Source: Clostridia bacterium
GTDB lineage: Bacteria > Bacillota > Clostridia > Oscillospirales > CAG-272
Length of the DNA stretch: 64,000 nt
NCBI GenBank assembly: GCA_900768535.1
Contig: CAAGDE010000001.1
Location: forward strand, 1,498-65,497
Direction of reading: 5' to 3'
In this document: positions 1-64,000 of the stretch, one piece after another
How positions within the stretch are numbered: position 1 is the first letter of the stretch
Layout of the letters: each line of letters begins with the position of its first letter
Position numbers and translations under genes: made by a program
Notes under the pieces: generated by a model
The model's database searches: none
Seen by the model: only the letters and a program-made list of their open reading frames with translations
Told to the model about the DNA's origin: nothing

Positions 1-364
1 AAAGCCGGAGCGGGTGGCGTTCAATCAGATTGTGGAGTATATTTCGGTCAATTTGCGCCTGGAGCAGCTGACGCCGGCATCCCTCTGTCTCACCTTTTAC
101 ATCAGCGAGCGGACGCTCTCCCGCATGTTTGCGAAGAATATCGGAATTTCGCCTGCAAAGTATATCATGCTGAAGCGGGTAGAGTTTTCCAAGCAGCTGC
201 TGTCCACAACGAAGTATACGGTGGAGGAAATTTCGGAAATGCTGCATTTCTCCGGCTCCCGACATTTTCGTCATGTGTTTACCGAATGCTACGGCATGCC
301 GCCGACCGAATGGAGACGGAAAAACCGCACCGAAGAAAAGAACCCTTACGCAGAACATATTTGA
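1..364 (+). CDS. AraC-family transcriptional regulator, C-terminal HTH part (5' end lies outside the window)
   Basis: Frame is open to the window edge. ISERTLSRMFAKNIGISPAKYIMLKRVEFSKQLL...FSGSRHFRHVFTECYGMPPTEWRR is a typical AraC/XylS double-HTH domain. Confidence 0.8.
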   Translation, partial: KPERVAFNQIVEYISVNLRLEQLTPASLCLTFYISERTLSRMFAKNIGISPAKYIMLKRVEFSKQLLSTTKYTVEEISEMLHFSGSRHFRHVFTECYGMPPTEWRRKNRTEEKNPYAEHI

Positions 365-461
365 CAAAAAAGGGTTTTTGAATTTGGAGATTGTCTACAA
401 AAATCAGCGGGAACTGTCCGAGAAGTGTATAGGATGCACCGCAAAATGACCGTCACAAGCC

Positions 462-490
462 TTGTCAGGGCTTCCCGAAAGAGATATAAT
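462..490 (+). promoter_or_regulatory. Candidate sigma-A promoter (TTGTCA-17 nt-TATAAT) about 200 nt upstream of the 689 gene
   Basis: TTGTCA at 462..467, 17-nt spacer, TATAAT at 485..490. Confidence 0.4.
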
Positions 491-688
491 TATACTGTAA
501 GCCGTTGCGGGTTTATTCGAGAACGGGCGAATGAATCTGGCAATCCCAAATGGGAGATCATGCGGAGTGCAGGGTGAAAAACGGCTGATCAACCATGTAT
601 CCGGTACATGGTGTTCAGCCTTTTTCCTTCAATTTTGACTGTTGCACCGAACGGTGGAGGCAGATAAATAAAGAAAAGGGGAAAAACG

Positions 689-3118
689 ATGAAACAATCC
701 AAACGCGCTTTATCCATGCTCTTGGCAATTCTGATGGCTCTGACAACCGGATTTTCCGCTATGCTGCCCGCTTTTGCGGAAGAGGGCAACGAGGCAAAGA
801 TCGGCGAGACCGAGTATGCAACGCTGGAGGCGGCAATCGATGCTGCCGGAGACGGAGCAACAATTACGCTTCTCCGGGATCTGACATGGTCGGTGAAGGA
901 AAAGAAGTTAGAGAAAGACCTTATCATCGACGGAGGAACGGAAAATCGCAAAATTACTTCTACGGTTGGCTATCTGTTTGATGTTAATCGTAATATCACA
1001 TTTAAAAATCTTAGACTGGATACAAAGAGTGGCTTCCGCTTTAAAAATACCGCCGGAAAGCCGTCGGTTGCAACTGTTGAAAATGTCGAATGGACACTTG
1101 GCAGCGGACTGTTAGTCAACATTCAGGGATCGGTTGCCGATGTTCCGCAGATTTTCAATGTGGTGAATTCCACAATCACCAAAACCGCCGTTTCCGGAGA
1201 CCCGATCATTGCAACCTATGGGGAAAACACCCGCGATATTACGATCAACATTGAAAACTCCACGCTGAATCAGAACGGGGGACAAACGAACGGTAATGTT
1301 GGTAATACCTCTATGTTCTTTTTCAACAAGGGGGCATCCGTGACCCTCAATCTGAAAGAGAACTCGGTACTGAAGTATAATCCGCTTGGAAAAATGAATG
1401 CTGTACAGTCTGTTGTGGTATATGCACGTCCCACCACAATCAACGCAGATGCTACCGTGGCTGTTCACCTGGTCGGCTCCGGTGCAGCAACCCCTTTAAA
1501 CTATTTCATGTTTAACACCGGGAGCGGCAAGCTGACTGTAAACGATGCCGGTGCCGCATGGAACGTCAGCGCTGCGATTGCGGAGCGCGGCTTCTATCTT
1601 CCTGCGTCCGGTAGCTATGATGTCAATGAAACACGCAAGGCACTTGTCTCTTCAAATTGCTTTGCAATCGGAACAGATGCACAGCCGCTGACCTATCGGA
1701 AATCTAAAAATACTTATACCAAAGCGGATCTGGTCGAAGCGGATTATGCGCTTTCCGGTTATACCCTGAAGATTGGCGAGACTCTGTATAATACATGGGA
1801 AGAAGCGCTTGCAGTTGGGGGCGAAATCGAACTGATTGCTAACGCACCGAACATCAGTGCACAGAAAAAACTTACAAAAGATGTTGTAATCGACGGACAG
1901 GGAAAATATATTTTCAGTTCGACTGCCTATTTCTTTGAGCTTGTCGGGCACAGCGCTACCTTCCGCAATCTTAATTTGAATGTCGTAAAGGGAATCGGAA
2001 CCGGTACAGGTGACGGCGCGGCGGTTCTGTTTGAAAACTGCAAAATTGATGTGACAGGCGGTTTGCTGCTGAACATCAAGGCGCAGACAAACGTTATCTT
2101 CCGGAATACGACCGTTGTTTCCACGGCGGCAGATGCGGCGATCCTGCTTAAAGACGGCGCGACATCTGAAATCAAGCTGATGAACTCTACCATCGATTAC
2201 CGGAAGGGCGGCAGCGGAGACATTACCTCCATCATCAACATCGCAAGCAAATCCAAGGGCACGGTTGTGCTCGATGGTACCTCGAAACTGATCTACAGCC
2301 CGAACAGTGCCGGGGCCTACAATCAGATCATTACGGTTCACGATGCAGAAACCGCCGCAACGGTTCATCTGAAGGCGGGTGCGGTGCTGGAGTACAACAC
2401 GGTTCCGAAAAGCACCACATCTCTTGCATTCCTGCGCAGCAATGCGAGTCTGACTCTTGTGGACGAGGGGGCAACGTGGAAGGTCAGCGCGGCGGTTGCT
2501 AAGAAAGGCTACAGCTTTGTGAACACCTCGGGGACCTTCAACTGCAAGACCGTTGCCATGAAAACGGCGGAAGGTAAGCTGTACAGCCCGACCGAGGTCA
2601 TCAAACTGACCGCCGCCACCGCATTTGTTCCGGTTACGATGGGCGTGACCAACGAGGCGGGCGCATCCATCCGGTTGGATCTTCCCACCGGAATCCGGTT
2701 CGGTACGCAGATTGATAAGACGTTCTATGAAACGCTTGGTGCGTCCGCAGTTTACGGTGTGAGAGTTGCCCGCAAGGATGTGCTGAAGAATGGCAATTTC
2801 GCTGCATTGACGGATGAAAATTCGGTTTCCTACACCTCCGCCCAAGAGGGCTTCCGTTGGGTGACCGAGGGTGAGTTCTTCCGCACGGTTCTGATGAACA
2901 TCAATGAAGCGAACTATCAGACCGAGTTGAGCTGGAGCGCATTTGTGACAGTCACCTATGAGGGCGGAAAGACCGCGACCTACTATGCAGACTACACCGA
3001 AGCGGACAACTGCCGCTCGCTGGCGCAGGTTGCATCCCGCGCTCTGCAGGACACCACCGTAACCTGGACGGCGGATGAAACCGCACTGCTGAAAACCATT
3101 GCCGGGATCAATGACTGA
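689..3118 (+). CDS. Secreted 809-aa protein with two tandem beta-helix-like modules and a C-terminal Ig-like module; function unknown
   Basis: Signal peptide MKQSKRALSMLLAILMALTTGFSAMLPAFA. Internal duplication (KIGETEYATLEAAIDAAGDGATITLLRDL...IIDGG versus KIGETLYNTWEEALAVGGEIELIAN...VIDGQG). RBS AAGGGGA upstream. Paralog at 7569..9131. Confidence 0.85.
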   Translation: MKQSKRALSMLLAILMALTTGFSAMLPAFAEEGNEAKIGETEYATLEAAIDAAGDGATITLLRDLTWSVKEKKLEKDLIIDGGTENRKITSTVGYLFDVNRNITFKNLRLDTKSGFRFKNTAGKPSVATVENVEWTLGSGLLVNIQGSVADVPQIFNVVNSTITKTAVSGDPIIATYGENTRDITINIENSTLNQNGGQTNGNVGNTSMFFFNKGASVTLNLKENSVLKYNPLGKMNAVQSVVVYARPTTINADATVAVHLVGSGAATPLNYFMFNTGSGKLTVNDAGAAWNVSAAIAERGFYLPASGSYDVNETRKALVSSNCFAIGTDAQPLTYRKSKNTYTKADLVEADYALSGYTLKIGETLYNTWEEALAVGGEIELIANAPNISAQKKLTKDVVIDGQGKYIFSSTAYFFELVGHSATFRNLNLNVVKGIGTGTGDGAAVLFENCKIDVTGGLLLNIKAQTNVIFRNTTVVSTAADAAILLKDGATSEIKLMNSTIDYRKGGSGDITSIINIASKSKGTVVLDGTSKLIYSPNSAGAYNQIITVHDAETAATVHLKAGAVLEYNTVPKSTTSLAFLRSNASLTLVDEGATWKVSAAVAKKGYSFVNTSGTFNCKTVAMKTAEGKLYSPTEVIKLTAATAFVPVTMGVTNEAGASIRLDLPTGIRFGTQIDKTFYETLGASAVYGVRVARKDVLKNGNFAALTDENSVSYTSAQEGFRWVTEGEFFRTVLMNINEANYQTELSWSAFVTVTYEGGKTATYYADYTEADNCRSLAQVASRALQDTTVTWTADETALLKTIAGIND

Positions 3119-3137
3119 ACCGGGGGAGGAGAAAATC

Positions 3138-3260
3138 ATGAAACACACTTATACAATGCCGCAGGCTGACCTGTTCTCCCTTTGCAAGGAGGATATCCTT
3201 TGCTCCTCAGGTGAAAACGATTTGGACGTCAGTAAGCTGTTTATCATTCAGGGGATCTGA
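3138..3260 (+). CDS. Mini-ORF, 40 aa (MKHTYTMPQADLFSLCKEDILCSSGENDLDVSKLFIIQGI); member of a 3-copy family in this window
   Basis: ATG 6 nt after GGAGGAG and 19 nt after the upstream stop. N-terminal motif shared with 26041..26151 and 33589..33717. Confidence 0.5.
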   Translation: MKHTYTMPQADLFSLCKEDILCSSGENDLDVSKLFIIQGI

Positions 3261-3275
3261 AGTAAGGGAGAAACG

Positions 3276-4115
3276 ATGACAATGGGAAATTTGATACAAC
3301 TTTGCACCGAGGCATCGCGGAAGGATGAGCCGTTCACCAAGGGGTCGTGGCCTGCCGCAGGGATGGGATATGTCTTTGTCACGGACGGCGGAAAACTGTT
3401 GGTGATCGACGGCGGTGAAACCGAGGGGGACGCGGAAATGCTCGTGTCCCTTCTGGAGAAAAAATACGGTGCGCACCCAGTGGTGGATCTTTGGATCCTC
3501 ACGCATTCGCACCTTGACCATTACGGTGCGCTGGAGATCATCGCCAAAACACCGTCGCTCCGGGAGCGCCTCACGGTGTCAAGGCTTTGCGCCTGCACCG
3601 ATATTCCGGTATCCTTTCCGGAGAATGACCAGGCGAGAATTGCGGCAATTCCGGGGTTGCTGGGCTGTGAACAGGTGACACCGCACGCAGGGGATGTGCT
3701 GACGGTGGATGACCTGACTGTCCGGATTCTGTACACCTGGGAGAACGACCCCAAGCTCGCCGATGCGAAATCGTTCAACCGCCTGTCCCTGATCTTCACG
3801 GTCACGGGCGCGGCGCACCGGGCAATGTTTGTCGGCGACTCCACACCGACAGGACCTACGGTTGTGCGCGACAGCACCGATCCGGCGCTCCTGAAAAGCG
3901 ACTTTCTGCAGCTGGCACACCATGGGATGGACGGCGGTAACATCGGCTTTTACCGCCTGGTCAATCCGGAAACCGTTCTGATTCCCTGCTCGCTGGGCGG
4001 CGCAAAGTTTATCAAAACCCCAGAGACCGGCTGCAACTATTTCAACCGGTATATTCAGGAGCGCGCGCTGAGCGTTGTCTGCGCCTGCATGGGCAATACG
4101 GAAATGGAATTCTGA
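3276..4115 (+). CDS. MBL-fold metallo-hydrolase, cytoplasmic
   Basis: HxHxDH motif (LTHSHLDHYGAL), later FVGD and LQLAHHG motifs. No signal peptide. RBS AGGGAGA. Confidence 0.85.
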   Translation: MTMGNLIQLCTEASRKDEPFTKGSWPAAGMGYVFVTDGGKLLVIDGGETEGDAEMLVSLLEKKYGAHPVVDLWILTHSHLDHYGALEIIAKTPSLRERLTVSRLCACTDIPVSFPENDQARIAAIPGLLGCEQVTPHAGDVLTVDDLTVRILYTWENDPKLADAKSFNRLSLIFTVTGAAHRAMFVGDSTPTGPTVVRDSTDPALLKSDFLQLAHHGMDGGNIGFYRLVNPETVLIPCSLGGAKFIKTPETGCNYFNRYIQERALSVVCACMGNTEMEF

Positions 4116-4145
4116 ACCGTCTTCAAAACAAGAAGGAGAAAAATA

Positions 4146-5708
4146 ATGAGAAAATTTCTGATCCTGCTGCTTGCCTGCCTGACCGTGTTGCCCTCGCTGG
4201 CTGCGTGCAACAAGCAGAACCACACCACACCGGGAACCGCCACCTCCGGAAATGCTTCCGGCACGCAAAGCCCCGCCGACACCGAGCCTGAGACCGATGA
4301 ATGGGGCAGAGTGATTGAACCGACCGACTTTGACGTTTCCGGGCTGGATTTCGGCGGGGAAAAGCTGACCGTGCTTTGTGCCGGGCACGATGAGAACGGC
4401 TATTGGGCAATGGATCCCGGGCTTTACAAGAAGCCGTCAGATGCCCTTGAAATGGCGCTCTACAAGCGCAATATGCAGATCGAGCAGGACCTTGGGCTGA
4501 CGCTCAAAGTGGCATATAAGCCTGCAAACGGCGCCTCCAGCGAGCTGAACAAGACCGTTGAGACCGATGCAAAATCAGGGCTGAACGAATATGACATCGT
4601 TGTCAACTATGCGGCATACGGTGTTGTGGAAAACCTGCGCGGCTACTACATGGACCTGCTTGCCGCCGACACGCCGCACCTGCAGCTGGATAAGCCCTGG
4701 TACAACCAGAACTTTATCGAGAACACCCAGGCGTTCGGGCATCTGTATTACATCATCGGGGACTATAACCTCTGTGCCTACAACCGGCTGATGGCAACCT
4801 ACTTCAACCGCACGCTTTGCGCGGCGTATGAGTTGATTCCGGACGACAGCGGAGATGCGCTGTACGATCTGGTTCAGGAAAAAAAGTGGACCTATAGCCG
4901 GCTGTTTGAGTTTGCAAAGTTCTCCCATGATCTCAACGGAAACGGGGAGAAGGACGCGGGCGATATTTACGGTCTGCTTTCCAATGCGGGTTGCGAAGGG
5001 TACGACGGGTTCCTCTACGCCTTCAATCTGGACCTGACCGTGACCAACGATGACGGCACGCACGAATGGAACGTAAACAACAATCAGAAGATGACCGATG
5101 CAATGGAAAAGCTGATCAGCCTGTGGCGCCAGGACGGCGTTTGGATGGTCGGAAAAACGCCCAACTCCGGCTCCACCTCGCAGGACCAATACAAGATGTT
5201 CGCCGACGGCCATGCACTCTTTGATATTGACGTCATCTACCGCTATGCCGCGCAGAACAAGGCATTTCGCGCGATGAAGGACAAATACGGTCTGCTCCCG
5301 CTGCCGAAGTATGATGAGGAGCAGAAAAACTACGGATCCGGCGCACAGGATTCCTACGGAATGACCAGCATTATGAAGGGGAGCGAGGAACTGAACGCCC
5401 GTCGCTGTGCATATTTGGAGTATGCAAACTACCTCAGCTACCAGAACTCCCGCCCCTACTACTTTGAGAAGATCATGAAGGCGCAGTACCTCGGCACGGC
5501 AAAGGCATCGCAGGTTTTCGACATCATTCTTGCCCATGCGGACTTCGACTTTGGCGAGCAGTATTCGGTTGCGCTGGAAGGTGCAAAGAAGCTGCTTTGG
5601 AGATACGTTGCCAAGAATGAGGAGACCGTCTCCGGTGCTTGGGCGACCAACGAAAAGCTGCTGACCAAGAAGCTGCAGGATCTGGATGCCTGGTTCCTGG
5701 CGCAGTAA
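4146..5708 (+). CDS. Extracellular solute-binding lipoprotein (ABC-type sugar SBP, about 520 aa class)
   Basis: Lipobox LPSLAAC. Length and sequence resemble the SBPs at 35091..36620 and 63554.., and the fragment at 38636..39250. RBS AAGGAGA. Confidence 0.85.
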   Translation: MRKFLILLLACLTVLPSLAACNKQNHTTPGTATSGNASGTQSPADTEPETDEWGRVIEPTDFDVSGLDFGGEKLTVLCAGHDENGYWAMDPGLYKKPSDALEMALYKRNMQIEQDLGLTLKVAYKPANGASSELNKTVETDAKSGLNEYDIVVNYAAYGVVENLRGYYMDLLAADTPHLQLDKPWYNQNFIENTQAFGHLYYIIGDYNLCAYNRLMATYFNRTLCAAYELIPDDSGDALYDLVQEKKWTYSRLFEFAKFSHDLNGNGEKDAGDIYGLLSNAGCEGYDGFLYAFNLDLTVTNDDGTHEWNVNNNQKMTDAMEKLISLWRQDGVWMVGKTPNSGSTSQDQYKMFADGHALFDIDVIYRYAAQNKAFRAMKDKYGLLPLPKYDEEQKNYGSGAQDSYGMTSIMKGSEELNARRCAYLEYANYLSYQNSRPYYFEKIMKAQYLGTAKASQVFDIILAHADFDFGEQYSVALEGAKKLLWRYVAKNEETVSGAWATNEKLLTKKLQDLDAWFLAQ

Positions 5709-5718
5709 GCGGGTACAG

Positions 5719-7572
5719 ATGGATATGAACAAAATCAAATATGCAGTGCTCTGGCTGTTGATGCTTTCCATGGCGCTGCCGTTCTCTGCCTGCGTGGGCA
5801 ATCTGCCCGCCCCGACACAGTCGGAGGAGTCCCCCGGCTCGGAATCCGCTCCCCCGGGTTCCGGAACGGCTGAGCCGGTCGCGGACACCCGCTTTCCTGT
5901 CGTAAAGGATGGGAAAGCGGTTCCGGTCGTCTATCCGATGGACGATCTGGACGCGATGGGGTATGCAAAAACGGTTGCGAATAAGATCAAAAGCCTGACC
6001 GGCGCCGATGCGGAATTCCGCGAGGACAGCCGCCGTGTGGACGAGGCGCCGGACACCGAAAGCTACGAAATTCTCATCGGTTCGGTCGACAATCCGGTCT
6101 GCGAAACGGTCCGGGCGCGCATTCCGTACGGCGGCGCGCTGATTGCGGTTGAAGGGCACAAACTCTGCGTGCTGGCAATGGACCCGGATCTCCTCGGCAA
6201 AGCCGCGCTCAAGCTGCTGGCGACGCTGACGTCTGCCTGCGACAAGGACACAAAGGAGATTCTGCTTGCCGGGGATCTGTCGGTCGTCATCGAGGGAACA
6301 GACCTGCTTTCGATGGTCCCGGCGTTCGAAGGAAAAACGCCTGCCGGAACCTATGAAAGCACCGCCAATGCGATGCAGGTGCTGTTCCGGGACGTGACCG
6401 AGGCAGAAGCGGACGCATATCAATCCAAGGTTCTTTCTGCCGGTTACAGTCTCTATTCCGGCGATCAGACGACCGGAAAAACGAAGGACGCCAAGAACCG
6501 GTTCCTGACCTTCCGGCGCGACCGCTATATTCTGACGCTTCTCTACACGCCAAGTGACCGCATCCTGCGCGTGCTGATTGAGACCTCCGACACCACGGCA
6601 CTCGGCTGGCGGGCAGAGGATCAGACCCCGGTGGAGAAGGTCTGCGACGTCACGTTGACGCAGGTCGGTCTGCTTTACGATGTCGGCAGTTTCAACGGTA
6701 TGTGCTACGTGATGCGGCTGGAGGACGGCAGCTTCATCGTCACCGATGGCGGTCATGCCCTGCAGAAGAATGCCGACCGGCTCTATCGGATTCTGCGCAA
6801 GCAGGCGCCGGACCCTGACCGCATCGTGATTGCGGCGTGGATCTTCTCGCATTCGCACGGAGACCACATCGGAATGTTCCCGTATTTCACCGCGTCCTAT
6901 GCCGACCGCGTGACGGTTGAGCGGTTTATCTACAACTTCCCGACTGCCCGGCAGATTACCGGGGACAACACCGCCGCAGGAAACGGCAGGGTGACCAATC
7001 AGGTCGGGCACTACCGGGGTGCAGCCGTCACCAACGCACACCCCGGGCAGGTGATGCTGATTCACGGCGCGAAAATTCGGATTCTCTACACGGCAGACCT
7101 GTTTGTGCCGCAGGAGATCTCCTACAGCAACACCGCCAGTATGTGCTGGACCGTTGAAGCAGGAGGCGTGAAGACCATGATGATGGGCGACCTCGGCGCA
7201 GAGGTGGCATCGGTGATGGAGGCGATTTACAGCGATGACGTCTTCGCTGCCGATGTGCTCCAGGTGGCGCATCACGGAATCAGCTCCTCGCCGAGCACCC
7301 TCTATCCGAAGGTGAATCCCGCCTGGGCGCTGATACCGCTGGGCACCGGTCCGCTCTCGTCGTGTGAGTACGCGGAGGACTGTATCAAATTTGTCAATGC
7401 CGCGCATAACCGCTTCTTCTTTACATCCGAAAAATGCAGGGAGCATGTGTATGTTGCCAATGACGACATTCTGATTCTGACCTTCCGCAACGGGCAGGTT
7501 GCGGATTCCCGTTTGTACGATACCGATTCCAGTTATCTGGATTCCGACACAGAAAGGAGTGCAATGCAATGA
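5719..7572 (+). CDS. Secreted (lipobox FSAC) two-part protein: N-terminal alpha/beta module plus C-terminal MBL-fold hydrolase
   Basis: MDMNKIKYAVLWLLMLSMALPFSAC. C-terminal FSHSHGDHIGMF (HxHxDH) and LQVAHHGI, paralogous to 3276..4115. Start 5719 or 5725 is uncertain. Confidence 0.8.
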   Translation: MDMNKIKYAVLWLLMLSMALPFSACVGNLPAPTQSEESPGSESAPPGSGTAEPVADTRFPVVKDGKAVPVVYPMDDLDAMGYAKTVANKIKSLTGADAEFREDSRRVDEAPDTESYEILIGSVDNPVCETVRARIPYGGALIAVEGHKLCVLAMDPDLLGKAALKLLATLTSACDKDTKEILLAGDLSVVIEGTDLLSMVPAFEGKTPAGTYESTANAMQVLFRDVTEAEADAYQSKVLSAGYSLYSGDQTTGKTKDAKNRFLTFRRDRYILTLLYTPSDRILRVLIETSDTTALGWRAEDQTPVEKVCDVTLTQVGLLYDVGSFNGMCYVMRLEDGSFIVTDGGHALQKNADRLYRILRKQAPDPDRIVIAAWIFSHSHGDHIGMFPYFTASYADRVTVERFIYNFPTARQITGDNTAAGNGRVTNQVGHYRGAAVTNAHPGQVMLIHGAKIRILYTADLFVPQEISYSNTASMCWTVEAGGVKTMMMGDLGAEVASVMEAIYSDDVFAADVLQVAHHGISSSPSTLYPKVNPAWALIPLGTGPLSSCEYAEDCIKFVNAAHNRFFFTSEKCREHVYVANDDILILTFRNGQVADSRLYDTDSSYLDSDTERSAMQ

Positions 7573-9131
7573 ACCGGAAGAATAGACGGTGCGTATCCCT
7601 GCTTCTTGCCCTCTGCATGATGCTGGTCTGCGCTTTGGTACCGGGGGCAGGTGCCGAGGACGCAGGAAACGAGGCAAGGATCGGCGAGACCGAGTATGCA
7701 ACGCTGGGAGAGGCGATTGATGCCTCAAAGGATGGAGACACCATCACGGTCCTGCGGGATCTGACCCTGACCGCAATCAACAAGGAAATCTATAAGAATA
7801 TCACCATCGACGGCGGCGAATCCAAGTATACGGTCAGAGCGACCGGCGGGTATACCTTCCAGTTCTGCGACAGCTTCACGCTGAAAAATCTGAAGCTGGA
7901 TACGCAGAACGGGTTCCGCTTCTGGAACACCAGCCGGAACGGGCGGGAGGCGGTCGTCGGAACGCTGGAGAATGTGGAATGGACGGTCGGCAAAGGGCTG
8001 TTTGTCAATCTGCAGGGCGAAAAGTCGGGCATTCCGCAAACCTTGAACATGATTCGCTCGACCGTTACCAAAACGGCGGTCGCGGGGGACCCCATCATCG
8101 CAACCTACAACAAGGGCGGCAGCGATATTATGATCAACATAGAGGACAGTGTGCTGAACCAGAACGGCGGGCAGACGAACGCCCACACGGGAAACAAGTC
8201 GATGCTCTTCTTCTATCAAAAGGGCAATGTGACGCTGAATGTGAAGGGCAACAGCGCCCTGAATTATACGCCGCTCGGGAAAGCGGATTCCGTGCAGTCG
8301 CTGGCGGTCATCGGCTCCGCAACGGTGACGGTGAATCTTGAGAACACGGTGCGGCTGCATCTTGCGGAATCGGAAAACGCAACGGATAAGCACGGATTTC
8401 TCTACAAGGACGGGAGCGGGACCGCGACAGTGAACGATGCGGGCGCGGTCTGGAGCGCCACCCGCGCCGTTGCGGCAGAGGGGATCCTGAAGCCGAATTT
8501 TGACACCTACAACGGCGAAACAACGATCCGCTGGAGCCTGAAGGACGGCGACCGGCTCGTCTCTGCCGGCTCGGAGTCTCCCTTCCGCTATGCGGCGACC
8601 TCGGAGACGGTTTTGTGCCGCTTTTCGACCTATACCTACCGGCAGGAGGATCTCGTGATGAATGCCGGTGCCGCCATCCGCACCGAGGCGCCCAATGCGA
8701 TGCAGATTTCCGGTGCAATCACGAAAACGCTTTCCGATTACCTTGCGGAGGTCGGGTATAACGTCACCTACGAACTGTTCCTCGTCAAAAAAGCCGACCT
8801 TGAAGCAACCAAGCTCGGCGGCGAGACCTACAATCTGCACCTGCTCGGCGGGCGGGACAAGAAGCAGGTCAACCGGATCTATTGGAGCGAGAGTGAGGAT
8901 GGCAAGACGCTCCTGTTCCGGGGCTGTGTTTACGGTCTGGACGCAGAGGTGGAATACGTGATGGTTGCCGCTGTGACCTTCCTGTTCGGCGAGGAGGAGA
9001 TGCTGTACCATTCCGGGATCGTGGAGGCAGACCACGTGCGCTCGGTCAGGGACATTGCAGCCCGGGCACTCAAGGACGCGGAATATGCCGATAACGCCTA
9101 TCTGAAATCGCTTGTCTCCGGTGCAACCTGA
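7569..9131 (+). CDS. Secreted 520-aa beta-helix-like protein, single-module paralog of 689..3118
   Basis: ATGA start/stop overlap with the upstream gene. Signal peptide. ARIGETEYATLGEAIDASKDGDTITVLRDL...TIDGG aligns with the 689 protein along its length. Confidence 0.85.
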   Translation: MNRKNRRCVSLLLALCMMLVCALVPGAGAEDAGNEARIGETEYATLGEAIDASKDGDTITVLRDLTLTAINKEIYKNITIDGGESKYTVRATGGYTFQFCDSFTLKNLKLDTQNGFRFWNTSRNGREAVVGTLENVEWTVGKGLFVNLQGEKSGIPQTLNMIRSTVTKTAVAGDPIIATYNKGGSDIMINIEDSVLNQNGGQTNAHTGNKSMLFFYQKGNVTLNVKGNSALNYTPLGKADSVQSLAVIGSATVTVNLENTVRLHLAESENATDKHGFLYKDGSGTATVNDAGAVWSATRAVAAEGILKPNFDTYNGETTIRWSLKDGDRLVSAGSESPFRYAATSETVLCRFSTYTYRQEDLVMNAGAAIRTEAPNAMQISGAITKTLSDYLAEVGYNVTYELFLVKKADLEATKLGGETYNLHLLGGRDKKQVNRIYWSESEDGKTLLFRGCVYGLDAEVEYVMVAAVTFLFGEEEMLYHSGIVEADHVRSVRDIAARALKDAEYADNAYLKSLVSGAT

Positions 9132-9156
9132 ATCGGAGCGGAAAGAAGGGTATCTT

Positions 9157-9390
9157 ATGAAATACATCAAACCGATCCTGTTGATCCTGTTCCTGCTTGC
9201 ATTCCTGCTTACCGCGGTTTCCTGCACCGATGCCGGTGAGGATACGCCCGGTACTTCGGCTCCGACCGGGGCCGAGCAGACCGCGCAATTCTCCGAAACG
9301 GATTCCGGCAACGTTACCGAAGCGCCGACACAGCCCAACACGGACTATGACGGAATGGACACCGACGATAAATGGACCAAGCCGTACTGA
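9157..9390 (+). CDS. Small (77 aa) Thr/Pro/Glu-rich lipoprotein
   Basis: MKYIKPILLILFLLAFLLTAVSC lipobox. RBS GAAAGAAGGG. Paralog at 30903..31139 shares the TEAPT[QE]P..TD..DG..W tail. Confidence 0.6.
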   Translation: MKYIKPILLILFLLAFLLTAVSCTDAGEDTPGTSAPTGAEQTAQFSETDSGNVTEAPTQPNTDYDGMDTDDKWTKPY

Positions 9391-9438
9391 CCTGCAGGTT
9401 CTGCGGCGACACCGATGAGAAAGGGAAAAGAGAAGAGA

Positions 9439-10380
9439 ATGAAGATCGCATCCAACACGGGCTTTGTTCCTGCATTGGCGGATTACGCACACGGCATTCC
9501 GATGCTGCGGCAGGCAGGCTTTGACTGCTTTGACCTGTCGATCTGCTGCCAGATCGATACGGACGGATATTTTGAGGGCGCAGAAGGGGAGGCGCGGGCA
9601 AAGGAGGTGCGCCGGATTGCCGATGCCTGCGGCATGGTTTGCAACCAATCCCATGCGCCTTACCCGACCTCCTATCGGGATGATACGCCGGAGCACATCG
9701 AAAAGAATCAGGCGCTCCCGGAAAAACTGCGGCGGGCGATGGAAATTGCGGCAATCGTCGGAGCAAAGGCAATCGTTGTTCATCCGCAGCAGCATCTGAG
9801 ATGGGCTGACTGTGCCGAGGCTCTGAAGGAGCAGAATCTCGCGTTTTACGAGTCGCTTCTGCCGCTGTGCCGCGCCTACAACATCCGGGTTGCGGTTGAG
9901 AATATGTGGCAGCGCAACCGGTACGGGCGCTCGGTTGTGGATTCTGTCTGCTCGACCCCGCGTGAATTTTTTGACTATATGGAGATGCTGGACAGCGAGT
10001 GGTTTGTTGCCTGCCTGGACATCGGGCACTGCACGGTGACCAATCACTGCCCGGAGGACCTGATTCGCACCCTGGGGAAAAAGCATCTGCATCTGCTCCA
10101 TGTACACGACACGGACGGAAAGGCTGACCTGCACACGCTGCCGTTCCAGTCGTCCGCAACCGATTGGGAGGCGGTGACGGACGCGCTGGCAGAGATCGGT
10201 TATGAAGGTGAGCTGACCCTGGAGGCGGATAACTTTCACGGCAGAATCCCCGCCGGGCTGTTGCAGCCAACGCTGACCTACATGGCATCGGTTGCGCGCT
10301 ATCTGGCAGATGCGACCGAGCGGAAAAAGCAGGCGCTGAAAGATGCCGAAGCCGGGCACCGGGAAGGGAGCCGCCTATGA
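9439..10380 (+). CDS. Sugar phosphate isomerase/epimerase (xylose-isomerase-like TIM barrel)
   Basis: Pattern IVVHP...VAVENM...LDIGH...HVHD...LTLEA is typical of the AP-endonuclease-2/xylose-isomerase-like TIM-barrel family. Start at MKIASN (the ORF track starts at 9415). Confidence 0.8.
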   Translation: MKIASNTGFVPALADYAHGIPMLRQAGFDCFDLSICCQIDTDGYFEGAEGEARAKEVRRIADACGMVCNQSHAPYPTSYRDDTPEHIEKNQALPEKLRRAMEIAAIVGAKAIVVHPQQHLRWADCAEALKEQNLAFYESLLPLCRAYNIRVAVENMWQRNRYGRSVVDSVCSTPREFFDYMEMLDSEWFVACLDIGHCTVTNHCPEDLIRTLGKKHLHLLHVHDTDGKADLHTLPFQSSATDWEAVTDALAEIGYEGELTLEADNFHGRIPAGLLQPTLTYMASVARYLADATERKKQALKDAEAGHREGSRL

Positions 10381-11171
10381 AACTACCGTATCGGAACCCG
10401 ATCCCGGTTGCGGCGCATCGCGGAAACGCAGCCCATTTCCCCGAAAACACGATGGCATCTTTCCGCTCGGCGGCGGAGCTGCACCCGGATATGGTGGAAA
10501 CGGATGTCCACATGACACGCGACGGAGAGCTGATCCTCATGCATGACCACACGGTCGACCGGACCACAAACGGCACCGGACTGATCCGCGAGCAGACACT
10601 GGCAGAGCTGAAGCGGCTGGATGCCGGCAGTTGGAAGGGAGACGCCTTTGGCGGTGAGCAGATCCCGACCTTTCGGGAATTTCTGGAGTTCTTCCGGGGA
10701 GAGCCGGAGATGTTGTTCAACATTGAACTGAAGGATTACCCGGCGGATTCCGGTGCGTTTGCCTATGAATCCGCAAAAAAGACGATTGCGATGATGGAGG
10801 AGTACGGCATCACCGAGCGCAGCGTTGTCAACACCTGGAGCGGCGAACTGAACGAATGGCTGGACGCGACCTATGGAAAGCGGCTGCGGATCCATGCCTA
10901 TTCGCCGCAGGAGCGCATGGGGCTGCGGCAGAAGCGGTTCGTTTATGACTATGCGTACTGCGTCTGCCTGTTCGGAACTGCCGAATGCCCGGTCGTGCCA
11001 AACCTCTTTTTCCGTCTGGCGAAGGACTACGGCGCGGAGCCTTGGGTCTATTTTAAGAAGGAAACGCCCGAGTTGGTCGACCGGGCATTGGAGGCGGGCG
11101 CAATGCTGTTTACCTCCAACGATCCGGCATGGCTGATGGCATATCTGCGCGCGAAGGGGTTGCATGACTGA
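10377..11171 (+). CDS. Glycerophosphodiester phosphodiesterase (GDPD family)
   Basis: AHRGNAAHFPENTMASF...ETDVHMTRDGELILMHDHTVDRTTNGTG is the canonical GDPD N-terminal catalytic signature. ATGA overlap with the upstream gene. Confidence 0.9.
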   Translation: MKLPYRNPIPVAAHRGNAAHFPENTMASFRSAAELHPDMVETDVHMTRDGELILMHDHTVDRTTNGTGLIREQTLAELKRLDAGSWKGDAFGGEQIPTFREFLEFFRGEPEMLFNIELKDYPADSGAFAYESAKKTIAMMEEYGITERSVVNTWSGELNEWLDATYGKRLRIHAYSPQERMGLRQKRFVYDYAYCVCLFGTAECPVVPNLFFRLAKDYGAEPWVYFKKETPELVDRALEAGAMLFTSNDPAWLMAYLRAKGLHD

Positions 11172-11856
11172 CGGCGCTATGAAACAAACGGAAACCAAAG
11201 AACCCATCCGGGCGTGTCTGTTCGATCTGGACGGTGTGCTGGTATTCACCGACCGCTATCACTATCTGGCGTGGAAATCCGTTGCGGATGAAAACGGCTG
11301 GGATTTCAATGAAACGGTCAACCTCCGGCTTCGCGGCATTCCGCGCCAGGAATCCCTGAACGAAATTCTGAAATACAATCACATTGAGCTTGCGGACGCC
11401 GAAAAGGCACGTCTGGCAGACCTGAAAAATGCCCGCTACGTGCAAATGCTGCAGGGAATTGGGGAGAACGATGCCTATCCGGGCGCCTTTGCCCTGATTC
11501 GGACGCTGCGAAACCGGGGCATCCGGATTGCACTCTGCTCCTCGAGTAAGAATGCCGGGCTTGTGCTGGAAAGGCTGGGCGTCCGGGACCTGTTTGACGC
11601 GATCGTCACGGGCAATGACATCCGGCGTGCAAAGCCGGACCCCGAAATCTTTCTCACCGCCGCAACCCGGCTTGGGGTCCCGCCGTCCGCCTGTGTGGTC
11701 TTTGAGGATTCCCTGGCGGGCATTCAGGGGGCAATTGCCGCAGGTATGCAAACGGTTGGCGTTGGAAACCGCGCGGAGCTTGGCGGCGTGGCTGCCTGCT
11801 GCCTGGATTCCTATGCGGAACTCGACCCGGATACCCTCCGGCTCCGGGAAGTGTGA
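11164..11856 (+). CDS. pgmB: Beta-phosphoglucomutase (HAD superfamily)
   Basis: DxDG nucleophile motif in LFDLDGVLVFTD, then RLRGIPRQESLNEIL, SSSKNA, and FEDSLAGIQGAIAAGM. Alternative start at 11179. Confidence 0.8.
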   Translation: MTDGAMKQTETKEPIRACLFDLDGVLVFTDRYHYLAWKSVADENGWDFNETVNLRLRGIPRQESLNEILKYNHIELADAEKARLADLKNARYVQMLQGIGENDAYPGAFALIRTLRNRGIRIALCSSSKNAGLVLERLGVRDLFDAIVTGNDIRRAKPDPEIFLTAATRLGVPPSACVVFEDSLAGIQGAIAAGMQTVGVGNRAELGGVAACCLDSYAELDPDTLRLREV

Positions 11857-11872
11857 GGCAGGGAAGAAACAA

Positions 11873-13099
11873 ATGCACGAACAAATGACAGCAAAAAGAA
11901 AGCAGCAGATCCTGATTGTGGTCTGCTGCATGGTTTACGGCTTTGCGTATGCGGGGCGGTACGGCTACAACGCAAACATTGCGCCGATTATGGAATTTTA
12001 CGGTGTCACGCGCGCCGAGGCGGGCCTGGTCAGCACCTGCTTCTTCTTTGCCTACGGCACGATGCAGCTGGTACACGGCATTCTTTGCCGGTTCTACCCG
12101 AAAAAAATCGTCATCCCGGCGGCGCTGTTCCTCTCGGCTGCCCTGAACCTGACCGTGTTCTTCCAGCCGCCGTTTGCATCCATCAAGTATCTCTGGCTGG
12201 TCAACGGCATCTGCCAGTCGGTGCTCTGGCCGTCGCTGGTGCTGACGCTGGGCGAGACGCTGGAGCCGGGCATGATGAAGCAGGCGGTCCTGGTCATCAG
12301 CCTTGCAACGATGTTCGGCACGCTGATCTCCTACGGCGGGAGCGCACTGTTCAATCTGTTCGCGTTTTTCCGGGGCTCCTTCCTCCTGGGCGCGGTTCTG
12401 ACGGTTCTGATCGGGCTGATCTGGCTGTTCTCCTACGACCGGCTGACCGCAGTGCGCTATGCTGCGCCGCCCGCGGAGGAGACGACCGCCAAAAACAGCC
12501 GGCAAGCGCTTGGCGGCGGGTTGGTCGGTCTCCTGGCAGCCTGCGTGCTGTTTGCGGCGGTCTGCAACTTTGTCAAGGACGGACTGAGCACCTGGACTCC
12601 GGTCATTCTGAAGGAACGATTCGGGCTGGGGGACAGCGTCTCGATGATTCTCACGCTGATCCTGCCGGTGTTCGGGCTGGCAGGCTCTTTGCTGGCGCTG
12701 GCGGTCAACCGGAAAATCAAGGATTACCGACTGATGGCGGGTGTGTTCTATGTGGGGCTGTCGCTCTGCCTTGGCGGACTGCTCCTGACCTTCCGCGGTG
12801 GCGGCGTGGTGCTGACGCTGGCGCTGCTCGGCGTGATTTCCTGCCTGGCTTATGCGGTCAACAACGTGGTGACCAGCATGATGCCGCTGGAGATGCGCGA
12901 CCGTGTGAACTCCGGCTTTCTGGCGGGGCTGATGAACAGCGCGACCTACATCGGCAGCACCGCAAGTGCCTACGGGCTGGGTCTGATTGCAGACGGCGCG
13001 GGATGGAACGCAGTCATTCTGGCTATGCTTGGCGCATCGGCGCTTTCCGCGCTTGTCGGAATCGTCTGTGCCGGGCTGATACATTGGATTAGACAATAG
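11873..13099 (+). CDS. MFS transporter (possibly organophosphate/sugar-phosphate antiporter-like)
   Basis: About 12 hydrophobic segments. Start moved from 11528 to ATG 11873 because the upstream extension overlaps pgmB. Paralog-like to 26313..27542. Confidence 0.85.
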   Translation: MHEQMTAKRKQQILIVVCCMVYGFAYAGRYGYNANIAPIMEFYGVTRAEAGLVSTCFFFAYGTMQLVHGILCRFYPKKIVIPAALFLSAALNLTVFFQPPFASIKYLWLVNGICQSVLWPSLVLTLGETLEPGMMKQAVLVISLATMFGTLISYGGSALFNLFAFFRGSFLLGAVLTVLIGLIWLFSYDRLTAVRYAAPPAEETTAKNSRQALGGGLVGLLAACVLFAAVCNFVKDGLSTWTPVILKERFGLGDSVSMILTLILPVFGLAGSLLALAVNRKIKDYRLMAGVFYVGLSLCLGGLLLTFRGGGVVLTLALLGVISCLAYAVNNVVTSMMPLEMRDRVNSGFLAGLMNSATYIGSTASAYGLGLIADGAGWNAVILAMLGASALSALVGIVCAGLIHWIRQ

Positions 13100-13102
13100 A
13101 AA

Positions 13103-13133
13103 GAACCGCGCCGTCAAAAGCGCGGTCCTTTTG
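13103..13133 (+). terminator. Rho-independent terminator after the MFS gene
   Basis: ACCGCG...CGCGGT stem followed by CCTTTTG. Confidence 0.55.
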
Positions 13134-13159
13134 ATACAGATATTTCAAAATGACACAAA

Positions 13160-13196
13160 ACCGGCGCCTGTTACGATTCCTGTAACAGACGCCGGT
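13160..13196. repeat. Conserved palindromic element, copy 1 (ACCGGCGCCTGTTAC...GTAACAGaCGCCGGT)
   Basis: 15-bp stem with one mismatch. The same arm sequence recurs at 19645..19684 and 27659..27694. Confidence 0.8.
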
Positions 13197-13330
13197 ATAA
13201 GGTTCACTTGTCCCCGCCTACTGCGTAAGCTTCGGGGACACGTGTAAGACAACAAATACAGTTATCGCCGCCCGGCAATCGATTTCGGTTGCCGGGCGGT
13301 TGAGTCTTGACATGAATCTGGAATAATCTA

Positions 13331-13359
13331 TTGACATCCCTTGCTTTTTTTGTTATAAT
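13331..13359 (+). promoter_or_regulatory. Sigma-A consensus promoter for the AraC gene at 13465
   Basis: TTGACA at 13331..13336, 17-nt spacer, TATAAT at 13354..13359. Confidence 0.6.
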
Positions 13360-13464
13360 GAACTTGTAAACCGGGACGGGCTGAATTTCGGCTGCCTGCC
13401 GTCCGGTCAGTCTTCCGTTTGGTCTTCCGAAACAAACGGGTCGCTCAAAAAAAGGGGAAACGCT

Positions 13465-14346
13465 ATGGATGATACGTCTGTCGAAAGTCCGTTTGAAAAA
13501 GTCTGGCTGACCGAAAATCCGCTTGAAATAAATACCGATAACATGGATCTGCGGATACAATGCTCCAGAATCGTGTATTCGCGCCATGAAGCGTTATACA
13601 ATCATTATCATTCACACGATTTTTTTGAGCTGCATTATGTTATCGAGGGTCAGCTTGATGTAGAATTTGAAAATATCGGGGTCATCAGCGTCAAACGGGG
13701 GAATCTGATCGTTTGTAAGCCGAATCTCGTTCACAGGACGGTGTATGCTTCCCCCAATACGCAAAAATTTGTTTTCGGGTTTTACTGTGACACCAAAAAG
13801 GATCTTCTTACAAAAGCCAGGGAAGCGATTCTTCGTTCTCCGATCAAGGTGATTGAGGACACAGACCGGATGCAGATGTTCATTGTGACGATGCTGAGCT
13901 GTGTCCGATATTTCAACTCCGTTACAAACGAGATTCTGAAGAACCAACTGGAATCCTTTGTTCTCGAGGTGCTTAACATCTACATCAATGACGGAAATTA
14001 CAGGGAGAGCTCCGTTGTTGTCAAGGAGGAGCACATTGTTGAGGCGGCAAAGGAATTCATTGTATTGAACGCCAACCGCTCGATTTCGGTTGAAGATGTG
14101 GCGAAGGAGCTTGGGTTCAGCGTGAGGCATCTGAACCGTATCGCCAAGCTCTCCGTCGGCTGTACGCTCAGTGAAATGATTATATCGGCGAGAATCTCAT
14201 ATGCCAAGGAGCTTTTAAAGAATACCACGCTGACGGTCTCGGAAATTGCCGAAAGGGGCAACTTTGTGGACATCAGCACATTCACAAAATTTTTCAAGCG
14301 CTATGCGGGAGTACCGCCGACGGAATACAGAAAGACTGTACAATAG
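13465..14346 (+). CDS. AraC-family regulator (cupin-like N-terminal domain plus HTH); visibly lower GC than its neighbours
   Basis: C-terminal SVEDVAKELGFSVRHLNRIAKL...ISTFTKFFKRYAGVPPTEYRK matches the AraC HTH. N-terminal HSHDFFELHYV is cupin-like. Confidence 0.85.
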   Translation: MDDTSVESPFEKVWLTENPLEINTDNMDLRIQCSRIVYSRHEALYNHYHSHDFFELHYVIEGQLDVEFENIGVISVKRGNLIVCKPNLVHRTVYASPNTQKFVFGFYCDTKKDLLTKAREAILRSPIKVIEDTDRMQMFIVTMLSCVRYFNSVTNEILKNQLESFVLEVLNIYINDGNYRESSVVVKEEHIVEAAKEFIVLNANRSISVEDVAKELGFSVRHLNRIAKLSVGCTLSEMIISARISYAKELLKNTTLTVSEIAERGNFVDISTFTKFFKRYAGVPPTEYRKTVQ

Positions 14347-14350
14347 AGCA

Positions 14351-14402
14351 AAGGGCTGTGCCGAACGACGAATTCAGGTCGTTTGATACAGCCCTTATTT
14401 TT
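14351..14402 (+). terminator. Rho-independent terminator
   Basis: AAGGGCTGT (14351..14359) pairs with ACAGCCCTT (14388..14396), followed by ATTTTTG. Confidence 0.65.
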
Positions 14403-14695
14403 GTGCTGTTTATATTCATTTGCCAAAATACGGCATATGGCACGTTGATGTCCGATTCTGACAAATTAATGTGCGTAATCTGACCTTTTTTTGGATTCTG
14501 ATTTATGATATTCTATTGTTGCAAGAGGAAAGGAGGCACATAATGATGAAAAGGATTAAGCCAAAGGAGAAACGCATCCGTTCGTTTCGCCTTTCTGTTA
14601 TGGCTCCGAAATGAGCCCCTGCCGCGTCCGTCCGGCGGAGGTGGTGCGGATGGCAAATATAAAAAATAATGTAATCATAACAGGAGAAATACTCT

Positions 14696-15640
14696 ATGAA
14701 CTTTGAAGCAACCTACGGTGTCTATCCCACGATGATAACGCCTTACCGGAAAAACGGGGAGGTGGATGATACCGCTGTGGAGACACTGACCGAGTGGTAT
14801 TGGAAGCGCGGCTGTGACGGGATTTTTGCGGACTGCCAGTCGAGTGAAATTCAGTTCCTGACGCTTGACGAGCGCGTGAACATCCTGCATACCGTTATGC
14901 AGAAGGTGTATGCTCTTGCGGCACAGGACCCCTCCCGCCCGCGCATGACCGTGGTGGCATCGGGGCACGTGTCGGACGGATTTGCCGACCAGGTGCGCGA
15001 GCTGAACGCCATTGCCGCCGAGAAGCCCGATGCGCTGATTCTGATCTCCAACCGCATGGATATTGCCAACACCTCGGACGAGGCGTGGATTGCAGACACC
15101 GAACGGCTGATTGCTGAGCTGCCCGCAGAGATGCCCCTCGGGATCTATGAATGCCCCAAGCCCTATAAGCGGCTGCTCTCCGAGAAGATGCTCCGCTGGT
15201 GCGTGGAGAACGGGCGGTTCTACTTTGTTAAGGATACCTGCTGTGATGCGGAGCTCATCCGGGCACGTCTGGAGATATGCAAAGGCAGTCACCTCAAGCT
15301 GTTCAATGCCAATGCGCAAACGCTTCTGGAAACGGTCCGGGCGGGCGTCTACGGCTACTGCGGCGTGATGGCGAACTTCCACCCGGATCTCTATACAAGA
15401 TTGCTCAAGGGGGATATCAACAGCTCCGATGCATCCCTGCTGCAGGACTTTTTGGGGCTTGCCGCAACCATCGAGGGGCAGACCTATCCTTGCTGTGCAA
15501 AGTATTACCTGAACAGGTTCGAGGGCGTTGCAATGGAGCCGGATGCCAGAAGCGCCGATGTGCGAAATCTGACCGCATACCAAAAATCCTGCGTTGACCA
15601 GCTGGCAGAGCTGACGAACGCGGTCCGGAACAACCGCTGA
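14696..15640 (+). CDS. DapA/DHDPS-family class I aldolase/lyase-like protein
   Basis: Length of about 314 aa. N-terminal [35 protein letters not shown] and a candidate Schiff-base Lys in FVKDTC fit the DapA/NAL family. Confidence 0.75.
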
Positions 15641-15711
15641 GGGGCTGCGGTCAGCACCCCTTCGTTCATGAGCAGTGCTTGATCATCAAAATCAGAAAAG
15701 AGGAATGGATT

Positions 15712-17514
15712 ATGAGAAACAGAACCATCGGAACACATCCCGCAATCGGTATCCGCCCCATCATTGACGCCCGCCGCGGGGCGCTCGGCGTGCGGCAGTC
15801 GCTGGAGGAGCAGACCATGAATATGGCAAAGAGCGCCGCAAAGCTCTTTGCAGAGAACCTCCGCTACACAGACGGCACGCCCGTGCGTGTGGTCATTGCC
15901 GATACCACTATCGGGCGCGTAGGGGAGACTGCCGCCTGCGCGGAGAAATTCAAACGCGAGCAGGTCGCCGTCACGCTGTCGGTCACGCCCTGCTGGTGCT
16001 ACGGCTCGGAGACCATGGACATGGACCCGCACACCATCAAGGCGGTCTGGGGCTTCAACGGCACCGAGCGCCCCGGCGCGGTCTATCTTGCCGCCGTCCT
16101 TGCCGCGCACGCGCAGAAGGGACTGCCGGCATTCGGCATTTACGGGCATGACGTCCAGCCCGCAACCGCAACCGAAATTCCGTCAGACGTGAAGGAAAAG
16201 CTGCTCCGCTTCGGCAGAGCCGCCATTGCCGCCGTGACCATGGAGGGCAAGTCCTATCTGCAGATCGGCTCGATGTGCATGGGCATTGCCGGCTCGCAGA
16301 TCAACCCGGATTTCTTTGAGGATTACCTCGGTATGCGCGTGGAATCGGTCGATGAGGTCGAGGTTCTGCGCCGCATGGAAAAGGGGATTTACGACCGTGA
16401 AGAGTTCGACCGCGCCATGGCGTGGGTGAAGAAAAACTGCCCCGAAGGCTTTGACAAGAACCCCGCATTCATCCGCAAGTCCCCGGAGGAGAAGGCGAAG
16501 GACTGGGAATTCACCGTCAAAACCGCGCTGATCGTGCAGGACCTGATGAGCGGAAACGACCGTCTGCCCGAGGGCGCAGAGGAGGAAGCGGTCGGTCACA
16601 ATGCCATTGCCGCCGGCTTCCAGGGGCAGAGACAGTGGACGGATCACTGGCCGAATGCCGACTTCGCCGAAGCGATCTGCAACACCTCGTTCGACTGGAA
16701 CGGGGCACGTGAGCCGTTCGTGCTGGCAACCGAGAACGATACCCTCAACGGCGTGTCGATGCTCCTCATGAAGCAGCTGACCAACCGTGCTCAGCTGTTT
16801 GCCGATGTCCGCACCTACTGGTCGCATGATGCGGTCAAGGAAGCGACGGGCTATGAGATTGAAGGGCACGCAAAAGAGGCGGACGGCTTCATCCACCTGA
16901 TCAATTCCGGCGCAGGCGCATTGGATTTCACGGCGGAAGCGCGCGATGAAAACGGCAATCCGACCGTCAAAGCCTGGTATGACACGACAGACGCCGACCG
17001 CGCGGCAATGCTGAAGGCAACCGACTGGTGCGCCGCCGACAACGGCTACTTCCGGGGCGGCGGATTCTCGTCCCACTATGTGACGAACGCCGAAATTCCC
17101 TGCACCATGCTCCGGCTGAACTGGGTCAAGGGCTTGGGACCGGTCGCGCAATTGGTCGAGGGCTGGACGGTTGCCCTGCCGGAGAGAGTCAACGACATCC
17201 TTTGGAAGCGCACCGACTACACCTGGCCCTGCACCTGGTTTGCCCCGCGCTGCGACGGCAAAGAGGGCAGCCCTTTCCGCACGGCTTACGACGTGATGAA
17301 CCATTGGGGCGCGAACCACGGCGCCATCAGCTACGGGCACATCGGTGCGGATATTCTCACGCTCTGCTCAATGCTCCGCATTCCGGTCTGTATGCACAAC
17401 GTCCCCGCCGGGGATATCTTCCGCCCGGCGTGCTGGAACGCCTTCGGCTCCGACCCCGAGGGGCAGGACTACCGCGCCTGCGCAACCTACGGCGCACGGT
17501 TCCGGAAGAACTGA
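15712..17514 (+). CDS. fucI: L-fucose isomerase (also a D-arabinose isomerase in characterised homologues)
   Basis: Near-colinear with E. coli FucI: [78 protein letters not shown]. Start ATG 15712 lies after AAGAGGA. Confidence 0.95.
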
Positions 17515-17529
17515 GCGGGGAGAGCCGGG

Positions 17530-19185
17530 ATGAAAAAACAGTATGTGATCGGTCTGGACTACGGCACGCTTTCCGGCAGATGCGTGTTGGCGGATGCGGA
17601 GAACGGGGAAGAAGCTGCCGAGTCGGTTCTGAACTACGCGCACGGCGTGATGGACGAAGCGCTACCGGACGGGCAGAAGCTCCCGCCGCAATGGGCACTG
17701 CAGCATCCGCAGGATTATCTGGACGTTTTGAAATTTACGGTTCGGGACGTGCTGAGAAAAGCGAATGTCACGCCGGAGCAGGTCAGGGGAATCGGGATGG
17801 ATTTCACCGCCTGTACGCTCCTGCCCGTGGACGCGGACGGAACCCCGCTCTGCTGTAAGCCTGAGTGGGAACACGAAAAGCACGCCTATGTCAAGCTGTG
17901 GAAGCATCACGCGGCACAGGGACAGGCAGACCGCATCAATGCATTGGCACACAACCGCGGAGAAGAATGGATTGAAGCCTATGGCGGCAAGCTGTCATCG
18001 GAATTTGCCCTGCCGAAGATTCTGCAAACGCTGGAGGAAGCACCCGAGGTCTATTCTGCGGCTGACCGCTTTACGGAGGCGGGGGACTGGCTGTCGCGTG
18101 TTCTGACCGGGGCGGAGACGCACAGCGCGGTCTTTGCGGGCTACAAGGCAGCCTGGAATGCAGAGAGCGGCTACCCGTCAAACGATTTCTTCTGCGCGCT
18201 GGATCGGCGGTTGGACGGGATTGTCGGGAGCAAGCTGTCGGAAACGGTTCTCGGGGTCGACAGAATCGCGGGACGGTTGGATGCACATGGGGCAGAGCTG
18301 ACCGGACTGCCCGAGGGAACCCCGCTGGCGCTCCCGATGATCGATGCGCACGCCGCCATGCCTGCGCTTGGCGTGACCGGAGAACACGAACTGATGCTGA
18401 TTGTCGGAACATCTGCGTGTCATATTGTCAATGCGCGGGAAAAGCGGACGGTCGGCGGCATCTGCGGCTATGTGAAGGACGGCGTGATTCCGGGCTTCTA
18501 TACCTATGAGGCGGGACAGGCGGGCGTGGGAGATATTTTCGATTGGTTCGTCAGAAACGGTGTCCCCGCCGCCTATACCGAGGAAGCGGACAGACGGGGA
18601 ATCAGTCTCCATAAGCTCCTGCGCGAGAGAGCCGAACGGCAGAAGCCGGGGGCGCACGGACTGCTCGCGCTGGACTGGTGGAACGGCAACCGGAGCGTGC
18701 TGGTGAATGCCGGACTGTCCGGAATGCTCCTTGGCATGACGCTTTCAACCAAGCCGGAGGATATTTACCGCGCACTGATCGAAGCTACGGCATACGGACT
18801 GCGGGTCATTGCGGAGCAGTACGAGGCGAGCGGCATCACGATCGACCGCATCACGGCGGCGGGAGGCATCGCACAGAAGGACTCCCTGATGATGCAGATC
18901 TACGCCGATGTGCTCGGCAGACCCATCCGCATCGGCGGCAGTACACAGGCGGGCGCTTTGGGCAGTGCGATGTACGGCGCGGTTGCGGGAGGGCTTTATC
19001 CCGACATTCACGCCGCCGCGGAGAAGATGGCACGTCCGGCGGTCAAAACCTATGTGCCGGACGCGGAAAACCATGCCATCTATTCCGGACTGTATGCGGA
19101 GTATAAAACGCTGCATGACTACTTCGGCAGGGAAAACCCGGTGATGGAGCGGCTGAAGGCGATGCAGAATCAGCCGCAGGCATAA
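17530..19185 (+). CDS. araB: FGGY-family kinase, ribulokinase (AraB)-like
   Basis: 551 aa. IGLDYGTLSGR, WALQHPQDYL, YVKLWKHHAAQ, LALDWWNGNRS, GMLLGMTLSTKPEDIYRALIEATAYG and AAGGIAQK align with Bacillus-type AraB. Confidence 0.85.
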   Translation: MKKQYVIGLDYGTLSGRCVLADAENGEEAAESVLNYAHGVMDEALPDGQKLPPQWALQHPQDYLDVLKFTVRDVLRKANVTPEQVRGIGMDFTACTLLPVDADGTPLCCKPEWEHEKHAYVKLWKHHAAQGQADRINALAHNRGEEWIEAYGGKLSSEFALPKILQTLEEAPEVYSAADRFTEAGDWLSRVLTGAETHSAVFAGYKAAWNAESGYPSNDFFCALDRRLDGIVGSKLSETVLGVDRIAGRLDAHGAELTGLPEGTPLALPMIDAHAAMPALGVTGEHELMLIVGTSACHIVNAREKRTVGGICGYVKDGVIPGFYTYEAGQAGVGDIFDWFVRNGVPAAYTEEADRRGISLHKLLRERAERQKPGAHGLLALDWWNGNRSVLVNAGLSGMLLGMTLSTKPEDIYRALIEATAYGLRVIAEQYEASGITIDRITAAGGIAQKDSLMMQIYADVLGRPIRIGGSTQAGALGSAMYGAVAGGLYPDIHAAAEKMARPAVKTYVPDAENHAIYSGLYAEYKTLHDYFGRENPVMERLKAMQNQPQA

Positions 19186-19222
19186 ATAAAATACTTCAGT
19201 CAACAAATATGGCTGTGAATTA

Positions 19223-19629
19223 ATGACGCTTTATGTGGGCGGCAAGAGCATCGGCTCTCTTGATATTTCTTCCTTGAATTTCACTTCGCTGTACGGCTTC
19301 CGCTTCCTGAATCGCCTGACCGGGGATTGCTCCTTCAAGGATCTGAAGGTACGGACGGACCGTTTCTGTATCGGCTGGAGAACGGTCTTATCCGGATGAT
19401 CTGGTCAAGCTTTGCCAGCGGCCGTTATCAGGTGTTGGAGGCGGAAGCGGAACATCTGCACGGAAGCTGGAGACACCTGCCGCCGCGGTTTGCTTTTGAC
19501 GGCGGGCACGCAATGATTTTTACGGATTTCGGCGGAAAGCGATATCTTTCCCTGCATCGCCCGAACACCCCGCCCGATGAACGGGCAGTCTTTATTCCGT
19601 TTGATTCCGATCAAGCCGGAGAAATATGA
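19223..19629 (+). pseudogene. Gene remnant: short LamG-like end fragment, then (other frame) the last about 95 aa of a GH43-type glycosidase
   Basis: 19327..19629 encodes GPFLYRLENGLIRMIWSS...DGGHAMIFTDFGGKRYLSLHRPN, a GH43 C-terminal blade pattern, with no N-terminal catalytic part. Frame changes near 19330. Confidence 0.5.
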
Positions 19630-19644
19630 GCGCTTTGTGATGCA

Positions 19645-19684
19645 ACACCGGCGCCTGCTACGCTTCTGTAGCAGGCGCCGGTGT
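19645..19684. repeat. Conserved palindromic element, copy 2 (ACACCGGCGCCTGCTAC-6 nt-GTAGCAGGCGCCGGTGT)
   Basis: Perfect 17-bp stem. The arm is related to copies at 13160 and 27659. Confidence 0.8.
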
Positions 19685-19773
19685 GTTGTCGATTGTATTC
19701 CGCCGCCGGGTGTATTGTTGGCGGAATATTCACAATTTTTCGAAGAATGCGGTGACTGATTTATGATTTTCTA

Positions 19774-19802
19774 TTGACAGAATCAACGGAATGTGATATA
19801 AT
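19774..19802 (+). promoter_or_regulatory. Consensus sigma-A promoter with extended -10 for the S8/cohesin operon
   Basis: TTGACA at 19774..19779, 17-nt spacer ending TGA, TATAAT at 19797..19802. Confidence 0.7.
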
Positions 19803-19839
19803 AGCGGTAGAGTCAACAAACGATAGGAGGAAAACGGAA

Positions 19840-22800
19840 ATGTTGAAGCAAACAAAGTGGTTGGCGGTACTGCTGGCGGCAGTGCTTATGCTCGGCTCCT
19901 GTGCGCAGGTCGGCGGGGCTGTGCTTGCGGCGCGCGTGGGGATGCCTGCGGGTGCCGGAGAGGTCGCCGCACAGCCGGAGACGGCGCCCGGTCTGTCCGC
20001 GTCTGCGGCGGATGAGCCTGCCGGAGAATACCGCGAGGGGACGGTTCTGGTCAAGTATGACGGTGAGATGACCGATCATATTCTCGACCAGCTGGGGCTT
20101 GTCTCGGCGGAGCGGCTCTGGAGCGGCTCGGAGTGGTACACCGTGACGGTCGGCGAGACGCGCAACACGCGGGAGACGGTCGCCTATCTGCGCGAGCTGG
20201 GGTGCTTTGCGCAGGTGGACTATGACTACATCATGAAGGGGGACGGCGAGGTGACGTCGGTGGACGTGTCGTCGAACCCGGAGTATACAAAGCAGGAGGG
20301 CTATCTTGACACGCTGGGGGTCGGCAAGGCGTGGAACTACATCCGCAGTCTCGGCAAGCATCCGGGCGGCAGTGCGGACGTTGTGGTGGCGGTGATTGAC
20401 ACCGGTGTGGACTACAGCCATCCGGATCTGCAGAACAATATCTGGATCAACAGCGGGGAAATTCCCGGCAACGGCATTGACGATGACGGCAACGGCTATG
20501 TGGACGATGTTTACGGCTGGAACTTTGTCGGCGGAAACAACGACCCGATGGACGACAACGGGCACGGCACGCACGTTGCGGGCATTGTTGCCATGGAGAA
20601 CAACGCGGTCGGCGGCGTCGGCGTTGCCTACAACAGCAAGGTGATGGTGCTGAAGGCGGGCAATTCCTCCGGATACTTCAACAACTCGGATATTGCCGAG
20701 GCAATTCAGTATGCCTACATGAACGGCGCATCGGTCATCAATATGTCCTTCGGCGGCTCGATGATTTCCCTGGCAGTGGAGGAAGCCCTGCAAATGGCGT
20801 ACACCTCCTGCGTGCTGGTTGCCGCGGCGGGGAATGCTGGACTGTGCAATCAGCCTGGTTGTCCTGTTCATTTTAATGCACGCGCTTCCTATCCGGCGGC
20901 ATTGCCTTATGTCATTGGTGTTATGAGCTGCGATGCGACCGGAACGGTAGAATCTGGATTTTCGAACTTCGATCACTATCCCTTCAACTCGGTAGAATAC
21001 GAAATCTACGCACCGGGGGAAGGAATCTGCTCGACTTGGCCTGGGAACCGCTACGCAACCCTGAACGGTACCTCCATGGCGGCGCCGACGGTCTCTGGCA
21101 TTGTTGCACTGCTGCGCACGGTGTATGCAGACCGGGAGAAATACTCCACCAAATTCATCCAGTCGCAACTGATCAACACCACGGAGTTCTGTGCGGACGC
21201 GCTCCATGCATTGACCGACAGCCCGAAGCCCTCGGTGAAGCTTTACGATTGCCGGATTGACGACAGCACCGACATCAGCCCGAAGAACAACGGCAACGGC
21301 GTGATGGACGCGGGCGAAACGGTGAGGCTTTATGTTTCCCTCCAAAACCGCGGCGGCGTGGCAAGCAATGTGCAGGTGACGCTGGATACCCTGCGGATGA
21401 GCGGGCAGAGTGACCCTTATTTCACCCTTCTGAAGGATCGGGTAGTTCTCTCGGACATCGGCACCTACTCGGTGCGGGAGGCGGAAGGCGAGCAGTATTT
21501 TGAAATTGAAATTCACGCCGACTGCCCGAATGATTATCTTACCGATTTCAACCTTCACTTTACCTATTCCAACGGCATGATTGCAACCGATGAAACGGTC
21601 TTCAGCGGGGAAGGTACGGCACGTTTCAATGTTTCCAGCGGATATCATCTGCCGGCTGTTATCAACGAAGATACTGTTTTTGAAGCAACCCAGCGGTATA
21701 TTGTGGGAGAGGATGTCGTTATCCCGGAAGGTGTAACGGTTACGTTCAAGGAAGGGTGCGAAATTCAGTTTTACGACGACCGTGAATATTACAATTCGCC
21801 GCAATTTATTGTGTACGGCACCCTGAACCTGTTGGGTACAAAAGAGAAGATGGTGACTGTGAAACCATCAGAAAAGTATGCAGCTTTTGGTTGTCCGATG
21901 ATGGCGAAAAGTGGAGGGATTATCAGGATTGATTATGCTGAGATTGTAAATTATCTGTTTTCCTCTAGCGTGTGTGATTTTTACAAGACAAATATTGATA
22001 TCTCAAATTCAATATTAAGACGTGTGGCTGATGAAGAGGACTATTTTCCCCATAATCGTCTCTTTTCAAAAGGGGCGATAGTGTATGGTTATACTTACAA
22101 TTCTTCTTGGTCATTCACCGCCAATTCCATTACATCTTCTAAAATCGAGTGTGCTGATTACGGGGTTGAATTTCACATAAATGAAGCTTGTAACAACTAT
22201 TTCTTAGTAGCGTCTGATTTATGTGGGTTAAAAATATCAAGAAAATTTGCTGGGAATATTGTGCGGAGTTTTAATAAGACAGACGACTCGAAGTGTTCTT
22301 CTTCAATAGGTGGAACTGTAATTGATAATTATTTCGTCTCATATGATGACAGCGATCCAAATACCCTTTTACAACTTAATATTTCCAACGCTACCACCTT
22401 TGAAAACAACACATTCTCTGCCGGCTATCAAAAATATGCATCCCAAGTTATCGAAAACTATATCGGCTCCGACGGCAAGCCGAAGTACGACCTGACCGGC
22501 TCCTGCAGTGACATTTCCGCACTCTATCCGCACATTACGGACGTTGCCATTTTCAACAAGGGCAAGGAGCAGGTGACCACCATTGGTAAGGAACCGATTA
22601 CCGTGCGCGTGACCTTCAACCGCGCAATGGATACCACCAAAACCGTGTATGCCACCTTTGGCACGCGCGACCCCTACGGCGACTACCGCATTGACGGCAA
22701 GTTCGTCAGCGACACCGTGTGGGAAGGAACTTATACTCTCAAAGCCTACATTGAAAACGGCTTGCAGAAGCTGATTGTCCACGGCGCCTGCGCGGCGGAG

Positions 22801-23664
22801 GACGCAACAAAGGAGGTTCACGGCGAATATCAGCCCTACGAATTCAACATTGACACCACCACCGCAATGGCGATGAACCTGACTGCTCTGCCGGATGAAA
22901 CCGGTATCCGTCTGACGTGGAATCAGGACGACTACGCAACGCTGATGGGCTACAACCTCTACCGTTGCGACACGAAGAACGGCAACTATGTGCGCATCAA
23001 TCCCTCGGTTCTGCTGGCAAGCGAGGAGAGCTTCCTTGACACCAACGCCGAGCCGGGCAAGACCTACTGGTACACCTTTACCGTGGTGCTCTCCGACTTC
23101 AGCGAAACCGCGCCCGCCGGCAGAGTGTCGGCAACCGCGTTGGATACTCTGGCGCCCTCGCTTTACCACACGCCGGTCAATCAGGGGTACCTGGGCAACA
23201 ACCTGGTCATTTCCTGCACGGCAAGCGACAATGTTTCCGTTTCTGCGGTGACGCTGTTCTTCCGCGCCAAGGGAACGACCGAATGGACGGCGCGCACCAT
23301 GTCCCGCGTCAACGACAAATACAGCGCCACGGTGTTCGGCAGTGAGCTGACCGCCGACGGGCTGGAATACTACATCCTCGCCAGCGACGGCAGAAACAAC
23401 GTTGCAAAGGGGAGCGAGGAAGCCCCGTATCAGGTGGTCGTCAAGGATGCATCCCTCATCTCCCGCCTGGGTGATGTGGACGGGGACGGCGTCATTTCCG
23501 CCAAGGACGCGCTGATGATTCTGCAGCACATCGGCGGCGAGGTTCTGCTGACGGACGACCAGTTCCGCCGCGCCGACCTCAACAGCGACGGGGAACTCTC
23601 CGCCGTGGAAGCGCTCCGCATCCTGCAATTCATCAACGGTAAGGTCACAAGCCTTGCCATGTGA
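19840..23664 (+). CDS. Secreted subtilisin-family (S8) serine peptidase with propeptide, beta-helix-like insert, FN3-like module and C-terminal dockerin
   Basis: Signal peptide with possible lipobox LGSC. Catalytic triad motifs VAVIDTGVDYSHPDL, HGTHVAGIV and GTSMAAPTVSG. The dockerin is at the C-terminus. RBS TAGGAGG. Confidence 0.9.
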   Translation: MLKQTKWLAVLLAAVLMLGSCAQVGGAVLAARVGMPAGAGEVAAQPETAPGLSASAADEPAGEYREGTVLVKYDGEMTDHILDQLGLVSAERLWSGSEWYTVTVGETRNTRETVAYLRELGCFAQVDYDYIMKGDGEVTSVDVSSNPEYTKQEGYLDTLGVGKAWNYIRSLGKHPGGSADVVVAVIDTGVDYSHPDLQNNIWINSGEIPGNGIDDDGNGYVDDVYGWNFVGGNNDPMDDNGHGTHVAGIVAMENNAVGGVGVAYNSKVMVLKAGNSSGYFNNSDIAEAIQYAYMNGASVINMSFGGSMISLAVEEALQMAYTSCVLVAAAGNAGLCNQPGCPVHFNARASYPAALPYVIGVMSCDATGTVESGFSNFDHYPFNSVEYEIYAPGEGICSTWPGNRYATLNGTSMAAPTVSGIVALLRTVYADREKYSTKFIQSQLINTTEFCADALHALTDSPKPSVKLYDCRIDDSTDISPKNNGNGVMDAGETVRLYVSLQNRGGVASNVQVTLDTLRMSGQSDPYFTLLKDRVVLSDIGTYSVREAEGEQYFEIEIHADCPNDYLTDFNLHFTYSNGMIATDETVFSGEGTARFNVSSGYHLPAVINEDTVFEATQRYIVGEDVVIPEGVTVTFKEGCEIQFYDDREYYNSPQFIVYGTLNLLGTKEKMVTVKPSEKYAAFGCPMMAKSGGIIRIDYAEIVNYLFSSSVCDFYKTNIDISNSILRRVADEEDYFPHNRLFSKGAIVYGYTYNSSWSFTANSITSSKIECADYGVEFHINEACNNYFLVASDLCGLKISRKFAGNIVRSFNKTDDSKCSSSIGGTVIDNYFVSYDDSDPNTLLQLNISNATTFENNTFSAGYQKYASQVIENYIGSDGKPKYDLTGSCSDISALYPHITDVAIFNKGKEQVTTIGKEPITVRVTFNRAMDTTKTVYATFGTRDPYGDYRIDGKFVSDTVWEGTYTLKAYIENGLQKLIVHGACAAEDATKEVHGEYQPYEFNIDTTTAMAMNLTALPDETGIRLTWNQDDYATLMGYNLYRCDTKNGNYVRINPSVLLASEESFLDTNAEPGKTYWYTFTVVLSDFSETAPAGRVSATALDTLAPSLYHTPVNQGYLGNNLVISCTASDNVSVSAVTLFFRAKGTTEWTARTMSRVNDKYSATVFGSELTADGLEYYILASDGRNNVAKGSEEAPYQVVVKDASLISRLGDVDGDGVISAKDALMILQHIGGEVLLTDDQFRRADLNSDGELSAVEALRILQFINGKVTSLAM
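23470..23655 (+). other. Dockerin module (two EF-hand-like Ca-binding repeats)
   Basis: GDVDGDGVISAKDALMILQHI ... ADLNSDGELSAVEALRILQFINGK. Confidence 0.8.
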
Positions 23665-23675
23665 GGGACGGACGT

Positions 23676-26039
23676 ATGCAACGCAAACACAACCGGGTGT
23701 TGTCCCGCCTGACTGCCATCGTCTGCGCGCTCTGCCTGTGCCTGCTCTCCCTGCCGGCTTTTGCCGAGGGGGAGAGCGGACGGCGGATCACCGTATCCAC
23801 CGCGCAGACCGTCCGGCAGGGGAGCGGCAGCTACTGTACGGTCTCCGTCGATTCGCTGGGCACGCTCGCCTCGCTGGAGCTGACGGTCCATTTTGACCCC
23901 GCCACCGTGCAGGTGAGCGAGGGAAACCTCTATAACGAAGCCACTGCCTGCAGGCTCTATGACTCCCACGTCACGGACGGCGAAATCCGCCTGACCTACC
24001 TGTTTGACGGAAACGGGGCAGAAGGCGCGCAGAATCTCTTTTCCTTCTTCTATTCCGTCCCGGCAGACGCCCCGGTGGGCATGACCGGCTTTGACGTGAC
24101 GGTCGGCGAGGCGCTGGACGGCTCCCTGAATGCCCTGCCGGTCTCCGGCTCGCGCTGCAGCTTTGCGGTGGAAGCCTATGTGGCGCCGGACGTGACTTAT
24201 CTGTACGATTACGGCGCGGTCACCACGTCCGTCCGGCAGGAATTCACCCTGCGCTACGAGCTGGCGGACGCGAATGTGGTGTCCGGCTCCGCAGTGTTGG
24301 GGTATGACCCGGAATTGTTCGAGCCGGTGACGGTGACGTGCGGCGGTCTGCTGGAAGGCAAGCTGACCGACATCAACCAATCGCTTGCAGGGTCGGTCTA
24401 CCTCTCCTTTGCCGGCACCGCCTGCAACGGGAGCAATGATCTATTGTCCGTCACCTTCCGCACGCGCCGCAACCGCGCGGAGACGGCAGACCTGACGATG
24501 ACGGTCAAAGAGCTGTTCCGGCTGAACGGAGCCGCCGTGACCTGCCCGCCGCTGACCACGCGCGTGACCGTGGCGCATGACCCGGATTACGCTGAGGACG
24601 CGCCCGCCATGCAGCTTCACGCCGCCTATTCCGAGGCTGACCGACAGCTGACCGCGCGGATTGCGCTGGATGCGGAGTCCCACCTCGGCGCGGGCGATTT
24701 TGTCCTGCGGTTTGACCCGGAGCGGCTGGTTTTCCTGCGCGCCGGGCAGAAGCTGAAAGCGGATTTCCTCATTATCAACGATAAAAACGCCGCGGCGGGC
24801 GAGGTGAAATTCTCGGTGTTGTCCACGTCGGATCTTGTGGCGGCGGGGGACGTGCTGGAGGTGGTTTTCTCCGTCCCGCACGCCTGCGAAACGCTTCCCG
24901 CCATCCCGCTGACCCTTGAAGGAAAGAATCTTTCCGATTCGCTGACCAAACCGATTCTCCTGAACTTCATCGGTACCGAGGCAAAGCTCACCGGGCACAC
25001 GCCGGGCGCCCCGGTCACCGACCCGAACGGCGATTATCGCTACACGTCCTGCACCGAATGCGGCGCCGAGACCGCGCGGGAGTGGCTCTGCGAGGAGGCG
25101 CTGGCGTTTGCGGCGCACTTCTGCTCCTTCCACAACAATCTGACGCTCAATTACTATCTGGACGCATCGGTGGCTGCGCAGTACGGCAATCTCCGCCTGG
25201 TGCTGGAGCAGGACGTCTGGAGTCGTGACGGCACCAAAACGGTTGCACACACCGAGCTGACCGGCGTCCCGGTCGAACGGAGCGGAGTGCAGTACCTGAA
25301 ATTCAGCTTTTCCGGCATCGCCGCTGCACAGCTGAGCAGTGACATCCGTGCAAGACTGTATGCCGAAAAGGACGGCGCGGAGTGCCACGGGCGGCTGGAC
25401 ACCTACAATCTGAAGACCTATGCCTACAATCGTTTGGAGGCAAGCGAGGACACGGCATTCCGCACGCTGATGGTGAATCTTCTCAACTATTGCACGGCGG
25501 CACAGGTATATTTCGGCATCCGCACCGATGCACCCGTCAACGCGGAGCTGACCGAGGAGCAACGCGCGCCGGCAAGCGGAACCCCGACCGTTTCGGGCAT
25601 TGCCGGGCTGACCGAACAGGACGGTGCCGCGGCGGAATTCGTCGGGCATTCGGTCCTGTTCAACAGCAACGTTGTGCTGAAATCCTACTTCCGGCTGGAT
25701 GGCGTGGAGGACAAAAGCAACGTCACTCTGCGCGTAAAGGTCGCGGACGCGGACGGAACGACCGTTTACACGCTGCCGTTTGATGCGTTCGGCTATGACC
25801 CGGAAACCGGAAGGTACAACGCCAAGCTGGACACGCTTGCGGCACCGCAGTTCCGGAGCAGACTGGAGCTGACGGTCATGAACGGCGAAACCGCAATCAG
25901 CGGAACCTATACGTACAGCATCGAAACCTATGTGGCAAACCGGCTGTCCGGCTCGACCGACGGAAATTTCCGCGCACTGCTGGTCGCCATGATGCAGTAT
26001 TCCGACGCCGCGCGTGCTTATCTTGGGAAAGGAAACTGA
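23676..26039 (+). CDS. Secreted protein with three cohesin-like modules and two C-terminal repeats of an unknown module (scaffoldin-like)
   Basis: Signal peptide ...LLSLPAFA. Start ATG 23676 lies 7 nt after GAGGGA, which overlaps the protease stop codon. Cohesin-like pattern in each module (ELTVHFDPATVQV, AVLGYDPELFEPV, FVLRFDPERLVFL). Confidence 0.7.
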   Translation: MQRKHNRVLSRLTAIVCALCLCLLSLPAFAEGESGRRITVSTAQTVRQGSGSYCTVSVDSLGTLASLELTVHFDPATVQVSEGNLYNEATACRLYDSHVTDGEIRLTYLFDGNGAEGAQNLFSFFYSVPADAPVGMTGFDVTVGEALDGSLNALPVSGSRCSFAVEAYVAPDVTYLYDYGAVTTSVRQEFTLRYELADANVVSGSAVLGYDPELFEPVTVTCGGLLEGKLTDINQSLAGSVYLSFAGTACNGSNDLLSVTFRTRRNRAETADLTMTVKELFRLNGAAVTCPPLTTRVTVAHDPDYAEDAPAMQLHAAYSEADRQLTARIALDAESHLGAGDFVLRFDPERLVFLRAGQKLKADFLIINDKNAAAGEVKFSVLSTSDLVAAGDVLEVVFSVPHACETLPAIPLTLEGKNLSDSLTKPILLNFIGTEAKLTGHTPGAPVTDPNGDYRYTSCTECGAETAREWLCEEALAFAAHFCSFHNNLTLNYYLDASVAAQYGNLRLVLEQDVWSRDGTKTVAHTELTGVPVERSGVQYLKFSFSGIAAAQLSSDIRARLYAEKDGAECHGRLDTYNLKTYAYNRLEASEDTAFRTLMVNLLNYCTAAQVYFGIRTDAPVNAELTEEQRAPASGTPTVSGIAGLTEQDGAAAEFVGHSVLFNSNVVLKSYFRLDGVEDKSNVTLRVKVADADGTTVYTLPFDAFGYDPETGRYNAKLDTLAAPQFRSRLELTVMNGETAISGTYTYSIETYVANRLSGSTDGNFRALLVAMMQYSDAARAYLGKGN
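23781..24986 (+). other. Three tandem cohesin-like modules (approximately 23781..24173, 24195..24572 and 24609..24986)
   Basis: Each module is about 125-130 aa with x-V-x-V....L-x-V-x-[FY]-D-P-x-x-[VL] followed by G-x-[IV]-x-[LF]-[ST]-[YF]. Assigned by pattern, not by search. Confidence 0.55.
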
Positions 26040-26040
26040 T

Positions 26041-26151
26041 ATGAAACAGATCTATCAAACACCCGCCGCACTGTTGCCGGCAGGGGAAGATCTCATCCGA
26101 ACCAGCGATCCGTATGAAGGAGAACTGGATCCGGCGAACCTGAACAAATGA
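26041..26151 (+). CDS. Mini-ORF, 36 aa (MKQIYQTPAALLPAGEDLIRTSDPYEGELDPANLNK); family copy 2
   Basis: ATG lies 1 nt after the cohesin-like gene's TGA. AAAGGA is 7 nt upstream. A terminator follows directly. Confidence 0.45.
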   Translation: MKQIYQTPAALLPAGEDLIRTSDPYEGELDPANLNK

Positions 26152-26166
26152 CAGGAAATACCCAAA

Positions 26167-26201
26167 GGAGCGGCAGACAGATTTCTGTCGCTCCCGTTTT
26201 T
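26167..26201 (+). terminator. Rho-independent terminator closing the S8/cohesin/mini-ORF operon
   Basis: GGAGCGGCAGA pairs with TCTGTCGCTCC (one mismatch), followed by CGTTTTTG. Confidence 0.65.
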
Positions 26202-26243
26202 GTGTTCGGTTGTTTGAATATTCCGCTACGGAAAAAGAACGGC

Positions 26244-26272
26244 TTGACAAATCCGGAAAAACATGATATAAT
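26244..26272 (+). promoter_or_regulatory. Consensus sigma-A promoter for the MFS gene
   Basis: TTGACA at 26244..26249, 17-nt spacer, TATAAT at 26267..26272. Confidence 0.65.
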
Positions 26273-26312
26273 ATCTCTTGTTTTAACGGACAGATCAACG
26301 CGGGAGTCGGAT

Positions 26313-27542
26313 ATGAAGCACAAACAGAACACACAAAAAAACTCAGCAGGCGGGAAGGCGGTTCTGATCGGCGTCGTTTTCTGCCTTTCCTATCTTGCAA
26401 GCTACTACATCCGGAAGCTGCTGGGGCTTTCGAGAACGGACATCATCGATGAAAAGCTCTTCTCCAAGCTGGAGCTCGACAGCTTTCAGTCGCTTTACAT
26501 GGTCTTTTATGCGGCAGGACAGCTGATCAACGGGATCATCGGCGATTTTTTGCCGCCGCGCCGCATGATTGCGCTCGGCTTTGTCCTGTCCGGCGTTTCG
26601 ATGATTGTTTTCCCGCTCACGGGGAACTACTGGCTCTCGCTTTTCTGCTTTGCCGTCTTCGGCTACGGGCTTTCCATGCTCCGCGGACCGATGATGAAGC
26701 TGATTGCGGAAAACACCGACCCCGGGCAGGCAAGAATCATCTGCACCTTCTTTAACTTTTCCTGCTATTTCGGGGTGTTCATCGCCTCCGTGTTCGTTTC
26801 GCTCTTTGCCTGGAGGATTTCGTTTCTTGTGTCGGGAGGCATCACGCTGGCGGTGGCGGTTGCCATTTGGCTGTTCATCCGCAGGATGGAGAACAGCGGA
26901 CACTTCCGGACCGGGCAGGCTGACGCGGCGCGGCAACCGATGACCTGGGGGGAGATTCTGAAGATTTTCCGGCTTCCGAGCTTTGTCTATTTCCTTCTCA
27001 TCGGCGGACTGATCGAAACGGCAAATACCACCATCAACTATTGGATTCCCTCCTTTGTCCAGGGCTATCTGGGGCAGTCCGCGGAGTTTTCCAATGTGGT
27101 TGCTTCGGTGATTTCGGTTGTGATTGCGAGCTGCTCCTTTGTGGCACTGTTTCTGTATCACGTCAGCCGGAGGAGGACAAAGCCGGTGATTCTCGGGCTG
27201 TTTTTGCTGTCTGGACTGGCGTTCCTCACGGTTCTGCTGTCGGACTCCCTGTGGGGGAGCCTGATCGGACTGCTTCTGGCGCTCCTGTTCATCGGATGCG
27301 TCTCCTCGCTGATGTGGTCGATCTATATCCCAAGCCTTGCAAGGACGGGAAAGGTCTCGGGGGCAAACGGTGTGCTGGATTGCTTCGGGTATCTGTTTGC
27401 ATCGGGGGCGAACGTGCTGTTCTCGTTTTTGGCGGGGGATCCGGAGGCGCCGACCTGGAACCGGCTGATCCTTGCATGGATCGGGATTTCGGTGATCGGC
27501 ATCCTGCTCACGGTCTTCCGGCGCGAGCCGAAGGCGGAGTAG
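26313..27542 (+). CDS. MFS transporter
   Basis: Start at MKHKQN (ATG 26313 after GGGAG). Multiple transmembrane segments. Resembles 11873..13099. Confidence 0.85.
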   Translation: MKHKQNTQKNSAGGKAVLIGVVFCLSYLASYYIRKLLGLSRTDIIDEKLFSKLELDSFQSLYMVFYAAGQLINGIIGDFLPPRRMIALGFVLSGVSMIVFPLTGNYWLSLFCFAVFGYGLSMLRGPMMKLIAENTDPGQARIICTFFNFSCYFGVFIASVFVSLFAWRISFLVSGGITLAVAVAIWLFIRRMENSGHFRTGQADAARQPMTWGEILKIFRLPSFVYFLLIGGLIETANTTINYWIPSFVQGYLGQSAEFSNVVASVISVVIASCSFVALFLYHVSRRRTKPVILGLFLLSGLAFLTVLLSDSLWGSLIGLLLALLFIGCVSSLMWSIYIPSLARTGKVSGANGVLDCFGYLFASGANVLFSFLAGDPEAPTWNRLILAWIGISVIGILLTVFRREPKAE

Positions 27543-27658
27543 GGAACCGCCGGGAATTCTGCAGAACGGGGGAAATCAAACACCGCTACGAGCGCATCAA
27601 GCGGATCGGGGATCTGTCAAAAGCGGCGGAATGAAGCGCACTGCAGATTGACCGACAG

Positions 27659-27694
27659 ACCGGCGCCTGTTACACGATTGTAACAGGCGCCGGT
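27659..27694. repeat. Conserved palindromic element, copy 3 (ACCGGCGCCTGTTACA-cgat-TGTAACAGGCGCCGGT)
   Basis: Perfect 16-bp stem with a 4-nt loop, between convergent genes. Confidence 0.85.
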
Positions 27695-27699
27695 TGTAT

Positions 27700-28674
27700 T
27701 TACCGTGCGTAATCTGCAACGGCGAGGATGGGGTTGTGGTCGGAGGGGTTCTGAATTTCGGGTGATTGCTTGACAAAAAAGCGGGTTGCGGTGAACGCGC
27801 CTGGGGTGACGAGGATATAGTCAAACGAGAAGTCCGCGCCTGCCCAGCTGCCGGACCAGTCGGTTTGCTCCGCGAGGTCCCGGATGTCGGTCAGCAGTCC
27901 GCTTTCCAGCAGCTCCGTGATGCCGCCGAGCCGGTACTCCTCCGGCTTCGAGTCACGGATTCCGTTGAGGTCGCCCATCAGCACAACCGCCGAGCCCGCC
28001 GGAATCTCCTCGCGCATCAGCCGGATCAGATGTCCTGCCTGTGCGATCCGCGCCCGGTTGCGCTCCGGGAAGATTTCCTTATTATTGGAGTTATTCTCCA
28101 GGTGTGTTCCGATGACCGTCAGTGTCCTGCCCGTAAGTCGGTCACGCAGCTCCGCAAAGGTTGCAAACCGGTAGTGGTGGCTTTCGGGTACCTTGGAATA
28201 TTTGGTTGGCGTATCGGTCAGGCAGTAGGTGTAGGTACTGACCGATTCAAAACGCTCGCGGCGGTAGAGGATTGCATTTCCGGTTGCGTATTTTCCGCCA
28301 AAGACGGTGCTGACCCAGCCGTAGGTTTCTGCCAGCTCCGGATGTTCTTCCCAGAGCTGATCGGTGCTTTCGTTGAGGACGGTGAGATCCGCGTTCAGCT
28401 TGTTCAGCACGCGGAGTACACTCTGATCGTGTGCGGTATTGCCTTCCTCATAGCCGTGGATGTTCCACGAAAGCAGACGGATTGCGGTGCTCGGTGCGAT
28501 CGGTTCGTTTGTTTGCTGCATGGTGGTTTGGTTCTCCTTTTCGGTGGCGGTGTCGGTTCCGGTCTGCTCCTCCCCGGCGGGTGTGGAATTGCACGCGCCG
28601 AGGGTGAAACCGAGGAGCAGGAGCAGGAGCGGAAAGAGACACAATCCCCGCTTTTTCTTCTTTGTTTTCATCAT
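27700..28674 (-). CDS. Endonuclease/exonuclease/phosphatase (EEP) family lipoprotein
   Basis: Lipobox LGFTLGAC. LLSWNIHGY, LTVLNES, MGDLNG and C-terminal NPSDHNPILA are EEP signature blocks. Confidence 0.85.
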   Translation of the reverse strand: MMKTKKKKRGLCLFPLLLLLLGFTLGACNSTPAGEEQTGTDTATEKENQTTMQQTNEPIAPSTAIRLLSWNIHGYEEGNTAHDQSVLRVLNKLNADLTVLNESTDQLWEEHPELAETYGWVSTVFGGKYATGNAILYRRERFESVSTYTYCLTDTPTKYSKVPESHHYRFATFAELRDRLTGRTLTVIGTHLENNSNNKEIFPERNRARIAQAGHLIRLMREEIPAGSAVVLMGDLNGIRDSKPEEYRLGGITELLESGLLTDIRDLAEQTDWSGSWAGADFSFDYILVTPGAFTATRFFVKQSPEIQNPSDHNPILAVADYAR

Positions 28675-28684
28675 GGTTTTTCGG

Positions 28685-30889
28685 TCAGTCGGGAAGGATG
28701 GTAACGGCTCCGGTCAGCGCGTAATGATCGCTGGGGAGGATGTCGCGGAAGGTTTCCGTCACGATGTCCATCTGCGAGATATAGAAGGTTCCGGTGCCGG
28801 CAAAGATATAATCGAGGAAGACCTTCTTTCCTTCGTAGCCGTGGTGCGTGCCCTGATTGAATGCGGGCGCGGAATCGGCTTCATAGCGGATGTCGGATGC
28901 CACGGACGTCAGTGCGGTGTAGGCGGGGGAGTTCGCCTTGTCATTGAAGTCCCCGACGATGAAGAAGGGCAGGGTATGATCGAACATCGCATCGGAGGCA
29001 ATCAGCTCCGCGAGCTTTTCCGCCTGCTTCCGGCGCAGGGTGCTTCCCACGGATTCCAGCTCCGCAACCTGCCCCTTGTAGGAGAAGTGCGTGTCGCAGA
29101 ATGCAAAGCGGTTGCCGGTTTTTTTTTCGGAAAGCACCGCATAGACTGCTTTGCGGGGATAGAAGGACGCTCCCTGCCGGTTGGCTTCAACGGCTTCTTC
29201 AAACAGGGAATTCGGTGTGTCCGGGGTGTCGGACAGCCATTTCGTGCCCGATGCGACCAAATCAAACCGATCCTTGCGCCACAGAATGAACAGTCCCTCC
29301 TCTCCGTTCTCTCCCACAGGGGACCCGGTGAGTTCGTAATGCTTCATCAGTTCCCCGTTTGCGCGATACATGGCAAGAATCCGATCCGATACCTCCTGCA
29401 ATCCGATCACATCTGGCATCAGCGAGAGGAACATTTCCACGGCGGATGCGGTGCGCACCTCATCGGTCAGGGTGCCGAACTCGCCCGCCTCGTAGCTTGC
29501 GGCATTCAGGACATTGAACGACATGACATCCAGCGCGGTGATATCCCCGGCAATCTCCCTGCACGCGGCGAGCATTTCCGCATTGGAGCGGGTCTCACCG
29601 ATGCCGGCAACCACCTTTGCGGCGGTGCGGCGGCAGCTGGCTTTCTCCGGCTCAGCATAGTAGACAAACGGCGTGTCCTCAATGGTAAAGGTCACATATG
29701 CCCGTGCAATGAAGGTCTTGCCCTCCAGTGCTGCCGAATCGACAAACGCGTGGCTTTGGCGGAGAATGCCGTCCGCATCGGAGACGGTGCGGGGCGCGGC
29801 ACTGCGGAGAATGCCTGGCGTTTCCAGCGTCAGTTCGCCGGTGTAGGCGCTGCTCTCCTGCAGGATGACTCCCACCTCTGCTGCACTGGCTTCCGGCACA
29901 GCCTTGAGCGCCGTATAGAAGCGCAGACCCGCGCCGCCGCTCCAGCGTACCGCACTGCCTGTTACGGAGAGAGGACGGAGGATCTGCAGGGCTTCGTCGG
30001 CGGGCATGAGCGTTCCGGTTTTGGTGGTCACGCGGAGATTGGTAAACTGCACGTCCCAGCGCTTGTCGGCGGTGGACTGATAATAGAACATGACCGGTGC
30101 GTCCGCCCACTGCGCATACGAGACGGAAACAGGAATGTCATCCACAAAGCTCTCGATTTTGGCGGTATAGGTCTTTCCGTCCACCTCCCAGCTTCCCTTG
30201 GTACAGCTGACCGACACATAGACCGAGCAGTTCTTCTTCGGCTTGTGTCCGGTCGTCAGCGCGGCGCTCTCAAACGCGGTTTTCTCACCGCCGGCAACGG
30301 TCCAGGTGCTGTAGTCGGAGAGCTTTGTTCCGGTGAAGCCGGTAAAGGTGAAATTGTCGTAGCCGTTGAAATAGGAGACGCCGTCCGTCGTCTTTGACTG
30401 ATAGAACAGCGCCAGCCCGAAGGCACCATTGGGGGCGTACTGCCGCTCCAGGTAGGAAACGGTGAACTGATCCAGCCCGGCGAGCACCGATGCGGGAACC
30501 ACCGTTAGGAAGCCTTCTCCGGCGTTGGGATTCTTGTCATTGCTCATGCTGAAAACATTCTTTGAGGTCGTCTCGGAGGCATGATTGCCCATGATGTCCA
30601 GCTTTTTGCTCACAACCTCAAACTGTTTGGAGAAGTCGGTCGTGCCGCTTCCGACAACGGTTTGGTCATAGAGGTTGTTCAGCGGGGAAAGACCGTCCCG
30701 CTTTTCCGTGCTGTTCCCGGCGGTCAGATCGGCAAGCTTTTTGCCCGTATGGTCTTCATAGAATAGCTCCGTTTCCGCAGAGGCACTGATGAGCACCTGC
30801 TTTCCCTCTGCGAAAGTGGCGATCGGCAGGGAAAGGAGCATGGCAACCAGCGCAAGGACGGACAGGGCTGACAGAATTCTTTTTTTCAT
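28685..30889 (-). CDS. Secreted 734-aa protein: about 290-aa N-terminal module shared with 33747..35051, an Ig-like module, and a C-terminal EEP domain
   Basis: Signal peptide. N-terminal half aligns with the 434-aa protein (KKLADLTAGN, ETTSKN[VL]FSMSN, DQFTVSY[LI]ERQY, QWADAPVMFYY, WDVQFTN). EEP blocks are MSFNVLN, IGLQEV, VGDFND and PSDHYAL. Confidence 0.85.
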   Translation of the reverse strand: MKKRILSALSVLALVAMLLSLPIATFAEGKQVLISASAETELFYEDHTGKKLADLTAGNSTEKRDGLSPLNNLYDQTVVGSGTTDFSKQFEVVSKKLDIMGNHASETTSKNVFSMSNDKNPNAGEGFLTVVPASVLAGLDQFTVSYLERQYAPNGAFGLALFYQSKTTDGVSYFNGYDNFTFTGFTGTKLSDYSTWTVAGGEKTAFESAALTTGHKPKKNCSVYVSVSCTKGSWEVDGKTYTAKIESFVDDIPVSVSYAQWADAPVMFYYQSTADKRWDVQFTNLRVTTKTGTLMPADEALQILRPLSVTGSAVRWSGGAGLRFYTALKAVPEASAAEVGVILQESSAYTGELTLETPGILRSAAPRTVSDADGILRQSHAFVDSAALEGKTFIARAYVTFTIEDTPFVYYAEPEKASCRRTAAKVVAGIGETRSNAEMLAACREIAGDITALDVMSFNVLNAASYEAGEFGTLTDEVRTASAVEMFLSLMPDVIGLQEVSDRILAMYRANGELMKHYELTGSPVGENGEEGLFILWRKDRFDLVASGTKWLSDTPDTPNSLFEEAVEANRQGASFYPRKAVYAVLSEKKTGNRFAFCDTHFSYKGQVAELESVGSTLRRKQAEKLAELIASDAMFDHTLPFFIVGDFNDKANSPAYTALTSVASDIRYEADSAPAFNQGTHHGYEGKKVFLDYIFAGTGTFYISQMDIVTETFRDILPSDHYALTGAVTILPD

Positions 30890-30902
30890 GACGGTTTCTC
30901 CT

Positions 30903-31139
30903 TTATCGGATCTCCGGCGACCAAAGTCCGCCGTCCGGGTCGGTTACAGGCTCGGTGGGCGCTTCGGTTGCGGGCTGGGTGGGTGTTTCACCGCCCCTTT
31001 GCGTGGCGGCTTCGGTGGGCTGCTCCGTAACGGAAGCGGACGGGGCGGTACCGTCTTCCCGCGGTTTATCTCCCGCGCACGCTGTGAGAAATGTACCAAG
31101 CAGCGTCAGAACAAGGACCAGAATCAGAATTCGTTTCAT
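30903..31139 (-). CDS. Small (78 aa) Thr/Pro/Glu-rich lipoprotein, paralog of 9157..9390
   Basis: MKRILILVLVLTLLGTFLTAC lipobox. AAGGAGA lies 7 nt upstream. Tail is ATEAPTEPVTDPDGGLWSPEIR. Confidence 0.6.
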   Translation of the reverse strand: MKRILILVLVLTLLGTFLTACAGDKPREDGTAPSASVTEQPTEAATQRGGETPTQPATEAPTEPVTDPDGGLWSPEIR

Positions 31140-31181
31140 ATCGGATTCTCCTTTTCGAATAATGTTCTTCAATTTTTTCAT

Positions 31182-33581
31182 TTACTCCCCGAACAGCTCG
31201 AACAGGACATCCTCCGACGGTTCGGGGAGGCGGAGTGCCTGAATTTCACGGAGCGCGCGGGCGGGGGCGGCGGCGTGTGCCTGTGCGATCTTCCAGACGG
31301 CGGTTTTTGTCTCCACGGGAAGCTGCGCCTGCATCAGAAACGCAAAAACACGGTCTGCACGGTCGGAACCGCTGTCGGGGAAGCAGTTCTCAAGCGTTAC
31401 AACCAGCACTTCCCCCGGCGGGAGCGGCTCCGTCTCCACCGTCAGCGTGCGGGTGTCCTTATCATAGACCGCACCGGGCAAGTCTTTTGCGCGAACTCCC
31501 GGTGCAAAGCCGCGGAAATGCAGACGCCGGGTGCGGGAAGCGGGGAGCAGGTCGGTGTCGCCTTCGGTTTCCGCCGTCAGCGTGGCAGAGCCGTCCGACC
31601 AGTCCAGCCGGAAGCGGGTAAATGTGCACTTCCCGGTCTTCCAGCCGTCTCCGTCTCCGGCATCCTCAAAGAGCGTATACTGCCCGGAGGCGCCGGGGAA
31701 GATGTAGACATCCAGTGCGGCAGGGTTGCCGGTTTCCATGCTGTCTTCCGCAGATGCCAGCGGGATGATTGCGCCCGCGGGGGCAAGCACCGGCATCCGG
31801 TCAATCCCGCGTGCCAGTGTTGTGCGTCCCTGCCCGCGGTAGACCCTGCCGGAGAAGACATCGGTCCATAGCCCGTCCGGAATCCAAACAGGAACACGTG
31901 CCATGCCGGTTTGAAAATCTGTGGGGGACGTGATCGGGCAGACCAGCAGTCCGGGACCGAAGAAATACTGATTCGGGAAGCAGTAGGCGTCCGGTTCGTC
32001 CGGATAGCGGTAATAGAGCGGGGTGAGCATCGGCACGAGCTCGGTGTGCGCCGTGTACATGGCGGTGTAGAGATAGGGGATCAGGCGGTGGCGCAGGACG
32101 AACCAGTATTTCGCCCGCCGTGCGGTCTCCTCGCCCCAGACCCACGGCTCCTTGGCACAGAACGGGTTGTTGCTTGCGTGCATCCGCAGGACTGGGGAGA
32201 AGACCCCGAACTGAAGCCAGCGCAGGTAAAGCTCCCGTTCCCGCACGCCTGCTTTGAAGCCGCCGATATCGTGACTCCAGCAGCCGTAGCCGACATTTGC
32301 GGCGGTGGCTGTGAAGTAGGGCTGGAAGGTGAGTGATGACCAGGTTGCTACGGTATCGCCGGAGAAGCCGAAGGGGTAACGGTGACTGCCAAGCCCCGCG
32401 TACCGGGAGAGAATCATGCCGCGGCGCGTGTGGCTGTTGGCGGCAAGATAATGGTAATGGTTCAGTGCCCAGAGCGGATCCAGCCCGGAGGTGCCGCTCT
32501 CTGTGCCCTGCTGCCAGTCGATCCACCAGAAGTCCGCTCCGGCGTCCTCCTGCGGGTAGATCAGGCAGGAAAAATAGGCATCCCAATGCCGGAGCGACGC
32601 GGCATCGAAGCGCACCGGGTCACCGCAGGCGGGATCCATTCCCATCCGCACCGCCATATCCCGGTATGCGTCCTCATACGCCTGAACCCCGTCGGCAGGG
32701 TGCAGGTTGAGGGCGGAATGCAGACCGCGCCGATGAAGATCGCCGAGAAAGCGTGCGGGGTCGGGGAACAGGTCGCGGTTCCAGCTGTAGCCCGTCCAGC
32801 CTCTGCCGTATTCCGGGGGAATGTCGGTTTTGTGCCAATCCATGTCGAGCACGGCGACCGAGAAGGGATACCCCTCGGAGCGGAACCGGTCCATCAGGGC
32901 GAGGTAGTCATCGGCGGTATACCGGCGGTACCGGCTCCACCAGTTGCCCAGCGCCCAGCGCGGCACCATGGGCGGCGCACCGCAAAGGCGGTAGAAATCC
33001 GCAATTGCACCGGTATAATCGTGCCCGTAGCAGAGGAAATAGGCATCGGTGTTGCCGGGGCGGCGCGGTGCGGTCGAACCGTCCTCTTCCAGCAGGCGTG
33101 TTCCGGAATCGTCAAACCAGCTTCTCCCGGAGGAATCGAGCAGACCGAAGCCGAGCGGGCAGGCGCCGTCCAGCTTATCCAGTGTGCGCGCGGTGCCCAT
33201 GAGGTTATGGTGGCGCGGGGGATTGCCGTAGGTATCGGTGCCGTATTTCCAGCAGGCGCCGTAGTTTGTGTAGCGGTTTTTCGCGTCAATACGAAGGGAA
33301 TCGGGGGTAAAGGCGCCCCCGCGATAGGTCAGCCGGAACGCCTCGGTGGAGAGCTCCAGCACGCCCTCACGCTCGGTGACATGAAATTCGGGCGTCGGAA
33401 AATCGCGGCAGAGAACCGTCTGTGACGGTCGGTCTTCAAAAATGCCGTCCGGGCTGTATTCCATGCGCAACAGGCGGGATGTCAGAACGGTGAAGCGGTA
33501 GGTCCTGCCGCAGACTTCGCTTTCCGCGCGGCTTTTCGGACGGACATCAAAGGCGTCCGTCAGACGTTGGTTCCAGTTCAT
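31182..33581 (-). CDS. GH31-family glycosidase, cytoplasmic
   Basis: WALGNWWSRY, VAVLDMDWH, FWWIDWQQG, RYPFGFSGDTVATW and WSHDIGGF are GH31 blocks. Start set at MNWNQR (33581) because the track start at 33626 overlaps the mini-ORF. The start is uncertain. Confidence 0.85.
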   Translation of the reverse strand: MNWNQRLTDAFDVRPKSRAESEVCGRTYRFTVLTSRLLRMEYSPDGIFEDRPSQTVLCRDFPTPEFHVTEREGVLELSTEAFRLTYRGGAFTPDSLRIDAKNRYTNYGACWKYGTDTYGNPPRHHNLMGTARTLDKLDGACPLGFGLLDSSGRSWFDDSGTRLLEEDGSTAPRRPGNTDAYFLCYGHDYTGAIADFYRLCGAPPMVPRWALGNWWSRYRRYTADDYLALMDRFRSEGYPFSVAVLDMDWHKTDIPPEYGRGWTGYSWNRDLFPDPARFLGDLHRRGLHSALNLHPADGVQAYEDAYRDMAVRMGMDPACGDPVRFDAASLRHWDAYFSCLIYPQEDAGADFWWIDWQQGTESGTSGLDPLWALNHYHYLAANSHTRRGMILSRYAGLGSHRYPFGFSGDTVATWSSLTFQPYFTATAANVGYGCWSHDIGGFKAGVRERELYLRWLQFGVFSPVLRMHASNNPFCAKEPWVWGEETARRAKYWFVLRHRLIPYLYTAMYTAHTELVPMLTPLYYRYPDEPDAYCFPNQYFFGPGLLVCPITSPTDFQTGMARVPVWIPDGLWTDVFSGRVYRGQGRTTLARGIDRMPVLAPAGAIIPLASAEDSMETGNPAALDVYIFPGASGQYTLFEDAGDGDGWKTGKCTFTRFRLDWSDGSATLTAETEGDTDLLPASRTRRLHFRGFAPGVRAKDLPGAVYDKDTRTLTVETEPLPPGEVLVVTLENCFPDSGSDRADRVFAFLMQAQLPVETKTAVWKIAQAHAAAPARALREIQALRLPEPSEDVLFELFGE

Positions 33582-33588
33582 ACCGTTG

Positions 33589-33717
33589 TCAGTAGCTTTC
33601 GCCGTCACCGTATCCGTTTCCGTCAACGCTCAGCTGTCCGCCGGCTTCCGATGTCCGTACAATGTCTCCGTCTGCCAGCCGGATGTACCGTGCCGTCGGT
33701 GTTTCATAGCTTTTCAT
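33589..33717 (-). CDS. Mini-ORF, 42 aa (MKSYETPTARYIRLADGDIVRTSEAGGQLSVDGNGYGDGESY); family copy 3
   Basis: ATG 33717 is preceded by GGGAGGAAAC and lies 29 nt after the upstream stop. Its stop is 7 nt before the GH31 ATG at 33581. Confidence 0.5.
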   Translation of the reverse strand: MKSYETPTARYIRLADGDIVRTSEAGGQLSVDGNGYGDGESY

Positions 33718-33746
33718 GATGTGTTTCCTCCCGTAAAGTATGATTT

Positions 33747-35051
33747 TTATACTGCCGGAGCCTGTGCGATCAGTACGCCGGCACGGTAGATGACCGTATA
33801 GGCAGTGCCGGCGGTCCGGACTCCGCCCTTTTCGAACCACGGAGTGACCGTAAAGGTCGCGGTACCGACCGCATCCGGGATTCCCGTGATCGAGTAAGCC
33901 ATCAGATATCTGCCGCCGAGCGCCTCGGCATTGACCAGCACCGTACTGCTGTCGGCGGCGGTTGCCAGAAGCCCGGTATAGACCGTGTTCAGCGCACGGC
34001 CGTAGGTCTTGGCGGATACACTGCCGGCTTCGTAGACTGCGTCAATGGTGAATCCGACCGCGCTGTAGTCCGTCGAATCCACGGTTGCAATGAACCGGAC
34101 GCCGAAGCTGCCGTCGGCGGTACGGCTTTCCTGACAGCCGCGATAGACCACGCCCGTACCGGCGGTTCCGTCCGTGTCAAGATGCGCGTTCCGCGTGGTG
34201 ACCGTAATGTTGGTAAACTGCACGTCCCAGCGGTCCGCATTGGATTCATAGTAAAACATCACCGGCGCGTCCGCCCACTGACCGTAGGAGACCGCAATCA
34301 GATCATCGTCCACATAGCTTTCGATCTTTGCCGTGCAGGTCCTGCCGTCTGCCGTGTAGGTTCCCTTTGTGCAGGTGACCGAAACGTAGACGGACTTATT
34401 TCTTGCCGGTTTGGTGGTCATCGCCGCGCAGTCCGCATCGGTGCGGATACCGTTTTCCAGTGTGTAAGCGGCATACGTGCCGAATGCATTTCCGGTAAAG
34501 CCGGTGAAGCTGAAATTGTCGTATCCGTTGAAATACCGGATGCCGTCCGCTTCCGTTGCTGCATTGTAGAACAGCGCCAGCCCGAATGCGCCGCCGGTCG
34601 GTTTGTACTGACGCTCGATATAGGAGACGGTAAACTGATCCAGCCCCGTCATTGCGGCGGTGGGAACCACGGTCAGAAATCCTTTTCCGGCGTTCGGTTC
34701 CGCTTCGTTACTCATCGAGAACAAATTTTTTGAGGTGGTTTCTCCGGCGTGTTTTCCCTGCAGACTCAGTTTCTTTGATGTTACTTCAAACTGCTTTCCG
34801 TCCATATTCGGAAAATCCGTGTAGCCCGAACCGACGATTTTCTGATCGTAGAGATTGTCCAGCGGTGTTTTTCCGTCCAGGGTGTGCGCGGTGTCATTGC
34901 CGGCGGTGAGATCAGCCAGCTTTTTACCCACATGATCCTCCGAATACACCGTGCGGGTATCGGGATTGTAGACGGGCTCCGCCCCTGCGGGAAGGGCAAA
35001 CAGCGGAACGGCTAACGCGAGAATGAGAAGCAGGGTAACAAATCGTTTCAT
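33747..35051 (-). CDS. Secreted 434-aa protein: shared N-terminal module plus C-terminal Ig-like module; function unknown
   Basis: Signal peptide MKRFVTLLLILALAVPLFALPAGA. GGAGGA RBS. Paralogous to the N-terminal half of 28685..30889. Confidence 0.8.
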   Translation of the reverse strand: MKRFVTLLLILALAVPLFALPAGAEPVYNPDTRTVYSEDHVGKKLADLTAGNDTAHTLDGKTPLDNLYDQKIVGSGYTDFPNMDGKQFEVTSKKLSLQGKHAGETTSKNLFSMSNEAEPNAGKGFLTVVPTAAMTGLDQFTVSYIERQYKPTGGAFGLALFYNAATEADGIRYFNGYDNFSFTGFTGNAFGTYAAYTLENGIRTDADCAAMTTKPARNKSVYVSVTCTKGTYTADGRTCTAKIESYVDDDLIAVSYGQWADAPVMFYYESNADRWDVQFTNITVTTRNAHLDTDGTAGTGVVYRGCQESRTADGSFGVRFIATVDSTDYSAVGFTIDAVYEAGSVSAKTYGRALNTVYTGLLATAADSSTVLVNAEALGGRYLMAYSITGIPDAVGTATFTVTPWFEKGGVRTAGTAYTVIYRAGVLIAQAPAV

Positions 35052-35090
35052 GTTGGTTTCCTCCGTTTTTTTACAGAAATTCATGTTGGA

Positions 35091-36620
35091 TTACGGAATT
35101 TCGCGCAATTTGGCAACGATGCCGGCGAGCGCGTCCTGCAGAGCACTTTCTTCCCCTTTGTAGGTAGAGGTCCAGCTCCGGTCCCCTTCACCCAGAGCGG
35201 AGCGGAACATCCGGTAGGTTGCATTGTTGTAGTTGCCGAGGTTGAAGGAGGAGCAGAGCAGACGTCCGATGTCAAAGGATGCGGTACTCCGGATCAGGTC
35301 AAAGATCCGGCTGGTGCTGTCATCCTTGGAGTAGCGCTTCTGCATGGTGGTGACGAAAACCGCCGGGGTTGTCGTGCGGTATGCCGCCGAACCCAGCGCC
35401 TCCAGCACGGCGGACGCCCGGCTCCGGTCGCTGACATCGCGCGGGATGCTCCAGAGTGAGTAGGTGAAGCCGACGGTGGTGACGTAGGACGTTTGGCTTT
35501 CGTCATATTTCGGCACCGGAAGGATCCCGAAATCCACCCGGTAGCTGCTGCCCTCCGCATTCAGCACCTGGTGCAGATAATAGATCGGTCGCAGGTCGAA
35601 CAGGACGTTTCCCTGCGCGAAGTAGGGTTGCAGAAACCAGTCATTGTCATTGTAAGCGAGCCACGCGCTGTCGGTGGCAAAGAAATCGGCGAGTTTTGTC
35701 AGCAGAGTCTGCGTTTTCTCACTCCCGAAGGTTGGGGAAATGGTCAGAAGCCCGTCATCGTTCCGTTCGGTGGTCCGCAGTCCGGAGCCGAAAAAGAAGG
35801 AGTCCCCGTAAATTGCCAGGGTGGTAAAGCCGAAGCGGTCCTTCTCGGTCTTTCCCTCGGCACCGTCGATGTCACCGCTGACAACGGACGCCATTTCCAT
35901 CATGAGGGGGAGCGTCCAGGCGCCGTTCAGTGCCGCCTCATCGGGGTCGTAGGTCTCGGTCAGTGTGTAGCTTTCCATCAGATCCCGGTTGTAGAGCACT
36001 GCAAACATACTCCAGAGCAGATTGGTGGAAAGGTCTCCCGATGCGAAGTAGAGCCGGTTTTCCACCAGCGCTTCCGCAGTCAGGTTATCCGGCCACCACG
36101 GCATATCCGGATCAAAGTAGTCGGTCTGCATCAGGTCGAGACAGTAGCCCCGCACCATCATGGCACCGCCGACCATTGTATAGGAGGCGACCAGATCATA
36201 GTTTTCGGTGCTCTTGCCGACCGTGCTGTCCAGGTGCCGCAGGAACGAGGTCTGATGTCCGCCGTCGCCGTCCCGACCGATGAAGTTCAGCACCACATTC
36301 AGCCGTTCCTCCACATTGCTGTTCCGCGCAAAGACTGCATTTTCGATGGTGGTCAGTGCGGTGTCGCTGTCTGTCGAAAATTCGTAGGTCGGCGCGTTGT
36401 TCCAGTAAAGGATGTTGATCTTTTCCTTTCCGTAATCAAGACTGTCGGGAAGGTGATCGAGCAGATAGCCGTCGCTGTCGTGGAGTCCGTCTCCTGTGTC
36501 GGGAGGGTCGGTTTTTTCCGAGGTTTCGTTGCCCGGGTCGGTTTTGCCGCCGCACGCGGCGAGGGGGAGCGCCAGACACAGCACCAGCAGGAGTGTCTGC
36601 ATACGCAAAAGAATTTTCAT
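35091..36620 (-). CDS. Extracellular solute-binding lipoprotein
   Basis: Start MKILLRMQTLLLVLCLALPLAAC (lipobox) after AGGAGG. Same SBP class as 4146..5708. Confidence 0.85.
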   Translation of the reverse strand: MKILLRMQTLLLVLCLALPLAACGGKTDPGNETSEKTDPPDTGDGLHDSDGYLLDHLPDSLDYGKEKINILYWNNAPTYEFSTDSDTALTTIENAVFARNSNVEERLNVVLNFIGRDGDGGHQTSFLRHLDSTVGKSTENYDLVASYTMVGGAMMVRGYCLDLMQTDYFDPDMPWWPDNLTAEALVENRLYFASGDLSTNLLWSMFAVLYNRDLMESYTLTETYDPDEAALNGAWTLPLMMEMASVVSGDIDGAEGKTEKDRFGFTTLAIYGDSFFFGSGLRTTERNDDGLLTISPTFGSEKTQTLLTKLADFFATDSAWLAYNDNDWFLQPYFAQGNVLFDLRPIYYLHQVLNAEGSSYRVDFGILPVPKYDESQTSYVTTVGFTYSLWSIPRDVSDRSRASAVLEALGSAAYRTTTPAVFVTTMQKRYSKDDSTSRIFDLIRSTASFDIGRLLCSSFNLGNYNNATYRMFRSALGEGDRSWTSTYKGEESALQDALAGIVAKLREIP

Positions 36621-36740
36621 GGATAGCCTCCTTTCTGTTATCGGTTCCATTGTAGCATAAATCCGTGGCAATAGATATAAAAACACGCCAAAATAAGATG
36701 TCATATTTTTATATTTTCATTAAAAGTGACGGGGAAAAGC

Positions 36741-36769
36741 TTGACTTTTCCGACCGGGTATGATATAAT
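36741..36769 (+). promoter_or_regulatory. Sigma-A promoter for the AraC gene at 36814, with an adjacent GGGGAAAAGC box
   Basis: TTGACT at 36741..36746, 17-nt spacer, TATAAT at 36764..36769. ACGGGGAAAAGCTTGAC (36729..36745) resembles the boxes at 46728..46847. Confidence 0.6.
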
Positions 36770-36813
36770 GGGGATAACCGCAATCAGGCACTGCTGAAGG
36801 AAAGGAGACTGCC

Positions 36814-37653
36814 ATGCCCGACACTGCCGACCATTACCGTTATACGCCAAAGAAGGCACCGATCAGCATTCTGCATACCCACCGGCAGGCGGATTACAGC
36901 CGGAAGTATGTGCATATGCACAATCACACCGAAATGCTGTTCATCACCAGCCACAGTGACGCGCTGGTCTTCAACAACGGCAACCGGCACGCAGTGCGCA
37001 CCCCCGCGCTGATCATTCATAAGGCGGGGTCCTACCATTACACCGATTCCAGCTCCAACGGGGAGGACGGCTACAGCAGTGACTGTATCTTCTTTGACAT
37101 GAAGTACCTGGAGCAGGTTCCGGAAGGCTTTCTGCACAGCCGCGAGCTGTTCCATGACGACTGTATGATCCTGCCGCTGACCGATGCGGAGACCGTCGCT
37201 TTCGGGGAATGGATCCGTCTGCTTTACGCGCAGGAGGGCTATCACAAAAAAATGCTGTTCCTGCTGCTGATCATTCTCGATGAGGTGGTGCGCCTGCGGC
37301 GGGAGCGTCAGACGGTTTGCCTGAACAATCCGGATAACTATATTTTTGATGTGACGCAGTACCTAATGACGCATTTCAGCGAGCCGTTGACCACGGGACA
37401 GCTTGCCCAGCAGTTTCACGTCAGCGTGTCAAAAATCAATGCTGACTTCAATCGGGCAACGAACCGGACGATCAAGGATTTCTGTCAGGGACTGCGGCTG
37501 GAGCAGGTGTGCAGGATGCTGTCGGAAACCGATGATCCGATAGCGCAGATTGCCTACAGCTGCGGATTTTCGAGCGAGAGCTATCTGATTCAGGCGTTCC
37601 GCCGCCATACCGGTACCACCCCCAGCAGCTACCGTAAAAAATGCCGCGAATGA
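36814..37653 (+). CDS. AraC-family regulator
   Basis: C-terminal TTGQLAQQFHVSVSKINADF...GFSSESYLIQAFRRHTGTTPSSYRK. RBS AAAGGAGA. Confidence 0.85.
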   Translation: MPDTADHYRYTPKKAPISILHTHRQADYSRKYVHMHNHTEMLFITSHSDALVFNNGNRHAVRTPALIIHKAGSYHYTDSSSNGEDGYSSDCIFFDMKYLEQVPEGFLHSRELFHDDCMILPLTDAETVAFGEWIRLLYAQEGYHKKMLFLLLIILDEVVRLRRERQTVCLNNPDNYIFDVTQYLMTHFSEPLTTGQLAQQFHVSVSKINADFNRATNRTIKDFCQGLRLEQVCRMLSETDDPIAQIAYSCGFSSESYLIQAFRRHTGTTPSSYRKKCRE

Positions 37654-37663
37654 GGACAAAACC

Positions 37664-37693
37664 ATCGCCCGCCTTTTTCAAAAGGCGGGCGAT
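37664..37693. terminator. Bidirectional hairpin terminator
   Basis: ATCGCCCGCC pairs with GGCGGGCGAT, with T/A runs on both sides. Confidence 0.65.
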
Positions 37694-37724
37694 AATTTTA
37701 ACTGCCAGGATGTTCGCCGGGGCG

Positions 37725-37892
37725 CTAATCTGTTTTTTCATCCGTTTTTGCACGTCTGTCGGCGTTCCTCTCCCGGCACTCGGTGGGGGTCATTCCGAAC
37801 TGCTGGCGGAATTTTGTTGCAAAGTAGGTGCGTTCCCCGAATCCGCAGGCGGAGGCGATTTCCTCAATGGTCTGCTCGTTTTCAATGACCAA
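37725..37892 (-). pseudogene. 3' fragment (last about 55 codons) of an AraC-type HTH gene
   Basis: Reverse-strand translation is LVIENEQTIEEIASACGFGERTYFATKFRQQFGMTPTECRERNA...*. A stop codon lies immediately upstream, and there is no N-terminal part. Confidence 0.6.
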
Positions 37893-38635
37893 TCACGCCA
37901 ATTACACCCGCGTGAAGCGCACCTATCAGGTGTCGTATGTCATTGACGGGAAAACGGTGGAAACGCGGTCCGTAGCTTATGGGGACAGCATTCCCACGCC
38001 GACCGCCGCCATCCCGGGAAAAGCCGGGTATCCGTATTCCCTGTGGCACGCGGAGACCGATATCGTAACGGGAGACACCGCGGTCAATGCGGTCTATGCC
38101 GAAAAGCTCTCCTATACCGCCAACAGCAAAGCATCCATCAAGGACGGAGTATACTATATGCCGATTGTTATGAACAAGCATCCGGACGGACGCGATACGC
38201 CTGCCGCCCTGAACCCCGCGCGGGGATATGACAGTCTGATTTTCTACGATTGGGAATCGGACGGTGCCGCGCCGGACCCGGACAAGCGCATTGACCGGAT
38301 CCTGACCGACCTGGATCTGTCCTATGAAAAAATCCTCGCGGACGGAACGCTTCTTGGCGCCTACTGCAGCGGTGGGCAGTACAGCCGCTCCTCGTCGGTT
38401 TCCGTAACGGACAGCCGGGTTCCGTTTGATCGCGCACGGCGTTTCAGCGTGCACACCAAGCCTTCGGTCGATTACGGAGTCCAGCTGTCGATGAGTCTGC
38501 CGGAAAACAGCTTTGAAGCCGGCGATGTGCTGGTGCTGTCCTGCTGGATCCGTTTTGTCAGCGCGAAGGTGGAGAGCAACTGCGGGCAGATCCGGTTTTC
38601 CTGCCAGCATCCGACCTCCTATTCCAAAAATCTGA
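37893..38635 (+). pseudogene. Internal fragment of a surface/carbohydrate-binding protein gene, with no native start or signal peptide
   Basis: YQVSYVIDGKTVETRSVAYGDSIPTPTAA is a repeat-like segment, followed by a CBM-like segment. The frame begins inside the opposite-strand AraC remnant and runs out into nonsense after about 38635. Confidence 0.4.
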
Positions 38636-39250
38636 ACCGAGCGCCTGTACGATTCCATCCGAAGGGTGGAGCAGATCTTCTCCAAGTCGCAGGGGCATTC
38701 CAACCTTGGTGTTTCCCTGCCGAACGACAAATCCAAGCCCTACGGTTACACCGAAATGTTCAAGAGCGGCAGAGCGCTGTTCCTTACGGCAGAGATCAAG
38801 GACGCGAGCACCCTGCGGGACATGGAGGAAAAGTTCGGCGTTCTTCCGACGCCGATGTATGACAGAGAGCAGGGGAGTTACCAGGCGATTCTGGGCGCGC
38901 CGGCTCTGCTGACACTGCCCCGGAGGCAAAAGAACCTGGCACACACGGCGCTTGTTTTGGACGCACTGTCCTATGAATCCGAGGACGTGATGAACACCTA
39001 TGTTACCAAGATTGTCATGCGGCGGAATCTGCCGAACCCGGATTCCGAACGGATGATGAACATCATTCATGACAACCTGACGGTGGAATTCGGCTCCTTC
39101 TTTGAGTTCACCGCGCACTACATCAATGAGCTCCGGCTGAGCATCCGCGCCGAGAGCACCGACCCTGCCTCCCTCGCCGAACGCGAAGCAGACACCATAG
39201 ACCTGCGCGTGGAAAAATTTTTCGAAAAACTGCAATCCGCAAAAGAATAA
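38636..39250 (+). pseudogene. 3' fragment (about 200 codons) of a solute-binding lipoprotein gene
   Basis: MFKSGRALF...EKFGVLPTPMYDREQGSY aligns with the C-terminal third of the SBP at 4146..5708 (MFADGHALF...DKYGLLPLPKYDEEQKNY). No N-terminus or lipobox. A hairpin plus T-run follows the stop. Confidence 0.6.
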
Positions 39251-39337
39251 GCACGTCAGAAAAGCATCCAGCTTGTTCAAGCAGGGTGCTTTTTTACAGG
39301 ATTCTGTGTACGGAATTCCATCATTGACAAAAAGGAC

Positions 39338-39366
39338 TTGACTTTTTGAAACAGAAGATGTATAAT
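39338..39366 (+). promoter_or_regulatory. Sigma-A promoter
   Basis: TTGACT at 39338..39343, 17-nt spacer, TATAAT at 39361..39366. Confidence 0.6.
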
Positions 39367-39410
39367 ATGAATAGAAATGCGGAAATCATCAGGCTTTATC
39401 GGAGGAATCC

Positions 39411-40277
39411 ATGCAACAACCAAAAAGGAAAGCACGTTACATCATCATACTGTTGGCAACTGTTCTTGCCATAATTCAACTGAGCGCCTGCCGTGTCTCC
39501 AACGCTTTTCTGCGCGGGAAGGAAGCGGGGCTCTACCCGGATACCTCTGATTTTCCAAATACGAAATGGAGCTGTAAGGAGTCCGAAATCTCCTTTTGGA
39601 TTTTGGACGGCGGGGAAAACACGGTCATCGGAACCTATGTGGAAAATCAGAAATCCTATCGGTTGATTGCAACGTTCTCGTTCTATGAACCGGCGATGGA
39701 TTTTACGGTTTATTCCTCTACATCCGAGATGAAAAGCCAATATCAGGATTCGACAGGGATTTTTTATACGCACTGTGAAAGGCAGGTGCTTGGAACGGTT
39801 TCTACCGATTATATTTGTCGGGACGGGGAACTGATCTGTACGGTGCGGGGATCCGACCTGGAGCAATTTCCGGAGAACCGACAGTTGACTTTTCAGCAGG
39901 ATCCCGATTACCGTCTGACCGTGCGGAATCACTATGCCTGCGCGGAGCTGAAAATGGAAATGGCTTCGTTTGCGGAAATTGACGGCTACTACAAAGGAAC
40001 TGTAGTCATTGACGGAAACCTCTGCATGGTTCAGCTTTTTGAAATCGGAAATAAGAATTACTATGCGGTTTCCATAGAAAACGGAATTACCAATACCTAC
40101 AAAACGGGAACCACATCCGAGCTGATACGGATGACCCTGACGCCGGTGGACGGAGGATTGGAGGCACGCGTGACGGACGAGTATCTCCGGACGCCGCAGC
40201 CTTTTCCGGAATGGAAGCAGCAGTGCGCAACCTTCCTGTTTACAGAGGGCGAGTCCGCCACAACGGAGAAAGACTGA
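39411..40277 (+). CDS. Hypothetical lipoprotein (288 aa) in a low-GC island
   Basis: Lipobox IIQLSAC after a basic N-terminus. No recognisable catalytic motif. Confidence 0.7.
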   Translation: MQQPKRKARYIIILLATVLAIIQLSACRVSNAFLRGKEAGLYPDTSDFPNTKWSCKESEISFWILDGGENTVIGTYVENQKSYRLIATFSFYEPAMDFTVYSSTSEMKSQYQDSTGIFYTHCERQVLGTVSTDYICRDGELICTVRGSDLEQFPENRQLTFQQDPDYRLTVRNHYACAELKMEMASFAEIDGYYKGTVVIDGNLCMVQLFEIGNKNYYAVSIENGITNTYKTGTTSELIRMTLTPVDGGLEARVTDEYLRTPQPFPEWKQQCATFLFTEGESATTEKD

Positions 40278-40291
40278 CCGGAGGTGTGAGA

Positions 40292-40705
40292 ATGAAGGAT
40301 CGGTTCCATCTTGATGATATCATATATTACGGGCGTTCCTACCCGGATTTACCTCCTTATTTATGGTGGTATTGTAAAAATGACGGTCAAATATATGATA
40401 CGGACACCCTGAAAACAGAGTTTCATTTTTCTGACGAGGGAGAAATGGAGGAATCCCCGAATTTCATTCCGCTCTTCCGAACCGATATCGTTTCCTTAGA
40501 GGTCCTTTTTCTGAATCAATGCGGAGCAGATGCGTTAAAAAAGGTAAAACAGCAGCAGGAAAAGGAGGGTATCCCCTTTGATACTGCGTTCAAAATATTT
40601 GAGGAGAGATTACCGGTTCGCATCTGGCACGGTTTCGAAAAAAATAAATTGCGCGAAGACGCAAAGAAATGGTGCATGGAAAATCACATCCCCTTCGAAG
40701 AATAA
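40292..40705 (+). CDS. Hypothetical cytoplasmic protein (137 aa) in a low-GC island
   Basis: ATG 40292 lies after GGAGGTG. No signal peptide. I recognise no family. Confidence 0.6.
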   Translation: MKDRFHLDDIIYYGRSYPDLPPYLWWYCKNDGQIYDTDTLKTEFHFSDEGEMEESPNFIPLFRTDIVSLEVLFLNQCGADALKKVKQQQEKEGIPFDTAFKIFEERLPVRIWHGFEKNKLREDAKKWCMENHIPFEE

Positions 40706-40737
40706 CTCCGCAAAAAGGGGATTCAATTTGTAAGTTT

Positions 40738-40783
40738 GGGGGTGTTAAAAAACTCGACCTGAGTTTTTTAACACCCCCGTTTT
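40738..40783. terminator. Strong bidirectional terminator
   Basis: Perfect 17-bp stem: GGGGGTGTTAAAAAACT pairs with AGTTTTTTAACACCCCC, then GTTTT. Confidence 0.8.
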
Positions 40784-40813
40784 AATTAGACAAGAGCTCT
40801 TACGTGCAATGTT

Positions 40814-41788
40814 TCAAATCATCCCTCGCAATTCCTCTCCGGTTTTCGGGGAAAGTGCGGCGGGTGGGACATCCGGGGGGGTGATACAGCCGGTCTGTCC
40901 GAGGCGGTGGAGGCGGTACACTGCGCGGGCATAGGCGACCAGAACGCCGCCGGTGAAGGCGGGATTGGAGTCCAGACGGAGATCCAGTGCCAGGCGGTGA
41001 CGGGAGCCGTCTCCGGTCTTGCCGCTCCGGATGACCCGACCGCCGTGCGGGAGTGCTGCATGATCGCGTTTCAGTTCCTCTGCCGTGATAAAGGTTACCG
41101 TTGTGTCGTATCCGAGAAAATAGTCGGGGAGCGACCGGATGTCGCGCACAATGCGGTCCCGGTCGGCGTCCTCGGCGGGGACAACAAAGCATTCCCGGCG
41201 ATGCGCGGCTGTGGGGGAGAGCGCCTCTGCCGATCCGTTTTCCGCCAGCTCCATGGCGCCGGGGATCGGGACGGTGTACTCCCGCGCGTCCAGCACACCG
41301 GGGATCCGGCGGAGCGCATCGGAATGCCCCTGACTGACGCCTCTGCCCCAAAAGGTTGCGGTGGCTCCGTCCGGCAGCACGGCGTCAAGCAGAACCCGCG
41401 CCACCGAAAACAGCCCCGGATCCCACCCCGCGCTGATGAGTGACAGATGCCCGGACGCGGCGGCGGAGCGATGCACGGCGGCAAAATGCGCGGGAATTCT
41501 TCCGTGCGTGTCAAAGCTGTCCACCGTGTTGAAGTCGGCGGCAAGCTCCGGCGTCTGATGCGGCAGATCGGCGGCGCTCCCGGAGCAGAGGATCAGCACG
41601 TCCACCCGGTCGCGGAGTGTATCGATCTGCGCATAGGGAAGGACGGGAATTGCCGATGCCGGATGAACGGTTTTTGGCGGACGTCGGGTGACGATGGCAA
41701 CCGGCTCCATGTCATCGGCGGCTTGCAGGGCACGCTCCACGCCGCGTCCCAGGTTGCCGTAGCCGCAGATTGCAATGCGGATGTTCAT
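40814..41788 (-). CDS. ddh: meso-Diaminopimelate D-dehydrogenase
   Basis: NIRIAICGYGNLGRGVE, GWDPGLFS, FWGRGVSQGHSDALRRIPGV, MPHGG-like LPHGGRVI; colinear with Corynebacterium Ddh. Confidence 0.9.
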   Translation of the reverse strand: MNIRIAICGYGNLGRGVERALQAADDMEPVAIVTRRPPKTVHPASAIPVLPYAQIDTLRDRVDVLILCSGSAADLPHQTPELAADFNTVDSFDTHGRIPAHFAAVHRSAAASGHLSLISAGWDPGLFSVARVLLDAVLPDGATATFWGRGVSQGHSDALRRIPGVLDAREYTVPIPGAMELAENGSAEALSPTAAHRRECFVVPAEDADRDRIVRDIRSLPDYFLGYDTTVTFITAEELKRDHAALPHGGRVIRSGKTGDGSRHRLALDLRLDSNPAFTGGVLVAYARAVYRLHRLGQTGCITPPDVPPAALSPKTGEELRGMI

Positions 41789-42519
41789 GTGTGACCTCCT
41801 GTATGTTCGGTGGAAATCCGCCCGCGGAACAGCTGCTCCATGCCGTAAAGTCCGGGCGGTTGGGTAACCAGAAAATCGGCGGCGGCAAGCGCGCCTGCGG
41901 CATAGGCGGAGCGGTCATGCGCCTCGTGCCGCAGGGTCAGAGCTTCCTGCCCCGTATCCATGAGGATTTCGTGAATGCCGGTGACGTGACCGATGCGCAG
42001 GGAATGAATGCCGATCTCCTGCGGGTCGCGCACACCGCCGCTCCGCCCGGCGCGTGCAAAGCGGTCGGGACAGCATCCGGTGACAGCCTTCGCCAAGGCA
42101 AGCGCCGTCCCGCTCGGCGCATCCAGCTTGCGGCTGTGGTGCGTTTCGGTGATTTCGACCTCGGCATGGGGAAAAACCGACAGCGCCGTCCGCACCAGCT
42201 GTTCCAGGAGCGCGATGCCAAGCGAAAAATTGGCGGCGCGGAAGACGGGAATGCGCTCGGCGGCGTTCGCAATGGCGTGCAGCTGACCGCGATCCTGCCC
42301 GGTGGTTCCGATGCAGAGCGGAAGTCGGTTGCGCGCGGCAAAGGACAGAAGCGGAGCCGTTGCGTCCGGGTGGGAGAAATCGATCAGCACATCGGCGTTG
42401 GCGGCATCCGGAAGCCCGGCGCGTGCATCAAACGGGATCACGCGGTCACCGCGCCCTAGGGACAGTCGGGTGATCTCTCTGCCCATTCTGCCCCCCGCCC
42501 CGCAAAGCAGGATGTTCAT
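41785..42519 (-). CDS. dapB: 4-hydroxy-tetrahydrodipicolinate reductase
   Basis: MNILLCGAGGRMG, IDFSHP, IGTTG, EITETHHSRKLDAPSGTA. Start at 42519 after AAGGAG. The track's upstream extension runs into a repeat element. Confidence 0.9.
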   Translation of the reverse strand: MNILLCGAGGRMGREITRLSLGRGDRVIPFDARAGLPDAANADVLIDFSHPDATAPLLSFAARNRLPLCIGTTGQDRGQLHAIANAAERIPVFRAANFSLGIALLEQLVRTALSVFPHAEVEITETHHSRKLDAPSGTALALAKAVTGCCPDRFARAGRSGGVRDPQEIGIHSLRIGHVTGIHEILMDTGQEALTLRHEAHDRSAYAAGALAAADFLVTQPPGLYGMEQLFRGRISTEHTGGHT

Positions 42520-42544
42520 AAGCGCTCCTTTCTGCATTTCCCAC

Positions 42545-42573
42545 TGGACAAATCCGCCGGGATGTGGTATAAT
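42545..42573 (+). promoter_or_regulatory. Sigma-A-like promoter reading towards the two-component operon
   Basis: TGGACA at 42545..42550, 17-nt spacer ending TGG, TATAAT at 42568..42573. Confidence 0.5.
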
Positions 42574-42628
42574 AAAGCAGATGACCGGAAAGTGCGTGTG
42601 CTCTGTGTGGTCACGCTCGCCGGTTTTG

Positions 42629-42812
42629 CCCTCATCCGTCGCCTGCGGCGCCACCTTCCCCACCCGGGGGAAGGCTACTGTGGCGGTTCGTAACCGATAG
42701 ATACAGTGCCGATTTAAAAGCAGGATTGAGAAGTAGAATGAAAAAGATTTTGCACAACCGGAAGAAGCCTTCCCCCGGGTGGGGAAGGTGGCGCGCCAGC
42801 GCCGGATGAGGG
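42629..42812. repeat. 184-bp inverted-repeat element (arms of about 46-47 nt, AT-rich centre of about 90 nt)
   Basis: Left arm 42629..42675 CCCTCATCCGTCGCCTGCGGCGCCACCTTCCCCACCCGGGGGAAGGC. The reverse complement of the right arm 42767..42812 is CCCTCATCCGGCGCTGGCGCGCCACCTTCCCCACCCGGGGGAAGGC. Confidence 0.85.
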
Positions 42813-42850
42813 CGAAATGGGCGAACGCAACCGCCAAATATGCAAGCTTT

Positions 42851-42869
42851 CTTAAGTCCGGCTTAAGTC
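42851..42869 (+). promoter_or_regulatory. Direct repeat CTTAAGTC-cgg-CTTAAGTC (11-bp period) just upstream of the response-regulator gene
   Basis: Two identical 8-mers at 42851..42858 and 42862..42869. Confidence 0.35.
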
Positions 42870-42902
42870 ATGTGTGTTATTCTATGGAAAAAGGGGGAAT
42901 GG

Positions 42903-43580
42903 ATGATGAGACTGTTGATTGCGGAGGATGACCCGCGCCTGCTGAAGTCCCTTTTGCATATTTTCACGTCCAACCAATATGCGGCGGACGGGGTGGCAAA
43001 CGGGAATGACGCGCTGGATTATGCCCGGAGCGGGGAATATGACGGCTTTGTGTTCGACATCATGATGCCGGGGGCGGACGGTCTGACCGTGCTGTCTACG
43101 CTCCGGCGGGAGGGCGTGACCACCCCGGCGCTTTTCCTGACGGCAAGGACCGAGGTCGAACAGCGTGTGGAGGGACTGGACGCCGGGGCGGACGACTATC
43201 TGCCAAAGCCGTTTTCCGTGCAGGAGCTATTGGCGCGGGTACGGGCAATGCTCCGGCGGCGCGACCGATTTACGCCGGATGTGGTCACGCTGGGGGAGAC
43301 GACCCTGAACCGCTCGACCTGCGAAATCTGCCACGGGGACACGCGCCGGCTGCTCAGCGGAAAGGAATTTCAGATTCTCTCCATGCTGACCGAGCATCCC
43401 GGCGCGGTGGTATCCACCGAGCAGATCATCACGCACATCTGGGGCTGGGATACCGATGTGGACACCAGCGTGGTCTGGGTGCACATTTCCAATCTGCGCA
43501 AAAAGCTGGAAGCCATCGGAACCCCGTGGCGTATCCGCTTCATCCGCGGCGCGGGGTATGTATTGGAGGGATCGGTATGA
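42903..43580 (+). CDS. OmpR-family response regulator
   Basis: MMRLLIAEDD...FDIMMPGADG receiver domain. Winged-helix C-terminus ends in RGAGYVL. Confidence 0.9.
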   Translation: MMRLLIAEDDPRLLKSLLHIFTSNQYAADGVANGNDALDYARSGEYDGFVFDIMMPGADGLTVLSTLRREGVTTPALFLTARTEVEQRVEGLDAGADDYLPKPFSVQELLARVRAMLRRRDRFTPDVVTLGETTLNRSTCEICHGDTRRLLSGKEFQILSMLTEHPGAVVSTEQIITHIWGWDTDVDTSVVWVHISNLRKKLEAIGTPWRIRFIRGAGYVLEGSV

Positions 43581-44806
43581 TCTGGAAACTGCGGCGAAAG
43601 CTGATCCTGATCTGCACGCTCTCTATGCTTGTCGTGTTTTTGCTGATCTTTCTGCTGATCGGCACCTTCAGCTATGTCTCCCTGAACCGCACGATGGACA
43701 CCCTGACCGATGCGGTGGCGTCCGGACGCTGGGATTTTCCGGAGCTGGACGACGATGTCCCGCCGCCGAAGGGGGATAAGGGGAAGCCGGGCATTATGGG
43801 AAGCGAAACACAGTTCAGCACCCGGTATTTTACGGTGAAATATGAGGATGACGGCGATATTGACGCGGATACCGAGCACATCCACGCCGTCACGGAGCAG
43901 GAAGCAATCGCCTATGCCGCGGCGGTGAAGGACGGGGACGAGCGCGGATGGTACGGCAATTACCGTTACAAAGTCTATGCGGATGACGGCGATCTTGCGA
44001 TAACTTTTGTGGACGGCAGCATGAACCGTGCGCAAGCGCGGAACTATCTGCTGAACACCTCTGCCATCCTTTCCGGGAGCGGCGCGGTGGTGCTGTTGCT
44101 GATCATCCTGTTCTCCCGTATTGCCGTCAAGCCGGCGGCGGAGGGCTACGAGAAGCAGAAGCAGTTCATTACCGATGCCAATCACGAGCTGAAAACCCCG
44201 CTGACGCTGATTCTGACCAATCTCGACATTGCGGAATCGGAGCTGGGACAGAACGAATGGCTGGACGATATCCGAAGCGAGGGGCGGCAGATGGCAGAGC
44301 TGGTCGGTCAGATGGTGACGCTCTGCCGGATGGATGAGGACAAGCCGCCGCTGGATAAAAAGCAGTTCGACCTCTCCGAGACCGTGGAGGATACGGCTTC
44401 CGAATTTGAGCCGCTTGCGCGGAAGCAGGGGAAGACGCTGCGGGCTTCGGTGGAGCCGGGGGTGGTCTGCTTCGGGGATGAGGGAGCCATCCGGCGTCTG
44501 CTGGCGATTCTGCTTGACAACGCGGTGAAGTACTGCGATCCGGCAGGGGACATCCGTGTGACGCTGTCCTGCGGCAGACATCCGACCCTTGCGGTGGAGA
44601 ACAGCTTTGCGGCGGTGGATGAAACCAAGCTGGAACGCCTGTTCGACCGTTTTTACCGCTCGGATAAGGCACGGACATCCGGGAGCGGCTTCGGCATCGG
44701 TCTGTCCATCGCACAGGCAACCGCAACGGCGCACCGCGCAGAGCTGACGGCGTACCGGGCAGGCAACGGAAAAATCGGTTTCCGTGTGATCTTCCGCGGA
44801 AAATAA
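43577..44806 (+). CDS. Sensor histidine kinase
   Basis: ATGA overlap with the RR gene. Two transmembrane segments. H-box ANHELKTPLT, N-box LLDNAVKY, G-box GSGFGIGLSIA. Confidence 0.9.
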   Translation: MIWKLRRKLILICTLSMLVVFLLIFLLIGTFSYVSLNRTMDTLTDAVASGRWDFPELDDDVPPPKGDKGKPGIMGSETQFSTRYFTVKYEDDGDIDADTEHIHAVTEQEAIAYAAAVKDGDERGWYGNYRYKVYADDGDLAITFVDGSMNRAQARNYLLNTSAILSGSGAVVLLLIILFSRIAVKPAAEGYEKQKQFITDANHELKTPLTLILTNLDIAESELGQNEWLDDIRSEGRQMAELVGQMVTLCRMDEDKPPLDKKQFDLSETVEDTASEFEPLARKQGKTLRASVEPGVVCFGDEGAIRRLLAILLDNAVKYCDPAGDIRVTLSCGRHPTLAVENSFAAVDETKLERLFDRFYRSDKARTSGSGFGIGLSIAQATATAHRAELTAYRAGNGKIGFRVIFRGK

Positions 44807-44866
44807 AAAGGCAGGAAGCCTTTCTTCGGCAGATCACAGAATCTACTGAAATTCAAAAAAAAACGG

Positions 44867-44895
44867 TTGCAATCCGGCAGAAAATGTGCTATAAT
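44867..44895 (+). promoter_or_regulatory. Sigma-A promoter with extended -10
   Basis: TTGCAA at 44867..44872, 17-nt spacer ending TGC, TATAAT at 44890..44895. Confidence 0.6.
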
Positions 44896-44935
44896 AAGCC
44901 ATACTCTTTATTTATCCGAAAGGAACAGACAGAAC

Positions 44936-45598
44936 ATGGAACTCAAAGGCTTGAAGGCACTGTTTTTGGGAGATTCGATTACCGAGGGGCACGGCGCATC
45001 GTCCCCGGATAAGGTTTACTGGAAGGTTCTCGGTGACCGCACCGGAATGGAAACGGTCGGCTACGGCATCGGCGGTACCCGCATTGCAAGACAGATCCGC
45101 AAGAGCGACAACGACCGCTGGGATCTCGACTTCTGCGCGCGTGCGGAGAAGATGGACAAAACGGCGGATATCATCGGCGTGTTCGGCGGAACGAATGACT
45201 ACGGTCACGGCTTTGCTCCGATCGGCGAAAAGCAGGATACCGATGTATGGAGCTTTTACGGGGCTTTGAATCACCTGTATACCTATCTGATGTCGACCTA
45301 CCCGAACGCGTTTATTTTTGTCATGACCCCCACGCACCGCCTGCGGGAGGACTGCCCGCGCGGAGACGGCTACAAGCCGGAAATGCTTCCGCTGAAGGGA
45401 TATGTGGAGATCATCCGCGAGGTAGCGGAGAAATATTCTCTTCCGGTGCTGGATCTGTACCGCGAGTCCGGGATCAACCCCATCATTCCCGCCCTGCGTG
45501 AGCGCTATATGCCGGACGGTCTGCACCCCAACGATGCGGGCTACGAAAAGCTCTCCTTCATCGTAGAGAACTTTCTGCGCACGCATTATCACAAATAA
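44936..45598 (+). CDS. SGNH/GDSL-family hydrolase (esterase)
   Basis: Block I FLGDSITEG, block III GGTNDYGH, block V DGLHPNDAG. Confidence 0.85.
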   Translation: MELKGLKALFLGDSITEGHGASSPDKVYWKVLGDRTGMETVGYGIGGTRIARQIRKSDNDRWDLDFCARAEKMDKTADIIGVFGGTNDYGHGFAPIGEKQDTDVWSFYGALNHLYTYLMSTYPNAFIFVMTPTHRLREDCPRGDGYKPEMLPLKGYVEIIREVAEKYSLPVLDLYRESGINPIIPALRERYMPDGLHPNDAGYEKLSFIVENFLRTHYHK

Positions 45599-45618
45599 GT
45601 GCGGACGGTCAGCCCGCC

Positions 45619-45654
45619 AAAAAACGCCGCGATCAAACGGTCGCGGCGTTTTTT
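45619..45654. terminator. Bidirectional rho-independent terminator
   Basis: AAAAAA-CGCCGCGA-tcaaacgg-TCGCGGCG-TTTTTT, between convergent genes. Confidence 0.8.
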
Positions 45655-45705
45655 GTATGCCTGATCCTGCCTGACGGCTTCCGCTGCGCAGACAGGGGGC
45701 TGTCC

Positions 45706-46674
45706 TCAAAAATCCTCTGTTGAAGCGTCCGGGAGGCGGATTTCGCCGCTTTGCGCTTTTTTTCTGTATTCCGACGGGGAGAGCCGGTATTTCCGTCTGA
45801 ATGCCTTTTCAAACGTCGGGTAGCTTCCGAACCCTACGTTGCTTGCCACATCACGCACCTTGATATCGGGGTGATTGGCAAGGTACTTTGCGCCCTCATC
45901 CAGACGTTTGTTCAGCAGATATTCCTGCGGGGAAATGCCGACGTGCTTCATGAAGAGGCGGTAGAGATAGGAGGGGGAGATATACTGCCGTTTTGCCAGA
46001 TACGAAACGGAAAGGGGATAGCAGAAGGAGGTATTGATGTAATACAGCGTTTCCTTCAGAATGCTGTCGGTGCTTTTGAGCTTTTTGGGCTGACCTGTAT
46101 CGGATGTACGATCCTCCGAGGTTGACAGCACGGAGACAATCGCATTCGCAAGAAAACCGGTGCGGCTTTCGTTTTCGGGATTTGCCGTTTCATCAAAAAG
46201 CATTTCGAAAACCGAAAAGATCAGCTGTCTCTGCGGATGACTCATGTGTCTGATCGGGGACTCCGCAAATACAAGCCTTTGCATTTCCGAAACATCGGGG
46301 GAGCACCAGCGGTCAAAGATCATCCAGTAAAGTGTCAGGGGATTTTTCGGGTCGGAGATGATGCTGTGTGAGCGGACCGGTTCCGTCAGGAATGCGTCTC
46401 CCCGCCGGATCGGAATGCCGTTCATAAATCCGGCTCCGTTCAGGACAAAATGGAGCGAATATTCCGGTGTTATGCGGTTGACGATTTTTCTGTTTGGATG
46501 CCAGAATTCCTTCCCGATGATGCGAACGCGGTGATCGTGATTCAGCGAGCAAAGCCAGATGCCGTAATACGGCATTTTTTTGATTTCCGCAGAACGGGGA
46601 TCGCTTTCCGGATGCAAGCCGATCGGATCTCCTGTTTGCGGGTTGAATTCTGCGAACTGACGCTGATATGCCAT
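45706..46674 (-). CDS. AraC-family regulator
   Basis: C-terminal SVSYLAKRQYISPSYLYRLFMKHVGISPQEYLL...GFGSYPTFEKAFRRKYRLSPSEYRK. Confidence 0.85.
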   Translation of the reverse strand: MAYQRQFAEFNPQTGDPIGLHPESDPRSAEIKKMPYYGIWLCSLNHDHRVRIIGKEFWHPNRKIVNRITPEYSLHFVLNGAGFMNGIPIRRGDAFLTEPVRSHSIISDPKNPLTLYWMIFDRWCSPDVSEMQRLVFAESPIRHMSHPQRQLIFSVFEMLFDETANPENESRTGFLANAIVSVLSTSEDRTSDTGQPKKLKSTDSILKETLYYINTSFCYPLSVSYLAKRQYISPSYLYRLFMKHVGISPQEYLLNKRLDEGAKYLANHPDIKVRDVASNVGFGSYPTFEKAFRRKYRLSPSEYRKKAQSGEIRLPDASTEDF

Positions 46675-46727
46675 ACACGCCTCCCTGCCTGCTTCAAAAT
46701 CACTGTAACTACTATTATTATAAACGT

Positions 46728-46847
46728 ATTTTCGGGAAAATGCAAGTGCTTTTCGGGAAAAGCTTGCTCCGGAAATCCAAACGGGGGATAGGTGAAAATA
46801 TACCCTGTTTTATGTCGTTATCGTACCTGATCCGGGAAAATGCTTGA
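46728..46847 (+). promoter_or_regulatory. Three copies of a TTTCGGGAAAA(T)GC-type box in the divergent AraC/glycosidase intergenic region
   Basis: Boxes at 46728..46746, 46749..46767 (21-bp period) and 46829..46847. The last box abuts the -35 TTGAAA. Confidence 0.5.
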
Positions 46848-46872
46848 AATCCGCATGACAAAATGATACAAT
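46844..46872 (+). promoter_or_regulatory. Sigma-A-like promoter for the 46936 operon
   Basis: TTGAAA at 46844..46849, 17-nt spacer, TACAAT at 46867..46872. Confidence 0.5.
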
Positions 46873-46935
46873 ACAGGTGGACGCGATGTGGAGAAGTTTA
46901 TCCTGCATCGGGCGGAATGCATTGAGGTGATGAAT

Positions 46936-49515
46936 ATGGAAGATAAGCTTTTACGGGATTATCTGAACGGGGAATTCGGCGATCATGTTACCCCGTTCTA
47001 CTGGCAGCACGGCAGGGAGCGGAGAATGTGGGATATTTCCGCCAGAATCCGGGAACTGTATGACGACGGCAACCGTTCCTTCTGCATCGAGTCCCGTCCC
47101 CATCCCGATTTTTTGGGAGAGGAATGGTGGGAGGACATGACCCTTGTAATGGAGACTGCGGAGTCTTTGGGGATGAAGGTCTGGATCATGGACACGAAGC
47201 ATTATCCCACCGGATATCTTTCCGGCTTTGATGTCAGGCATCCGGAGCTGCGTCTTTGGAACCTTGCGGAAAATCATACCGATGTCATGGGACCGGTCAG
47301 GGACGGTATGGTGATACCGGAGCTTTCCGCGCCGGATGACGTCATCCTCGGGGTCTATGCCTATCCGCGGAAGAGTGAGAGGGAAGGCGATCTCGGAGGC
47401 AACCCGATTGAATTGACCTCCTGCATTCATGACGGATGTGTGTACTTTGACCTGCCGGACGGGATGTGGAGGATTGTTTACGTCTACCGCACCCGGAAGG
47501 GGGTCAGTGACAGCTTTATCAGTGTGATTGACCCGGAATCGGTGCAGGTGCTGATTGACGAGGTGTATGAGGCGCATTACCGGCATTTGGGGAAATATTT
47601 CGGCAAAACCTTTGCGGGCTTCTTTTCGGACGAGCCGCGGTTCCGCAATCAGCAGATCGGCGGCGGACGGTTTGAATACGGCTACTACAGCAAAACGGTC
47701 GGTCAGCGCGGCATGGGGCTTCCGTGGTCGGATGACGTGCTTCCGATGATGGAGCGGGAACTGCAAATGCCGGCAAAGCGATTTCTGGCGGCGCTTTGGT
47801 ACGAGCTTGACGGCGGACTGACGCAGACGGTCCGGCTGGCGTATATGAATGCGGTCAGTACGCTTTACGGAAACAATTTCTCCCGCAGAATCGGTGACTG
47901 GTGCGAAAAGCACGGTGTGCTGTACATGGGACACGTGCAGGAGGATATGGGGGTTCACGCAAGAACCGGAAACGGCTGTGCCCATTTCTTCCGCTGTCAG
48001 TGGGGGCAGGATTTTTCCGGCGTTGACGTGGTGCTTCATCAGGTGGTTCCCGGCTTTGCCCACTACGACACCCGCTCCAAAGACGGATATTTTGTCACCG
48101 ACGCAGCGCTTTATCACTATGTTCTCTGTCAGATGGCGGCATCCTCCGCGCATATCAGCAAAAAGATGGGCGGAAAGGCGATGGGGGAGCTTTTTGCCGC
48201 ATATGGCTGGGCGGAGGACGTCCCGATGATGAAATGGCAAGCCGATTTTATGCTGGTTCGTGGCATCAACCGATTCGTTCCCAACGGCTATGATGACCTG
48301 TGGCCGGACGCAGACTGCCCGCCGCAGCTGGGGGTCCGGTTCGATCCGCAATTGCCCGGATACCGGAAGCTGACGGCTTACATGAACAAAACGGCGCACT
48401 TGCTGTCGTGCGGAACGCATATTGCCAATGCGGCGGTGCTTTACCATGCGGAAGCCGAGTGGATGAATCCGCAGGGGTATACCGATATGTCCGTTCCGGC
48501 AAAGGCGCTTTTGGATGCGCAGCTTTGCTATGACATTCTTCCGGTGGATGCCGTTTGCGGGCAGGCTACGGTCGCGGACGGCGCGTTGCTGGTGGCGGGA
48601 GAGCGGTTTGATGCGTTCTTTGTTCCCTACGCCCGGTATCTGCCGAAGCGGTTGATCGGGCAGCTCCGGCGGTTTGCCGCAAAAGGGCTTCCCGTATACT
48701 TTGTGGGCGGTGTACCCGAAGGCTGTGAGGATTTCGGCACGCGGATCGAAGCCGGTGACATCGCACGGGAGATGTATTCCAACGGCTTCTATGACATCAG
48801 GGTTCAGGGAAATTATCCGTTGCTCCGGTTCTATCACCTGAGGAGAGGGAGAACCGATCTGTATTTCTTCTTCAACGAATCCGTGACCGAAACGGTGGAT
48901 ACCGATGTCATGTTCCGCGAAAAGGGAAGCTGTACGTTCATTGACGGCGCCGCCGACCGGTATTACACCGTCGGGAGCCGGGACGGAAGCCTGCACCTTA
49001 CGCTCACGCCATATGAATCGGTACTGCTTGTCTGGAACGGACTTGACGGCAAGGCGCTTTCACAGCCGACCGTTTATGGGGAGCGGAAGCCCCTGGAGCT
49101 GATTTACGACATCACGCTGGAGAGCTGTCTGGAGCCTGGCGTGGAGAGGCACGCAAGAACCACCGACAGGCTTTATAATATCACGTCCTACAATGAGAAT
49201 CCGAGATTTTCCGGGAAAATCCGGTACAGAACGGAGCTGACACTTGACCGGGCGGGGAGCTATGAGCTGGATCTCGGAGCGGTCGGGCAGATTGCAGAGG
49301 TCACGCTCAACGGCGTTTCCTGCGGCTTGCGGATGTGTGCGCCCTTCCGGTTTGAATTGGGCGAAGCGGTCCGGACCGGAAAAAACGAGCTGATGATTAC
49401 CGTATCCAATACCCTGGTCTATGAACAGCGGGATCCGCTGTCTCCCGCACTGCTGATTCCCGCCAGCGGGCTTCTCGGTCCCGTAACCCTTTCAAAAAAA
49501 GGAGCGTCATCATGA
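46936..49515 (+). CDS. Putative intracellular glycoside hydrolase with a C-terminal galactose-binding-like jelly-roll; family not assigned
   Basis: No signal peptide. N-terminal PFYWQHG...CIESRPHPDFLGEEWWEDM...GMKVWIMD is TIM-barrel-like. The C-terminus (LDLGAVGQIAEVTLNGVSCG...NELMITVSNTL) is GH2-N/CBM-like. Start ATG 46936 lies 7 nt after GAGGTG. Confidence 0.6.
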   Translation: MEDKLLRDYLNGEFGDHVTPFYWQHGRERRMWDISARIRELYDDGNRSFCIESRPHPDFLGEEWWEDMTLVMETAESLGMKVWIMDTKHYPTGYLSGFDVRHPELRLWNLAENHTDVMGPVRDGMVIPELSAPDDVILGVYAYPRKSEREGDLGGNPIELTSCIHDGCVYFDLPDGMWRIVYVYRTRKGVSDSFISVIDPESVQVLIDEVYEAHYRHLGKYFGKTFAGFFSDEPRFRNQQIGGGRFEYGYYSKTVGQRGMGLPWSDDVLPMMERELQMPAKRFLAALWYELDGGLTQTVRLAYMNAVSTLYGNNFSRRIGDWCEKHGVLYMGHVQEDMGVHARTGNGCAHFFRCQWGQDFSGVDVVLHQVVPGFAHYDTRSKDGYFVTDAALYHYVLCQMAASSAHISKKMGGKAMGELFAAYGWAEDVPMMKWQADFMLVRGINRFVPNGYDDLWPDADCPPQLGVRFDPQLPGYRKLTAYMNKTAHLLSCGTHIANAAVLYHAEAEWMNPQGYTDMSVPAKALLDAQLCYDILPVDAVCGQATVADGALLVAGERFDAFFVPYARYLPKRLIGQLRRFAAKGLPVYFVGGVPEGCEDFGTRIEAGDIAREMYSNGFYDIRVQGNYPLLRFYHLRRGRTDLYFFFNESVTETVDTDVMFREKGSCTFIDGAADRYYTVGSRDGSLHLTLTPYESVLLVWNGLDGKALSQPTVYGERKPLELIYDITLESCLEPGVERHARTTDRLYNITSYNENPRFSGKIRYRTELTLDRAGSYELDLGAVGQIAEVTLNGVSCGLRMCAPFRFELGEAVRTGKNELMITVSNTLVYEQRDPLSPALLIPASGLLGPVTLSKKGASS

Positions 49516-52500
49516 ACCCTTTGCAAAAATTATGCTACCATACCTCAAACGAACATCTGCACGTGGGATGCGAAACACCGCGGGCGTATTTTATCCCGTA
49601 TTCCGATGTGAAAACGGCATTGACCGATGAGAGAAACAATTCCGACCGGATGCTCTCCCTGTGCGGTACGTGGGATTTTTGCTACTATCGGTCGGTCGCA
49701 GAGCTGGAAGACTTTCCGTCGGCGGACTTTCCGGCTGCCCATGATACCGTTACCGTGCCGGGCTGTTGGCAAACCTACCTGGACCGGAATTACGACAAGC
49801 CCCAGTATACCAACGTCCGCTATCCCTTTCCGGTGGATCCCCCACACGTTCCAGCCATCAACCCCTGCGGGCTCTATCACAGAACCGTGACGCTGACCGC
49901 AGAGCAGCTCCGGAACCGCACCGTTTACATCAATTTCGAAGGGGTGGACTCCTGCTTCTATCTTTACGTGAACAACCGCTTTGCCGCCTACAGCCAGGTT
50001 TCCCACTGTACAAGCGAGGTTGATCTGACCGATTTCCTCAGGGTCGGCGAGAACGACTTCCGGGTGCTGGTGTTCAAGTGGTGCGACGGCTCCTACCTGG
50101 AGGATCAGGATAAGTACCGCTTTTCGGGCATTTTCCGCGAGGTTTATCTGCTGTTTCGCCCGAAGGTTCATCTGCGCGATCTGTTCTTTCGCGGCTTACC
50201 CGATGAGGATCTGAAGAACGGGGCTTTGGAGCTTACGCTCAGCACCAACGGCAGGGCGGATGTCAGGCTCTTCCTGACCGATCCGGAAGGGAACGCGGTG
50301 TCGGAGGAAACCGTCACCGTTGACGGAGAAGCGAAGCTGAAGCGGAGAATCGGAAGCCTGTCGCTTTGGAGCGATGAAATTCCGCGGCTTTATACGCTTC
50401 TGGCGGAATGCAACGGGGAGGTGATCCCGTTCTTCGTTGGATTCCGGCGGCTGGAGATCAAAAACCGGGTCTTTTATATCAACGGACAGAAGGTCAAGGC
50501 GAAGGGCATCAACCGCCATGACTCCGATCCGCAGACCGGGTATACCGTAACCATGGAGCAGATGCGCCGGGAGCTTGGAATCATCAAGCGTCACAACATC
50601 AACTTTATCCGCACCAGTCATTATCCAAACGACCCGCGCTTTCCGGGGCTTTGCGATAAAATCGGCATATATCTTTGCGATGAAGCCGATCTGGAGTGCC
50701 ACGGAATGTTCCGCAGCAGGGATCCGCACGCGGGCTACGATGACCCGGAATGGAACCGCCTGACCGATTCTCCCGAATGGCGGGCAGCCTATCTTGACCG
50801 CGCCGAGAGGATGCTGGAGCGGGATAAAAACCACCCGTCCGTTGTGATGTGGTCTGTCGGCAACGAGTCGGGCTACGGCGCCAACCACCGTGCCATGTCT
50901 GCTTATTTTCATTCCAGAACGCCGGAAATTCCGGTACAGAATGACGGCGCGACCCGGTGGCATTCCCGTGCGCTGACATCGGAACCGGATGACGGATACC
51001 TAAGGCAGATGCTCTGCCGGGATGTGGATATTGACGCGCGGATGTACCTCCGCCCGGAACTGATTCAAAAGGGCTTTTTGGAAAATCCCTATCTGAAAAA
51101 TCCCTTTTGGCTCTGCGAACACAGCCATGCAATGGGAAACAGCCCCGGATGCCTGGCGAGATACTGGGACTGCATTGATTCCGATGACCGCTTCTTTGGC
51201 GGCTGTGTGTGGGAATTCTGTGACCATTCGGTCAATATCGGAACCGTCCGGAGACCGAAATTTACCTACGGCGGCGATTTCGGGGAATTCCCGAATGACG
51301 GCAATTTCTGTGTGGACGGAATGGTTTCTCCCGATCGCAAGCCCCATTCCGGAATGCTGGAATATAAACAGATTATCCGCCCGGTCAGGGCAAAGCTGCT
51401 CTCACCGGACGGAAGAATTGCGGTTCGGAGTATGCGGTATTTCCGATCGCTCTCCGACCTCTCCCTGCGCTGGCGGCTGGAGCAGGACGGTGCGGTGCTG
51501 GCAAAGGGAAGGATCGCCGCGTTGCACATCGAGCCGGGAGAAACGGAGCAGTATTCGCTGGCGCTTCCCGAACCGGACGGACGTCCCGGCAGACGGCTGC
51601 TGTATCTGTCCTTTGTGCAGAACCGGGATACCGATTGGGCGAAGGCGGGGTATGAGGTGGGCTTTGAGCAGTTCGGACTGCCGTTTGTTCCGCACATTCC
51701 GGAAAGGCTGCCAGCAACCGGGATCCGGATTAGGGAAACAGACCGGCAAACGGTTCTGACCGCCGGCGGTGCGGTGCTTGCCGTCTCAAGGCTGACAGGC
51801 TTTGTCGAATCGTACAGCCGGGACGGCAGAGAACAGCTTGCCTCCCCCCTGAAGCCGACGGTATGGCACGCGCCAACCGACAACGAGCGGCATATCCGCA
51901 ACGATTGGGCGGATATCGGCTTCGATACGGCTGTTCCCGAATGCTACGGCATCCGTATAACCGAAGCGACTGCAGAGCGAGCGGCGGTAGAGGTGCTTTT
52001 CAAGCTGTCGCCCCTGTCCCGCGCTCCGCTGGCGGAGGTTACGGTGCGGTACGTCTTTGCGGGGGACGGAACGCTTTCCGTATTTGCGCATCTGTCCCGT
52101 CCGGCAGGACAGCCTCCTTTGCCGCGGTTCGGCTTTACCTTTGCAATGCCAAAGGGGAGTGAGTCGCTGGAGTGGTATGGCATGGGACCGACCGACTGCT
52201 ATGCGGACAAATGCCACGCCGCGCATATGGGAACTTTCAAAACCACGGTTTCGCGGCATTTTGAGCACTACATCCGTCCGCAGGAAAACATGGCGCACGC
52301 GGGCACCGAGTGGGTTCGGATAACCTCCGGGAAAGGCGGAATGCTTTGCGTCGGGACAAAAGAACAGCCGGTGTTCAGCTTTAACTGCTCGCACTATACC
52401 GATGCACAGCTGACCCGCACCGCGCATGACTATGAGCTGAAGCCGCGGGCGGAGACGGTTGTTCATATCGACAGCCGTCATGCGGGCATCGGTTCGGAGT

Positions 52501-52637
52501 CCTGTGGGCTGCCCCTGGAGGAGCGGTATAAAATCAACGATACCGAAACAGACTTCTCCTTCCGCCTGATCCCGCTTGCGGACAGAGACGGCTGCAACCC
52601 CTATGCACAGCTGGACGAGCGGGGGCTGATAACATGA
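49512..52637 (+). CDS. lacZ: GH2 beta-galactosidase (LacZ type, about 1040 aa)
   Basis: NVRYPFPVDPPHVP, GINRHD, IRTSHYPNDPRF, WSVGNESGYG and CEHSHAMGNSPG parallel E. coli LacZ blocks. ATGA overlap with the upstream gene. Confidence 0.9.
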   Translation: MNPLQKLCYHTSNEHLHVGCETPRAYFIPYSDVKTALTDERNNSDRMLSLCGTWDFCYYRSVAELEDFPSADFPAAHDTVTVPGCWQTYLDRNYDKPQYTNVRYPFPVDPPHVPAINPCGLYHRTVTLTAEQLRNRTVYINFEGVDSCFYLYVNNRFAAYSQVSHCTSEVDLTDFLRVGENDFRVLVFKWCDGSYLEDQDKYRFSGIFREVYLLFRPKVHLRDLFFRGLPDEDLKNGALELTLSTNGRADVRLFLTDPEGNAVSEETVTVDGEAKLKRRIGSLSLWSDEIPRLYTLLAECNGEVIPFFVGFRRLEIKNRVFYINGQKVKAKGINRHDSDPQTGYTVTMEQMRRELGIIKRHNINFIRTSHYPNDPRFPGLCDKIGIYLCDEADLECHGMFRSRDPHAGYDDPEWNRLTDSPEWRAAYLDRAERMLERDKNHPSVVMWSVGNESGYGANHRAMSAYFHSRTPEIPVQNDGATRWHSRALTSEPDDGYLRQMLCRDVDIDARMYLRPELIQKGFLENPYLKNPFWLCEHSHAMGNSPGCLARYWDCIDSDDRFFGGCVWEFCDHSVNIGTVRRPKFTYGGDFGEFPNDGNFCVDGMVSPDRKPHSGMLEYKQIIRPVRAKLLSPDGRIAVRSMRYFRSLSDLSLRWRLEQDGAVLAKGRIAALHIEPGETEQYSLALPEPDGRPGRRLLYLSFVQNRDTDWAKAGYEVGFEQFGLPFVPHIPERLPATGIRIRETDRQTVLTAGGAVLAVSRLTGFVESYSRDGREQLASPLKPTVWHAPTDNERHIRNDWADIGFDTAVPECYGIRITEATAERAAVEVLFKLSPLSRAPLAEVTVRYVFAGDGTLSVFAHLSRPAGQPPLPRFGFTFAMPKGSESLEWYGMGPTDCYADKCHAAHMGTFKTTVSRHFEHYIRPQENMAHAGTEWVRITSGKGGMLCVGTKEQPVFSFNCSHYTDAQLTRTAHDYELKPRAETVVHIDSRHAGIGSESCGLPLEERYKINDTETDFSFRLIPLADRDGCNPYAQLDERGLIT

Positions 52638-52646
52638 TCTTCCTGT

Positions 52647-53747
52647 TCACCGCGTGCCGGAACCGGTTTTTGGAATGCTTACCGGTTCTGCGGCACCGGT
52701 TGACAGGGAGCGGATTCCGGCGTCCAGTTCCGCCATGACGGTCAGGTTGAAATCCCGCAGCATCAGCTCCGAGACGGGATGCCCGTGCACCAGGTGCCGA
52801 TACAGATCATCGGCGATGTCCGGAAAATCGTCCGCATCGACGGTATAAACCGCATCGGGAGGGGTGAATTTGTGATCGAAGCGCCGATACAGCTTCACCT
52901 CCGGGGAAAAACGGTCGGCAACCAGCACACCGTCCGAGCCGTAAACCACGGGACCCGTCGGGATTTCGCCGCTGTTGACGGTTGACCACGATCCCTCCAC
53001 CCAGCCGACGCAGTCACCGAAATCCATCAGAAACGCGGAGTAGTCCTCGGCGTCGGAATAGGGCATCATAAAGTTTTTCGATATGCCGAATTCGCGCAGA
53101 GCCGGCTTTCCGAGCAGATAGGTGAGCAGGGCGTGCCCGTAACCGGCATAATCCATGATCGATCCGCCGCCCAGCTCCCGGTGAAACCACCACATTTTTC
53201 TTCGCTTCTCCGGTGTATATCTGCCGCTGTGGGGGCCCAGCGTGGCGGGACTGCGGTACTGAATCCGCAGAACCCGTCCGACCGCTCCCTCCCGGATCAG
53301 CTCCCGTACCCGTTCGAAAGCACGGCACCAGATAATCGGCCATTTCACAAACAGGGGAACCCCGTATCCTTCGGAGGAACGGTACATCCGCATGGCGTCC
53401 TCCAGTGAAACCGCCATCGGCTTTTCGACTACGGAAACGATTCCCCGCGCACAGCATTCCTCCGCCATATCCGGATAGCGGCTGATGGTGGAGCAGACGG
53501 CAACCACATCCGGGCGCAGGTCAAGCAGATCCCGGTAATTTGCGTACAGCGTACCGAAATCCCCGCCCAGATTCCGGAGTCGGCGCACCTCGCTGTCCTC
53601 CGGATAGCTCCCGTCCTTTGCCGGAACATCGGCACAGCCGAGGATGTCGTACTGCTCCGGATGACGTAGGAAGCTGTCACGGAACTGTCTTGCATGAATA
53701 TGATCGAATCCGATGATTCCGACCGTCAGCTTTTTCACGGCACGCAC
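52647..53747 (-). CDS. Gfo/Idh/MocA-family oxidoreductase
   Basis: N-terminal Rossmann motif LTVGIIGFDHIHARQF. Length and layout are typical of the family. Confidence 0.85.
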   Translation of the reverse strand: MRAVKKLTVGIIGFDHIHARQFRDSFLRHPEQYDILGCADVPAKDGSYPEDSEVRRLRNLGGDFGTLYANYRDLLDLRPDVVAVCSTISRYPDMAEECCARGIVSVVEKPMAVSLEDAMRMYRSSEGYGVPLFVKWPIIWCRAFERVRELIREGAVGRVLRIQYRSPATLGPHSGRYTPEKRRKMWWFHRELGGGSIMDYAGYGHALLTYLLGKPALREFGISKNFMMPYSDAEDYSAFLMDFGDCVGWVEGSWSTVNSGEIPTGPVVYGSDGVLVADRFSPEVKLYRRFDHKFTPPDAVYTVDADDFPDIADDLYRHLVHGHPVSELMLRDFNLTVMAELDAGIRSLSTGAAEPVSIPKTGSGTR

Positions 53748-53750
53748 CTC

Positions 53751-54974
53751 TCAATCCTTATAATCAAGATCCGTCCACACGCCGGCGTGGTCGGTTCCGG
53801 CAAGCATAGCCTCATCCGCGATGATGCCGTGACATTTCGCCTGCAGTCCGCCGCGCAGGAACACAAAATCAATTACGCTTTTTCTGTATCGCGGGATTTC
53901 CCGGATGACGTCATAGGTCGGAAGCATGATACCAAGCTCGCTGTCGGGTTCGTCCGGCAGATCGTGGCAGGTTCCGATCTCCATGCGCAGAGGAGACTCC
54001 GTAAAGGAATCGCGGAAGCCGTTTTGCAGCAGCAGTCTGTACGGGTCGGAATCCGCCGTACAGTTGATATCTCCGCCACCGACAAAGGGACAGCCGTATT
54101 TCCGCTCGGCGTCTCCGATCAGTTCGGCGGTTTCTTTGACGTTCTGCAGACGCGTCCGATTGCCGAGCTCGTCCCCGGTATAATAGAAATGATGCGAATA
54201 AACACCGATTTTCCGGTTGCATTTCCGATCGGACAGCACTGCCCAGGAGAGCGATTTGGAGGCAAAATTGTTTGCGCCGCTGAAGACGTGATAGCCGCTG
54301 TCGATCAGTCGGAAGCGGGAGGCACGGTAGAATACGGGATTGAAATTGTCGCTCCGGGCTTCGCTGTCCCGCACCTCGCGCCAGCCGCTCCGGAGCAGCT
54401 CGCTTGTTACGGTATCCTCCACTCTCCGGGCGCGCGGACTGGACTCCTGAAAGAGGAGAAGATCGGGGTCGTATGTACGGTATACGGCGTGAAGCAGGCG
54501 CATCCGCTCCCCGCTGTTTTTTCCGGCGCCGAAGATATTGTTGGAGAGGACCCGCAGATCCCCGTGCCGGGTCAGGCACCGCCCGCGTTCCCCCGGCAGT
54601 TCCTCCGCAGAGCCGCAGAACAGGTCACCGTTGACCAGCACCTGCCGCTCCCTGCCAAAACACGAGTCCGTGACGAAATTCCATGCGAGTTCATAGCCGA
54701 AAATCGATTCGAAGGCGATTTTCAGCCGGTATTTTGTTGCGTTTACAACATACTCATGCGGTTGAAGAAGAATATCCGTCCGGCAGGTCTGACCGATGAG
54801 AATTTCCTGCCGGGCGGCAGGGGCTGTGTCGTCCTGCAGGGGGAGCGCGATGCCGTATTCCTCCTTGATGCGGCGGAACAGGCGCTTTGCAAACCGTTCG
54901 GCAAGCACTGCCCGGCTCTGCCAGACAATGGTGAACTCCCGCAGCGGGATATCGCCCAAAAACCATTCCTTCAT
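53751..54974 (-). CDS. Intracellular protein with an N-terminal alpha/beta module and an EEP domain
   Basis: No signal peptide. LRVLSNNIFG, LLLFQES, GGGDINC and GTDHAGVW. Close paralog of the C-terminal half of 61739..63541. Confidence 0.8.
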   Translation of the reverse strand: MKEWFLGDIPLREFTIVWQSRAVLAERFAKRLFRRIKEEYGIALPLQDDTAPAARQEILIGQTCRTDILLQPHEYVVNATKYRLKIAFESIFGYELAWNFVTDSCFGRERQVLVNGDLFCGSAEELPGERGRCLTRHGDLRVLSNNIFGAGKNSGERMRLLHAVYRTYDPDLLLFQESSPRARRVEDTVTSELLRSGWREVRDSEARSDNFNPVFYRASRFRLIDSGYHVFSGANNFASKSLSWAVLSDRKCNRKIGVYSHHFYYTGDELGNRTRLQNVKETAELIGDAERKYGCPFVGGGDINCTADSDPYRLLLQNGFRDSFTESPLRMEIGTCHDLPDEPDSELGIMLPTYDVIREIPRYRKSVIDFVFLRGGLQAKCHGIIADEAMLAGTDHAGVWTDLDYKD

Positions 54975-54996
54975 GTCTGTCCGACTCCTTTTTGAT

Positions 54997-56973
54997 TTAT
55001 TCTGCCTGAATCAGATAATAAACGGCACGGTAATGCGCACCTGTACGGAAGGTAAGCCGACCGTCTGCCCAGTGTGTGTCGAGCATACCGACCTCCAGCC
55101 CCTCTGCGTTGATGGCGTGAACGCAGAGATCCTGCCGCTCTGTCTGAATTGTGATCTCAGCGCAGATCACCTCGGCGACAATCGGCTCGTGACCGAAGGA
55201 GACGGTTTTGTCGCCCTCCGCCGCAAAGCCGGTATTCCGGACTCTGCCGACGGCGGTGAGCAGCATATTGTCGCTTTCCCCGATCTCCGAATCGGAAAGG
55301 GAGCTGACGGCAACCACGGCAAAATCGTTCTCTACCTGCACCGAGACGGTACCCATTTCCAGAACGCCCTTTCCGCCAAGCCGCCCGTAGGCGCACTTGG
55401 TACGGGGGGAGTTGATGGTGCCGTAGCTTTTTTTCGGATTCCGGTAAAGCTCACCGGTGTCGGACACAATTCCGTCCGCTCCGGGGTGGAGGTATTCCTC
55501 CGCCTCGTCAACGATCCGGTCGGCATCGGGGGCGATTCCGTCGAAGCAGGATGCAACCTGATTGCATTCCACGCCGAGCTGCATGGCGCCGTGAACGGTT
55601 TTATCCAATGCCGTGATGTTGCAGGCGATCTTTGCCTTTGCCGGAGCGATATCTCCTCGGCGGACAATGAGTGCGGCGTGGTAAAACAGACCGAATTTGG
55701 CGGGATCGTTCCATGTGCTGAAGATGCCCTCCCGATAGGGAATCTTCCCGATGGAATCCGAGGAAAATTCCTTACCGAGCAGCTTCATATTGTCAAGCCC
55801 GGTGCTGTAGGCATAGGTATGGATCGCCATTCCGCACCAATCCTGAAGATTGTTGATTGCGGCATAGAAAATCGGGCTCTCCGCACGGTAGGGGTTCGGC
55901 CACGGCATATCCCACTCCGAAAGAAAGAACGGTTTGTCAAAGGAACGCATTTTTGCCGGCTTTGCAAAACCGGTGACAGGGCTTTCGGATATGGAGCGCG
56001 CGGTGCAGAATTTTTCATCCTCTCCCCAGCGCCAGTCGTAGACGTAATAATGACTGTCGGTAAAGTCCATATCGCACAGATTGTCCTTCAGAATGGCGCT
56101 CTCCCGCGTCCAGTTGGTACCCGTAATCGGAATTCTGACTCCGAGGGAGCGGAGATGCTTGTGCATTTCCCGGTAATAGGCTTGCGAAAGCTGCATTTTG
56201 TATTCCGTCACAAGCGGGGAGTTTTGATTGATATCGCAGGCTGCGGCATCCCCGTCTGCCCCTTTTTCCTTCAGCCATGCCGCAAAGCCTTCCCGGAACC
56301 GGGTGACATACGGCTCCGCCCGCAACGCGCAGTTGACCCCGGAATAGAGATCCGTCTCGTTTACGATTTCGCAAAGCACGAACACGGGATCATCGCAGTA
56401 CGCAAGACGGGTGTACGGATTGAAATGCCGCCACAGCTGCGTGGCATATTCCTTTTGCAGATCAATCAGGTGCCGGTCGAAAATGCAGTAGGGCTTTGCG
56501 GCATCCTGCAGTGCAATCGCGTTGTCCACGCCGTCCAGTGTCTTGAATTTCCGATAGGTCAGAAGGTCAAGGTAGCAGTAAATTCCCTCCGCCTTCAGGC
56601 AACAGATCAGGTAGTCCAGCCGATCCATGCTTTCCGCATCCAATTCACGCGTACCGTGGCGCCGTCCCTTGGCAAACTGAAAAATATTCGGGGTGTTCCA
56701 TTCGGCATCCAGCTGATGGAACCGGACGATATTGCAGCCGCACATTGCCAGCCGCCTGGCAACCCGGCGGCTGTATTCATGCGAGGGGAAACAGGCGCCG
56801 CCGTTGAAATTGACGCCCCAGAATTTTCCGGGTGTACCGTCCTCAAACCGGAAATGCGAGCCGTCCGTCTGCAGAAAACCGTGCCGTCCGGCAGGCTTTT
56901 CCGATTCGAACAGGAAGGATATATCAATTGGCATTTTGTCCGGGTATGCCGGCATCGGAATTGTTTTTGTCAT
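54997..56973 (-). CDS. Clan GH-A (GH5-like) TIM-barrel glycoside hydrolase, intracellular
   Basis: GFLQTDGSHFRFEDGTPGKFWGVNF, NIVRFHQLD, candidate acid/base in CEIVNETD, candidate nucleophile in FLSEWDMPW. Family number not assigned. Confidence 0.65.
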   Translation of the reverse strand: MTKTIPMPAYPDKMPIDISFLFESEKPAGRHGFLQTDGSHFRFEDGTPGKFWGVNFNGGACFPSHEYSRRVARRLAMCGCNIVRFHQLDAEWNTPNIFQFAKGRRHGTRELDAESMDRLDYLICCLKAEGIYCYLDLLTYRKFKTLDGVDNAIALQDAAKPYCIFDRHLIDLQKEYATQLWRHFNPYTRLAYCDDPVFVLCEIVNETDLYSGVNCALRAEPYVTRFREGFAAWLKEKGADGDAAACDINQNSPLVTEYKMQLSQAYYREMHKHLRSLGVRIPITGTNWTRESAILKDNLCDMDFTDSHYYVYDWRWGEDEKFCTARSISESPVTGFAKPAKMRSFDKPFFLSEWDMPWPNPYRAESPIFYAAINNLQDWCGMAIHTYAYSTGLDNMKLLGKEFSSDSIGKIPYREGIFSTWNDPAKFGLFYHAALIVRRGDIAPAKAKIACNITALDKTVHGAMQLGVECNQVASCFDGIAPDADRIVDEAEEYLHPGADGIVSDTGELYRNPKKSYGTINSPRTKCAYGRLGGKGVLEMGTVSVQVENDFAVVAVSSLSDSEIGESDNMLLTAVGRVRNTGFAAEGDKTVSFGHEPIVAEVICAEITIQTERQDLCVHAINAEGLEVGMLDTHWADGRLTFRTGAHYRAVYYLIQAE

Positions 56974-57003
56974 GTTGACCTCCTTTAAATCAGACGGTTC
57001 CGG

Positions 57004-58101
57004 TCAGAAGGCGGTTTCGGTTTCCACCCATCCGCCGGTTCGGATTGCCTCCGGGATTCTGCACATGATGTCCAGGACGTGGCAGGCGTGCGCAGGGGAG
57101 AGGACGGGGTCGGTGTCGGATTCGATCGACCGGATCAGGTCGCGCAGACAGCAGCACTGGCTGTTCAGCTTTTCCGGAACGGTTGTCCATTTCATGGGAG
57201 TGATCCAGCCGCGGATGCCGCGCTCCGGAGCATCCAGATAGACCTCCGGAGGCAGATTGTCCATGTAGTTTTTGGATATGCATATGGTTCCGGCATCTCC
57301 GAAAATCTCCAGCTGCGGAGCACGGGATGCCTTCTGCGAAAAGCCCGTGTCCACGAATCCGACCCGCCCGTTTACGAACTCCAGCAGGATCAGGTATTGG
57401 TCGGGGATCCGGTCGGCAACGATCTCCTTCCCGTCAAAGGCACCGGATCGGACGGTTCTGCGCGGTGTGGTTACGGTACCGAGGCAGGAAAACCGGCGGA
57501 CGGGACCGAACACGGTTGTAACGATCTGCAAGCCGTGAACGCCCATATCCACCAGAGCGCCGGCACCGTCTTCATAGAACCAGGAGGGGTCTGCATCCCG
57601 GTACTGGAAGTATTCCGGTCCGCCGTGTGCCAGGTTGCACTTGATGTAGGTGGGATTGCCGATGGTTCCGTCACGGAGCATCTGCCCGGCAATATTCAGG
57701 TCATAGCGCATGGGATGGATCGGCACACAGGCGAATTTGACACCCGCTTTGGAGGCAAGCTCCGTCTGTTCCCGGAATTCGCGGACGGTGGGGGCGGCTG
57801 GCTTTTGGGAAATCAGGTGCTTCCCGGCACGCAGAATTGCCGTGTTGATTTCGTGATGTGCCTGAATGGATGCCGCGTCAATGGCAATGTCGAATTCGCA
57901 TTTTTCGATCAGCTCGTAAACATCGTGATAGGCGTTCGGCACCCCGAACCGTTCGGCGGCGGCTGTGGCACGCTCGTAAATGATGTCGGCAACCGCAACA
58001 CAAACGGCGTTTGCCTCCTTGGAAATATTCGGCAGATACTGCCCGCAGGCGAAGGAGCCGCAGCCGATTACCGCCACCCGCCAGATTTTCTTTTTACTCA
58101 T
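57004..58101 (-). CDS. Gfo/Idh/MocA-family oxidoreductase
   Basis: WRVAVIGCGSFACGQY Rossmann motif. Confidence 0.85.
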   Translation of the reverse strand: MSKKKIWRVAVIGCGSFACGQYLPNISKEANAVCVAVADIIYERATAAAERFGVPNAYHDVYELIEKCEFDIAIDAASIQAHHEINTAILRAGKHLISQKPAAPTVREFREQTELASKAGVKFACVPIHPMRYDLNIAGQMLRDGTIGNPTYIKCNLAHGGPEYFQYRDADPSWFYEDGAGALVDMGVHGLQIVTTVFGPVRRFSCLGTVTTPRRTVRSGAFDGKEIVADRIPDQYLILLEFVNGRVGFVDTGFSQKASRAPQLEIFGDAGTICISKNYMDNLPPEVYLDAPERGIRGWITPMKWTTVPEKLNSQCCCLRDLIRSIESDTDPVLSPAHACHVLDIMCRIPEAIRTGGWVETETAF

Positions 58102-59237
58102 ATCGGATTCCTTTCTTCTCTGAAAACGGTCAGAACCGGTTCCGCACGGCGGCTTTCCGCGGATTTTTTCACCGCATCCAGCATGGCTAGAACGTCAGCG
58201 TTGAATTCCGCCGTCAGCGTTTCGTGCACGGGTTTGTTATCGAGGCGGAATGCCGCATAGCACCATGGCATATTCCGCAGTGTCCGATCCGCCTCGGTTT
58301 CGGCGGCAAACGCACTGATATCCACTTCGTTTCCGCAGAGATCCATTGCGCGGACACAGGAAGCGCCGTCCGGTATGCCGTCACAGAAGACGACTCCGTC
58401 GGAAAAAACAGCCTCCGGTCCTGTCGGTATCCGCTTTCTCGGTGTTGTCCAGGTGCCCTCCAGTGTGGCGTAGGCGTTCTTATAGCGCAGGATGGCGGCA
58501 ACGTTATCCTCGACATCCCCGCAGGGCGTGTTGAGGTTGGCACAGAGTGACATCACATCCTGCGGCAGACCGCCGAGCATCCACCGGGCAAAATAACAGC
58601 CGTAGCAAAGAATGTCGAGGCAGGCACCGCCGCCGGCGTCCTTGCGATACCACCAGCTTCTGCTGCGCTCCGCATCGGTCATGTCCTCTGCGGTATCGGC
58701 AACGCCGCGATGCCGTGCCCCGATGCCGAGCGGACCTGTGTGACCGTTGAGGTAGCGAAGCCTGAGTAGCCTGCCGAAGCGACCGCTGTCCGCCACGTTC
58801 TTCATCGTGCGGATGTATTTTCTCCAGACAACCGGCCAGTTTACGAAGATGTTGACGTGATATTCCGCACCGAGTGCAACCAGCTCGGTTGCCTCCTTGG
58901 CATTCATAGCCATCGGCTTTTCCAGGATGATGTCGATCCCGCGCCGGGCAATTTCTCCCGCCGCCTCCAGCTTGCGGCTGTTTTCGCACAGCACATAGGC
59001 AACATCCGGACGGACGGTGTCCAGCATGGTGCGGTAGTCGGAAAACGGGCGCTCACTGCAGAGCCTTGCTACATTCTGCAGATTCCATGCACGGGTGTAG
59101 CGCTTGTCGGTCTGCTCCGGAATATCCGGATGAAGATCGGCAACCCCGCAGAGCTGCGTTTGCGGCTGATCCTTGATATATTGCGCAATCTCATTGACGT
59201 GCATATGCGCACAGCCGACAATCACCGCCCGGATCAT
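58098..59237 (-). CDS. Gfo/Idh/MocA-family oxidoreductase
   Basis: MIRAVIVGCAHMHVNE start. 4-nt overlaps with both neighbouring genes. Confidence 0.85.
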   Translation of the reverse strand: MIRAVIVGCAHMHVNEIAQYIKDQPQTQLCGVADLHPDIPEQTDKRYTRAWNLQNVARLCSERPFSDYRTMLDTVRPDVAYVLCENSRKLEAAGEIARRGIDIILEKPMAMNAKEATELVALGAEYHVNIFVNWPVVWRKYIRTMKNVADSGRFGRLLRLRYLNGHTGPLGIGARHRGVADTAEDMTDAERSRSWWYRKDAGGGACLDILCYGCYFARWMLGGLPQDVMSLCANLNTPCGDVEDNVAAILRYKNAYATLEGTWTTPRKRIPTGPEAVFSDGVVFCDGIPDGASCVRAMDLCGNEVDISAFAAETEADRTLRNMPWCYAAFRLDNKPVHETLTAEFNADVLAMLDAVKKSAESRRAEPVLTVFREERNPI

Positions 59238-60352
59238 CCGATTTCCTCCGCCCGGACCTCACGTCCGATATCCGCAGACCGGTAGTACGCCTCGATGATT
59301 TTTGCAACCTCCAGGTTCTGACTTTCCCGAATGAGATACGCTTCATTGCCTGCCAGTGTTTCCAGAATGTTGTTGTACATATACCGGTGCTGTTCAAAGG
59401 GGACACCGCGGAATTCCCCGTTATCAAACCATTTGAGCTTGGTTTCCGCCTGGTATTTCCCGACATTTTTATAGAGCATTTCGTTGTTGACCGACAGCCC
59501 GCCGCGATCGCCGCAGATAACCATGTCCAGATTGGTTGTCGGCAGGTTGACAGCCCACGAAAATTTGAAATTCACGGACATCCCGTTGTCCAGCCGCATA
59601 AAGCCGGTTGCGAATTCCTCTACATTGAACTCATGATAGTCGTAGGGGCGCGGCGTAAACGTCCCGGCATACGCGCCGCTTTCGGCAAGGCTCAGCAGGA
59701 CCTCATCCCCGCGGTTCCCGATCTTCCGGTAGGAAGCGCCGCTGACCGATACCAGCTTCGGGTCTCCGCAGATCCACAGCAGGGCATCGATCAGATGAAC
59801 ACCGAGATCGCAAAAAGGACCGCCGAAATTGTGCTCCTTCATGTGGAACATTCCCCAGGTCGGAATTCCGTACCGCCGGATAAACGCAATGTCCGAAAAA
59901 TAAGGCGTCCCCAGCTCGCCGCTGTCCACCAGGTATTTGGATTGCTGCATATAATTTCTCCAGCGCATACATTGGCAGGGAAACAGCATCCTTCCGCACG
60001 CCCTGGCGGTATCCCACATTTCCTTTGCATCGGCATAGGTGAGGGAGATCGGCTTCTCACAGGCAACGTGTGCGCCTGCCTGCAGTGCGGCAATCGTCCA
60101 TTGCCTGTGATACATATTCGGGGTACAGACCGCAACAAAATCCGGCTTGACTTCATCCAGCATCCTCTGCGGATCGGTGTACCATTTTTCAACGCCGTGC
60201 CGTCGGGCGGTTTCCATGGCGGCGTCACCTCTGATGTCTGCGACTGCCACGACATCCAGAATTCCCTTTGCGCGCAGAACGTTCAGGGCAGGAAAATGTG
60301 CCTGATTTGCGATCATTCCCGTTCCGATTACAGCAACTTTCAGCTTTTTCAT
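59234..60352 (-). CDS. Gfo/Idh/MocA-family oxidoreductase
   Basis: Start MKKLKVAVIGTGMIANQAH after AAGGAGA. The track's 60427 start is an upstream extension. Confidence 0.85.
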   Translation of the reverse strand: MKKLKVAVIGTGMIANQAHFPALNVLRAKGILDVVAVADIRGDAAMETARRHGVEKWYTDPQRMLDEVKPDFVAVCTPNMYHRQWTIAALQAGAHVACEKPISLTYADAKEMWDTARACGRMLFPCQCMRWRNYMQQSKYLVDSGELGTPYFSDIAFIRRYGIPTWGMFHMKEHNFGGPFCDLGVHLIDALLWICGDPKLVSVSGASYRKIGNRGDEVLLSLAESGAYAGTFTPRPYDYHEFNVEEFATGFMRLDNGMSVNFKFSWAVNLPTTNLDMVICGDRGGLSVNNEMLYKNVGKYQAETKLKWFDNGEFRGVPFEQHRYMYNNILETLAGNEAYLIRESQNLEVAKIIEAYYRSADIGREVRAEEIG

Positions 60353-60498
60353 CTGTGAAATCTCCTTTGCAACGGCAGGGGGGATTGATTGACCCCAAAG
60401 CGAATCCGACGCCTGCTTTGCTTTCATTGTAACCGAAAAACGGGATTTTTGAAAGACCGGATATTAACCTCTTGATGTAAAAAATTAAATTGTTGCAA

Positions 60499-60524
60499 GA
60501 AAAAGCCGTTGCGGCGGCAACGGC
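60499..60524 (-). terminator. Rho-independent terminator of the AraC gene at 60538..61455
   Basis: GCCGTTGC-ggcg-GCAACGGC, followed on the minus strand by TTTTTC. Confidence 0.7.
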
Positions 60525-60537
60525 TGTGGATTCAGGC

Positions 60538-61455
60538 TCAGGTTTCGTTCGGTTCTTCTGCAGGGACTCTTTTCCGGAACAGAGCGTTCTTATATTCGGA
60601 GGGGGTACATCCGGCAACGCTCTGAAAGACCTTGCTGAAATAATGCTGCCGTTCAAAGCCGACAATCCGGGCGACCTCCTTGACGGAAATATCTCCGCGC
60701 CGCATGATCTCCTTGGCGTAAAGGATTTTAATCGTGTTGATGTACTTCTGCGGGGTGGTGTTCAGATATTTTTTGAACAGGCGGATGATGTATTGCGGCG
60801 TGAAATGAAAGGCTTCGCAAAGGGACTGCAGCGTCAGCTTTTCGCCGATGTTATTGAAGATATAATTGGTGAAATGCTCGATTTTTCTGTTCGGCTGGAC
60901 GGATGGCGGCAGGTGAAAGAGCGGGGTGGCTTGCTCGGTGATGATCTGCGTTGAAACGGTGCCGAAAATCAGCATCAGCAGGGCGTTGTTGGTGTAGGTA
61001 TATCCCGGCTGACTCAGCCAGTCATTTTGGTGAATCTGTGCCAGAAGCGAACGGATATAAGTGAATTCTTCACGCAAACGGTGACAGTCCTCCATGAAAA
61101 TAACCGAGTCGCGGTTGCTGCGCTTTACGCCGAACCGTTTTGCGGCAGAGGCGTTTTCCAGCATTTTCGGCGTGGCGGTGATGCAGCTTCCGCTCGGAAT
61201 TTTGATATGAAGATAGTGCAGATCAAGCGGAGTGTCCGGGGAAACAATGCGGTTGACCTTCTCCCCGGCGCGGGTGTACAGCATATCTCCCTTGGAAAGC
61301 CGGTATACATCGTTGTTCACATGAAAGACGGGATTCCCCTCCAATACAAAGATGAGCACATCCTCGGTATAGATCTGCTCCCAGTTTACCGGATTGGAGA
61401 CACGGTAGGTGGAATAGATTTCCGGAAAAAACGGATAGGTAAATGCGTACAGCAA
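60538..61455 (-). CDS. AraC-family regulator
   Basis: Cupin-like N-terminus. C-terminal LTLQSLCEAFHFTPQYIIRLFKKYLNTTPQKYI...VGFERQHYFSKVFQSVAGCTPSEYK. Confidence 0.85.
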   Translation of the reverse strand: MLYAFTYPFFPEIYSTYRVSNPVNWEQIYTEDVLIFVLEGNPVFHVNNDVYRLSKGDMLYTRAGEKVNRIVSPDTPLDLHYLHIKIPSGSCITATPKMLENASAAKRFGVKRSNRDSVIFMEDCHRLREEFTYIRSLLAQIHQNDWLSQPGYTYTNNALLMLIFGTVSTQIITEQATPLFHLPPSVQPNRKIEHFTNYIFNNIGEKLTLQSLCEAFHFTPQYIIRLFKKYLNTTPQKYINTIKILYAKEIMRRGDISVKEVARIVGFERQHYFSKVFQSVAGCTPSEYKNALFRKRVPAEEPNET

Positions 61456-61677
61456 GACAGGAACCGTCCTTTTCTTATGTTTTTACGGTATGCTGTATTT
61501 CAGTATAGCATATGTTCCGGCAAAAGTCAATCGATGACAGCCGTTTTTGCCGGAAAAACTCCAAATTTGTGCATTATGCATAAACCGGTGAAACAGAAAT
61601 GTACAAAAGAAACAGAATGATCAAAATCAGCCTTGGAACGTGGTTAAAATCTTGCACTCTTTGTTTAGTATTCGTTC

Positions 61678-61706
61678 TTGGCAGAATCAAAAAAATATGG
61701 TATGAT
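61678..61706 (+). promoter_or_regulatory. Sigma-A-like promoter with extended -10
   Basis: TTGGCA at 61678..61683, 17-nt spacer ending TGG, TATGAT at 61701..61706. Confidence 0.5.
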
Positions 61707-61738
61707 GAAATCAGAAAAAGACACGGAGGAACAGAAAA

Positions 61739-63541
61739 ATGAAGAAACGGATCCTATGGTTGCTTCTTCCGCTTTTGCTGCTTATTACAGCCTGCGGAAC
61801 AACGGAGCAGACCCCGCCGGAGGAGTCCTCCGGGAATGAAAAGCCCACGGAAGCAATCACCGAACCCCCGCGGGAGCCGCTTTCCGTGATTGCTGAAGGG
61901 AAATCGGATTACGTCATTGTCTATTCGGCGGATGACCTGGGAGAGTTCCGGGAGATTGCCGAGTCCCTGCAGAAAAAAGTGAAAGACTACTTCGGTGCCG
62001 AGCTTTCCGTTGCAACCGATGCGGCAACCGCGAAGCGCGAAATTCTGATCGGTGCCGTCAACCGGGCGGAAAGCCGGCGTGCCTGTGAAGAACTTCGCGC
62101 AAACGACTGGAGCGTGACAGTTGACGGCGAACGGATCCTGCTCAGCGGCACAGAGGCTGCATCGGTTGAGCGGGCGCTCAAGTATCTGTTGGAGAAGGTC
62201 ATTTATGTGCAGGGGCGTCCGAACCAAACCCGTTCGCTGACCCTGGCGGCGGATTTTTGCAAGGTGTTTCAGTATTCTTACTATCTCTCTGCGGATTTCA
62301 GAATCGGTGAAACGCCTCTGCGCGACTACACCATTGTGTATTCATCGGATTCCCTTTACTCCTACCATGAGGCAGTCTGTCTGCGCGAGCTGATCTTCAG
62401 CCGCAGCGGGTATCGGCTGGATTACATCAGCGACCGTTCTGCTGCAGGAAAGCATGAAATCCGTATCGGAATGACTGCCAAGACGGAAAGTGCCGATCCC
62501 GGACGCTTTGCCTACTCCATCCGGGAGACGGGCGGCAATCTGGAGATTTCCTTCACCGGAATGCACGCAAAGGAGCAGGCGCACACGTATTTCGACCGCG
62601 TGCTGCTTGCAAAAAATGCCGAATCCATCCCGACGGATTATGCCTATACAAAGGATATTTCGGCTGATCTCAGCAAAGGCGAGGAGCTGGTTCTTGAACA
62701 TACGGGGGATGTGCGGCTGATTGTGAGCAACATACAGTCCTCCGGCGCCAACTACGGAAAGCGGATGGAGTTCCTCAGGCTGCTTTTTGAAGAATACCGT
62801 CCGGATGCCATCGGTCTGCAGGAGGGCGGTAACACTTACGCCCGCGCCGAGGGGAACATCTATGAGCGGATGGCGAAGATCGGCTACAGTGAGGTGCCGA
62901 CGAAGCAGGAGAAGCTGTGGAATTATACTCCGATCCTCTACAATACCAAAACGCTGAAGGTTTTGGATTCCGGTTATCTGCGCTACGGCTACAGCGATGC
63001 GGCACACCCGACCGTGACCAACAACGGCAACTCCAAGTCGGTCACGTGGGCGTATTTTGAGGTTCTGAAAACCGGAAAGCGGTTTGTCTTCTTCTCCACG
63101 CATTGCTACTATGACGGAACGGCGGGGGATACGGTTGGCGGAAACCTTGCGCGGTGTGACAACGTCCGCGAGCTGTCCGAGCTTTGCGGTTCGCTCAAAG
63201 CCAAATATCAGTGTCCGATCTTCGGCGGCGGAGACATGAACTTTCATCAGAACACCGACCCGTATCGCCTGATGCTGGAAAAAGGGTTTGTCAATTCCAG
63301 AACGGTCGCGGATAAGCCGGGCGTTCGCTTCGGAAGCGCCGGGAACGATGCCGAACTGAACGAAGAATATGATACCTTTGTCAAGGTTCCGGATGTCAGT
63401 GCAACGCTTGCAGGGGAGATTGACATGATCTTTTGCTTCGGCAACGGATACCGCGTTTCGGCACAGAGCATTATGAATGACGACTTTGCCTGCTACGGAA
63501 GCGATCATTGCCCCAATCTGGTCGATATCAAACTGAATTAA
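61739..63541 (+). CDS. Lipoprotein with two N-terminal alpha/beta modules and a C-terminal EEP domain
   Basis: Lipobox LLITAC. VRLIVSNIQS, IGLQEG, GGGDMNF and GSDHCPNLV. RBS GGAGGA. Confidence 0.85.
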   Translation: MKKRILWLLLPLLLLITACGTTEQTPPEESSGNEKPTEAITEPPREPLSVIAEGKSDYVIVYSADDLGEFREIAESLQKKVKDYFGAELSVATDAATAKREILIGAVNRAESRRACEELRANDWSVTVDGERILLSGTEAASVERALKYLLEKVIYVQGRPNQTRSLTLAADFCKVFQYSYYLSADFRIGETPLRDYTIVYSSDSLYSYHEAVCLRELIFSRSGYRLDYISDRSAAGKHEIRIGMTAKTESADPGRFAYSIRETGGNLEISFTGMHAKEQAHTYFDRVLLAKNAESIPTDYAYTKDISADLSKGEELVLEHTGDVRLIVSNIQSSGANYGKRMEFLRLLFEEYRPDAIGLQEGGNTYARAEGNIYERMAKIGYSEVPTKQEKLWNYTPILYNTKTLKVLDSGYLRYGYSDAAHPTVTNNGNSKSVTWAYFEVLKTGKRFVFFSTHCYYDGTAGDTVGGNLARCDNVRELSELCGSLKAKYQCPIFGGGDMNFHQNTDPYRLMLEKGFVNSRTVADKPGVRFGSAGNDAELNEEYDTFVKVPDVSATLAGEIDMIFCFGNGYRVSAQSIMNDDFACYGSDHCPNLVDIKLN

Positions 63542-63553
63542 CGGAGGATACAT

Positions 63554-64000
63554 ATGAAAAAAACGGGAATTCTGATGCTTGTCATCCTGATGCTGTCCGC
63601 TTCGCTTTTATCCTGCGGTTCCTGCGCGGGAAGGAAGGAGCCGGGGGAATCCACCGTCAGCGGCGTGGAATCCGAATCCGGGACAGTCGAAGAAAAGATC
63701 GACCTTGACGGGATTACGGTATCCTTTGTCACCGCAAAATTCGTGGATGATGACGGATTTGAACTGTTTGCCGACAAGAACGCGACCGATGCAATCAGCG
63801 AGGTGATCTATCGCCGGAACGAACTTATTCAGAGGGATCTGAACGTCGGGCTGTCCTTTTTGCAGCAGGATGCGACAGAAATGGTGGATAACATCCGGAG
63901 CTATGTGCTGGGCGGGGAGTCCGAGTGGGATGTTTTCAATGTTTATGCAGTCTTTTCCATGGAGAATATCACCGTCGGCGTTTATCAGGATCTGATGAGA
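63554..64000 (+). CDS. Extracellular solute-binding lipoprotein (3' end lies outside the window)
   Basis: MKKTGILMLVILMLSASLLSC lipobox. GGAGGA lies 7 nt upstream. Continuation resembles the other SBPs (RRNELIQRDLNVGL). Confidence 0.8.
   Translation, partial: MKKTGILMLVILMLSASLLSCGSCAGRKEPGESTVSGVESESGTVEEKIDLDGITVSFVTAKFVDDDGFELFADKNATDAISEVIYRRNELIQRDLNVGLSFLQQDATEMVDNIRSYVLGGESEWDVFNVYAVFSMENITVGVYQDLMR

Follow-up and report, generated by a model that had tools for sequence, protein, structure and literature searches.

Parts of the locus described here resemble known systems. A glycerophosphodiester phosphodiesterase (GDPD) paired with an MFS transporter of the OPA type is known as a stand-alone unit, glpTQ of Escherichia coli. 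Teichoic-acid hydrolases are known among the GDPD-family enzymes (PMC7086022, PMC9208761), and ComEC, another reference point, carries Asp/Asn variants at motifs II and III of its MBL domain (PMC8579336). In gut Clostridia, secreted EEP enzymes strip phosphocholine and phosphoethanolamine from GlcNAc (bioRxiv 10.1101/2023.06.01.543256). The window analysed here, a stretch of 64,000 nucleotides from an uncultured Clostridium of the human gut, encodes GDPD, MFS, MBL, and EEP proteins, most of these types within a single predicted operon (Table 1). This operon probably harvests phosphodiester-bearing glycans; the results do not discriminate between the kinds of polymer first suggested (teichoic acid, phosphomannan, capsule).

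Organisation of the predicted operon

Sequence analysis confirmed that eleven plus-strand ORFs between positions 689 and 13099 (g01 to g11) form a predicted operon of 12.4 kb. All of them are placed as in the initial annotation, and the intergenic gaps, which are in order 19, 15, 30, 10-16, -4, 25, 48, -4, -8, and 16 nt, match the range of -8 to 48 nt given there. Start sites were refined by inspecting ribosome-binding sites, by comparing homolog N-termini, and by gene calls made independently on L082, a syntenic contig of 263 kb that gave the same genes in identical organisation; for g05 the start was set at 5719, with 5686 and 5725 as alternatives. Just one intrinsic terminator is convincing, a hairpin directly 3' of the g11 stop codon. 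Terminator-like sites in positions 1-15000 are as numerous as expected from shuffled sequences (17 versus 15.4 +/- 4.5), and those inside the operon on the plus strand are weak in the stem and poor in the T tail, in line with the earlier remark that no internal terminator was seen. The leader of about 200 nt that follows the promoter candidate has no match in Rfam. An AraC gene does precede the operon, as had been noted: its 5' portion is cut by the window start, and 317-aa orthologs with both AraC_binding and HTH_18 domains occupy the same position in L082 and in a second related locus, L001.

Table 1. Features of the window, with positions counted from its first nucleotide
Feature	Position	Strand	Basis
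AraC-family regulator, C-terminal HTH part	14..364	+	
Operon promoter candidate, sigma-70-like, TTGTCA-17-TATAAT	462-490	+	11/12 matches
g01, secreted, 809 aa, two beta-solenoid-like modules and conserved C-terminal domain	689..3118	+	ORF, signal peptide
g02, 40-aa peptide without signal sequence, starting MKHTYTMPQADLFSL...	3138..3260	+	RBS and start; also called on L082
g03, cytoplasmic MBL-fold hydrolase, 279 aa	3276..4115	+	Pfam Lactamase_B, 38.8 bits, above cut-off
g04, lipoprotein, divergent family-1 solute-binding-protein type	4146..5708	+	Lipobox LAAC; call via homologs
g05, lipoprotein, N-terminal pair of alpha/beta domains, binuclear MBL domain of Pce/ComEC type at the C-terminus	5719..7572	+	Lipobox FSAC
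g06, secreted, 520 aa, one beta-solenoid-like module and Ig-like/helical C-terminal domain	7569..9131	+	g01 paralog
g07, acidic low-complexity lipoprotein, 77 aa, ending DKWTKPY	9157..9390	+	Also a 77-aa call on L082
g08, cytoplasmic AP_endonuc_2 (xylose-isomerase-like) TIM-barrel metalloenzyme, 313 aa	9439..10380	+	Pfam, 112.9 bits
g09, cytoplasmic UgpQ-like GDPD	10377..11171	+	Pfam GDPD, 122.9 bits; NCBIfam PRK09454, 110.9 bits
g10, beta-phosphoglucomutase (beta-PGM)	11164..11856	+	TIGR01990, 222.7 bits (equivalog cut-off 189.4)
g11, 12-TM MFS transporter, 408 aa	11873..13099	+	Pfam MFS_1, 90.9 bits
Intrinsic terminator closing the operon (hairpin 13105-13126)	13105..13135	+	7-bp GC-rich stem and T-run
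Promoter of the next unit	13331-13359		Perfect, 12/12
Downstream unit: AraC2, DHDPS-family aldolase, L-fucose/D-arabinose isomerase, ribulokinase	13465..19185	+	Pfam
Second locus: SBP-like lipoprotein, secreted 445-aa protein, GH31, two EEP genes	27700..37653	-	
Second locus, EEP lipoprotein (the other EEP protein is secreted, 734 aa)	27700-28674		
Second locus, SBP-like lipoprotein	35091-36704		
Second locus, divergent AraC	36814-37653	+	
EEP paralog of 61739-63541, no signal peptide	53751-54974	-	
EEP lipoprotein with N-terminal domain homologous to that of g05	61739..63541	+	

The lipoprotein pair and the MBL proteins

The MBL domain of g05 scores above the Pfam cut-off, and its AF2 model has a pLDDT of 89.7. 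Searched with Foldseek, this model is closest to the MBL nuclease domain of ComEC (9ic4, E 2e-13), followed by Pce/CbpE, the phosphorylcholine esterase that acts on pneumococcal teichoic acid (1wra/2bib, E 6e-12). These two are five to six orders of E-value ahead of RNase J, the arylsulfatase 8gyg, PNGM-1, PqqB, and the lactonases. A ranking by fold does not equal specificity, and thioesterases and nucleases as well as sulfatases and lactonases share the MBL fold. Across 64 members of the g05 family, all five metal-binding motifs are conserved, with H389, H391, D393, H394, H452, D502, H529, and H530 invariant or nearly so. The AHHG sequence, earlier taken as a hint at the nuclease/phosphodiesterase subgroup, turned out to be MBL motif V, with H529 and H530 invariant. 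The cytoplasmic g03, whose Pfam match bears out the call of a second MBL gene, is a paralog of the g05 catalytic domain (29% identity to residues 338-562); it has the HSHLDH and AHHG motifs and no signal peptide, and is retained in the related loci L001-L006, L010, L014, and L018. For both proteins ComEC/Rec2 is the best, weak, NCBIfam match. Structural modelling thus supports placing g05, and its paralog g03, on the phosphodiesterase side of the MBL superfamily. A few members of the g05 family show weak matches to the accessory domains GH20b and NAGLU_N.

Concerning g04, neither Pfam nor the PDB returned a match for the protein itself, and PF01547 or PF13416 is present in six of 87 homologs. 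The former designation as a solute-binding protein can therefore be kept only through the homologs. An ABC partner is missing from the locus, and we know of no solute-binding protein without an ABC transporter whose function has been proven. The SBP-like lipoprotein of the second locus is a paralog (28% identity).

Solenoid proteins and small ORFs

The secreted g01 contains an internal duplication, and its N-terminal module is 47% identical to g06. Calling both proteins beta-helical is weakly backed by a sub-threshold Beta_helix match in g01 (18.2 versus 25.9 bits), by the solenoid-like strand pattern of the g06 model (pLDDT 87.9), and by weak matches of g06 to phage tailspikes of pectate-lyase fold, but not by the PDB, in which the g06 model found nothing significant. 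Neither solenoid protein has a detectable catalytic signature. Between strains g01 is hypervariable (ortholog identity 62-66% versus 87-95% for neighbouring genes), the variation being located in the solenoid modules while the C-terminal region is better conserved.

A family HMM built from nine copies of the 40-aa peptide g02 found members in at least 25 of 81 related loci and a single copy in the window. In this family the N-terminus has a YxxPxL-like motif and the C-terminus is acidic and aromatic; g02 matches no NCBIfam family. Counterparts of g07, with lipobox, acidic linker, and C-terminal W-x-x-P-[YF], are located behind large secreted genes in L003, L004, L010, L014, L018, and L032, and g07 might be a membrane tether for the secreted proteins.

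Cytoplasmic enzymes and transporter

The TIM-barrel, GDPD, beta-PGM, and MFS genes were all recognised as such in Pfam or NCBIfam, as the initial annotation had them. In NCBIfam, g08 scores highest with the model of the CbiR phosphodiesterase (48.5 bits, under the cut-off of 105), ahead of sugar epimerase models, and its closest PDB entry is MJ1311. Judged by sequence, it could be either a phosphodiesterase or simply a sugar isomerase or epimerase. A homolog with 40% identity is found within an MBL/SBP operon of Anaerotruncus. The HRG, ENT, E-D, HD, and E catalytic motifs of g09 align with those of PDB 2pz0, and g10 matches solved beta-PGMs (E 3e-43) with its DxD nucleophile, cap, and core motifs all conserved, so that by their motifs both enzymes are catalytically intact. 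The window yielded no enzyme that would supply beta-glucose-1-phosphate (GH65); in glycosyl-1-phosphate polymers the alpha-linkage is the norm. The transporter g11 comes nearest, though weakly, to organophosphate:phosphate antiporters (OPA) and anion:cation symporters. Its OPA-like score, which bears on the earlier suggestion of a possible antiporter, is low (TIGR00881, 70 bits versus a cut-off of 407), and relatives in the PDB are lacking. None of the operon genes belongs to a recognisable CAZyme family.

EEP genes and neighbouring units

All four proposed EEP genes proved valid: three reach the Pfam cut-off, the fourth (61739-63541) is assigned by paralogy, and the catalytic motifs QE, GDxN, and SDH are kept in all four. 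One of them weakly matches ExeM/NucH. The connection that had been drawn between MBL and EEP proteins has a counterpart at the domain level, because the N-terminal domain of g05 is homologous to that of the EEP lipoprotein at 61739..63541 (hhalign probability 97.3%, E 2e-11). In addition, the MBL proteins (g05 and g03) and these EEP paralogs (61739 and 53751) each comprise one secreted or lipoprotein copy and one copy without signal peptide, an arrangement that suits degradation in steps, begun outside the cell and continued within.

The locus at 27700..37653 follows the same logic as the operon. The unit downstream of the operon is possibly linked to it: its isomerase and ribulokinase are well assigned (FucI NF008220, 991 versus 775 bits; NF003154, 699 versus 428 bits), a unit of the same type adjoins the operon in L082, and in L011/L036 and L058 a single operon combines DHDPS and FucI with homologs of the SBP-like, TIM, and MBL proteins.

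Conservation across genomes

In species-representative genomes, 497 relatives of g05 were confirmed, and 81 loci from among them were compared. The pair of SBP-like and MBL lipoproteins is present in about one third of these loci, adjoining or a few genes apart and usually with the SBP-like gene upstream. In some loci the pair is joined by a cytoplasmic MBL, beta-solenoid proteins, the 40-aa peptide, and the acidic tether-like lipoprotein. Homologs of the TIM-barrel protein (7/81) and of beta-PGM (3/81) are rare partners, and neither GDPD nor MFS is present in the sister species UMGS1014 or in any distant locus; in L001, g11 is missing and a deletion has taken out most of g09 (window positions 10385-11104). 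Therefore, the genes that point most directly to phosphodiester and sugar-phosphate chemistry are outside the conserved unit. The operon is a composite, of which only the surface module recurs across genomes.

AraC genes flank 16 of the 81 loci. Further neighbours of the family are GH43, a melibiase-like protein, GH2, metallophosphoesterase, PHP, BNR_2, esterases, DHDPS, FucI, and FGGY kinases, the PHP and metallophosphoesterase genes holding equivalent positions in other SBP-like loci. In the contexts that were annotated, which are part of the clustering of the 81 loci, there are no nucleotide-salvage or competence genes. MBL lipoproteins also occur in tandem arrays, and the genome contains many paralogous loci with differing glycosidases. 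The surface module is widespread, conserved in hundreds of uncultured gut Clostridia, and yet unstudied.

Discussion

The explanation that we prefer, tentatively, is an AraC-controlled nutrient-acquisition operon in two layers, with phosphodiesterase chemistry on a glycan. The conserved layer would act at the cell surface and comprise g04, g05, and the strain-variable solenoid proteins g01 and g06, which are probably tethered to the membrane via g07. A polymeric glycan would be bound by the solenoid proteins and by g04, which, lipid-anchored and without ABC transporter, might serve as ligand-capturing partner. Then g05 would hydrolyse phosphodiester bonds in or on the glycan, either in the backbone or at head groups such as phosphocholine, phosphoethanolamine, or phosphoglycerol. 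The small anionic products might be taken up, in this species via g11, and their cleavage completed by g03 and g08 in the cytoplasm. A lineage-specific and partly dispensable layer would consist of g09, splitting glycerophosphodiesters, and g10, passing beta-glucose-1-phosphate to glycolysis. The original proposal of a phosphodiester-linked glycan is supported in part. The MBL fold, the N-terminal domain common to g05 and an EEP lipoprotein, the intact GDPD and beta-PGM, and the published EEP enzymes speak in favour; the composite make-up of the operon, the low OPA-like score of g11, the missing beta-glucose-1-phosphate source, and the lack of CAZymes limit it.

It is also conceivable, but unlikely, that the polymer is not phosphorylated, in which case the MBL proteins would remove sulfate, acyl, or lactone decorations, and GDPD, beta-PGM, and MFS would be an unrelated add-on resembling glpTQ. 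Significant fold neighbours of g05 do include an MBL-fold arylsulfatase (8gyg) and lactonase ancestors, GH43, GH2, esterases, BNR_2, and sugar-catabolic genes are found in related loci, the sister species dispenses with GDPD and MFS, and their pairing stands alone in E. coli. However, phosphodiesterases take the first two places among the fold neighbours, leading by the five to six orders given above, the N-terminal domain of g05 is also fused to an EEP phosphoesterase domain, and other SBP-like loci have PHP and metallophosphoesterase at equivalent places. Scavenging of extracellular nucleic acids was made less likely by the analysis and now appears improbable. The ComEC nuclease domain is the top structural match of g05, ComEC/Rec2 is the best weak family match of both MBL proteins, and one EEP weakly resembles ExeM/NucH; against this, the membrane channel domain of ComEC is absent, motifs II and III are not of ComEC type, the annotated loci lack nucleotidase, nucleoside transporter, and phosphate-regulon genes, regulators and enzymes of sugar metabolism surround the genes, the SBP that partners g05 is of sugar type, and a few relatives weakly match GH20b and NAGLU_N.

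Remodelling of the cell's own envelope, with the MBL lipoprotein and GDPD trimming teichoic-acid-like polymers and the solenoids being surface antigens or adhesins, seems rather doubtful to us. Such a role would agree with the fold common to Pce and g05, the teichoic-acid hydrolases of the GDPD family (PMC7086022, PMC9208761), the antigen-like hypervariability of g01, and the tandem arrays of MBL lipoproteins. It is harder to reconcile with regulators of the AraC/cupin sugar-sensor type, a GDPD that is cytoplasmic, the many paralogous loci with different glycosidases, and beta-PGM, MFS, and adjacent catabolic genes, which indicate consumption. We consider highly improbable a system centred on g02 as a precursor or signal that is processed by the cytoplasmic MBL and sensed by the SBP-like lipoprotein. 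The g02 family is conserved in at least 25 loci with common terminal motifs, and the gene is immediately 5' of g03 here, but in several loci the peptide is encoded behind large secreted genes with no recognisable cytoplasmic MBL adjoining (e.g. L007, L020, L023, L024). Moreover, RiPP maturases, exporters, and binding proteins of the peptide type (family 5) are absent, g02 matches no NCBIfam precursor family, and the relatives of the SBP belong to the sugar type.

Compared with known systems, g05 has the canonical set at motifs II and III, as in Pce and unlike the Asp/Asn variants of ComEC. A function in the envelope would liken the MBL lipoprotein and GDPD to Pce, WhyD, and GlpQ. For the glycan-harvesting operon that we favour, the precedent of secreted, sugar-specific phosphodiesterases in gut Clostridia is given by the EEP enzymes already described (bioRxiv 10.1101/2023.06.01.543256).

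Organization and genomic setting of the operon

An uncultured member of the Clostridia from the human gut is the source of the window; the genomes nearest to it are UMGS1014, UMGS1865, a Hadza MAG and 'Eubacterium sp. CAG:180'. Eleven same-strand genes with gaps of -8 to 48 nt and no internal terminator had been described in the initial annotation. All eleven (g01 to g11, in their order along the strand) were found on the forward strand, and the gaps hold after refinement of the starts, which was based on RBS inspection, the N-termini of homologs, and independent gene calls on the syntenic 263-kb contig L082 (reached via P0214, which is 93% identical to g06). Terminator-like matches inside the operon are weak and not more frequent than in shuffled sequence, and the sole convincing terminator is a hairpin directly downstream of g11. 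A promoter-like site is also present, and Rfam contains no RNA element matching anywhere in the window, including the leader of about 200 nt. Type-I signal peptides were found in g01 and g06 and lipoboxes in g04, g05, and g07, and g02, g03, and g08 to g10 have no signal peptide. Carbohydrate genes are also frequent in the remainder of the window, which encodes a GH31, a GH2, a GH106-like protein, four GFO/IDH/MocA oxidoreductases, a GDSL esterase, several AraC regulators, and a dockerin/cohesin pair. The earlier description of the operon is confirmed, and its interpretation as a locus for phosphodiester-linked glycans is supported in part.

Coordinates of features in the window and of family copies in related loci
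Feature	Sequence	Position	Strand	Remark
Promoter-like site	window	462-490		
g02	window	3138-3260	+	40 aa, refined start; found by the g02 family HMM
g05 N-terminal alpha/beta domain	window	5881-6300		counterpart duplicated in the EEP lipoprotein
g07	window	9157-9390	+	77-aa lipoprotein, refined start
g08	window	9439-10380	+	313 aa, refined start
Segment replaced in UMGS1014	window	10385-11104		most of the GDPD gene
Replacing segment in UMGS1014	L001	14695-14715		about 19 bp
g11 (MFS)	window	11873-13099	+	408 aa, refined start
Terminator hairpin	window	13105-13126		
Downstream unit	window	13465-19185		AraC2, divergent DHDPS-family aldolase (14696-15640), FucI, ribulokinase
Subtilase and cohesin genes	window	19774-26039		
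MFS gene near the second locus	window	26148-27542		
EEP of the second locus	window	27700-28674		
Second SBP-like locus	window	27700-37653		
Oxidoreductase cluster	window	46888-60427		
Cytoplasmic EEP paralog	window	53751-54974		
EEP lipoprotein	window	61739-63541		
g02 family copy	L006	14293-14424		HMM
g02 family copy	L007	17394-17531		HMM
g02 family copy	L010	7837-7971		HMM
g02 family copy	L018	7516-7656		HMM
g02 family copy	L020	5966-6097		HMM
g02 family copy	L023	10209-10337		HMM; about 20 more copies elsewhere
g07-type copy	L003	9691-9924		
g07-type copy	L004	6663-6896		
g07-type copy	L010	13407-13697		
g07-type copy	L014	7161-7406		
g07-type copy	L018	7610-7933		
g07-type copy	L032	19814-20110		

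A conserved surface module and a lineage-specific cytoplasmic set

A profile scan of species-representative genomes revealed 497 relatives of the MBL lipoprotein g05. Uncultured gut Clostridia account for nearly all of the loci retrieved. Their hosts are humans and other mammals, mostly ruminants, and a genome often contains several copies. For comparison, 81 loci were fetched and clustered. Because the greedy ORF caller gave spurious antisense ORFs in several GC-rich loci (e.g. L003, L019, L064_8009), the counts from this clustering are lower bounds; a 439-aa 'ORF' following beta-PGM in the locus of the sister species UMGS1014 is spurious as well. The family of the SBP-like lipoprotein g04 co-occurs in at least 30 to 38 of the 81 loci, and in about one third of all 81 its gene adjoins the MBL gene or lies within a few genes of it, usually upstream. 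AraC regulators and the beta-solenoid family are each present in at least 16 loci. In contrast, homologs of the TIM barrel g08 were found in seven, beta-PGM in three, and GDPD and the g11-type MFS in one locus each.

The close relatives L003 and L082 keep g01 to g11. In contrast, UMGS1014 lacks the GDPD and the MFS, and the TIM barrel gene is located next to that of beta-PGM. The GDPD is missing there because a segment covering most of the gene has been replaced by a few base pairs (see table). In the locus L006, which is 35% identical, only the cytoplasmic MBL, the SBP-like lipoprotein, the MBL lipoprotein, and a beta-solenoid gene are retained, located downstream of a GH43 and a melibiase-like gene. 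Given the recurring surface genes and the rarity of the cytoplasmic ones, the operon is a composite of a conserved surface module and a lineage-specific cytoplasmic set. The most explicit phosphodiester and sugar-phosphate genes of the operon are optional. In some Clostridia MAGs (L034, L041, L048, L064), three to five paralogous MBL lipoprotein genes of about 575-590 aa each are arranged in tandem.

The MBL proteins g03 and g05

Both the cytoplasmic g03 and the lipoprotein g05 match the Pfam Lactamase_B domain above the cut-off. Binuclear hydrolases of the MBL superfamily are characterized by five metal motifs (D; HxHxDH; H; D or C; H). In an alignment of 64 relatives of g05, the residues H389, H391, D393, H394, D502, H529, and H530 are invariant and H452 is at least 90% conserved, and g03 carries HSHLDH and AHHG motifs. 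The AF2 model of g05 (pLDDT 89.7, pTM 0.84) has the C-terminal MBL nuclease domain of ComEC as best solved neighbour (PDB 9ic4, E 2e-13), followed by Pce/CbpE (PDB 1wra and 2bib, E 6e-12). RNase J, MBL arylsulfatase, PNGM-1, PqqB, and lactonases trail these by at least five orders of magnitude in E-value.

Should g03 and g05 then be regarded as ComEC or as Pce proteins? Compared with Pce, ComEC has the second His of motif II exchanged for Asp and carries an Asn in motif III (PMC8579336). These motifs are canonical in both g05 and g03 and therefore of the Pce type. NCBIfam ComEC_Rec2 matches the two proteins weakly (27-32 bits against a cut-off of 190) and both are devoid of the membrane/channel domain, so that they are not ComEC/Rec2 proteins. 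Fold and ligand set do agree with Pce. However, Pfam does not detect choline-binding repeats and the identity is only about 15%, and thus the proteins are not orthologs of Pce either. g05 may be described as Pce-like in its manner of working only, and we do not file it as a member of the Pce family. With these fold neighbours and the Pce-type ligands, the earlier idea that AHHG hints at the nuclease/phosphodiesterase subgroup of MBLs is sound. The MBL fold is catalytically promiscuous, and we infer both the phosphodiester chemistry and the substrate of g05 and g03.

A common N-terminal domain in MBL and EEP proteins

The N-terminal domain of the EEP lipoprotein encoded near the end of the window is a homolog of g05 residues 66-205, approximately (hhalign probability 97.3%, E 2e-11), and the counterpart of the g05 domain is duplicated in this lipoprotein. 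Therefore, one surface-enzyme scaffold bears either of two phosphoesterase folds within one genome. Searching the whole representative library with the N-terminal region of g05 resulted in 226 matches. Among 64 of them, sampled in a length-stratified manner, 40 have a Pfam MBL domain (E <=0.001), and a few weakly match the glycosidase accessory domains GH20b and NAGLU_N. The profile of the g05 N-terminal domains has no match in the PDB. Both folds are paired in the window as a lipoprotein and a copy without signal peptide, g05 with g03 and the EEP lipoprotein with its cytoplasmic paralog. A similar N-terminal sequence pattern is visible by eye in this paralog.

Four EEP genes had been proposed for the window. 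Three score at or above the Pfam cut-off and the fourth is a paralog, with the N, E, GDxN, and DH motifs intact in all four. The GlcNAc-PDase, a secreted EEP of gut Clostridia, strips phosphocholine or phosphoethanolamine from GlcNAc-6-PC/PE, and mutagenesis has identified N60, D204, N206, D266, and H267 as residues needed for activity (bioRxiv 10.1101/2023.06.01.543256). The EEP at 27700-28674 agrees in size and in its secretion with the description in that paper; the motifs of the window EEPs are generic ones.

The SBP-like lipoprotein, the beta-solenoid proteins, and two small ORFs

The SBP call for g04 is supported by precomputed matches to PF01547 or PF13416 in six of its 87 homologs, but g04 itself has no match in Pfam, NCBIfam or the PDB. 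Genes for an ABC permease or ATPase are found neither in the operon nor in the second SBP-like locus of the window, and one permease-like family is present in only five of the 81 related loci. The genomic partnership with an ABC permease and ATPase that is expected for a family-1 SBP is therefore not seen for g04. Elsewhere, SBP-like genes adjoin PHP, metallophosphoesterase, AP_endonuc_2, SASA, and CotH genes, again without ABC partners.

The beta-helix assignment of g01 and g06 is tentative. It is suggested by a sub-threshold Pfam Beta_helix match in g01 (18.2 bits against a cut-off of 25.9) and by the solenoid-like strand pattern of the g06 AF2 model (pLDDT 87.9). On the other hand, g06 has no Pfam Beta_helix match, the PDB sequence search revealed nothing for it, and its model gave no significant PDB fold match, only Ig-like noise. 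The similarity of g06 to phage tailspikes of the pectate-lyase fold in the BFVD is weak (E ~1e-4, TM-score <=0.29). g01 is hypervariable: it shares 62-66% identity with its orthologs in strains in which the genes on either side are 87-95% identical. Most of the differences fall into two solenoid modules, and the C-terminal domain has been conserved. Metagenomes contain dozens of distinct 816-aa variants of g01.

Peptides of the g02 type were detected by HMM in at least 25 of the 81 loci. They comprise 40-50 residues without signal sequence, adjoin large secreted genes or SBP-like genes, and show the pattern MKKxYxxPxhxxhxh...D[IV][IL]TxS followed by an acidic stretch, often ending in AP[ED]xWF. 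NCBIfam contains no family matching these mini-peptides. The N-terminus of the family resembles RRE-type RiPP leader motifs; regarding g02 as a RiPP precursor, supporting RiPP enzymes are absent nearby. g07 belongs to a set of small, acidic, low-complexity lipoproteins, each encoded after a gene for a large secreted protein and ending in W-x-x-P-[YF]. Examples of the C-terminal aromatic motifs are DKWTKPY, GAWIGPF, GNWTPYY, GHWTPNY, and GKWSNPY. It is plausible that g07 is a membrane tether, and the other members of the set are candidates for this role as well.

Cytoplasmic enzymes and transporter

Domain profiles confirm the earlier calls of AP_endonuc_2 (g08), GDPD (g09), a HAD enzyme as beta-PGM (g10), and MFS_1 (g11). 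The best NCBIfam model for g08 is CbiR (NF041277), with 48.5 bits against a cut-off of 105. Cobamide genes are absent from the window, including the neighbourhood of g08, and we rejected CbiR as identity of g08. For its 40% identical homolog in L011, a related locus, the psicose 3-epimerase model scores slightly better. The GDPD g09 matches PF03009 with 122.9 bits (cut-off 23.6), and its catalytic motifs are intact, as HRG, PENT, ETDV, MHD, and NIELK align with PDB 2pz0. It remains below the equivalog cut-off for UgpQ (110.9 against 264 bits) and consequently we did not assign a substrate. g10 exceeds the equivalog cut-off for beta-PGM (TIGR01990, 222.7 against 189.4 bits), and the DxD nucleophile as well as the cap and core motifs (fDLDGV, lkGi.R, sSSkNa, KPdPdiF, and EDs.aGi) are conserved with respect to PDB 3nas (E 2.7e-43). 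Neither a GH65 phosphorylase nor any other source of beta-G1P was found when the window was searched.

g11 had been called possibly antiporter-like. The scores of g11 are far below the cut-offs of the OPA family (TIGR00881, 70 against 407.75 bits) and of its members glpT (32.5 against 632.55) and UhpC (27.7 against 564), and we rejected an antiporter of the GlpT/UhpC type as identity of g11. The other MFS of the window gives an equally weak pattern, so that the OPA resemblance of g11 is generic. g11 has no match by PDB sequence search.

The downstream unit and other loci

In the unit following the operon, FucI is bona fide (991 bits against a cut-off of 775) and the kinase is a ribulokinase (699 against 428) and not a fuculokinase. 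E. coli B uses the combination of FucI and ribulokinase as its D-arabinose route. Loci L011/L036 of Anaerotruncus and locus L058 have DHDPS and FucI in one operon with an SBP-like, a YhcH-type, a TIM barrel (40% identical to g08), a BNR_2, an MBL lipoprotein, and an esterase gene. Given this arrangement, the adjacency of the downstream unit to the operon is probably functional. Its enzymes suggest, speculatively, that an ulosonic acid such as Kdo is the source of pyruvate and D-arabinose.

The second SBP-like locus is organised along the same lines as the operon and encodes a divergent AraC, an SBP-like lipoprotein 28% identical to g04, a GH31, two EEP-domain proteins, and two secreted proteins with a common N-terminal domain (59% identical), without an ABC transporter. 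An MFS gene converges on it. Between this locus and the downstream unit, the gene of a 1296-aa subtilase (S8) carrying a C-terminal dockerin precedes that of a 792-aa protein containing a cohesin, a cellulosome-style anchoring pair on a protease. The oxidoreductase cluster contains the GH106-like protein, a GH2 beta-galactosidase, the four GFO/IDH/MocA oxidoreductases, a 658-aa protein without Pfam match, and an EEP protein, and resembles loci for oxidative (3-keto) glycoside breakdown.

Proposed function and significance

The data partly support a glycan-foraging locus built round a phosphodiesterase-type surface module. The analysis establishes the folds, motifs, and gene associations; the chemistry and the substrate we infer. 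The conserved surface module and the lineage-specific cytoplasmic set may form two layers acting stepwise, and the MBL and EEP pairs, each with a lipoprotein and a signal-less copy, would allow breakdown first outside and then inside the cell.

A further scenario connects the module to the downstream unit. The orphan SBP-like lipoprotein, the Pce-like MBL lipoprotein, the tethered, variable solenoid proteins, and the 40-aa peptide would be an unrecognised machine by which Gram-positive gut bacteria strip and harvest phosphodiester-decorated glycans of bacterial envelopes. In this organism it would feed the DHDPS/FucI/ribulokinase unit, and Kdo catabolism would thereby have its first route defined by genes. 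Kdo would be converted to pyruvate and D-arabinose, and the latter via D-ribulose to D-ribulose-5-phosphate. Possible food would be Kdo residues of LPS core, capsule, or RG-II bearing phosphate or phosphoethanolamine. Our literature search found no paper describing a Kdo catabolic gene cluster of this sort. We regard this scenario as very improbable.

Most members of the abundant gut Clostridia (Oscillospiraceae and relatives) are uncultured, and little is understood of how they forage on glycans. The pair of SBP-like and MBL lipoproteins recurs in hundreds of species-level genomes, often in multiple copies, but is unnamed, lacks Pfam families for most of its parts, and has no studied member; we found nothing relevant in the literature on an MBL/SBP glycan module. 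Should the MBL prove to be a sugar-directed phosphodiesterase, the way in which Gram-positive gut bacteria handle phosphodiester-linked or -decorated glycans would be defined by this module. These immunologically active glycans (teichoic acids, LPS cores, capsules, phosphomannan, and glycans modified with phosphocholine or phosphoethanolamine) occur in abundance in the gut and are mostly ignored by PUL models. New glycoanalytical enzymes could then be expected, as the EEP GlcNAc-PDase has already provided. The SBP without ABC transporter, the tether-like lipoprotein, and the conserved mini-peptide each hint at unexplored surface biology.

Comparison with known systems

Like the gpPULs, the operon combines on one strand a regulator, a surface binding lipoprotein, extracellular enzymes, a transporter, and cytoplasmic finishing enzymes. 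It differs in that a recognisable GH or lyase family is missing, the SBP has no ABC partners, and the MFS is absent from the sister species. According to Pfam, none of g01 to g11 belongs to a GH, PL or CE family. Measured by the definition of Gram-positive PULs (at least one CAZyme, a transporter, and a regulator), the regulator and the transporter are present and a CAZyme is not recognisable.

GDPD enzymes free glycerol-3-phosphate from glycerophosphodiesters and poly(glycerol phosphate), and GlpQ and WhyD are teichoic-acid hydrolases (PMC7086022, PMC9208761). The E. coli glpTQ/ugpQ systems and the B. subtilis GlpQ teichoicase resemble the operon in combining a GDPD-family enzyme with an OPA-like MFS, a likeness that is weak here as g11 is far under the OPA cut-offs. 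g09 is cytoplasmic, as is UgpQ, and both g09 and g11 are optional within the lineage. CbiR belongs to the same AP_endonuc_2 TIM-barrel family as g08 and demonstrates that a barrel of this type is able to cleave the sugar-phosphate diester of a small molecule by hydrolysis (PMC7733943).

The GlcNAc-PDases are secreted, metal-dependent, and sugar-specific, and they come from the same habitat and clade as the window with its four EEP proteins; they employ another catalytic fold than the MBLs of the operon. The C-terminal domain of ComEC, the top fold neighbour of g05, is an extracytoplasmic Mn-dependent phosphodiesterase. However, g05 has neither competence channel nor OB-fold domains, and its genomic context is sugar catabolism and not competence. 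In contrast to Pce of S. pneumoniae, whose C-terminal choline-binding repeats dock on teichoic acid, g05 is lipid-anchored, lacks such repeats, has two unrelated N-terminal domains, and is accompanied by an SBP-like partner and a cytoplasmic paralog. Like g05, Pce is an extracellular binuclear MBL-fold enzyme with the canonical HxHxDH, H, D, H ligands, and it cleaves a phosphodiester decorating a sugar of a cell-wall glycopolymer, releasing phosphocholine from GalNAc-6-PCho.

Follow-up and report, generated by a model that had tools for sequence, protein, structure and literature searches.

The three mini-ORFs of the window (the whole 64-kb stretch of DNA analysed here), termed pep1, pep2 and pep3, are coding and belong to a large, unannotated family of Clostridial small proteins. 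This family is genetically linked, in both directions, to a maturation cassette with the gene content of lppKBSDN, and it is also linked to genes for exported proteins. We consider it likely that the three peptides are LppA-like ribosomal precursors, forming part of a Clostridial branch of the LPP-type RiPPs, and that they are processed in trans. New are this Clostridial branch with a leader of its own, its orphan multi-copy precursors and their pairing with genes for Sec-exported proteins, which has not been reported before. The three loci comprise the following features:

689..3118, + strand: gene for an 809-aa Sec-type exoprotein, 5' of pep1
3125..3131, + strand: Shine-Dalgarno sequence GGAGGAG of pep1, 6 nt 5' of the ATG, kept at the orthologous locus
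3138..3260, + strand: pep1, putative LppA-like precursor of 40 aa (ORF and translation, orthologues, HMM)
3138-3209, + strand: predicted leader of pep1, aa 1-24, ending in ...EDILCSS
3210-3257, + strand: predicted core of pep1, GENDLDVSKLFIIQGI
23661..26039, + strand: gene for a cohesin-domain exoprotein, 5' of pep2
25074..26027, + strand: domain X of the cohesin protein, aa 472-789 (E 8e-55)
26028..26033, + strand: Shine-Dalgarno-like AAAGGA of pep2, within the 3' end of the cohesin gene, 7 nt upstream of the start
26041..26151, + strand: pep2, putative LppA-like precursor of 36 aa (ORF and translation, orthologues, HMM)
26041-26106, + strand: predicted leader of pep2, aa 1-22, ending in ...EDLIRTS
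26107-26148, + strand: predicted core of pep2, DPYEGELDPANLNK
26167..26204, + strand: intrinsic terminator with an 11-bp stem and a T-run, 16 nt 3' of pep2
33747..35084, - strand: gene for a 434/445-aa Sec-type exoprotein, 5' of pep3
33726..33732, - strand: Shine-Dalgarno sequence GGGAGGA of pep3, 8 nt upstream of the start
33589..33717, - strand: pep3, putative LppA-like precursor of 42 aa (ORF and translation, orthologues, HMM)
33717-33649, - strand: predicted leader of pep3, aa 1-23, ending in ...GDIVRTS
33648-33592, - strand: predicted core of pep3, EAGGQLSVDGNGYGDGESY

All three ORFs proposed in the earlier note are present, with the translations and coordinates that it had assigned to them; pep3, described there as hidden inside a longer spurious ORF, occupies the last part of a stop-to-stop segment of 150 codons. 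The claim that each ORF has its own Shine-Dalgarno sequence is borne out as well, as is the proposed start 1-29 nt behind a large gene: pep1 begins 19 nt past the TGA (3116-3118) of the 809-aa gene, pep2 1 nt past the TGA (26037-26039) of the cohesin gene and pep3 29 nt past the TAA (33749-33747) of the 434-aa gene. The N-termini of all three upstream proteins are signal-peptide-like, again in line with the note. For the cohesin gene the listed start is the GTG at 23661, with an ATG at codon 6 as the probable true start. The 809-aa exoprotein, for which a Pfam scan gave no match, has an internal duplication and a C-terminus of beta-sandwich type.

The genes pep1 and pep3 are found in AraC-associated catabolic operons, where one or more exoprotein genes lie on the 5' side and genes for cytoplasmic enzymes (MBL-fold proteins, GH31 and EEP-family proteins) on the 3' side; only 12-15 nt separate their stop codons from the next gene, which encodes an MBL-fold protein or GH31, respectively. 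The operon of pep2 consists of a dockerin-bearing S8 protease, the cohesin/domain-X protein and pep2 as last gene. Since the terminator follows 16 nt behind it, pep2 closes this operon; a consensus promoter is located downstream of this strong terminator.

The shared N-terminal motif described in the earlier note stood up to scrutiny. A loosened form of it, Y..P.{6,12}D[ILV][ILV].[TSA]S, which was defined post hoc, occurs three times in the six frames of the window, in each case at the start of one of the three peptides, versus 0.01-0.05 occurrences expected from shuffled sequence. Orthologues of all three are called in other assemblies, close as well as more distant ones, and the reading frame is intact. 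For example, in a related species the orthologues of pep1, such as MKHTYTKPLADLLSIGTDDVIRTSGENENDLDVSKLFVI, are part of an operon with complete synteny (AraC, exoprotein, peptide, MBL-fold protein, 520, 617, 520, 77, AP_endonuc_2, GDPD, HAD, MFS). In the DNA alignment of pep1 with the orthologous locus, the frame is kept across a 6-nt indel and the Shine-Dalgarno sequence is conserved; the dN/dS ratio is 0.13 for pep1 compared to 0.08-0.22 for the flanking genes. The "divergent tails" of the note need refinement, as the tails are conserved too among orthologues (pep1 ENDLDVSKLF; pep2 EGELDP; pep3 QL[SN]V[DE]G[NS]GYGD). With purifying selection and a family-wide placement behind genes for secreted proteins (see below), the peptides are genuine conserved small proteins whose position is not coincidental, as had been argued.

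Two other explanations can be weighed at this point. The ORFs are very short and pep1-3 match no model in Pfam or NCBIfam, as would also be true of chance ORFs with a chance motif; this explanation is already refuted by the motif count, the synteny, the purifying selection and the existence of a family of hundreds, and its probability is practically nil. Alternatively, regulatory uORFs or translational-coupling devices, the latter considered in the earlier note, would require translation as such, the product being irrelevant. The short distance from the stop codons of pep1 and pep3 to the next gene, and from the preceding stop codons to all three starts, would suit such devices. They are nevertheless very improbable, because the peptide is preserved at the amino-acid level at hundreds of loci whose DNA is unrelated, the dN/dS ratio of pep1 is low, what follows pep2 is a terminator and not a gene, and an Rfam scan of the whole 64-kb window returned nothing.

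The family has the consensus MK-x2-Y-x2-P-x9-(E)D[VI][IL]x[TS]S, after which the tail is short, variable and acidic or rich in Gly and Pro; conservation across the family is highest at D-[VI]-[IL]-x-T-S. A profile built from seven window-type peptides yielded 42 matches at E≤1e-3 among 1.84 billion representative proteins, nearly all of them 34-60 aa long and with the same N-terminus. A word-indexed search with an enlarged alignment gave 116 proteins at E≤10, whose "mainstream" consensus is MKETYEAPEMEIIEFETEDVITTSG. Additionally, a degenerate DNA pattern, searched in one genome per GTDB species, identified at least 120 loci, about 115 of them with an authentic family member in the form of a short ORF (28-72 aa). 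Among the matches listed, the carriers are almost all Clostridia (Oscillospiraceae, Ruminococcus, Lachnospiraceae and others); several metagenome-assembled genomes supply more than one contig to these matches. The family profile had no match among PDB chains, and none of the papers covered by a text search contained FETEDVI, EDVITTS or EDVIRTS.

Within this family the window peptides are divergent. Mainstream Clostridial peptides read FETEDVITTS, while the corresponding stretches of pep1, pep2 and pep3 are ...SLCKEDILCSS, ...PAGEDLIRTS and ...LADGDIVRTS, without the F-E-T triplet. Nevertheless, an HMM from 44 cassette-adjacent peptides, all from other genomes and none from the window, ranked pep1-3 as the top three of 1575 window segments. 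Their E-values at Z=1e6 were 1.1, 8.2 and 120, that of the next segment 840; rescaled to the window, they amount to 0.0017, 0.013 and 0.19, with about 1.3 for the next best segment. After one iteration all three were significant (pep1 2e-5, pep3 0.002 and pep2 0.099 at Z=1e6). A narrow HMM of 24 mainstream cassette-adjacent peptides barely recognised them, with E-values of 0.71 (pep1) and 7 (pep2), and placed pep3 outside the top 12. In the other direction, the window-type profile recovers mainstream members at E<1e-3 from the library of 1.84 billion proteins. Peptides with the window-type ending ...D[IV][IV]RTS directly adjoin cassettes at four loci (L009, L055, L072 and L037).

The cassette consists of five genes, which encode an HprK-like kinase, a PqqD-type RRE, a signal-peptidase-I-like Ser/His/Asp peptidase, an MsbA-like exporter and an NTP transferase. 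In the recurrent order, the peptide (sometimes followed by a small protein) precedes kinase, RRE, peptidase, ABC exporter and NTP transferase, i.e. K-B-S-D-N. For example, on a contig of Negativibacillus massiliensis type (L009) the peptide is followed by an HprK-related kinase with the precomputed assignment PF27840 (ScmC) and weak similarity to TIGR04249/TIGR04355, a PqqD protein matching the lasso RRE models NF033530 and NF033536, a signal-peptidase-I-like (S26-like) peptidase of 156 aa, an ABC transporter and a nucleotidyltransferase (NTP_transf_5, PF14907). The same set of kinase, PqqD protein and peptidase is present at locus L011. The cassette peptidases, which match TIGR02228 weakly, have the Ser/His/Asp triad but no membrane-anchored N-terminus; GxSMxP (S32), HR (H71) and GD (D86) are kept without exception in 45 sequences, among them those from clusters 1, 4, 9 and 20 of the LPP study discussed below.

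Among the matches listed, cassette genes were found in 21 of 120 peptide-first loci (≤8 kb each). We estimate that about 0.5 in 120 would be expected by chance, assuming one cassette of about 5 kb per 3-Mb genome. The reciprocal scan started from 80 kinase-centred metagenome loci, 54 of them with enough upstream sequence, and covered both strands. A family peptide was located within 4 kb of the kinase in 32 of these 54, and all peptides were on the strand of the kinase. One locus (L170) has five tandem precursors, and 12 kinase loci add a radical SAM enzyme, their precursors having Cys-rich cores. The link does not extend to every copy, as about 80% of the listed family members are far from any cassette. 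This is also the case for the window, in which a tblastn search with all cassette proteins detected no kinase, RRE, S26-like peptidase or partner exporter; for this reason we presume that pep1-3 are processed in trans. We infer that the genome from which the window derives has a cassette.

The same set of enzymes has been defined in Bacilli as lppA-K-B-S-D-N, the genes for "linear polyphosphorylated peptides" (Popov et al., Nat Commun 2026; PMC13381572). There, the LppA precursors, 35-200 aa long, share the conserved N-terminus YxxPxVLxHQxIxFETxxS but vary at the C-terminus; the discrete RRE LppB is bound through Y-16 and P-13 of the leader; LppS, an SpI-like Ser/His/Asp peptidase, cuts after T-1 once the RRE presents the leader, for which F-3, E-2 and T-1 are required; and the HprK-like kinase LppK transfers several phosphates onto S3, which in Paenibacillus LppA lies 18 residues past Y-16 (PMC13381572). 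LppD is the peptide exporter, and for LppN no activity was detectable in a heterologous host (PMC13381572). The biological role of the LPPs was left unknown in this original description, whose text makes no mention of Clostridia, orphan precursors or secreted proteins (PMC13381572).

The five enzyme types and their order in the Clostridial cassette are identical to those in Paenibacillus alginolyticus and other Bacilli, down to the peptidase, LppS being described as archaeal-type signal-peptidase-I-like; a macrolactam synthetase is absent from both systems. Both also have short precursors with a conserved YxxP N-terminus, a hypervariable C-terminus and a conserved serine about 18 residues past the tyrosine. 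The earlier note had recognised no RiPP class; this has to be revised, since the conserved N-terminus has the YxxP by which RiPP leaders are bound by PqqD-type RREs, and the family is tied to a cassette of lppKBSDN type. It is because of this match that we interpret pep1-3 as RiPP precursors composed of leader and core. The Y-x-x-P element is present in all three (Y5/P8 in pep1 and pep2, Y4/P7 in pep3), and the invariant serine is 19, 17 and 19 residues past the tyrosine in pep1, pep2 and pep3. They lack, with FET, the full LPP leader consensus, and a neighbouring lppK-B-S-D-N set, a trait of the LPP system, occurs in the family overall and not in the window.

The Clostridial system also differs from its counterpart in Bacilli. 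Its leader, Y-x2-P-x-h-E-h-h-x-[FL]-x2-(E)D[VI][IL]x[TS]S, is distinct from YxxPxVLxHQxIxFETxxS. Unlike LPP, it has many precursors per genome, most of them far from the cassette and directly 3' of genes for secreted proteins, whereas LPP precursors are encoded in capsule loci; some of its sub-clusters also have a radical SAM enzyme and Cys-rich cores. The enzymes belong neither to SSN cluster 1 nor to the LPP RRE clade. Clostridial peptidases and RREs best match SSN clusters 9 and 20 (E 9e-25 to 1e-12, with 9e-25 and 1e-14 as best values), and their similarity to cluster 1, the LPP clade, is weak (E 2e-5). Supplementary Data 1 of the LPP study places peptidases of Ruminococcus and Lachnospiraceae in similarity clusters 4, 9 and 20, which are labelled "RRE others", with an LPP RRE count of 0 and precursors given as "ND" (PMC13381572). 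Compared to the Clostridial HMM, LppA of Bacilli scores about 3 bits with an alignment limited to MKxxYxxP and IxFET, so that it is chiefly the common enzyme set that speaks for a shared origin of the two precursor families.

A further relative of the cassette is found in the phosphorylated lasso peptides of paeninodin type (Firmicutes), which likewise involve an RRE-dependent [Y/W]xxP leader, an HprK-like serine kinase, a PF14907 nucleotidyltransferase and an ABC exporter. As an alternative, pep1-3 might be genuine precursors of lasso peptides, with the cyclase and the B2 protease encoded elsewhere. Their leader does resemble Firmicutes lasso leaders such as MKAWNTPVIETLEINETAA/GG (PMC7533575), the RREs match the two lasso PqqD models named above, and in a comparison of the cassette RRE with PDB chains the lasso RRE TbiB1 was the sole match (E 0.0035), the LppB entry 9x8z not being matched. 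However, neither an asparagine-synthetase-like cyclase nor a transglutaminase-like B2 is among the recurrent neighbours of the 80 kinase loci or present at 19 cassette loci, and no Asn_synthase was found among 30 long ORFs of the window scanned against Pfam. Instead of the cysteine protease B2 the cassette has a serine leader peptidase, and its product is expected to be linear. Depending on where the leader is cut, many cores would also lack the ring pattern Gly/Ala/Ser/Cys1...Asp/Glu7-9; after ...TS, the core of pep2 begins with Asp, and many family cores, with 5-9 residues, would be too short. Finally, the tyrosine form of the motif is the one selected by LPP RREs (PMC13381572). A lasso identity is thus highly improbable.

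For the LPP-like precursors we propose the following pathway, modelled on the enzymes of the cassette. Each precursor would be co-transcribed with the gene of the upstream Sec-exported protein and probably translated in step with it. Its first ~22-24 residues would act as leader, with Y-x-x-P docking as a beta-strand onto the PqqD-type, LppB-like RRE. The RRE would then hand the peptide to the HprK-like kinase for serine phosphorylation, the best candidate acceptor being the invariant serine of ...D[VI][IL]x[TS]S, 17-19 residues past the tyrosine, and to the cytoplasmic signal-peptidase-I-like Ser/His/Asp peptidase for removal of the leader. The short, acidic and variable core would be exported by the MsbA-like ABC pump, and the NTP transferase may decorate it further. 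According to this proposal, a single cassette elsewhere in the genome would serve the three orphan precursors in trans, i.e. one enzyme set would act on many dispersed substrates. Phosphorylation, cleavage site and export of the Clostridial peptides are thus predicted by analogy to the LPP system.

Two candidate cleavage sites can be considered, one after the position equivalent to FET and one at ...x-T/S. HMMER aligns I-x-F-E-T of the Bacilli with I-x-F-E-T of the Clostridial peptides, by which EDVIxTS would open the core. On the other hand, family-wide conservation has its peak at D-[VI]-[IL]-x-T-S, and FET is missing from the window copies. FET of the mainstream Clostridial peptides is three residues nearer to the tyrosine than in LppA of Bacilli, and the cleavage site of the latter is not transferable because LppA aligns with the Clostridial HMM over short pieces only.

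Conserved leaders, hypervariable cores, scattered precursor genes and one shared maturation system are also known from the prochlorosins (ProcA/ProcM). Their chemistry is that of lanthionines and their leader family is unrelated to the Clostridial peptides; prochlorosin precursors are not known to be paired with genes for secreted proteins.

In the family described here such pairing is the rule. The count is based on 120 listed family peptides for which ≥400 nt of sequence on the 5' side were available, and for 92 of them an ORF on the same strand ends ≤60 nt upstream, the modal gap being 14-20 nt. By a crude hydrophobicity rule, 43 of 51 complete upstream ORFs are signal-peptide-like compared to 175 of 429 other ORFs from the same loci (odds ratio 7.8, p 3e-9). 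Read-through or frameshifting that would fuse peptide and upstream protein was considered and rejected: gaps range from -4 to 55 nt without frame preference. The upstream exoproteins are diverse, with lengths of 84 to >2100 aa and varied N-terminal domains. Common to about half of them is a C-terminal "domain X" of ~280 aa, which is made up of two repeats and ends a few residues from the stop codon. No credible match to domain X was obtained in Pfam and PDB, and a single-sequence AlphaFold model of it was too poor for use (pLDDT 46).

Cores with a motif of E[LT][PED] type (for example NELPII, NDLPPMPIE or GELDP) were present in 25 of 42 peptides behind domain-X proteins and in 20 of 89 others (odds ratio 5, p 6e-5, for a motif chosen post hoc and without phylogenetic correction). 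At many loci a membrane-anchored stalk protein is encoded next, which, like many cores, ends with an ELPF[VI]P-type motif. The similarity between the C-termini of peptide and stalk from the same locus was no better than in shuffled pairings.

The very strong, family-wide positional coupling to genes for secreted proteins would also fit stand-alone small proteins that act directly with the upstream exoprotein, for example as secretion or folding partner or as ligand, with no RiPP processing in this organism; in that case the N-terminus would resemble a leader as a remnant or as a module for binding. Such a function would agree with the distance of most listed copies, and all three in the window, from any cassette, and with core types that track the type of upstream protein, as judged from the post hoc motif. 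Yet the strongest conservation is in the region of RRE binding and cleavage, for which there would be no need across copies beside very different exoproteins. The peptides also have no signal peptide, so that without a dedicated exporter they would stay in the cytoplasm while their partner is secreted. As both the peptide-first and the kinase-first scan tie the family to the cassette, we regard stand-alone proteins as unlikely. If the peptides are LPP-like precursors, as we prefer, it may be the mature peptide that serves the exoprotein as chaperone or partner, a role suggested in the earlier note.

The pairing with exoproteins suggests, speculatively, a role at the cell surface. Prompted by domain X being common to about half of the exoproteins, and by the ELPF[VI]P-type endings of stalk and cores, one may ask if each exoprotein has its cognate ligand or wall-attached anchor in the exported, phosphorylated core encoded directly behind it. 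We put this forward as a tentative idea that is rather doubtful at present; according to it, the LPP-like peptides of gut and rumen Clostridia may be dedicated partners of surface proteins instead of free antibiotics or signals. If true, this would constitute a RiPP-based system for surface display or tethering, and a first function for the LPP class. In any case, the exoprotein pairing is a concrete, testable lead to the role of LPP-type peptides.

We see in the window a probable sister system to LPP in gut Clostridia, in which precursor genes have multiplied and become detached from the enzymes: three precursor copies are found in 64 kb, and hundreds of variants in public data. Current annotation misses this whole gene class, for which Pfam and NCBIfam have no model and of which most peptides are uncalled, and RiPP mining confined to enzyme neighbourhoods would overlook most of the substrates.

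The first of the three precursor genes in the window, pep1, belongs to a conserved 12-gene operon (14-13099), in which the order is AraC, an 809-aa exoprotein, pep1, an MBL-fold protein of 279 aa, proteins of 520 aa, 628 aa (MBL) and 520 aa, AP_endonuc_2, GDPD, HAD and MFS. This synteny is kept in a related species (L003-L008), where the size of the exoprotein ranges from 506 to 819 aa. A second in-frame ATG, located 27 nt upstream of pep1 (3111-3137), overlaps the stop of the 809-aa gene and would give rise to a 49-aa form of the peptide, which is the form chosen by some gene callers (peptide proteins P0004-P0006 and P0008). Based on the family consensus and the position of the Shine-Dalgarno site, we favour the ATG at 3138 as the putative start codon.

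Upstream of pep2 lies a gene for an S8 subtilase of 1296 aa that bears a type I dockerin at its C-terminus; the next gene, which overlaps it by 4 nt, encodes a cohesin-domain protein (both genes together, 19774-26039). The two proteins possibly represent a self-contained protease-scaffold pair. Right after the pep2 terminator, and ahead of an MFS transporter gene, we found a perfect sigma-70 consensus promoter (26244-26272: TTGACA, a 17-nt spacing, TATAAT and a TG extension).

The cohesin-domain protein carries a C-terminal domain of about 280 aa, introduced here as domain X, which is without a match in Pfam or PDB. It consists of two repeats, each a beta-sandwich followed by helices ending in ...LVKALYxYxxAAxxY. 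In every case it forms the extreme C-terminus of a large secreted Clostridial protein. Its occurrences are:

25074-26027 of the window, domain X
L014-L133 (loci from other genomes), domain X at the C-termini of about 48 proteins encoded just before family peptides

A few DNA-pattern matches fell on contigs binned, according to their record titles, as Prevotella, Alistipes or other Bacteroidota MAGs:

L015 and L082, true family members
L018, L022, L039 and L086, rejected as chance matches to the pattern

Since the DNA of L015 and L082 looks Clostridial, with domain X and the kinase-exporter cassette, these two contigs are likely mis-binned.

In at least 19 family loci, the peptide gene is followed by one for a membrane-anchored "stalk" protein of 138-260 aa; none is present in the window. 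Examples are:

L082, 3306-3773 (oriented)
L011, from 1826 onwards
L038, L048, L090, L093, L095, L101, L124, L129 and others

These are lipoproteins or N-terminal TM proteins with a long linker rich in Ser/Thr/Glu. Their extreme C-terminus, (I/V/L)ELPF(V/I)P(V/A)x, is of a motif class common to many peptide cores (NELPII, IELPIIPVK, ETPFVPFSGN), and in L111 the core of the next peptide is almost identical to the C-terminus of the lipoprotein.

In one sub-class of cassettes, a gene for a radical SAM protein of 676 aa separates that of the kinase from that of the RRE, in the following kinase-first loci:

L192, 6063-8093
L166, L178, L180 and L196

Their precursors have the leader MEKYTKAQMEVIEFEAEDVITTS in common, but the cores are Cys-rich. 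It seems that a second chemistry draws on the same leader platform. L170 (5131-5890) harbours five precursor genes with differing cores in tandem, directly upstream of the kinase, and in the 77-aa P0021 two leader-core units are naturally fused.

Follow-up and report, generated by a model that had tools for sequence, protein, structure and literature searches.

The 64 kb stretch of DNA analysed here (the window), from an uncultured member of the gut Clostridia, carries two adjacent genes, the first encoding a large S8 subtilase precursor and the second a secreted protein with three cohesin-like modules. The features of the locus are as follows.

19774..19802, + strand: sigma-70-type promoter, TTGACA-17-TATAAT with extended TG, 12 of 12 consensus positions, predicted from the consensus match only
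19840..23664, + strand: gene 1, S8 subtilase precursor of 1274 aa (ORF and Pfam), comprising signal, linker, prodomain, catalytic domain, beta-rich body and dockerin
19840..19902, + strand: signal peptide with lipobox L-G-S-C (Cys21), read from sequence
20002..20202, + strand: putative N-terminal prodomain, aa 55–121, sub-threshold Pfam Fervidolysin_NPro-like
20377..21183, + strand: S8 catalytic domain, aa 180–448, Pfam PF00082 Peptidase_S8, E 1.3e-52
21218..23439, + strand: protease body, aa ~460–1200: beta-sandwich, central region that varies, Ig/FN3-like modules that are conserved
23467..23661, + strand: predicted dockerin with two calcium-loop/helix repeats, Pfam Dockerin_1, extending to the invariant C-terminal Met
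23676..26039, + strand: gene 2, secreted scaffold of 787 aa (ORF and Pfam)
23676..23765, + strand: signal peptide of the signal-peptidase-I type (…LPAFA/EGE), read from sequence
23781..24179, + strand: cohesin-like module 1, Pfam Cohesin 23.1 bits alone, beta-sandwich in the AF2 model
24180..24575, + strand: cohesin-like module 2, Pfam Cohesin 16.5 bits alone, AF2 model
24591..24995, + strand: cohesin-like module 3, Pfam Cohesin 18.3 bits alone, invariant S-x-LGAGDF motif
25041..25097, + strand: single Cys-rich element (YTSCTECGAETAREWLC), apparently resembling the CxxC repeats of membrane-anchored orthologues
25098..26036, + strand: C-terminal tandem module, two copies of a beta-sandwich plus helical hairpin, putative retention element
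26041..26151, + strand: small 36-aa ORF, lying past the scaffold stop and before the terminator
26167..26204, + strand: intrinsic terminator, 11-bp stem with seven GC pairs, followed by a T-run

The protease and scaffold genes form a promoter-to-terminator, two-gene operon. The promoter lies 38 nt 5' of the protease ATG at 19840, which is preceded by AGGAGG, and the enclosing ORF spans 19774..23664. The scaffold ATG (23676) is separated from the protease TGA (23662–23664) by 12 nt, and the GAGGGA upstream of this ATG overlaps the protease stop codon, exactly the spacing and Shine-Dalgarno overlap described in an earlier note on this DNA. That note ended the pair at 26151, which is not the scaffold stop (26039) but the stop of a 36-codon ORF that it did not mention. 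This small ORF is retained in locus L001 with an in-frame one-codon insertion, and was not found in distant loci. Downstream of the terminator, the next promoter is at 26244–26272.

Gene 1 encodes an S8 subtilase, as the earlier note had stated, with a length of 1274 aa and intact D/H/S motifs: the Asp-His-Ser triad (D187, H242 and S412) lies in subtilisin order within the Peptidase_S8 domain, H242 and S412 are invariant across 14 orthologues, and orthologues are 57–62% identical across 1100 aa. Subtilases in the PDB match the protease down to E 1.5e-47, the nearest solved structures to the S8 domain being deseasin MCP-01 and Plasmodium SUB1. The possible LGSC lipobox pointed out previously is present (MLGS-C21, fitting [LVI][ASTVI][GAS]C) and a comparable one occurs in about 19 of 22 orthologues; by this criterion the protease is a predicted lipoprotein, presumably lipidated at the cysteine. 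Other parts of the earlier domain description need revision. The propeptide, taken to be I9-like, gives only a sub-threshold match to Fervidolysin_NPro-like (E 0.0019; 19 bits, cutoff 21) and not to I9, and a proposed beta-helix-like insert finds no support from Pfam. The FN3-like module does have a match, but a weak one (E about 0.01), the Pfam matches of the body being fn3_3 at 0.011 and Big_7 at 0.0068. The C-terminal 385 aa are specific to this protease family.

The protease ends in a type I-like dockerin, with the two repeats of about 22 residues, EF-hand-like calcium loop plus helix, that define such modules. In a profile search, Dockerin_1 (PF00404) matched aa 1210–1266 (nt 23467..23637) with an E-value of 8.1e-11 and 42.4 bits, above the Pfam cutoff of 22.9 and close to the limits of 23470..23655 proposed before, and in both loops (DVDGDGVISAKD and DLNSDGELSAVE) positions 1, 3, 5 and 12 are occupied by Asp, Asn or Glu. 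The dockerins of 12 orthologues average 81% column identity, with the terminal Met invariant, whereas scaffold orthologues are about 40% identical to each other. One contig carries two tandem protease paralogues with bodies that are 58% identical and dockerins that are almost identical. A six-frame scan of the 64 kb window for the calcium-loop motif returned the two repeats of this dockerin and nothing else, consistent with the earlier observation that none of the glycoside hydrolases in the window bears one.

The scaffold belongs to a family with A-x-A-type cleavage sites and no lipobox. Pfam Cohesin (PF00963) covers three stretches of it, with an E-value of 5.9e-14 and 52.9 bits for the whole protein against a cutoff of 24.1, whereas the modules scanned singly (23.1, 16.5 and 18.3 bits) each fall under that cutoff, and for this reason their identity as cohesins rests on the summed score and the predicted fold. 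The AF2 model of the region consists of three beta-sandwiches (pLDDT 89). Foldseek matches to a single module, not further specified, are the cohesins 6kgc_A, 4ums, 2jh2 and 2xdh (TM 0.72–0.79, rmsd 2.3–2.8 Å), as expected if the modules adopt the nine-stranded, jelly-roll beta-sandwich of cohesins. A sequence profile of the triple barely detects solved PDB cohesins (E 0.056–0.72). The earlier proposal of three tandem cohesins is thus upheld by the whole-protein score and the predicted fold, but not by the profile scores of single modules. These low scores, and the integrin legs and antibodies among the multi-domain Foldseek matches to the region, would suit a reading of the modules as Ig-like stalk domains of a generic kind, with no affinity for the dockerin; the two proteins would then be independent, and the dockerin's ligand would be a different partner or calcium alone. 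Such a scenario seems very improbable, as the top structural matches to single domains are genuine cohesins, the whole protein exceeds the Pfam threshold, and the 81% conservation of the dockerin, together with the invariant synteny described below, would be difficult to account for if no conserved partner lay beside it.

Within one scaffold the three modules align to each other with local scores of 40–58, which is noise level and like unrelated sequences, while each is 40–50% identical to its own orthologue; the cohesins thus look like an old, fixed triple. Because of this, and because they are mutually unlike, in contrast to the near-identical repeats of scaffoldins, the suggestion that a scaffold carries up to three copies of the protease is no longer supported. 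The dissimilarity also means that some of the modules may not bind any dockerin. A multivalent, CipA-like scaffoldin, with closely similar cohesins of the same specificity, does not fit these scores. No other ORF with cohesins or with the C-terminal module is present in the 64 kb window.

The earlier note held that the dockerin protease and its cohesin partner belong together, and comparative data bear this out. In every one of the informative genome loci (26/26), which represent different species-level genomes with unrelated flanking genes, the three-cohesin gene lies directly 3' of an orthologous gene for the dockerin protease, and the two-gene operon appears to have been kept intact across dozens of related species. 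When metagenomes were scanned with the dockerin alone as seed, it was found on this protease body in all 24 informative loci (24/24), and the same family accounts for the database protein fragments that carry it (4/4); within the samples searched, this dockerin type appears to be exclusive to this protease family. On some contigs the scaffold is preceded by a tandem array of two or three protease paralogues, and in one lineage the scaffold stands beside a 340-aa protease remnant without a signal peptide, so the scaffold can persist without an intact protease.

Those tandem paralogues could also be read as a sign that the three-cohesin protein is a general scaffoldin, with the protease one of several dockerin clients encoded across the genome and the adjacency reflecting co-regulation. 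The three mutually divergent cohesins could then represent three specificities, relatives with dockerin-ended scaffolds clearly do have wider cohesin-dockerin networks, and the dockerin survey of this organism spans the 64 kb window rather than the whole genome. This explanation is nevertheless unlikely, given that all sampled occurrences of the dockerin type are on this protease family, that the gene pairing is invariant, that there are always three cohesins here but a varying number in general scaffoldins, and that the window is devoid of any other dockerin.

The pair was seen in many uncultured Clostridia of the gut and rumen, from Oscillospiraceae, Acutalibacteraceae, Ca. Fimenecus, Christensenellaceae and other groups.

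How the scaffold is held at the cell is suggested by its C-terminus. As described previously, this part consists of two repeats of an unknown module (aa ~475–615 and ~650–787) for which no match was found in Pfam or NCBIfam. The AF2 model of the tandem module has a pLDDT of 93.5 and a pTM of 0.89, and has no match among PDB folds. Earlier inspection had revealed neither LPXTG nor SLH signals, and searches of Pfam and NCBIfam, in which Cohesin was the only match, likewise detected no LPXTG/sortase, SLH, CWB or LysM anchor on the scaffold; a C-terminal hydrophobic tail is absent, the protein ending in the unannotated tandem module. This module is acidic (median pI 4.9), occurs in 3533 clusters and ends within 5 aa of the C-terminus in 133 of 149 cases, and 95 of 119 proteins that have it possess a signal-like N-terminus. 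The proteins it closes are large and of surface type, with BspA LRR, Listeria-Bacteroides repeats, DUF285, CotH or M23 domains. With more than 3,500 clusters of large secreted proteins ending in it, the module is probably the element that retains the scaffold, as its position and context suggest. The C-termini of orthologous scaffolds interchange between a transmembrane helix, a lineage-specific (different) dockerin and the C-terminal module, and the presence of the module in place of the helix or second dockerin is the likely answer to the question of retention. Orthologous scaffolds also have spacers that can reach about 1400 aa in length, and in the membrane-anchored ones CxxC repeats make up long spacers.

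Such anchors and long spacers suit a display stalk and would be needless if the cohesin-like protein were instead dedicated to regulating or chaperoning the protease or to serving as its substrate, for example by keeping the enzyme inactive or folded after export (compare PrtM and PrtP), with the dockerin serving only as a recruitment handle. The strict 1:1 gene ratio, a spacing that suggests translational coupling, purifying selection on all three modules as distinct units, and a protease that brings a membrane anchor of its own (the lipobox) would fit that arrangement. Since the modules show a predicted cohesin fold and Pfam and NCBIfam detected no inhibitor or PPIase-like domain on the scaffold, we consider it distinctly improbable.

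The interpretation we favour, with a probability of roughly 0.7, is that the operon is a self-contained system for displaying a protease at the cell surface by means of a cognate cohesin-dockerin pair; binding, stoichiometry and anchoring are what we infer from the sequences. The S8 subtilase zymogen would be exported as a lipoprotein, with Cys21 as its membrane tether, and its C-terminal dockerin would bind at least one of the three divergent cohesins on the co-translated scaffold. The C-terminal tandem module would hold the scaffold at the cell surface, replacing the transmembrane helix or second dockerin of the orthologues. Once the prodomain is removed autocatalytically, the enzyme would lose its lipid anchor, and the cohesin-dockerin bond would be its only tether. 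The role is likely to be extracellular protein breakdown or the processing of surface proteins in a gut anaerobe, the substrate being presumptive. It could further be speculated that the ~310-aa tandem module is a surface-retention or sorting domain so far overlooked, common among those uncultured gut Clostridia in which classical anchors are missing, and that the operon is a dedicated 'protease display' machine in which the lipid-anchored zymogen passes, at prodomain cleavage, to a fixed three-cohesin stalk with distinct roles for its modules; as a whole this extended version is tentative, and doubtful rather than likely.

Like the cellulosomes (Clostridium thermocellum CipA, type I dockerins), the display system proposed here has secreted, tandem cohesin-fold modules, an enzyme that ends in a two-repeat calcium-loop dockerin, and a separate cell-attachment element on the scaffold. 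It differs in that the client is a protease and not a CAZyme, that there is no CBM, that the cohesins are a fixed triple of dissimilar modules instead of a variable number of near-identical repeats, that enzyme and scaffold form an invariant two-gene operon, and that the anchor is neither an SLH domain nor a sortase signal. The earlier label of mini-cellulosome-like therefore holds for the principle of assembly but not otherwise, no CAZyme or CBM being involved. A cellulosome proper was considered and rejected: within the window a dockerin occurs on the protease alone, neither a CBM nor a CAZyme domain was detected on the scaffold, and in the samples searched the dockerin type is confined to the protease family. 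The pair is better described as a putative dedicated, non-cellulosomal cohesin-dockerin system for protease display.

Lactococcal PrtP is a very large S8 surface protease that is covalently anchored via LPXTG and sortase, and its partner PrtM is a PPIase-type lipoprotein maturase. The present pair resembles PrtP/PrtM in the very large size of its S8 protease, whose beta-rich C-terminal body is long, in the proposed surface display by a Gram-positive organism, in a dedicated partner gene next to that of the protease and, probably, in a link to nitrogen nutrition, but here the tether would be a non-covalent dockerin-cohesin bond and the lipobox is on the protease itself. Also comparable is the S8 subtilase dDoc_0689, described in 2024 work (via PMC12484212) as tethered by dockerin to the cell surface rather than acting on biomass. 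As far as that description goes (PMC12484212), it shares with our protease the use of a dockerin for surface tethering but has a tandem double dockerin, belongs to a full cellulosome producer and docks on a general anchoring scaffoldin, whereas the protease studied here has just one dockerin, a scaffold of its own encoded next to it, and a lipoprotein signal. In Ruminococcus flavefaciens, a papain-like cysteine peptidase module with an X-dockerin binds ScaE (PMC3573020), which is likewise surface attachment of a peptidase by a cohesin-dockerin pair, but the catalytic class, the dockerin arrangement and the shared anchoring scaffoldin with its sortase signal are different. Cohesin-dockerin assembly outside cellulose degradation is also known from the amylosome of Ruminococcus bromii (PMC4611034), and non-cellulosic use is a further likeness to the cohesin-like modules of Clostridium perfringens (2jh2, 2w1n) and the cohesin of Archaeoglobus fulgidus (2xdh); such non-cellulosomal cohesins are among the best Foldseek matches to the scaffold modules. 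In these three systems the clients are amylases, glycosidases or toxins, and none is a conserved operon of a protease and a three-cohesin protein.

Cohesin-dockerin assembly has mostly been studied as an organiser of carbohydrate-active enzymes, and the pair described here would extend cellulosome-style assembly to a dedicated protease. As a strictly conserved pair, the protease and scaffold families would provide a clean, minimal model for the co-evolution of cognate cohesins and dockerins and, should they bind as proposed, would add an orthogonal binding pair to the tools of protein engineering. Being unannotated, confidently predicted and present on thousands of surface proteins, the C-terminal module merits a family definition of its own. 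For the abundant uncultured anaerobes of the gut, the pair is a candidate route for proteolysis at the cell surface.

The protease and its neighbour, a secreted three-cohesin scaffold, would work like a cohesin–dockerin display system. Their genes make up a single promoter-to-terminator unit, given the promoter at 19774-19802 and the terminator at 26167-26204.

Features of the operon and its immediate surroundings (window positions)
19774-19802 (+): promoter, a perfect TTGACA-17-TATAAT with an extended TG
19840-23664 (+): gene 1, protease of 1274 aa; ATG at 19840 with AGGAGG upstream, TGA at 23662-23664
23676-26039 (+): gene 2, scaffold of 787 aa; starts 12 nt past the gene 1 stop, with an upstream GAGGGA overlapping that stop codon
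26041-26151 (+): 36-codon ORF (MKQIYQTPAALLPAGEDLIRTSDPYEGELDPANLNK), 2 nt past the scaffold stop and before the terminator
26167-26204 (+): terminator, a GC-rich hairpin (11 bp) followed by a T-run
26244-26272: next consensus promoter, ahead of an MFS transporter gene

The end coordinate of the earlier note, 26151, is the stop of the 36-codon ORF, which persists with an in-frame one-codon insertion in the locus of a 98%-identical relative (L001) and was not seen in the distant loci compared. Genes flanking the pair in the window are unrelated to it (fucose isomerase, FGGY kinase, the MFS transporter and two EEP-family proteins). The latter two, of 324 and 734 aa, are adjoining secreted endonuclease/exonuclease/phosphatase-family proteins (27700..30889, minus strand), the first carrying a lipobox (LGAC); they also lie beside the cassette in L001, and are missing from the distant loci. 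A 100-aa ORF (19327..19629, plus strand) separates the sugar kinase gene from the promoter of the operon; it has no Pfam match and may be a gene fragment. A role as a RiPP or lantibiotic leader peptidase was considered for the protease and dropped, as the flanking genes vary at every locus and none is biosynthetic.

Pfam confirmed the gene pair described in the earlier note, a protease with a dockerin followed by a three-cohesin protein, and located the following domains in the protease.

Domains of the gene 1 product (Pfam)
Residues 55-121: Fervidolysin N-prodomain, E 0.0019, below threshold
Residues 180-448: Peptidase_S8, E 1.3e-52
Residues 1210-1266: Dockerin_1, E 8.1e-11, 42.4 bits against a cutoff of 22.9

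All three S8 catalytic residues (D187, H242 and S412) were found. About 740 residues separate the catalytic domain from the dockerin, and the Pfam scan of this region gave weak Ig/FN3-like matches and none to the proposed beta-helix. In a profile search against the PDB, matches to the protease body were confined to the catalytic domain. The N-terminus fits a lipobox pattern, MLKQTKWLAVLLAAVLMLGS-C21, as had been suspected, and about 19 of 22 protease orthologues carry one; the scaffold signals are instead of the A-x-A type, that of the window being of the signal-peptidase-I type (…PAFA/EGE). The protease is thus a predicted lipoprotein.

The cohesin assignment is less direct. Pfam recognized three Cohesin stretches when the whole scaffold was scanned (52.9 bits against a cutoff of 24.1), but single modules scanned separately each fell just under the cutoff (23.1, 16.5 and 18.3 bits). 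A search of the PDB with the scaffold sequence returned no matches, and a profile of the three N-terminal modules (the triple) gave marginal matches to solved cohesins (E 0.056–0.72). An AlphaFold2 model of the triple, built with 27 homologues, consists of three beta-sandwiches (mean pLDDT 89) whose relative orientation is undefined, as indicated by a pTM of 0.52. The top single-domain Foldseek matches were true cohesins (6kgc_A, 4ums, 2jh2 and 2xdh; TM 0.72–0.79, rmsd 2.3–2.8 Å), and the modules were accepted as highly divergent members of the cohesin fold. A six-frame scan of the 64 kb found dockerin calcium loops nowhere besides the protease dockerin, and HMMs of the triple and of the scaffold's C-terminal tandem module matched no further ORF in the window.

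The exact scaffold of the window is absent from the database, and a 98%-identical representative served for neighbourhood look-up. The triple is common to 26 proteins at ~40% identity, and an S8–dockerin gene lay immediately upstream in all four neighbourhoods examined, with unrelated flanks. When a single genome of each species was scanned with a 10-sequence alignment, 27 loci came back, all from gut or rumen MAGs (Oscillospiraceae, Acutalibacteraceae, Ca. Fimenecus, Ca. Avispirillum, Christensenellaceae and others); the returned representative genomes did not include the species of the window. An orthologous protease with dockerin directly precedes the three-cohesin gene on the same strand at 26 of 26 informative loci. 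In the converse test, a metagenome scan seeded with the dockerin alone, the dockerin sat on this protease body in 24 of 24 informative loci, and the gene after the protease was either the three-cohesin gene or a tandem protease paralogue (seven loci, four contigs). The claim of a dedicated pairing was largely right. Against the protein database the 70-aa dockerin, a short query to which the word index is ill suited, gave four candidates, all C-terminal fragments of the protease that include its preceding Ig-like domain. The C-terminal 385 aa of the protease (Ig/FN3-like modules and dockerin) had 116 matches, nearly all with a precomputed Dockerin_1 match.

On some metagenome contigs (L044/L053, L046/L051, L048/L052 and L047/L041), tandem paralogues number two or three, with bodies 46–58% identical; at L047/L041, the only contig where the downstream gene is readable, they precede one scaffold gene and their dockerins are nearly identical. 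Elsewhere (L058, 10001..18479, and L059) the upstream gene is a 340-aa Ig–dockerin remnant without an S8 domain or signal peptide. This lineage was found on seven contigs, and its remnant adjoins an intact protein of 2479 aa in which three cohesins are combined with BspA LRR repeats; since the scaffold is kept here beside a protease remnant only, it can outlive the protease. One cassette (L029, LJKL01000014.1), with the protease split into three ORFs, lies on a contig assigned to a 'Methanomassiliicoccales archaeon RumEn M2' assembly; mis-binning of a bacterial contig, or decay of this copy, is the probable explanation.

Conservation is highest in the dockerin, whose mean column identity is 81% and whose C-terminal Met is invariant; orthologous proteases are 57–62% identical, and the scaffold triple is ~40% identical between orthologues. 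On one contig, two tandem protease paralogues have bodies that are 58% identical and dockerins that differ at three positions. Such a pattern of sequence conservation would be expected of a dockerin constrained to fit an unchanging partner. Aligned among themselves, the cohesins of one scaffold score no better than noise (local scores 40–58), each shares 40–50% identity with the orthologue at its own position in other species, and their number is always three. Multivalent scaffoldins carry near-identical cohesins that vary in number, so a fixed, mutually dissimilar triple represents a different design, and the suggestion that each scaffold holds up to three proteases is therefore unsupported. 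Dockerin binding may fall to a single module, with another function for the remaining two; alternatively, each module may have a partner of its own, for instance among the protease paralogues in loci that carry them.

Subtilases autoprocess, and because the predicted lipid-bearing Cys of the protease lies N-terminal to its putative prodomain, this step would release the mature enzyme from its membrane attachment. If the protease is lipidated and its prodomain cleaved as in other subtilases, the dockerin would then be the sole tether of the freed enzyme. We hypothesize, on this basis, a hand-off from lipid to dockerin.

Dockerin-bearing peptidases are already known in cellulosome producers (PMC3573020 and PMC12484212). 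An S8 protease of C. thermocellum, bearing a double dockerin, shows a preference for the anchoring scaffoldin ScaD (PMC12484212), and a cysteine peptidase of R. flavefaciens binds ScaE (PMC3573020). Non-cellulosomal cohesin–dockerin systems are exemplified by the R. bromii amylosome (PMC4611034) and, among the structural matches, by modules of C. perfringens and A. fulgidus. Literature searches returned such proteases from cellulosome producers and no description of this operon, that is, of a dedicated and invariant protease–scaffold operon with a fixed dissimilar cohesin triple, a lipoprotein signal on the enzyme and interchangeable scaffold anchors. The 'mini-cellulosome-like' label holds for the cohesin–dockerin principle but not for the cellulosome, as the system has neither a CAZyme client nor a CBM; nor does the window's scaffold qualify as a multivalent scaffoldin.

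Orthologous scaffolds end in three ways: in a transmembrane helix with a basic tail, preceded by long Cys-rich CxxC repeats; in Listeria-Bacteroides or CxxC repeats followed by a lineage-variable dockerin unlike that of the protease; or, as in the window, in the tandem module (25098..26036). Arrays of CxxC…CxxC with up to ~77 Cys lie between the cohesins and the transmembrane helix in L003, L010, L015, L019, L021, L022 and L025; the window scaffold has a single degenerate CxxC element (aa 456-474, 25041..25097) ahead of its tandem module. Because the tandem module stands where other scaffolds have a transmembrane helix or dockerin, we infer that it is the retention element of the scaffold; a substrate-targeting role is an alternative.

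Neither repeat of the module has a Pfam or NCBIfam match. Its AlphaFold2 model is rigid and alternates beta-sandwich and helical hairpin, with two of each in that order (pLDDT 93.5, pTM 0.89), and since Foldseek against the PDB gave only generic tandem Ig-like matches (TM ≤ 0.23), no function can be transferred to it. A basic, wall-binding character was rejected, the module being acidic (median pI 4.9). An exhaustive HMMER search recovered 3,533 representative clusters (50% identity), 157 of them at E ≤ 1e-30, and in 133 of the best 149 matches the module ends within five residues of the C-terminus. The carriers are large (median 1071 aa, maximum 4368 aa), 95 of 119 have a signal-like N-terminus, and those sampled have the domains typical of surface proteins, namely BspA LRR, Listeria-Bacteroides repeats, DUF285, CotH, or M23 with a ricin lectin. 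The module is thus a large unannotated family, which almost always forms the very C-terminal end of large, secreted proteins of the cell surface, and as a by-product of this analysis it is possibly of more interest than the operon.
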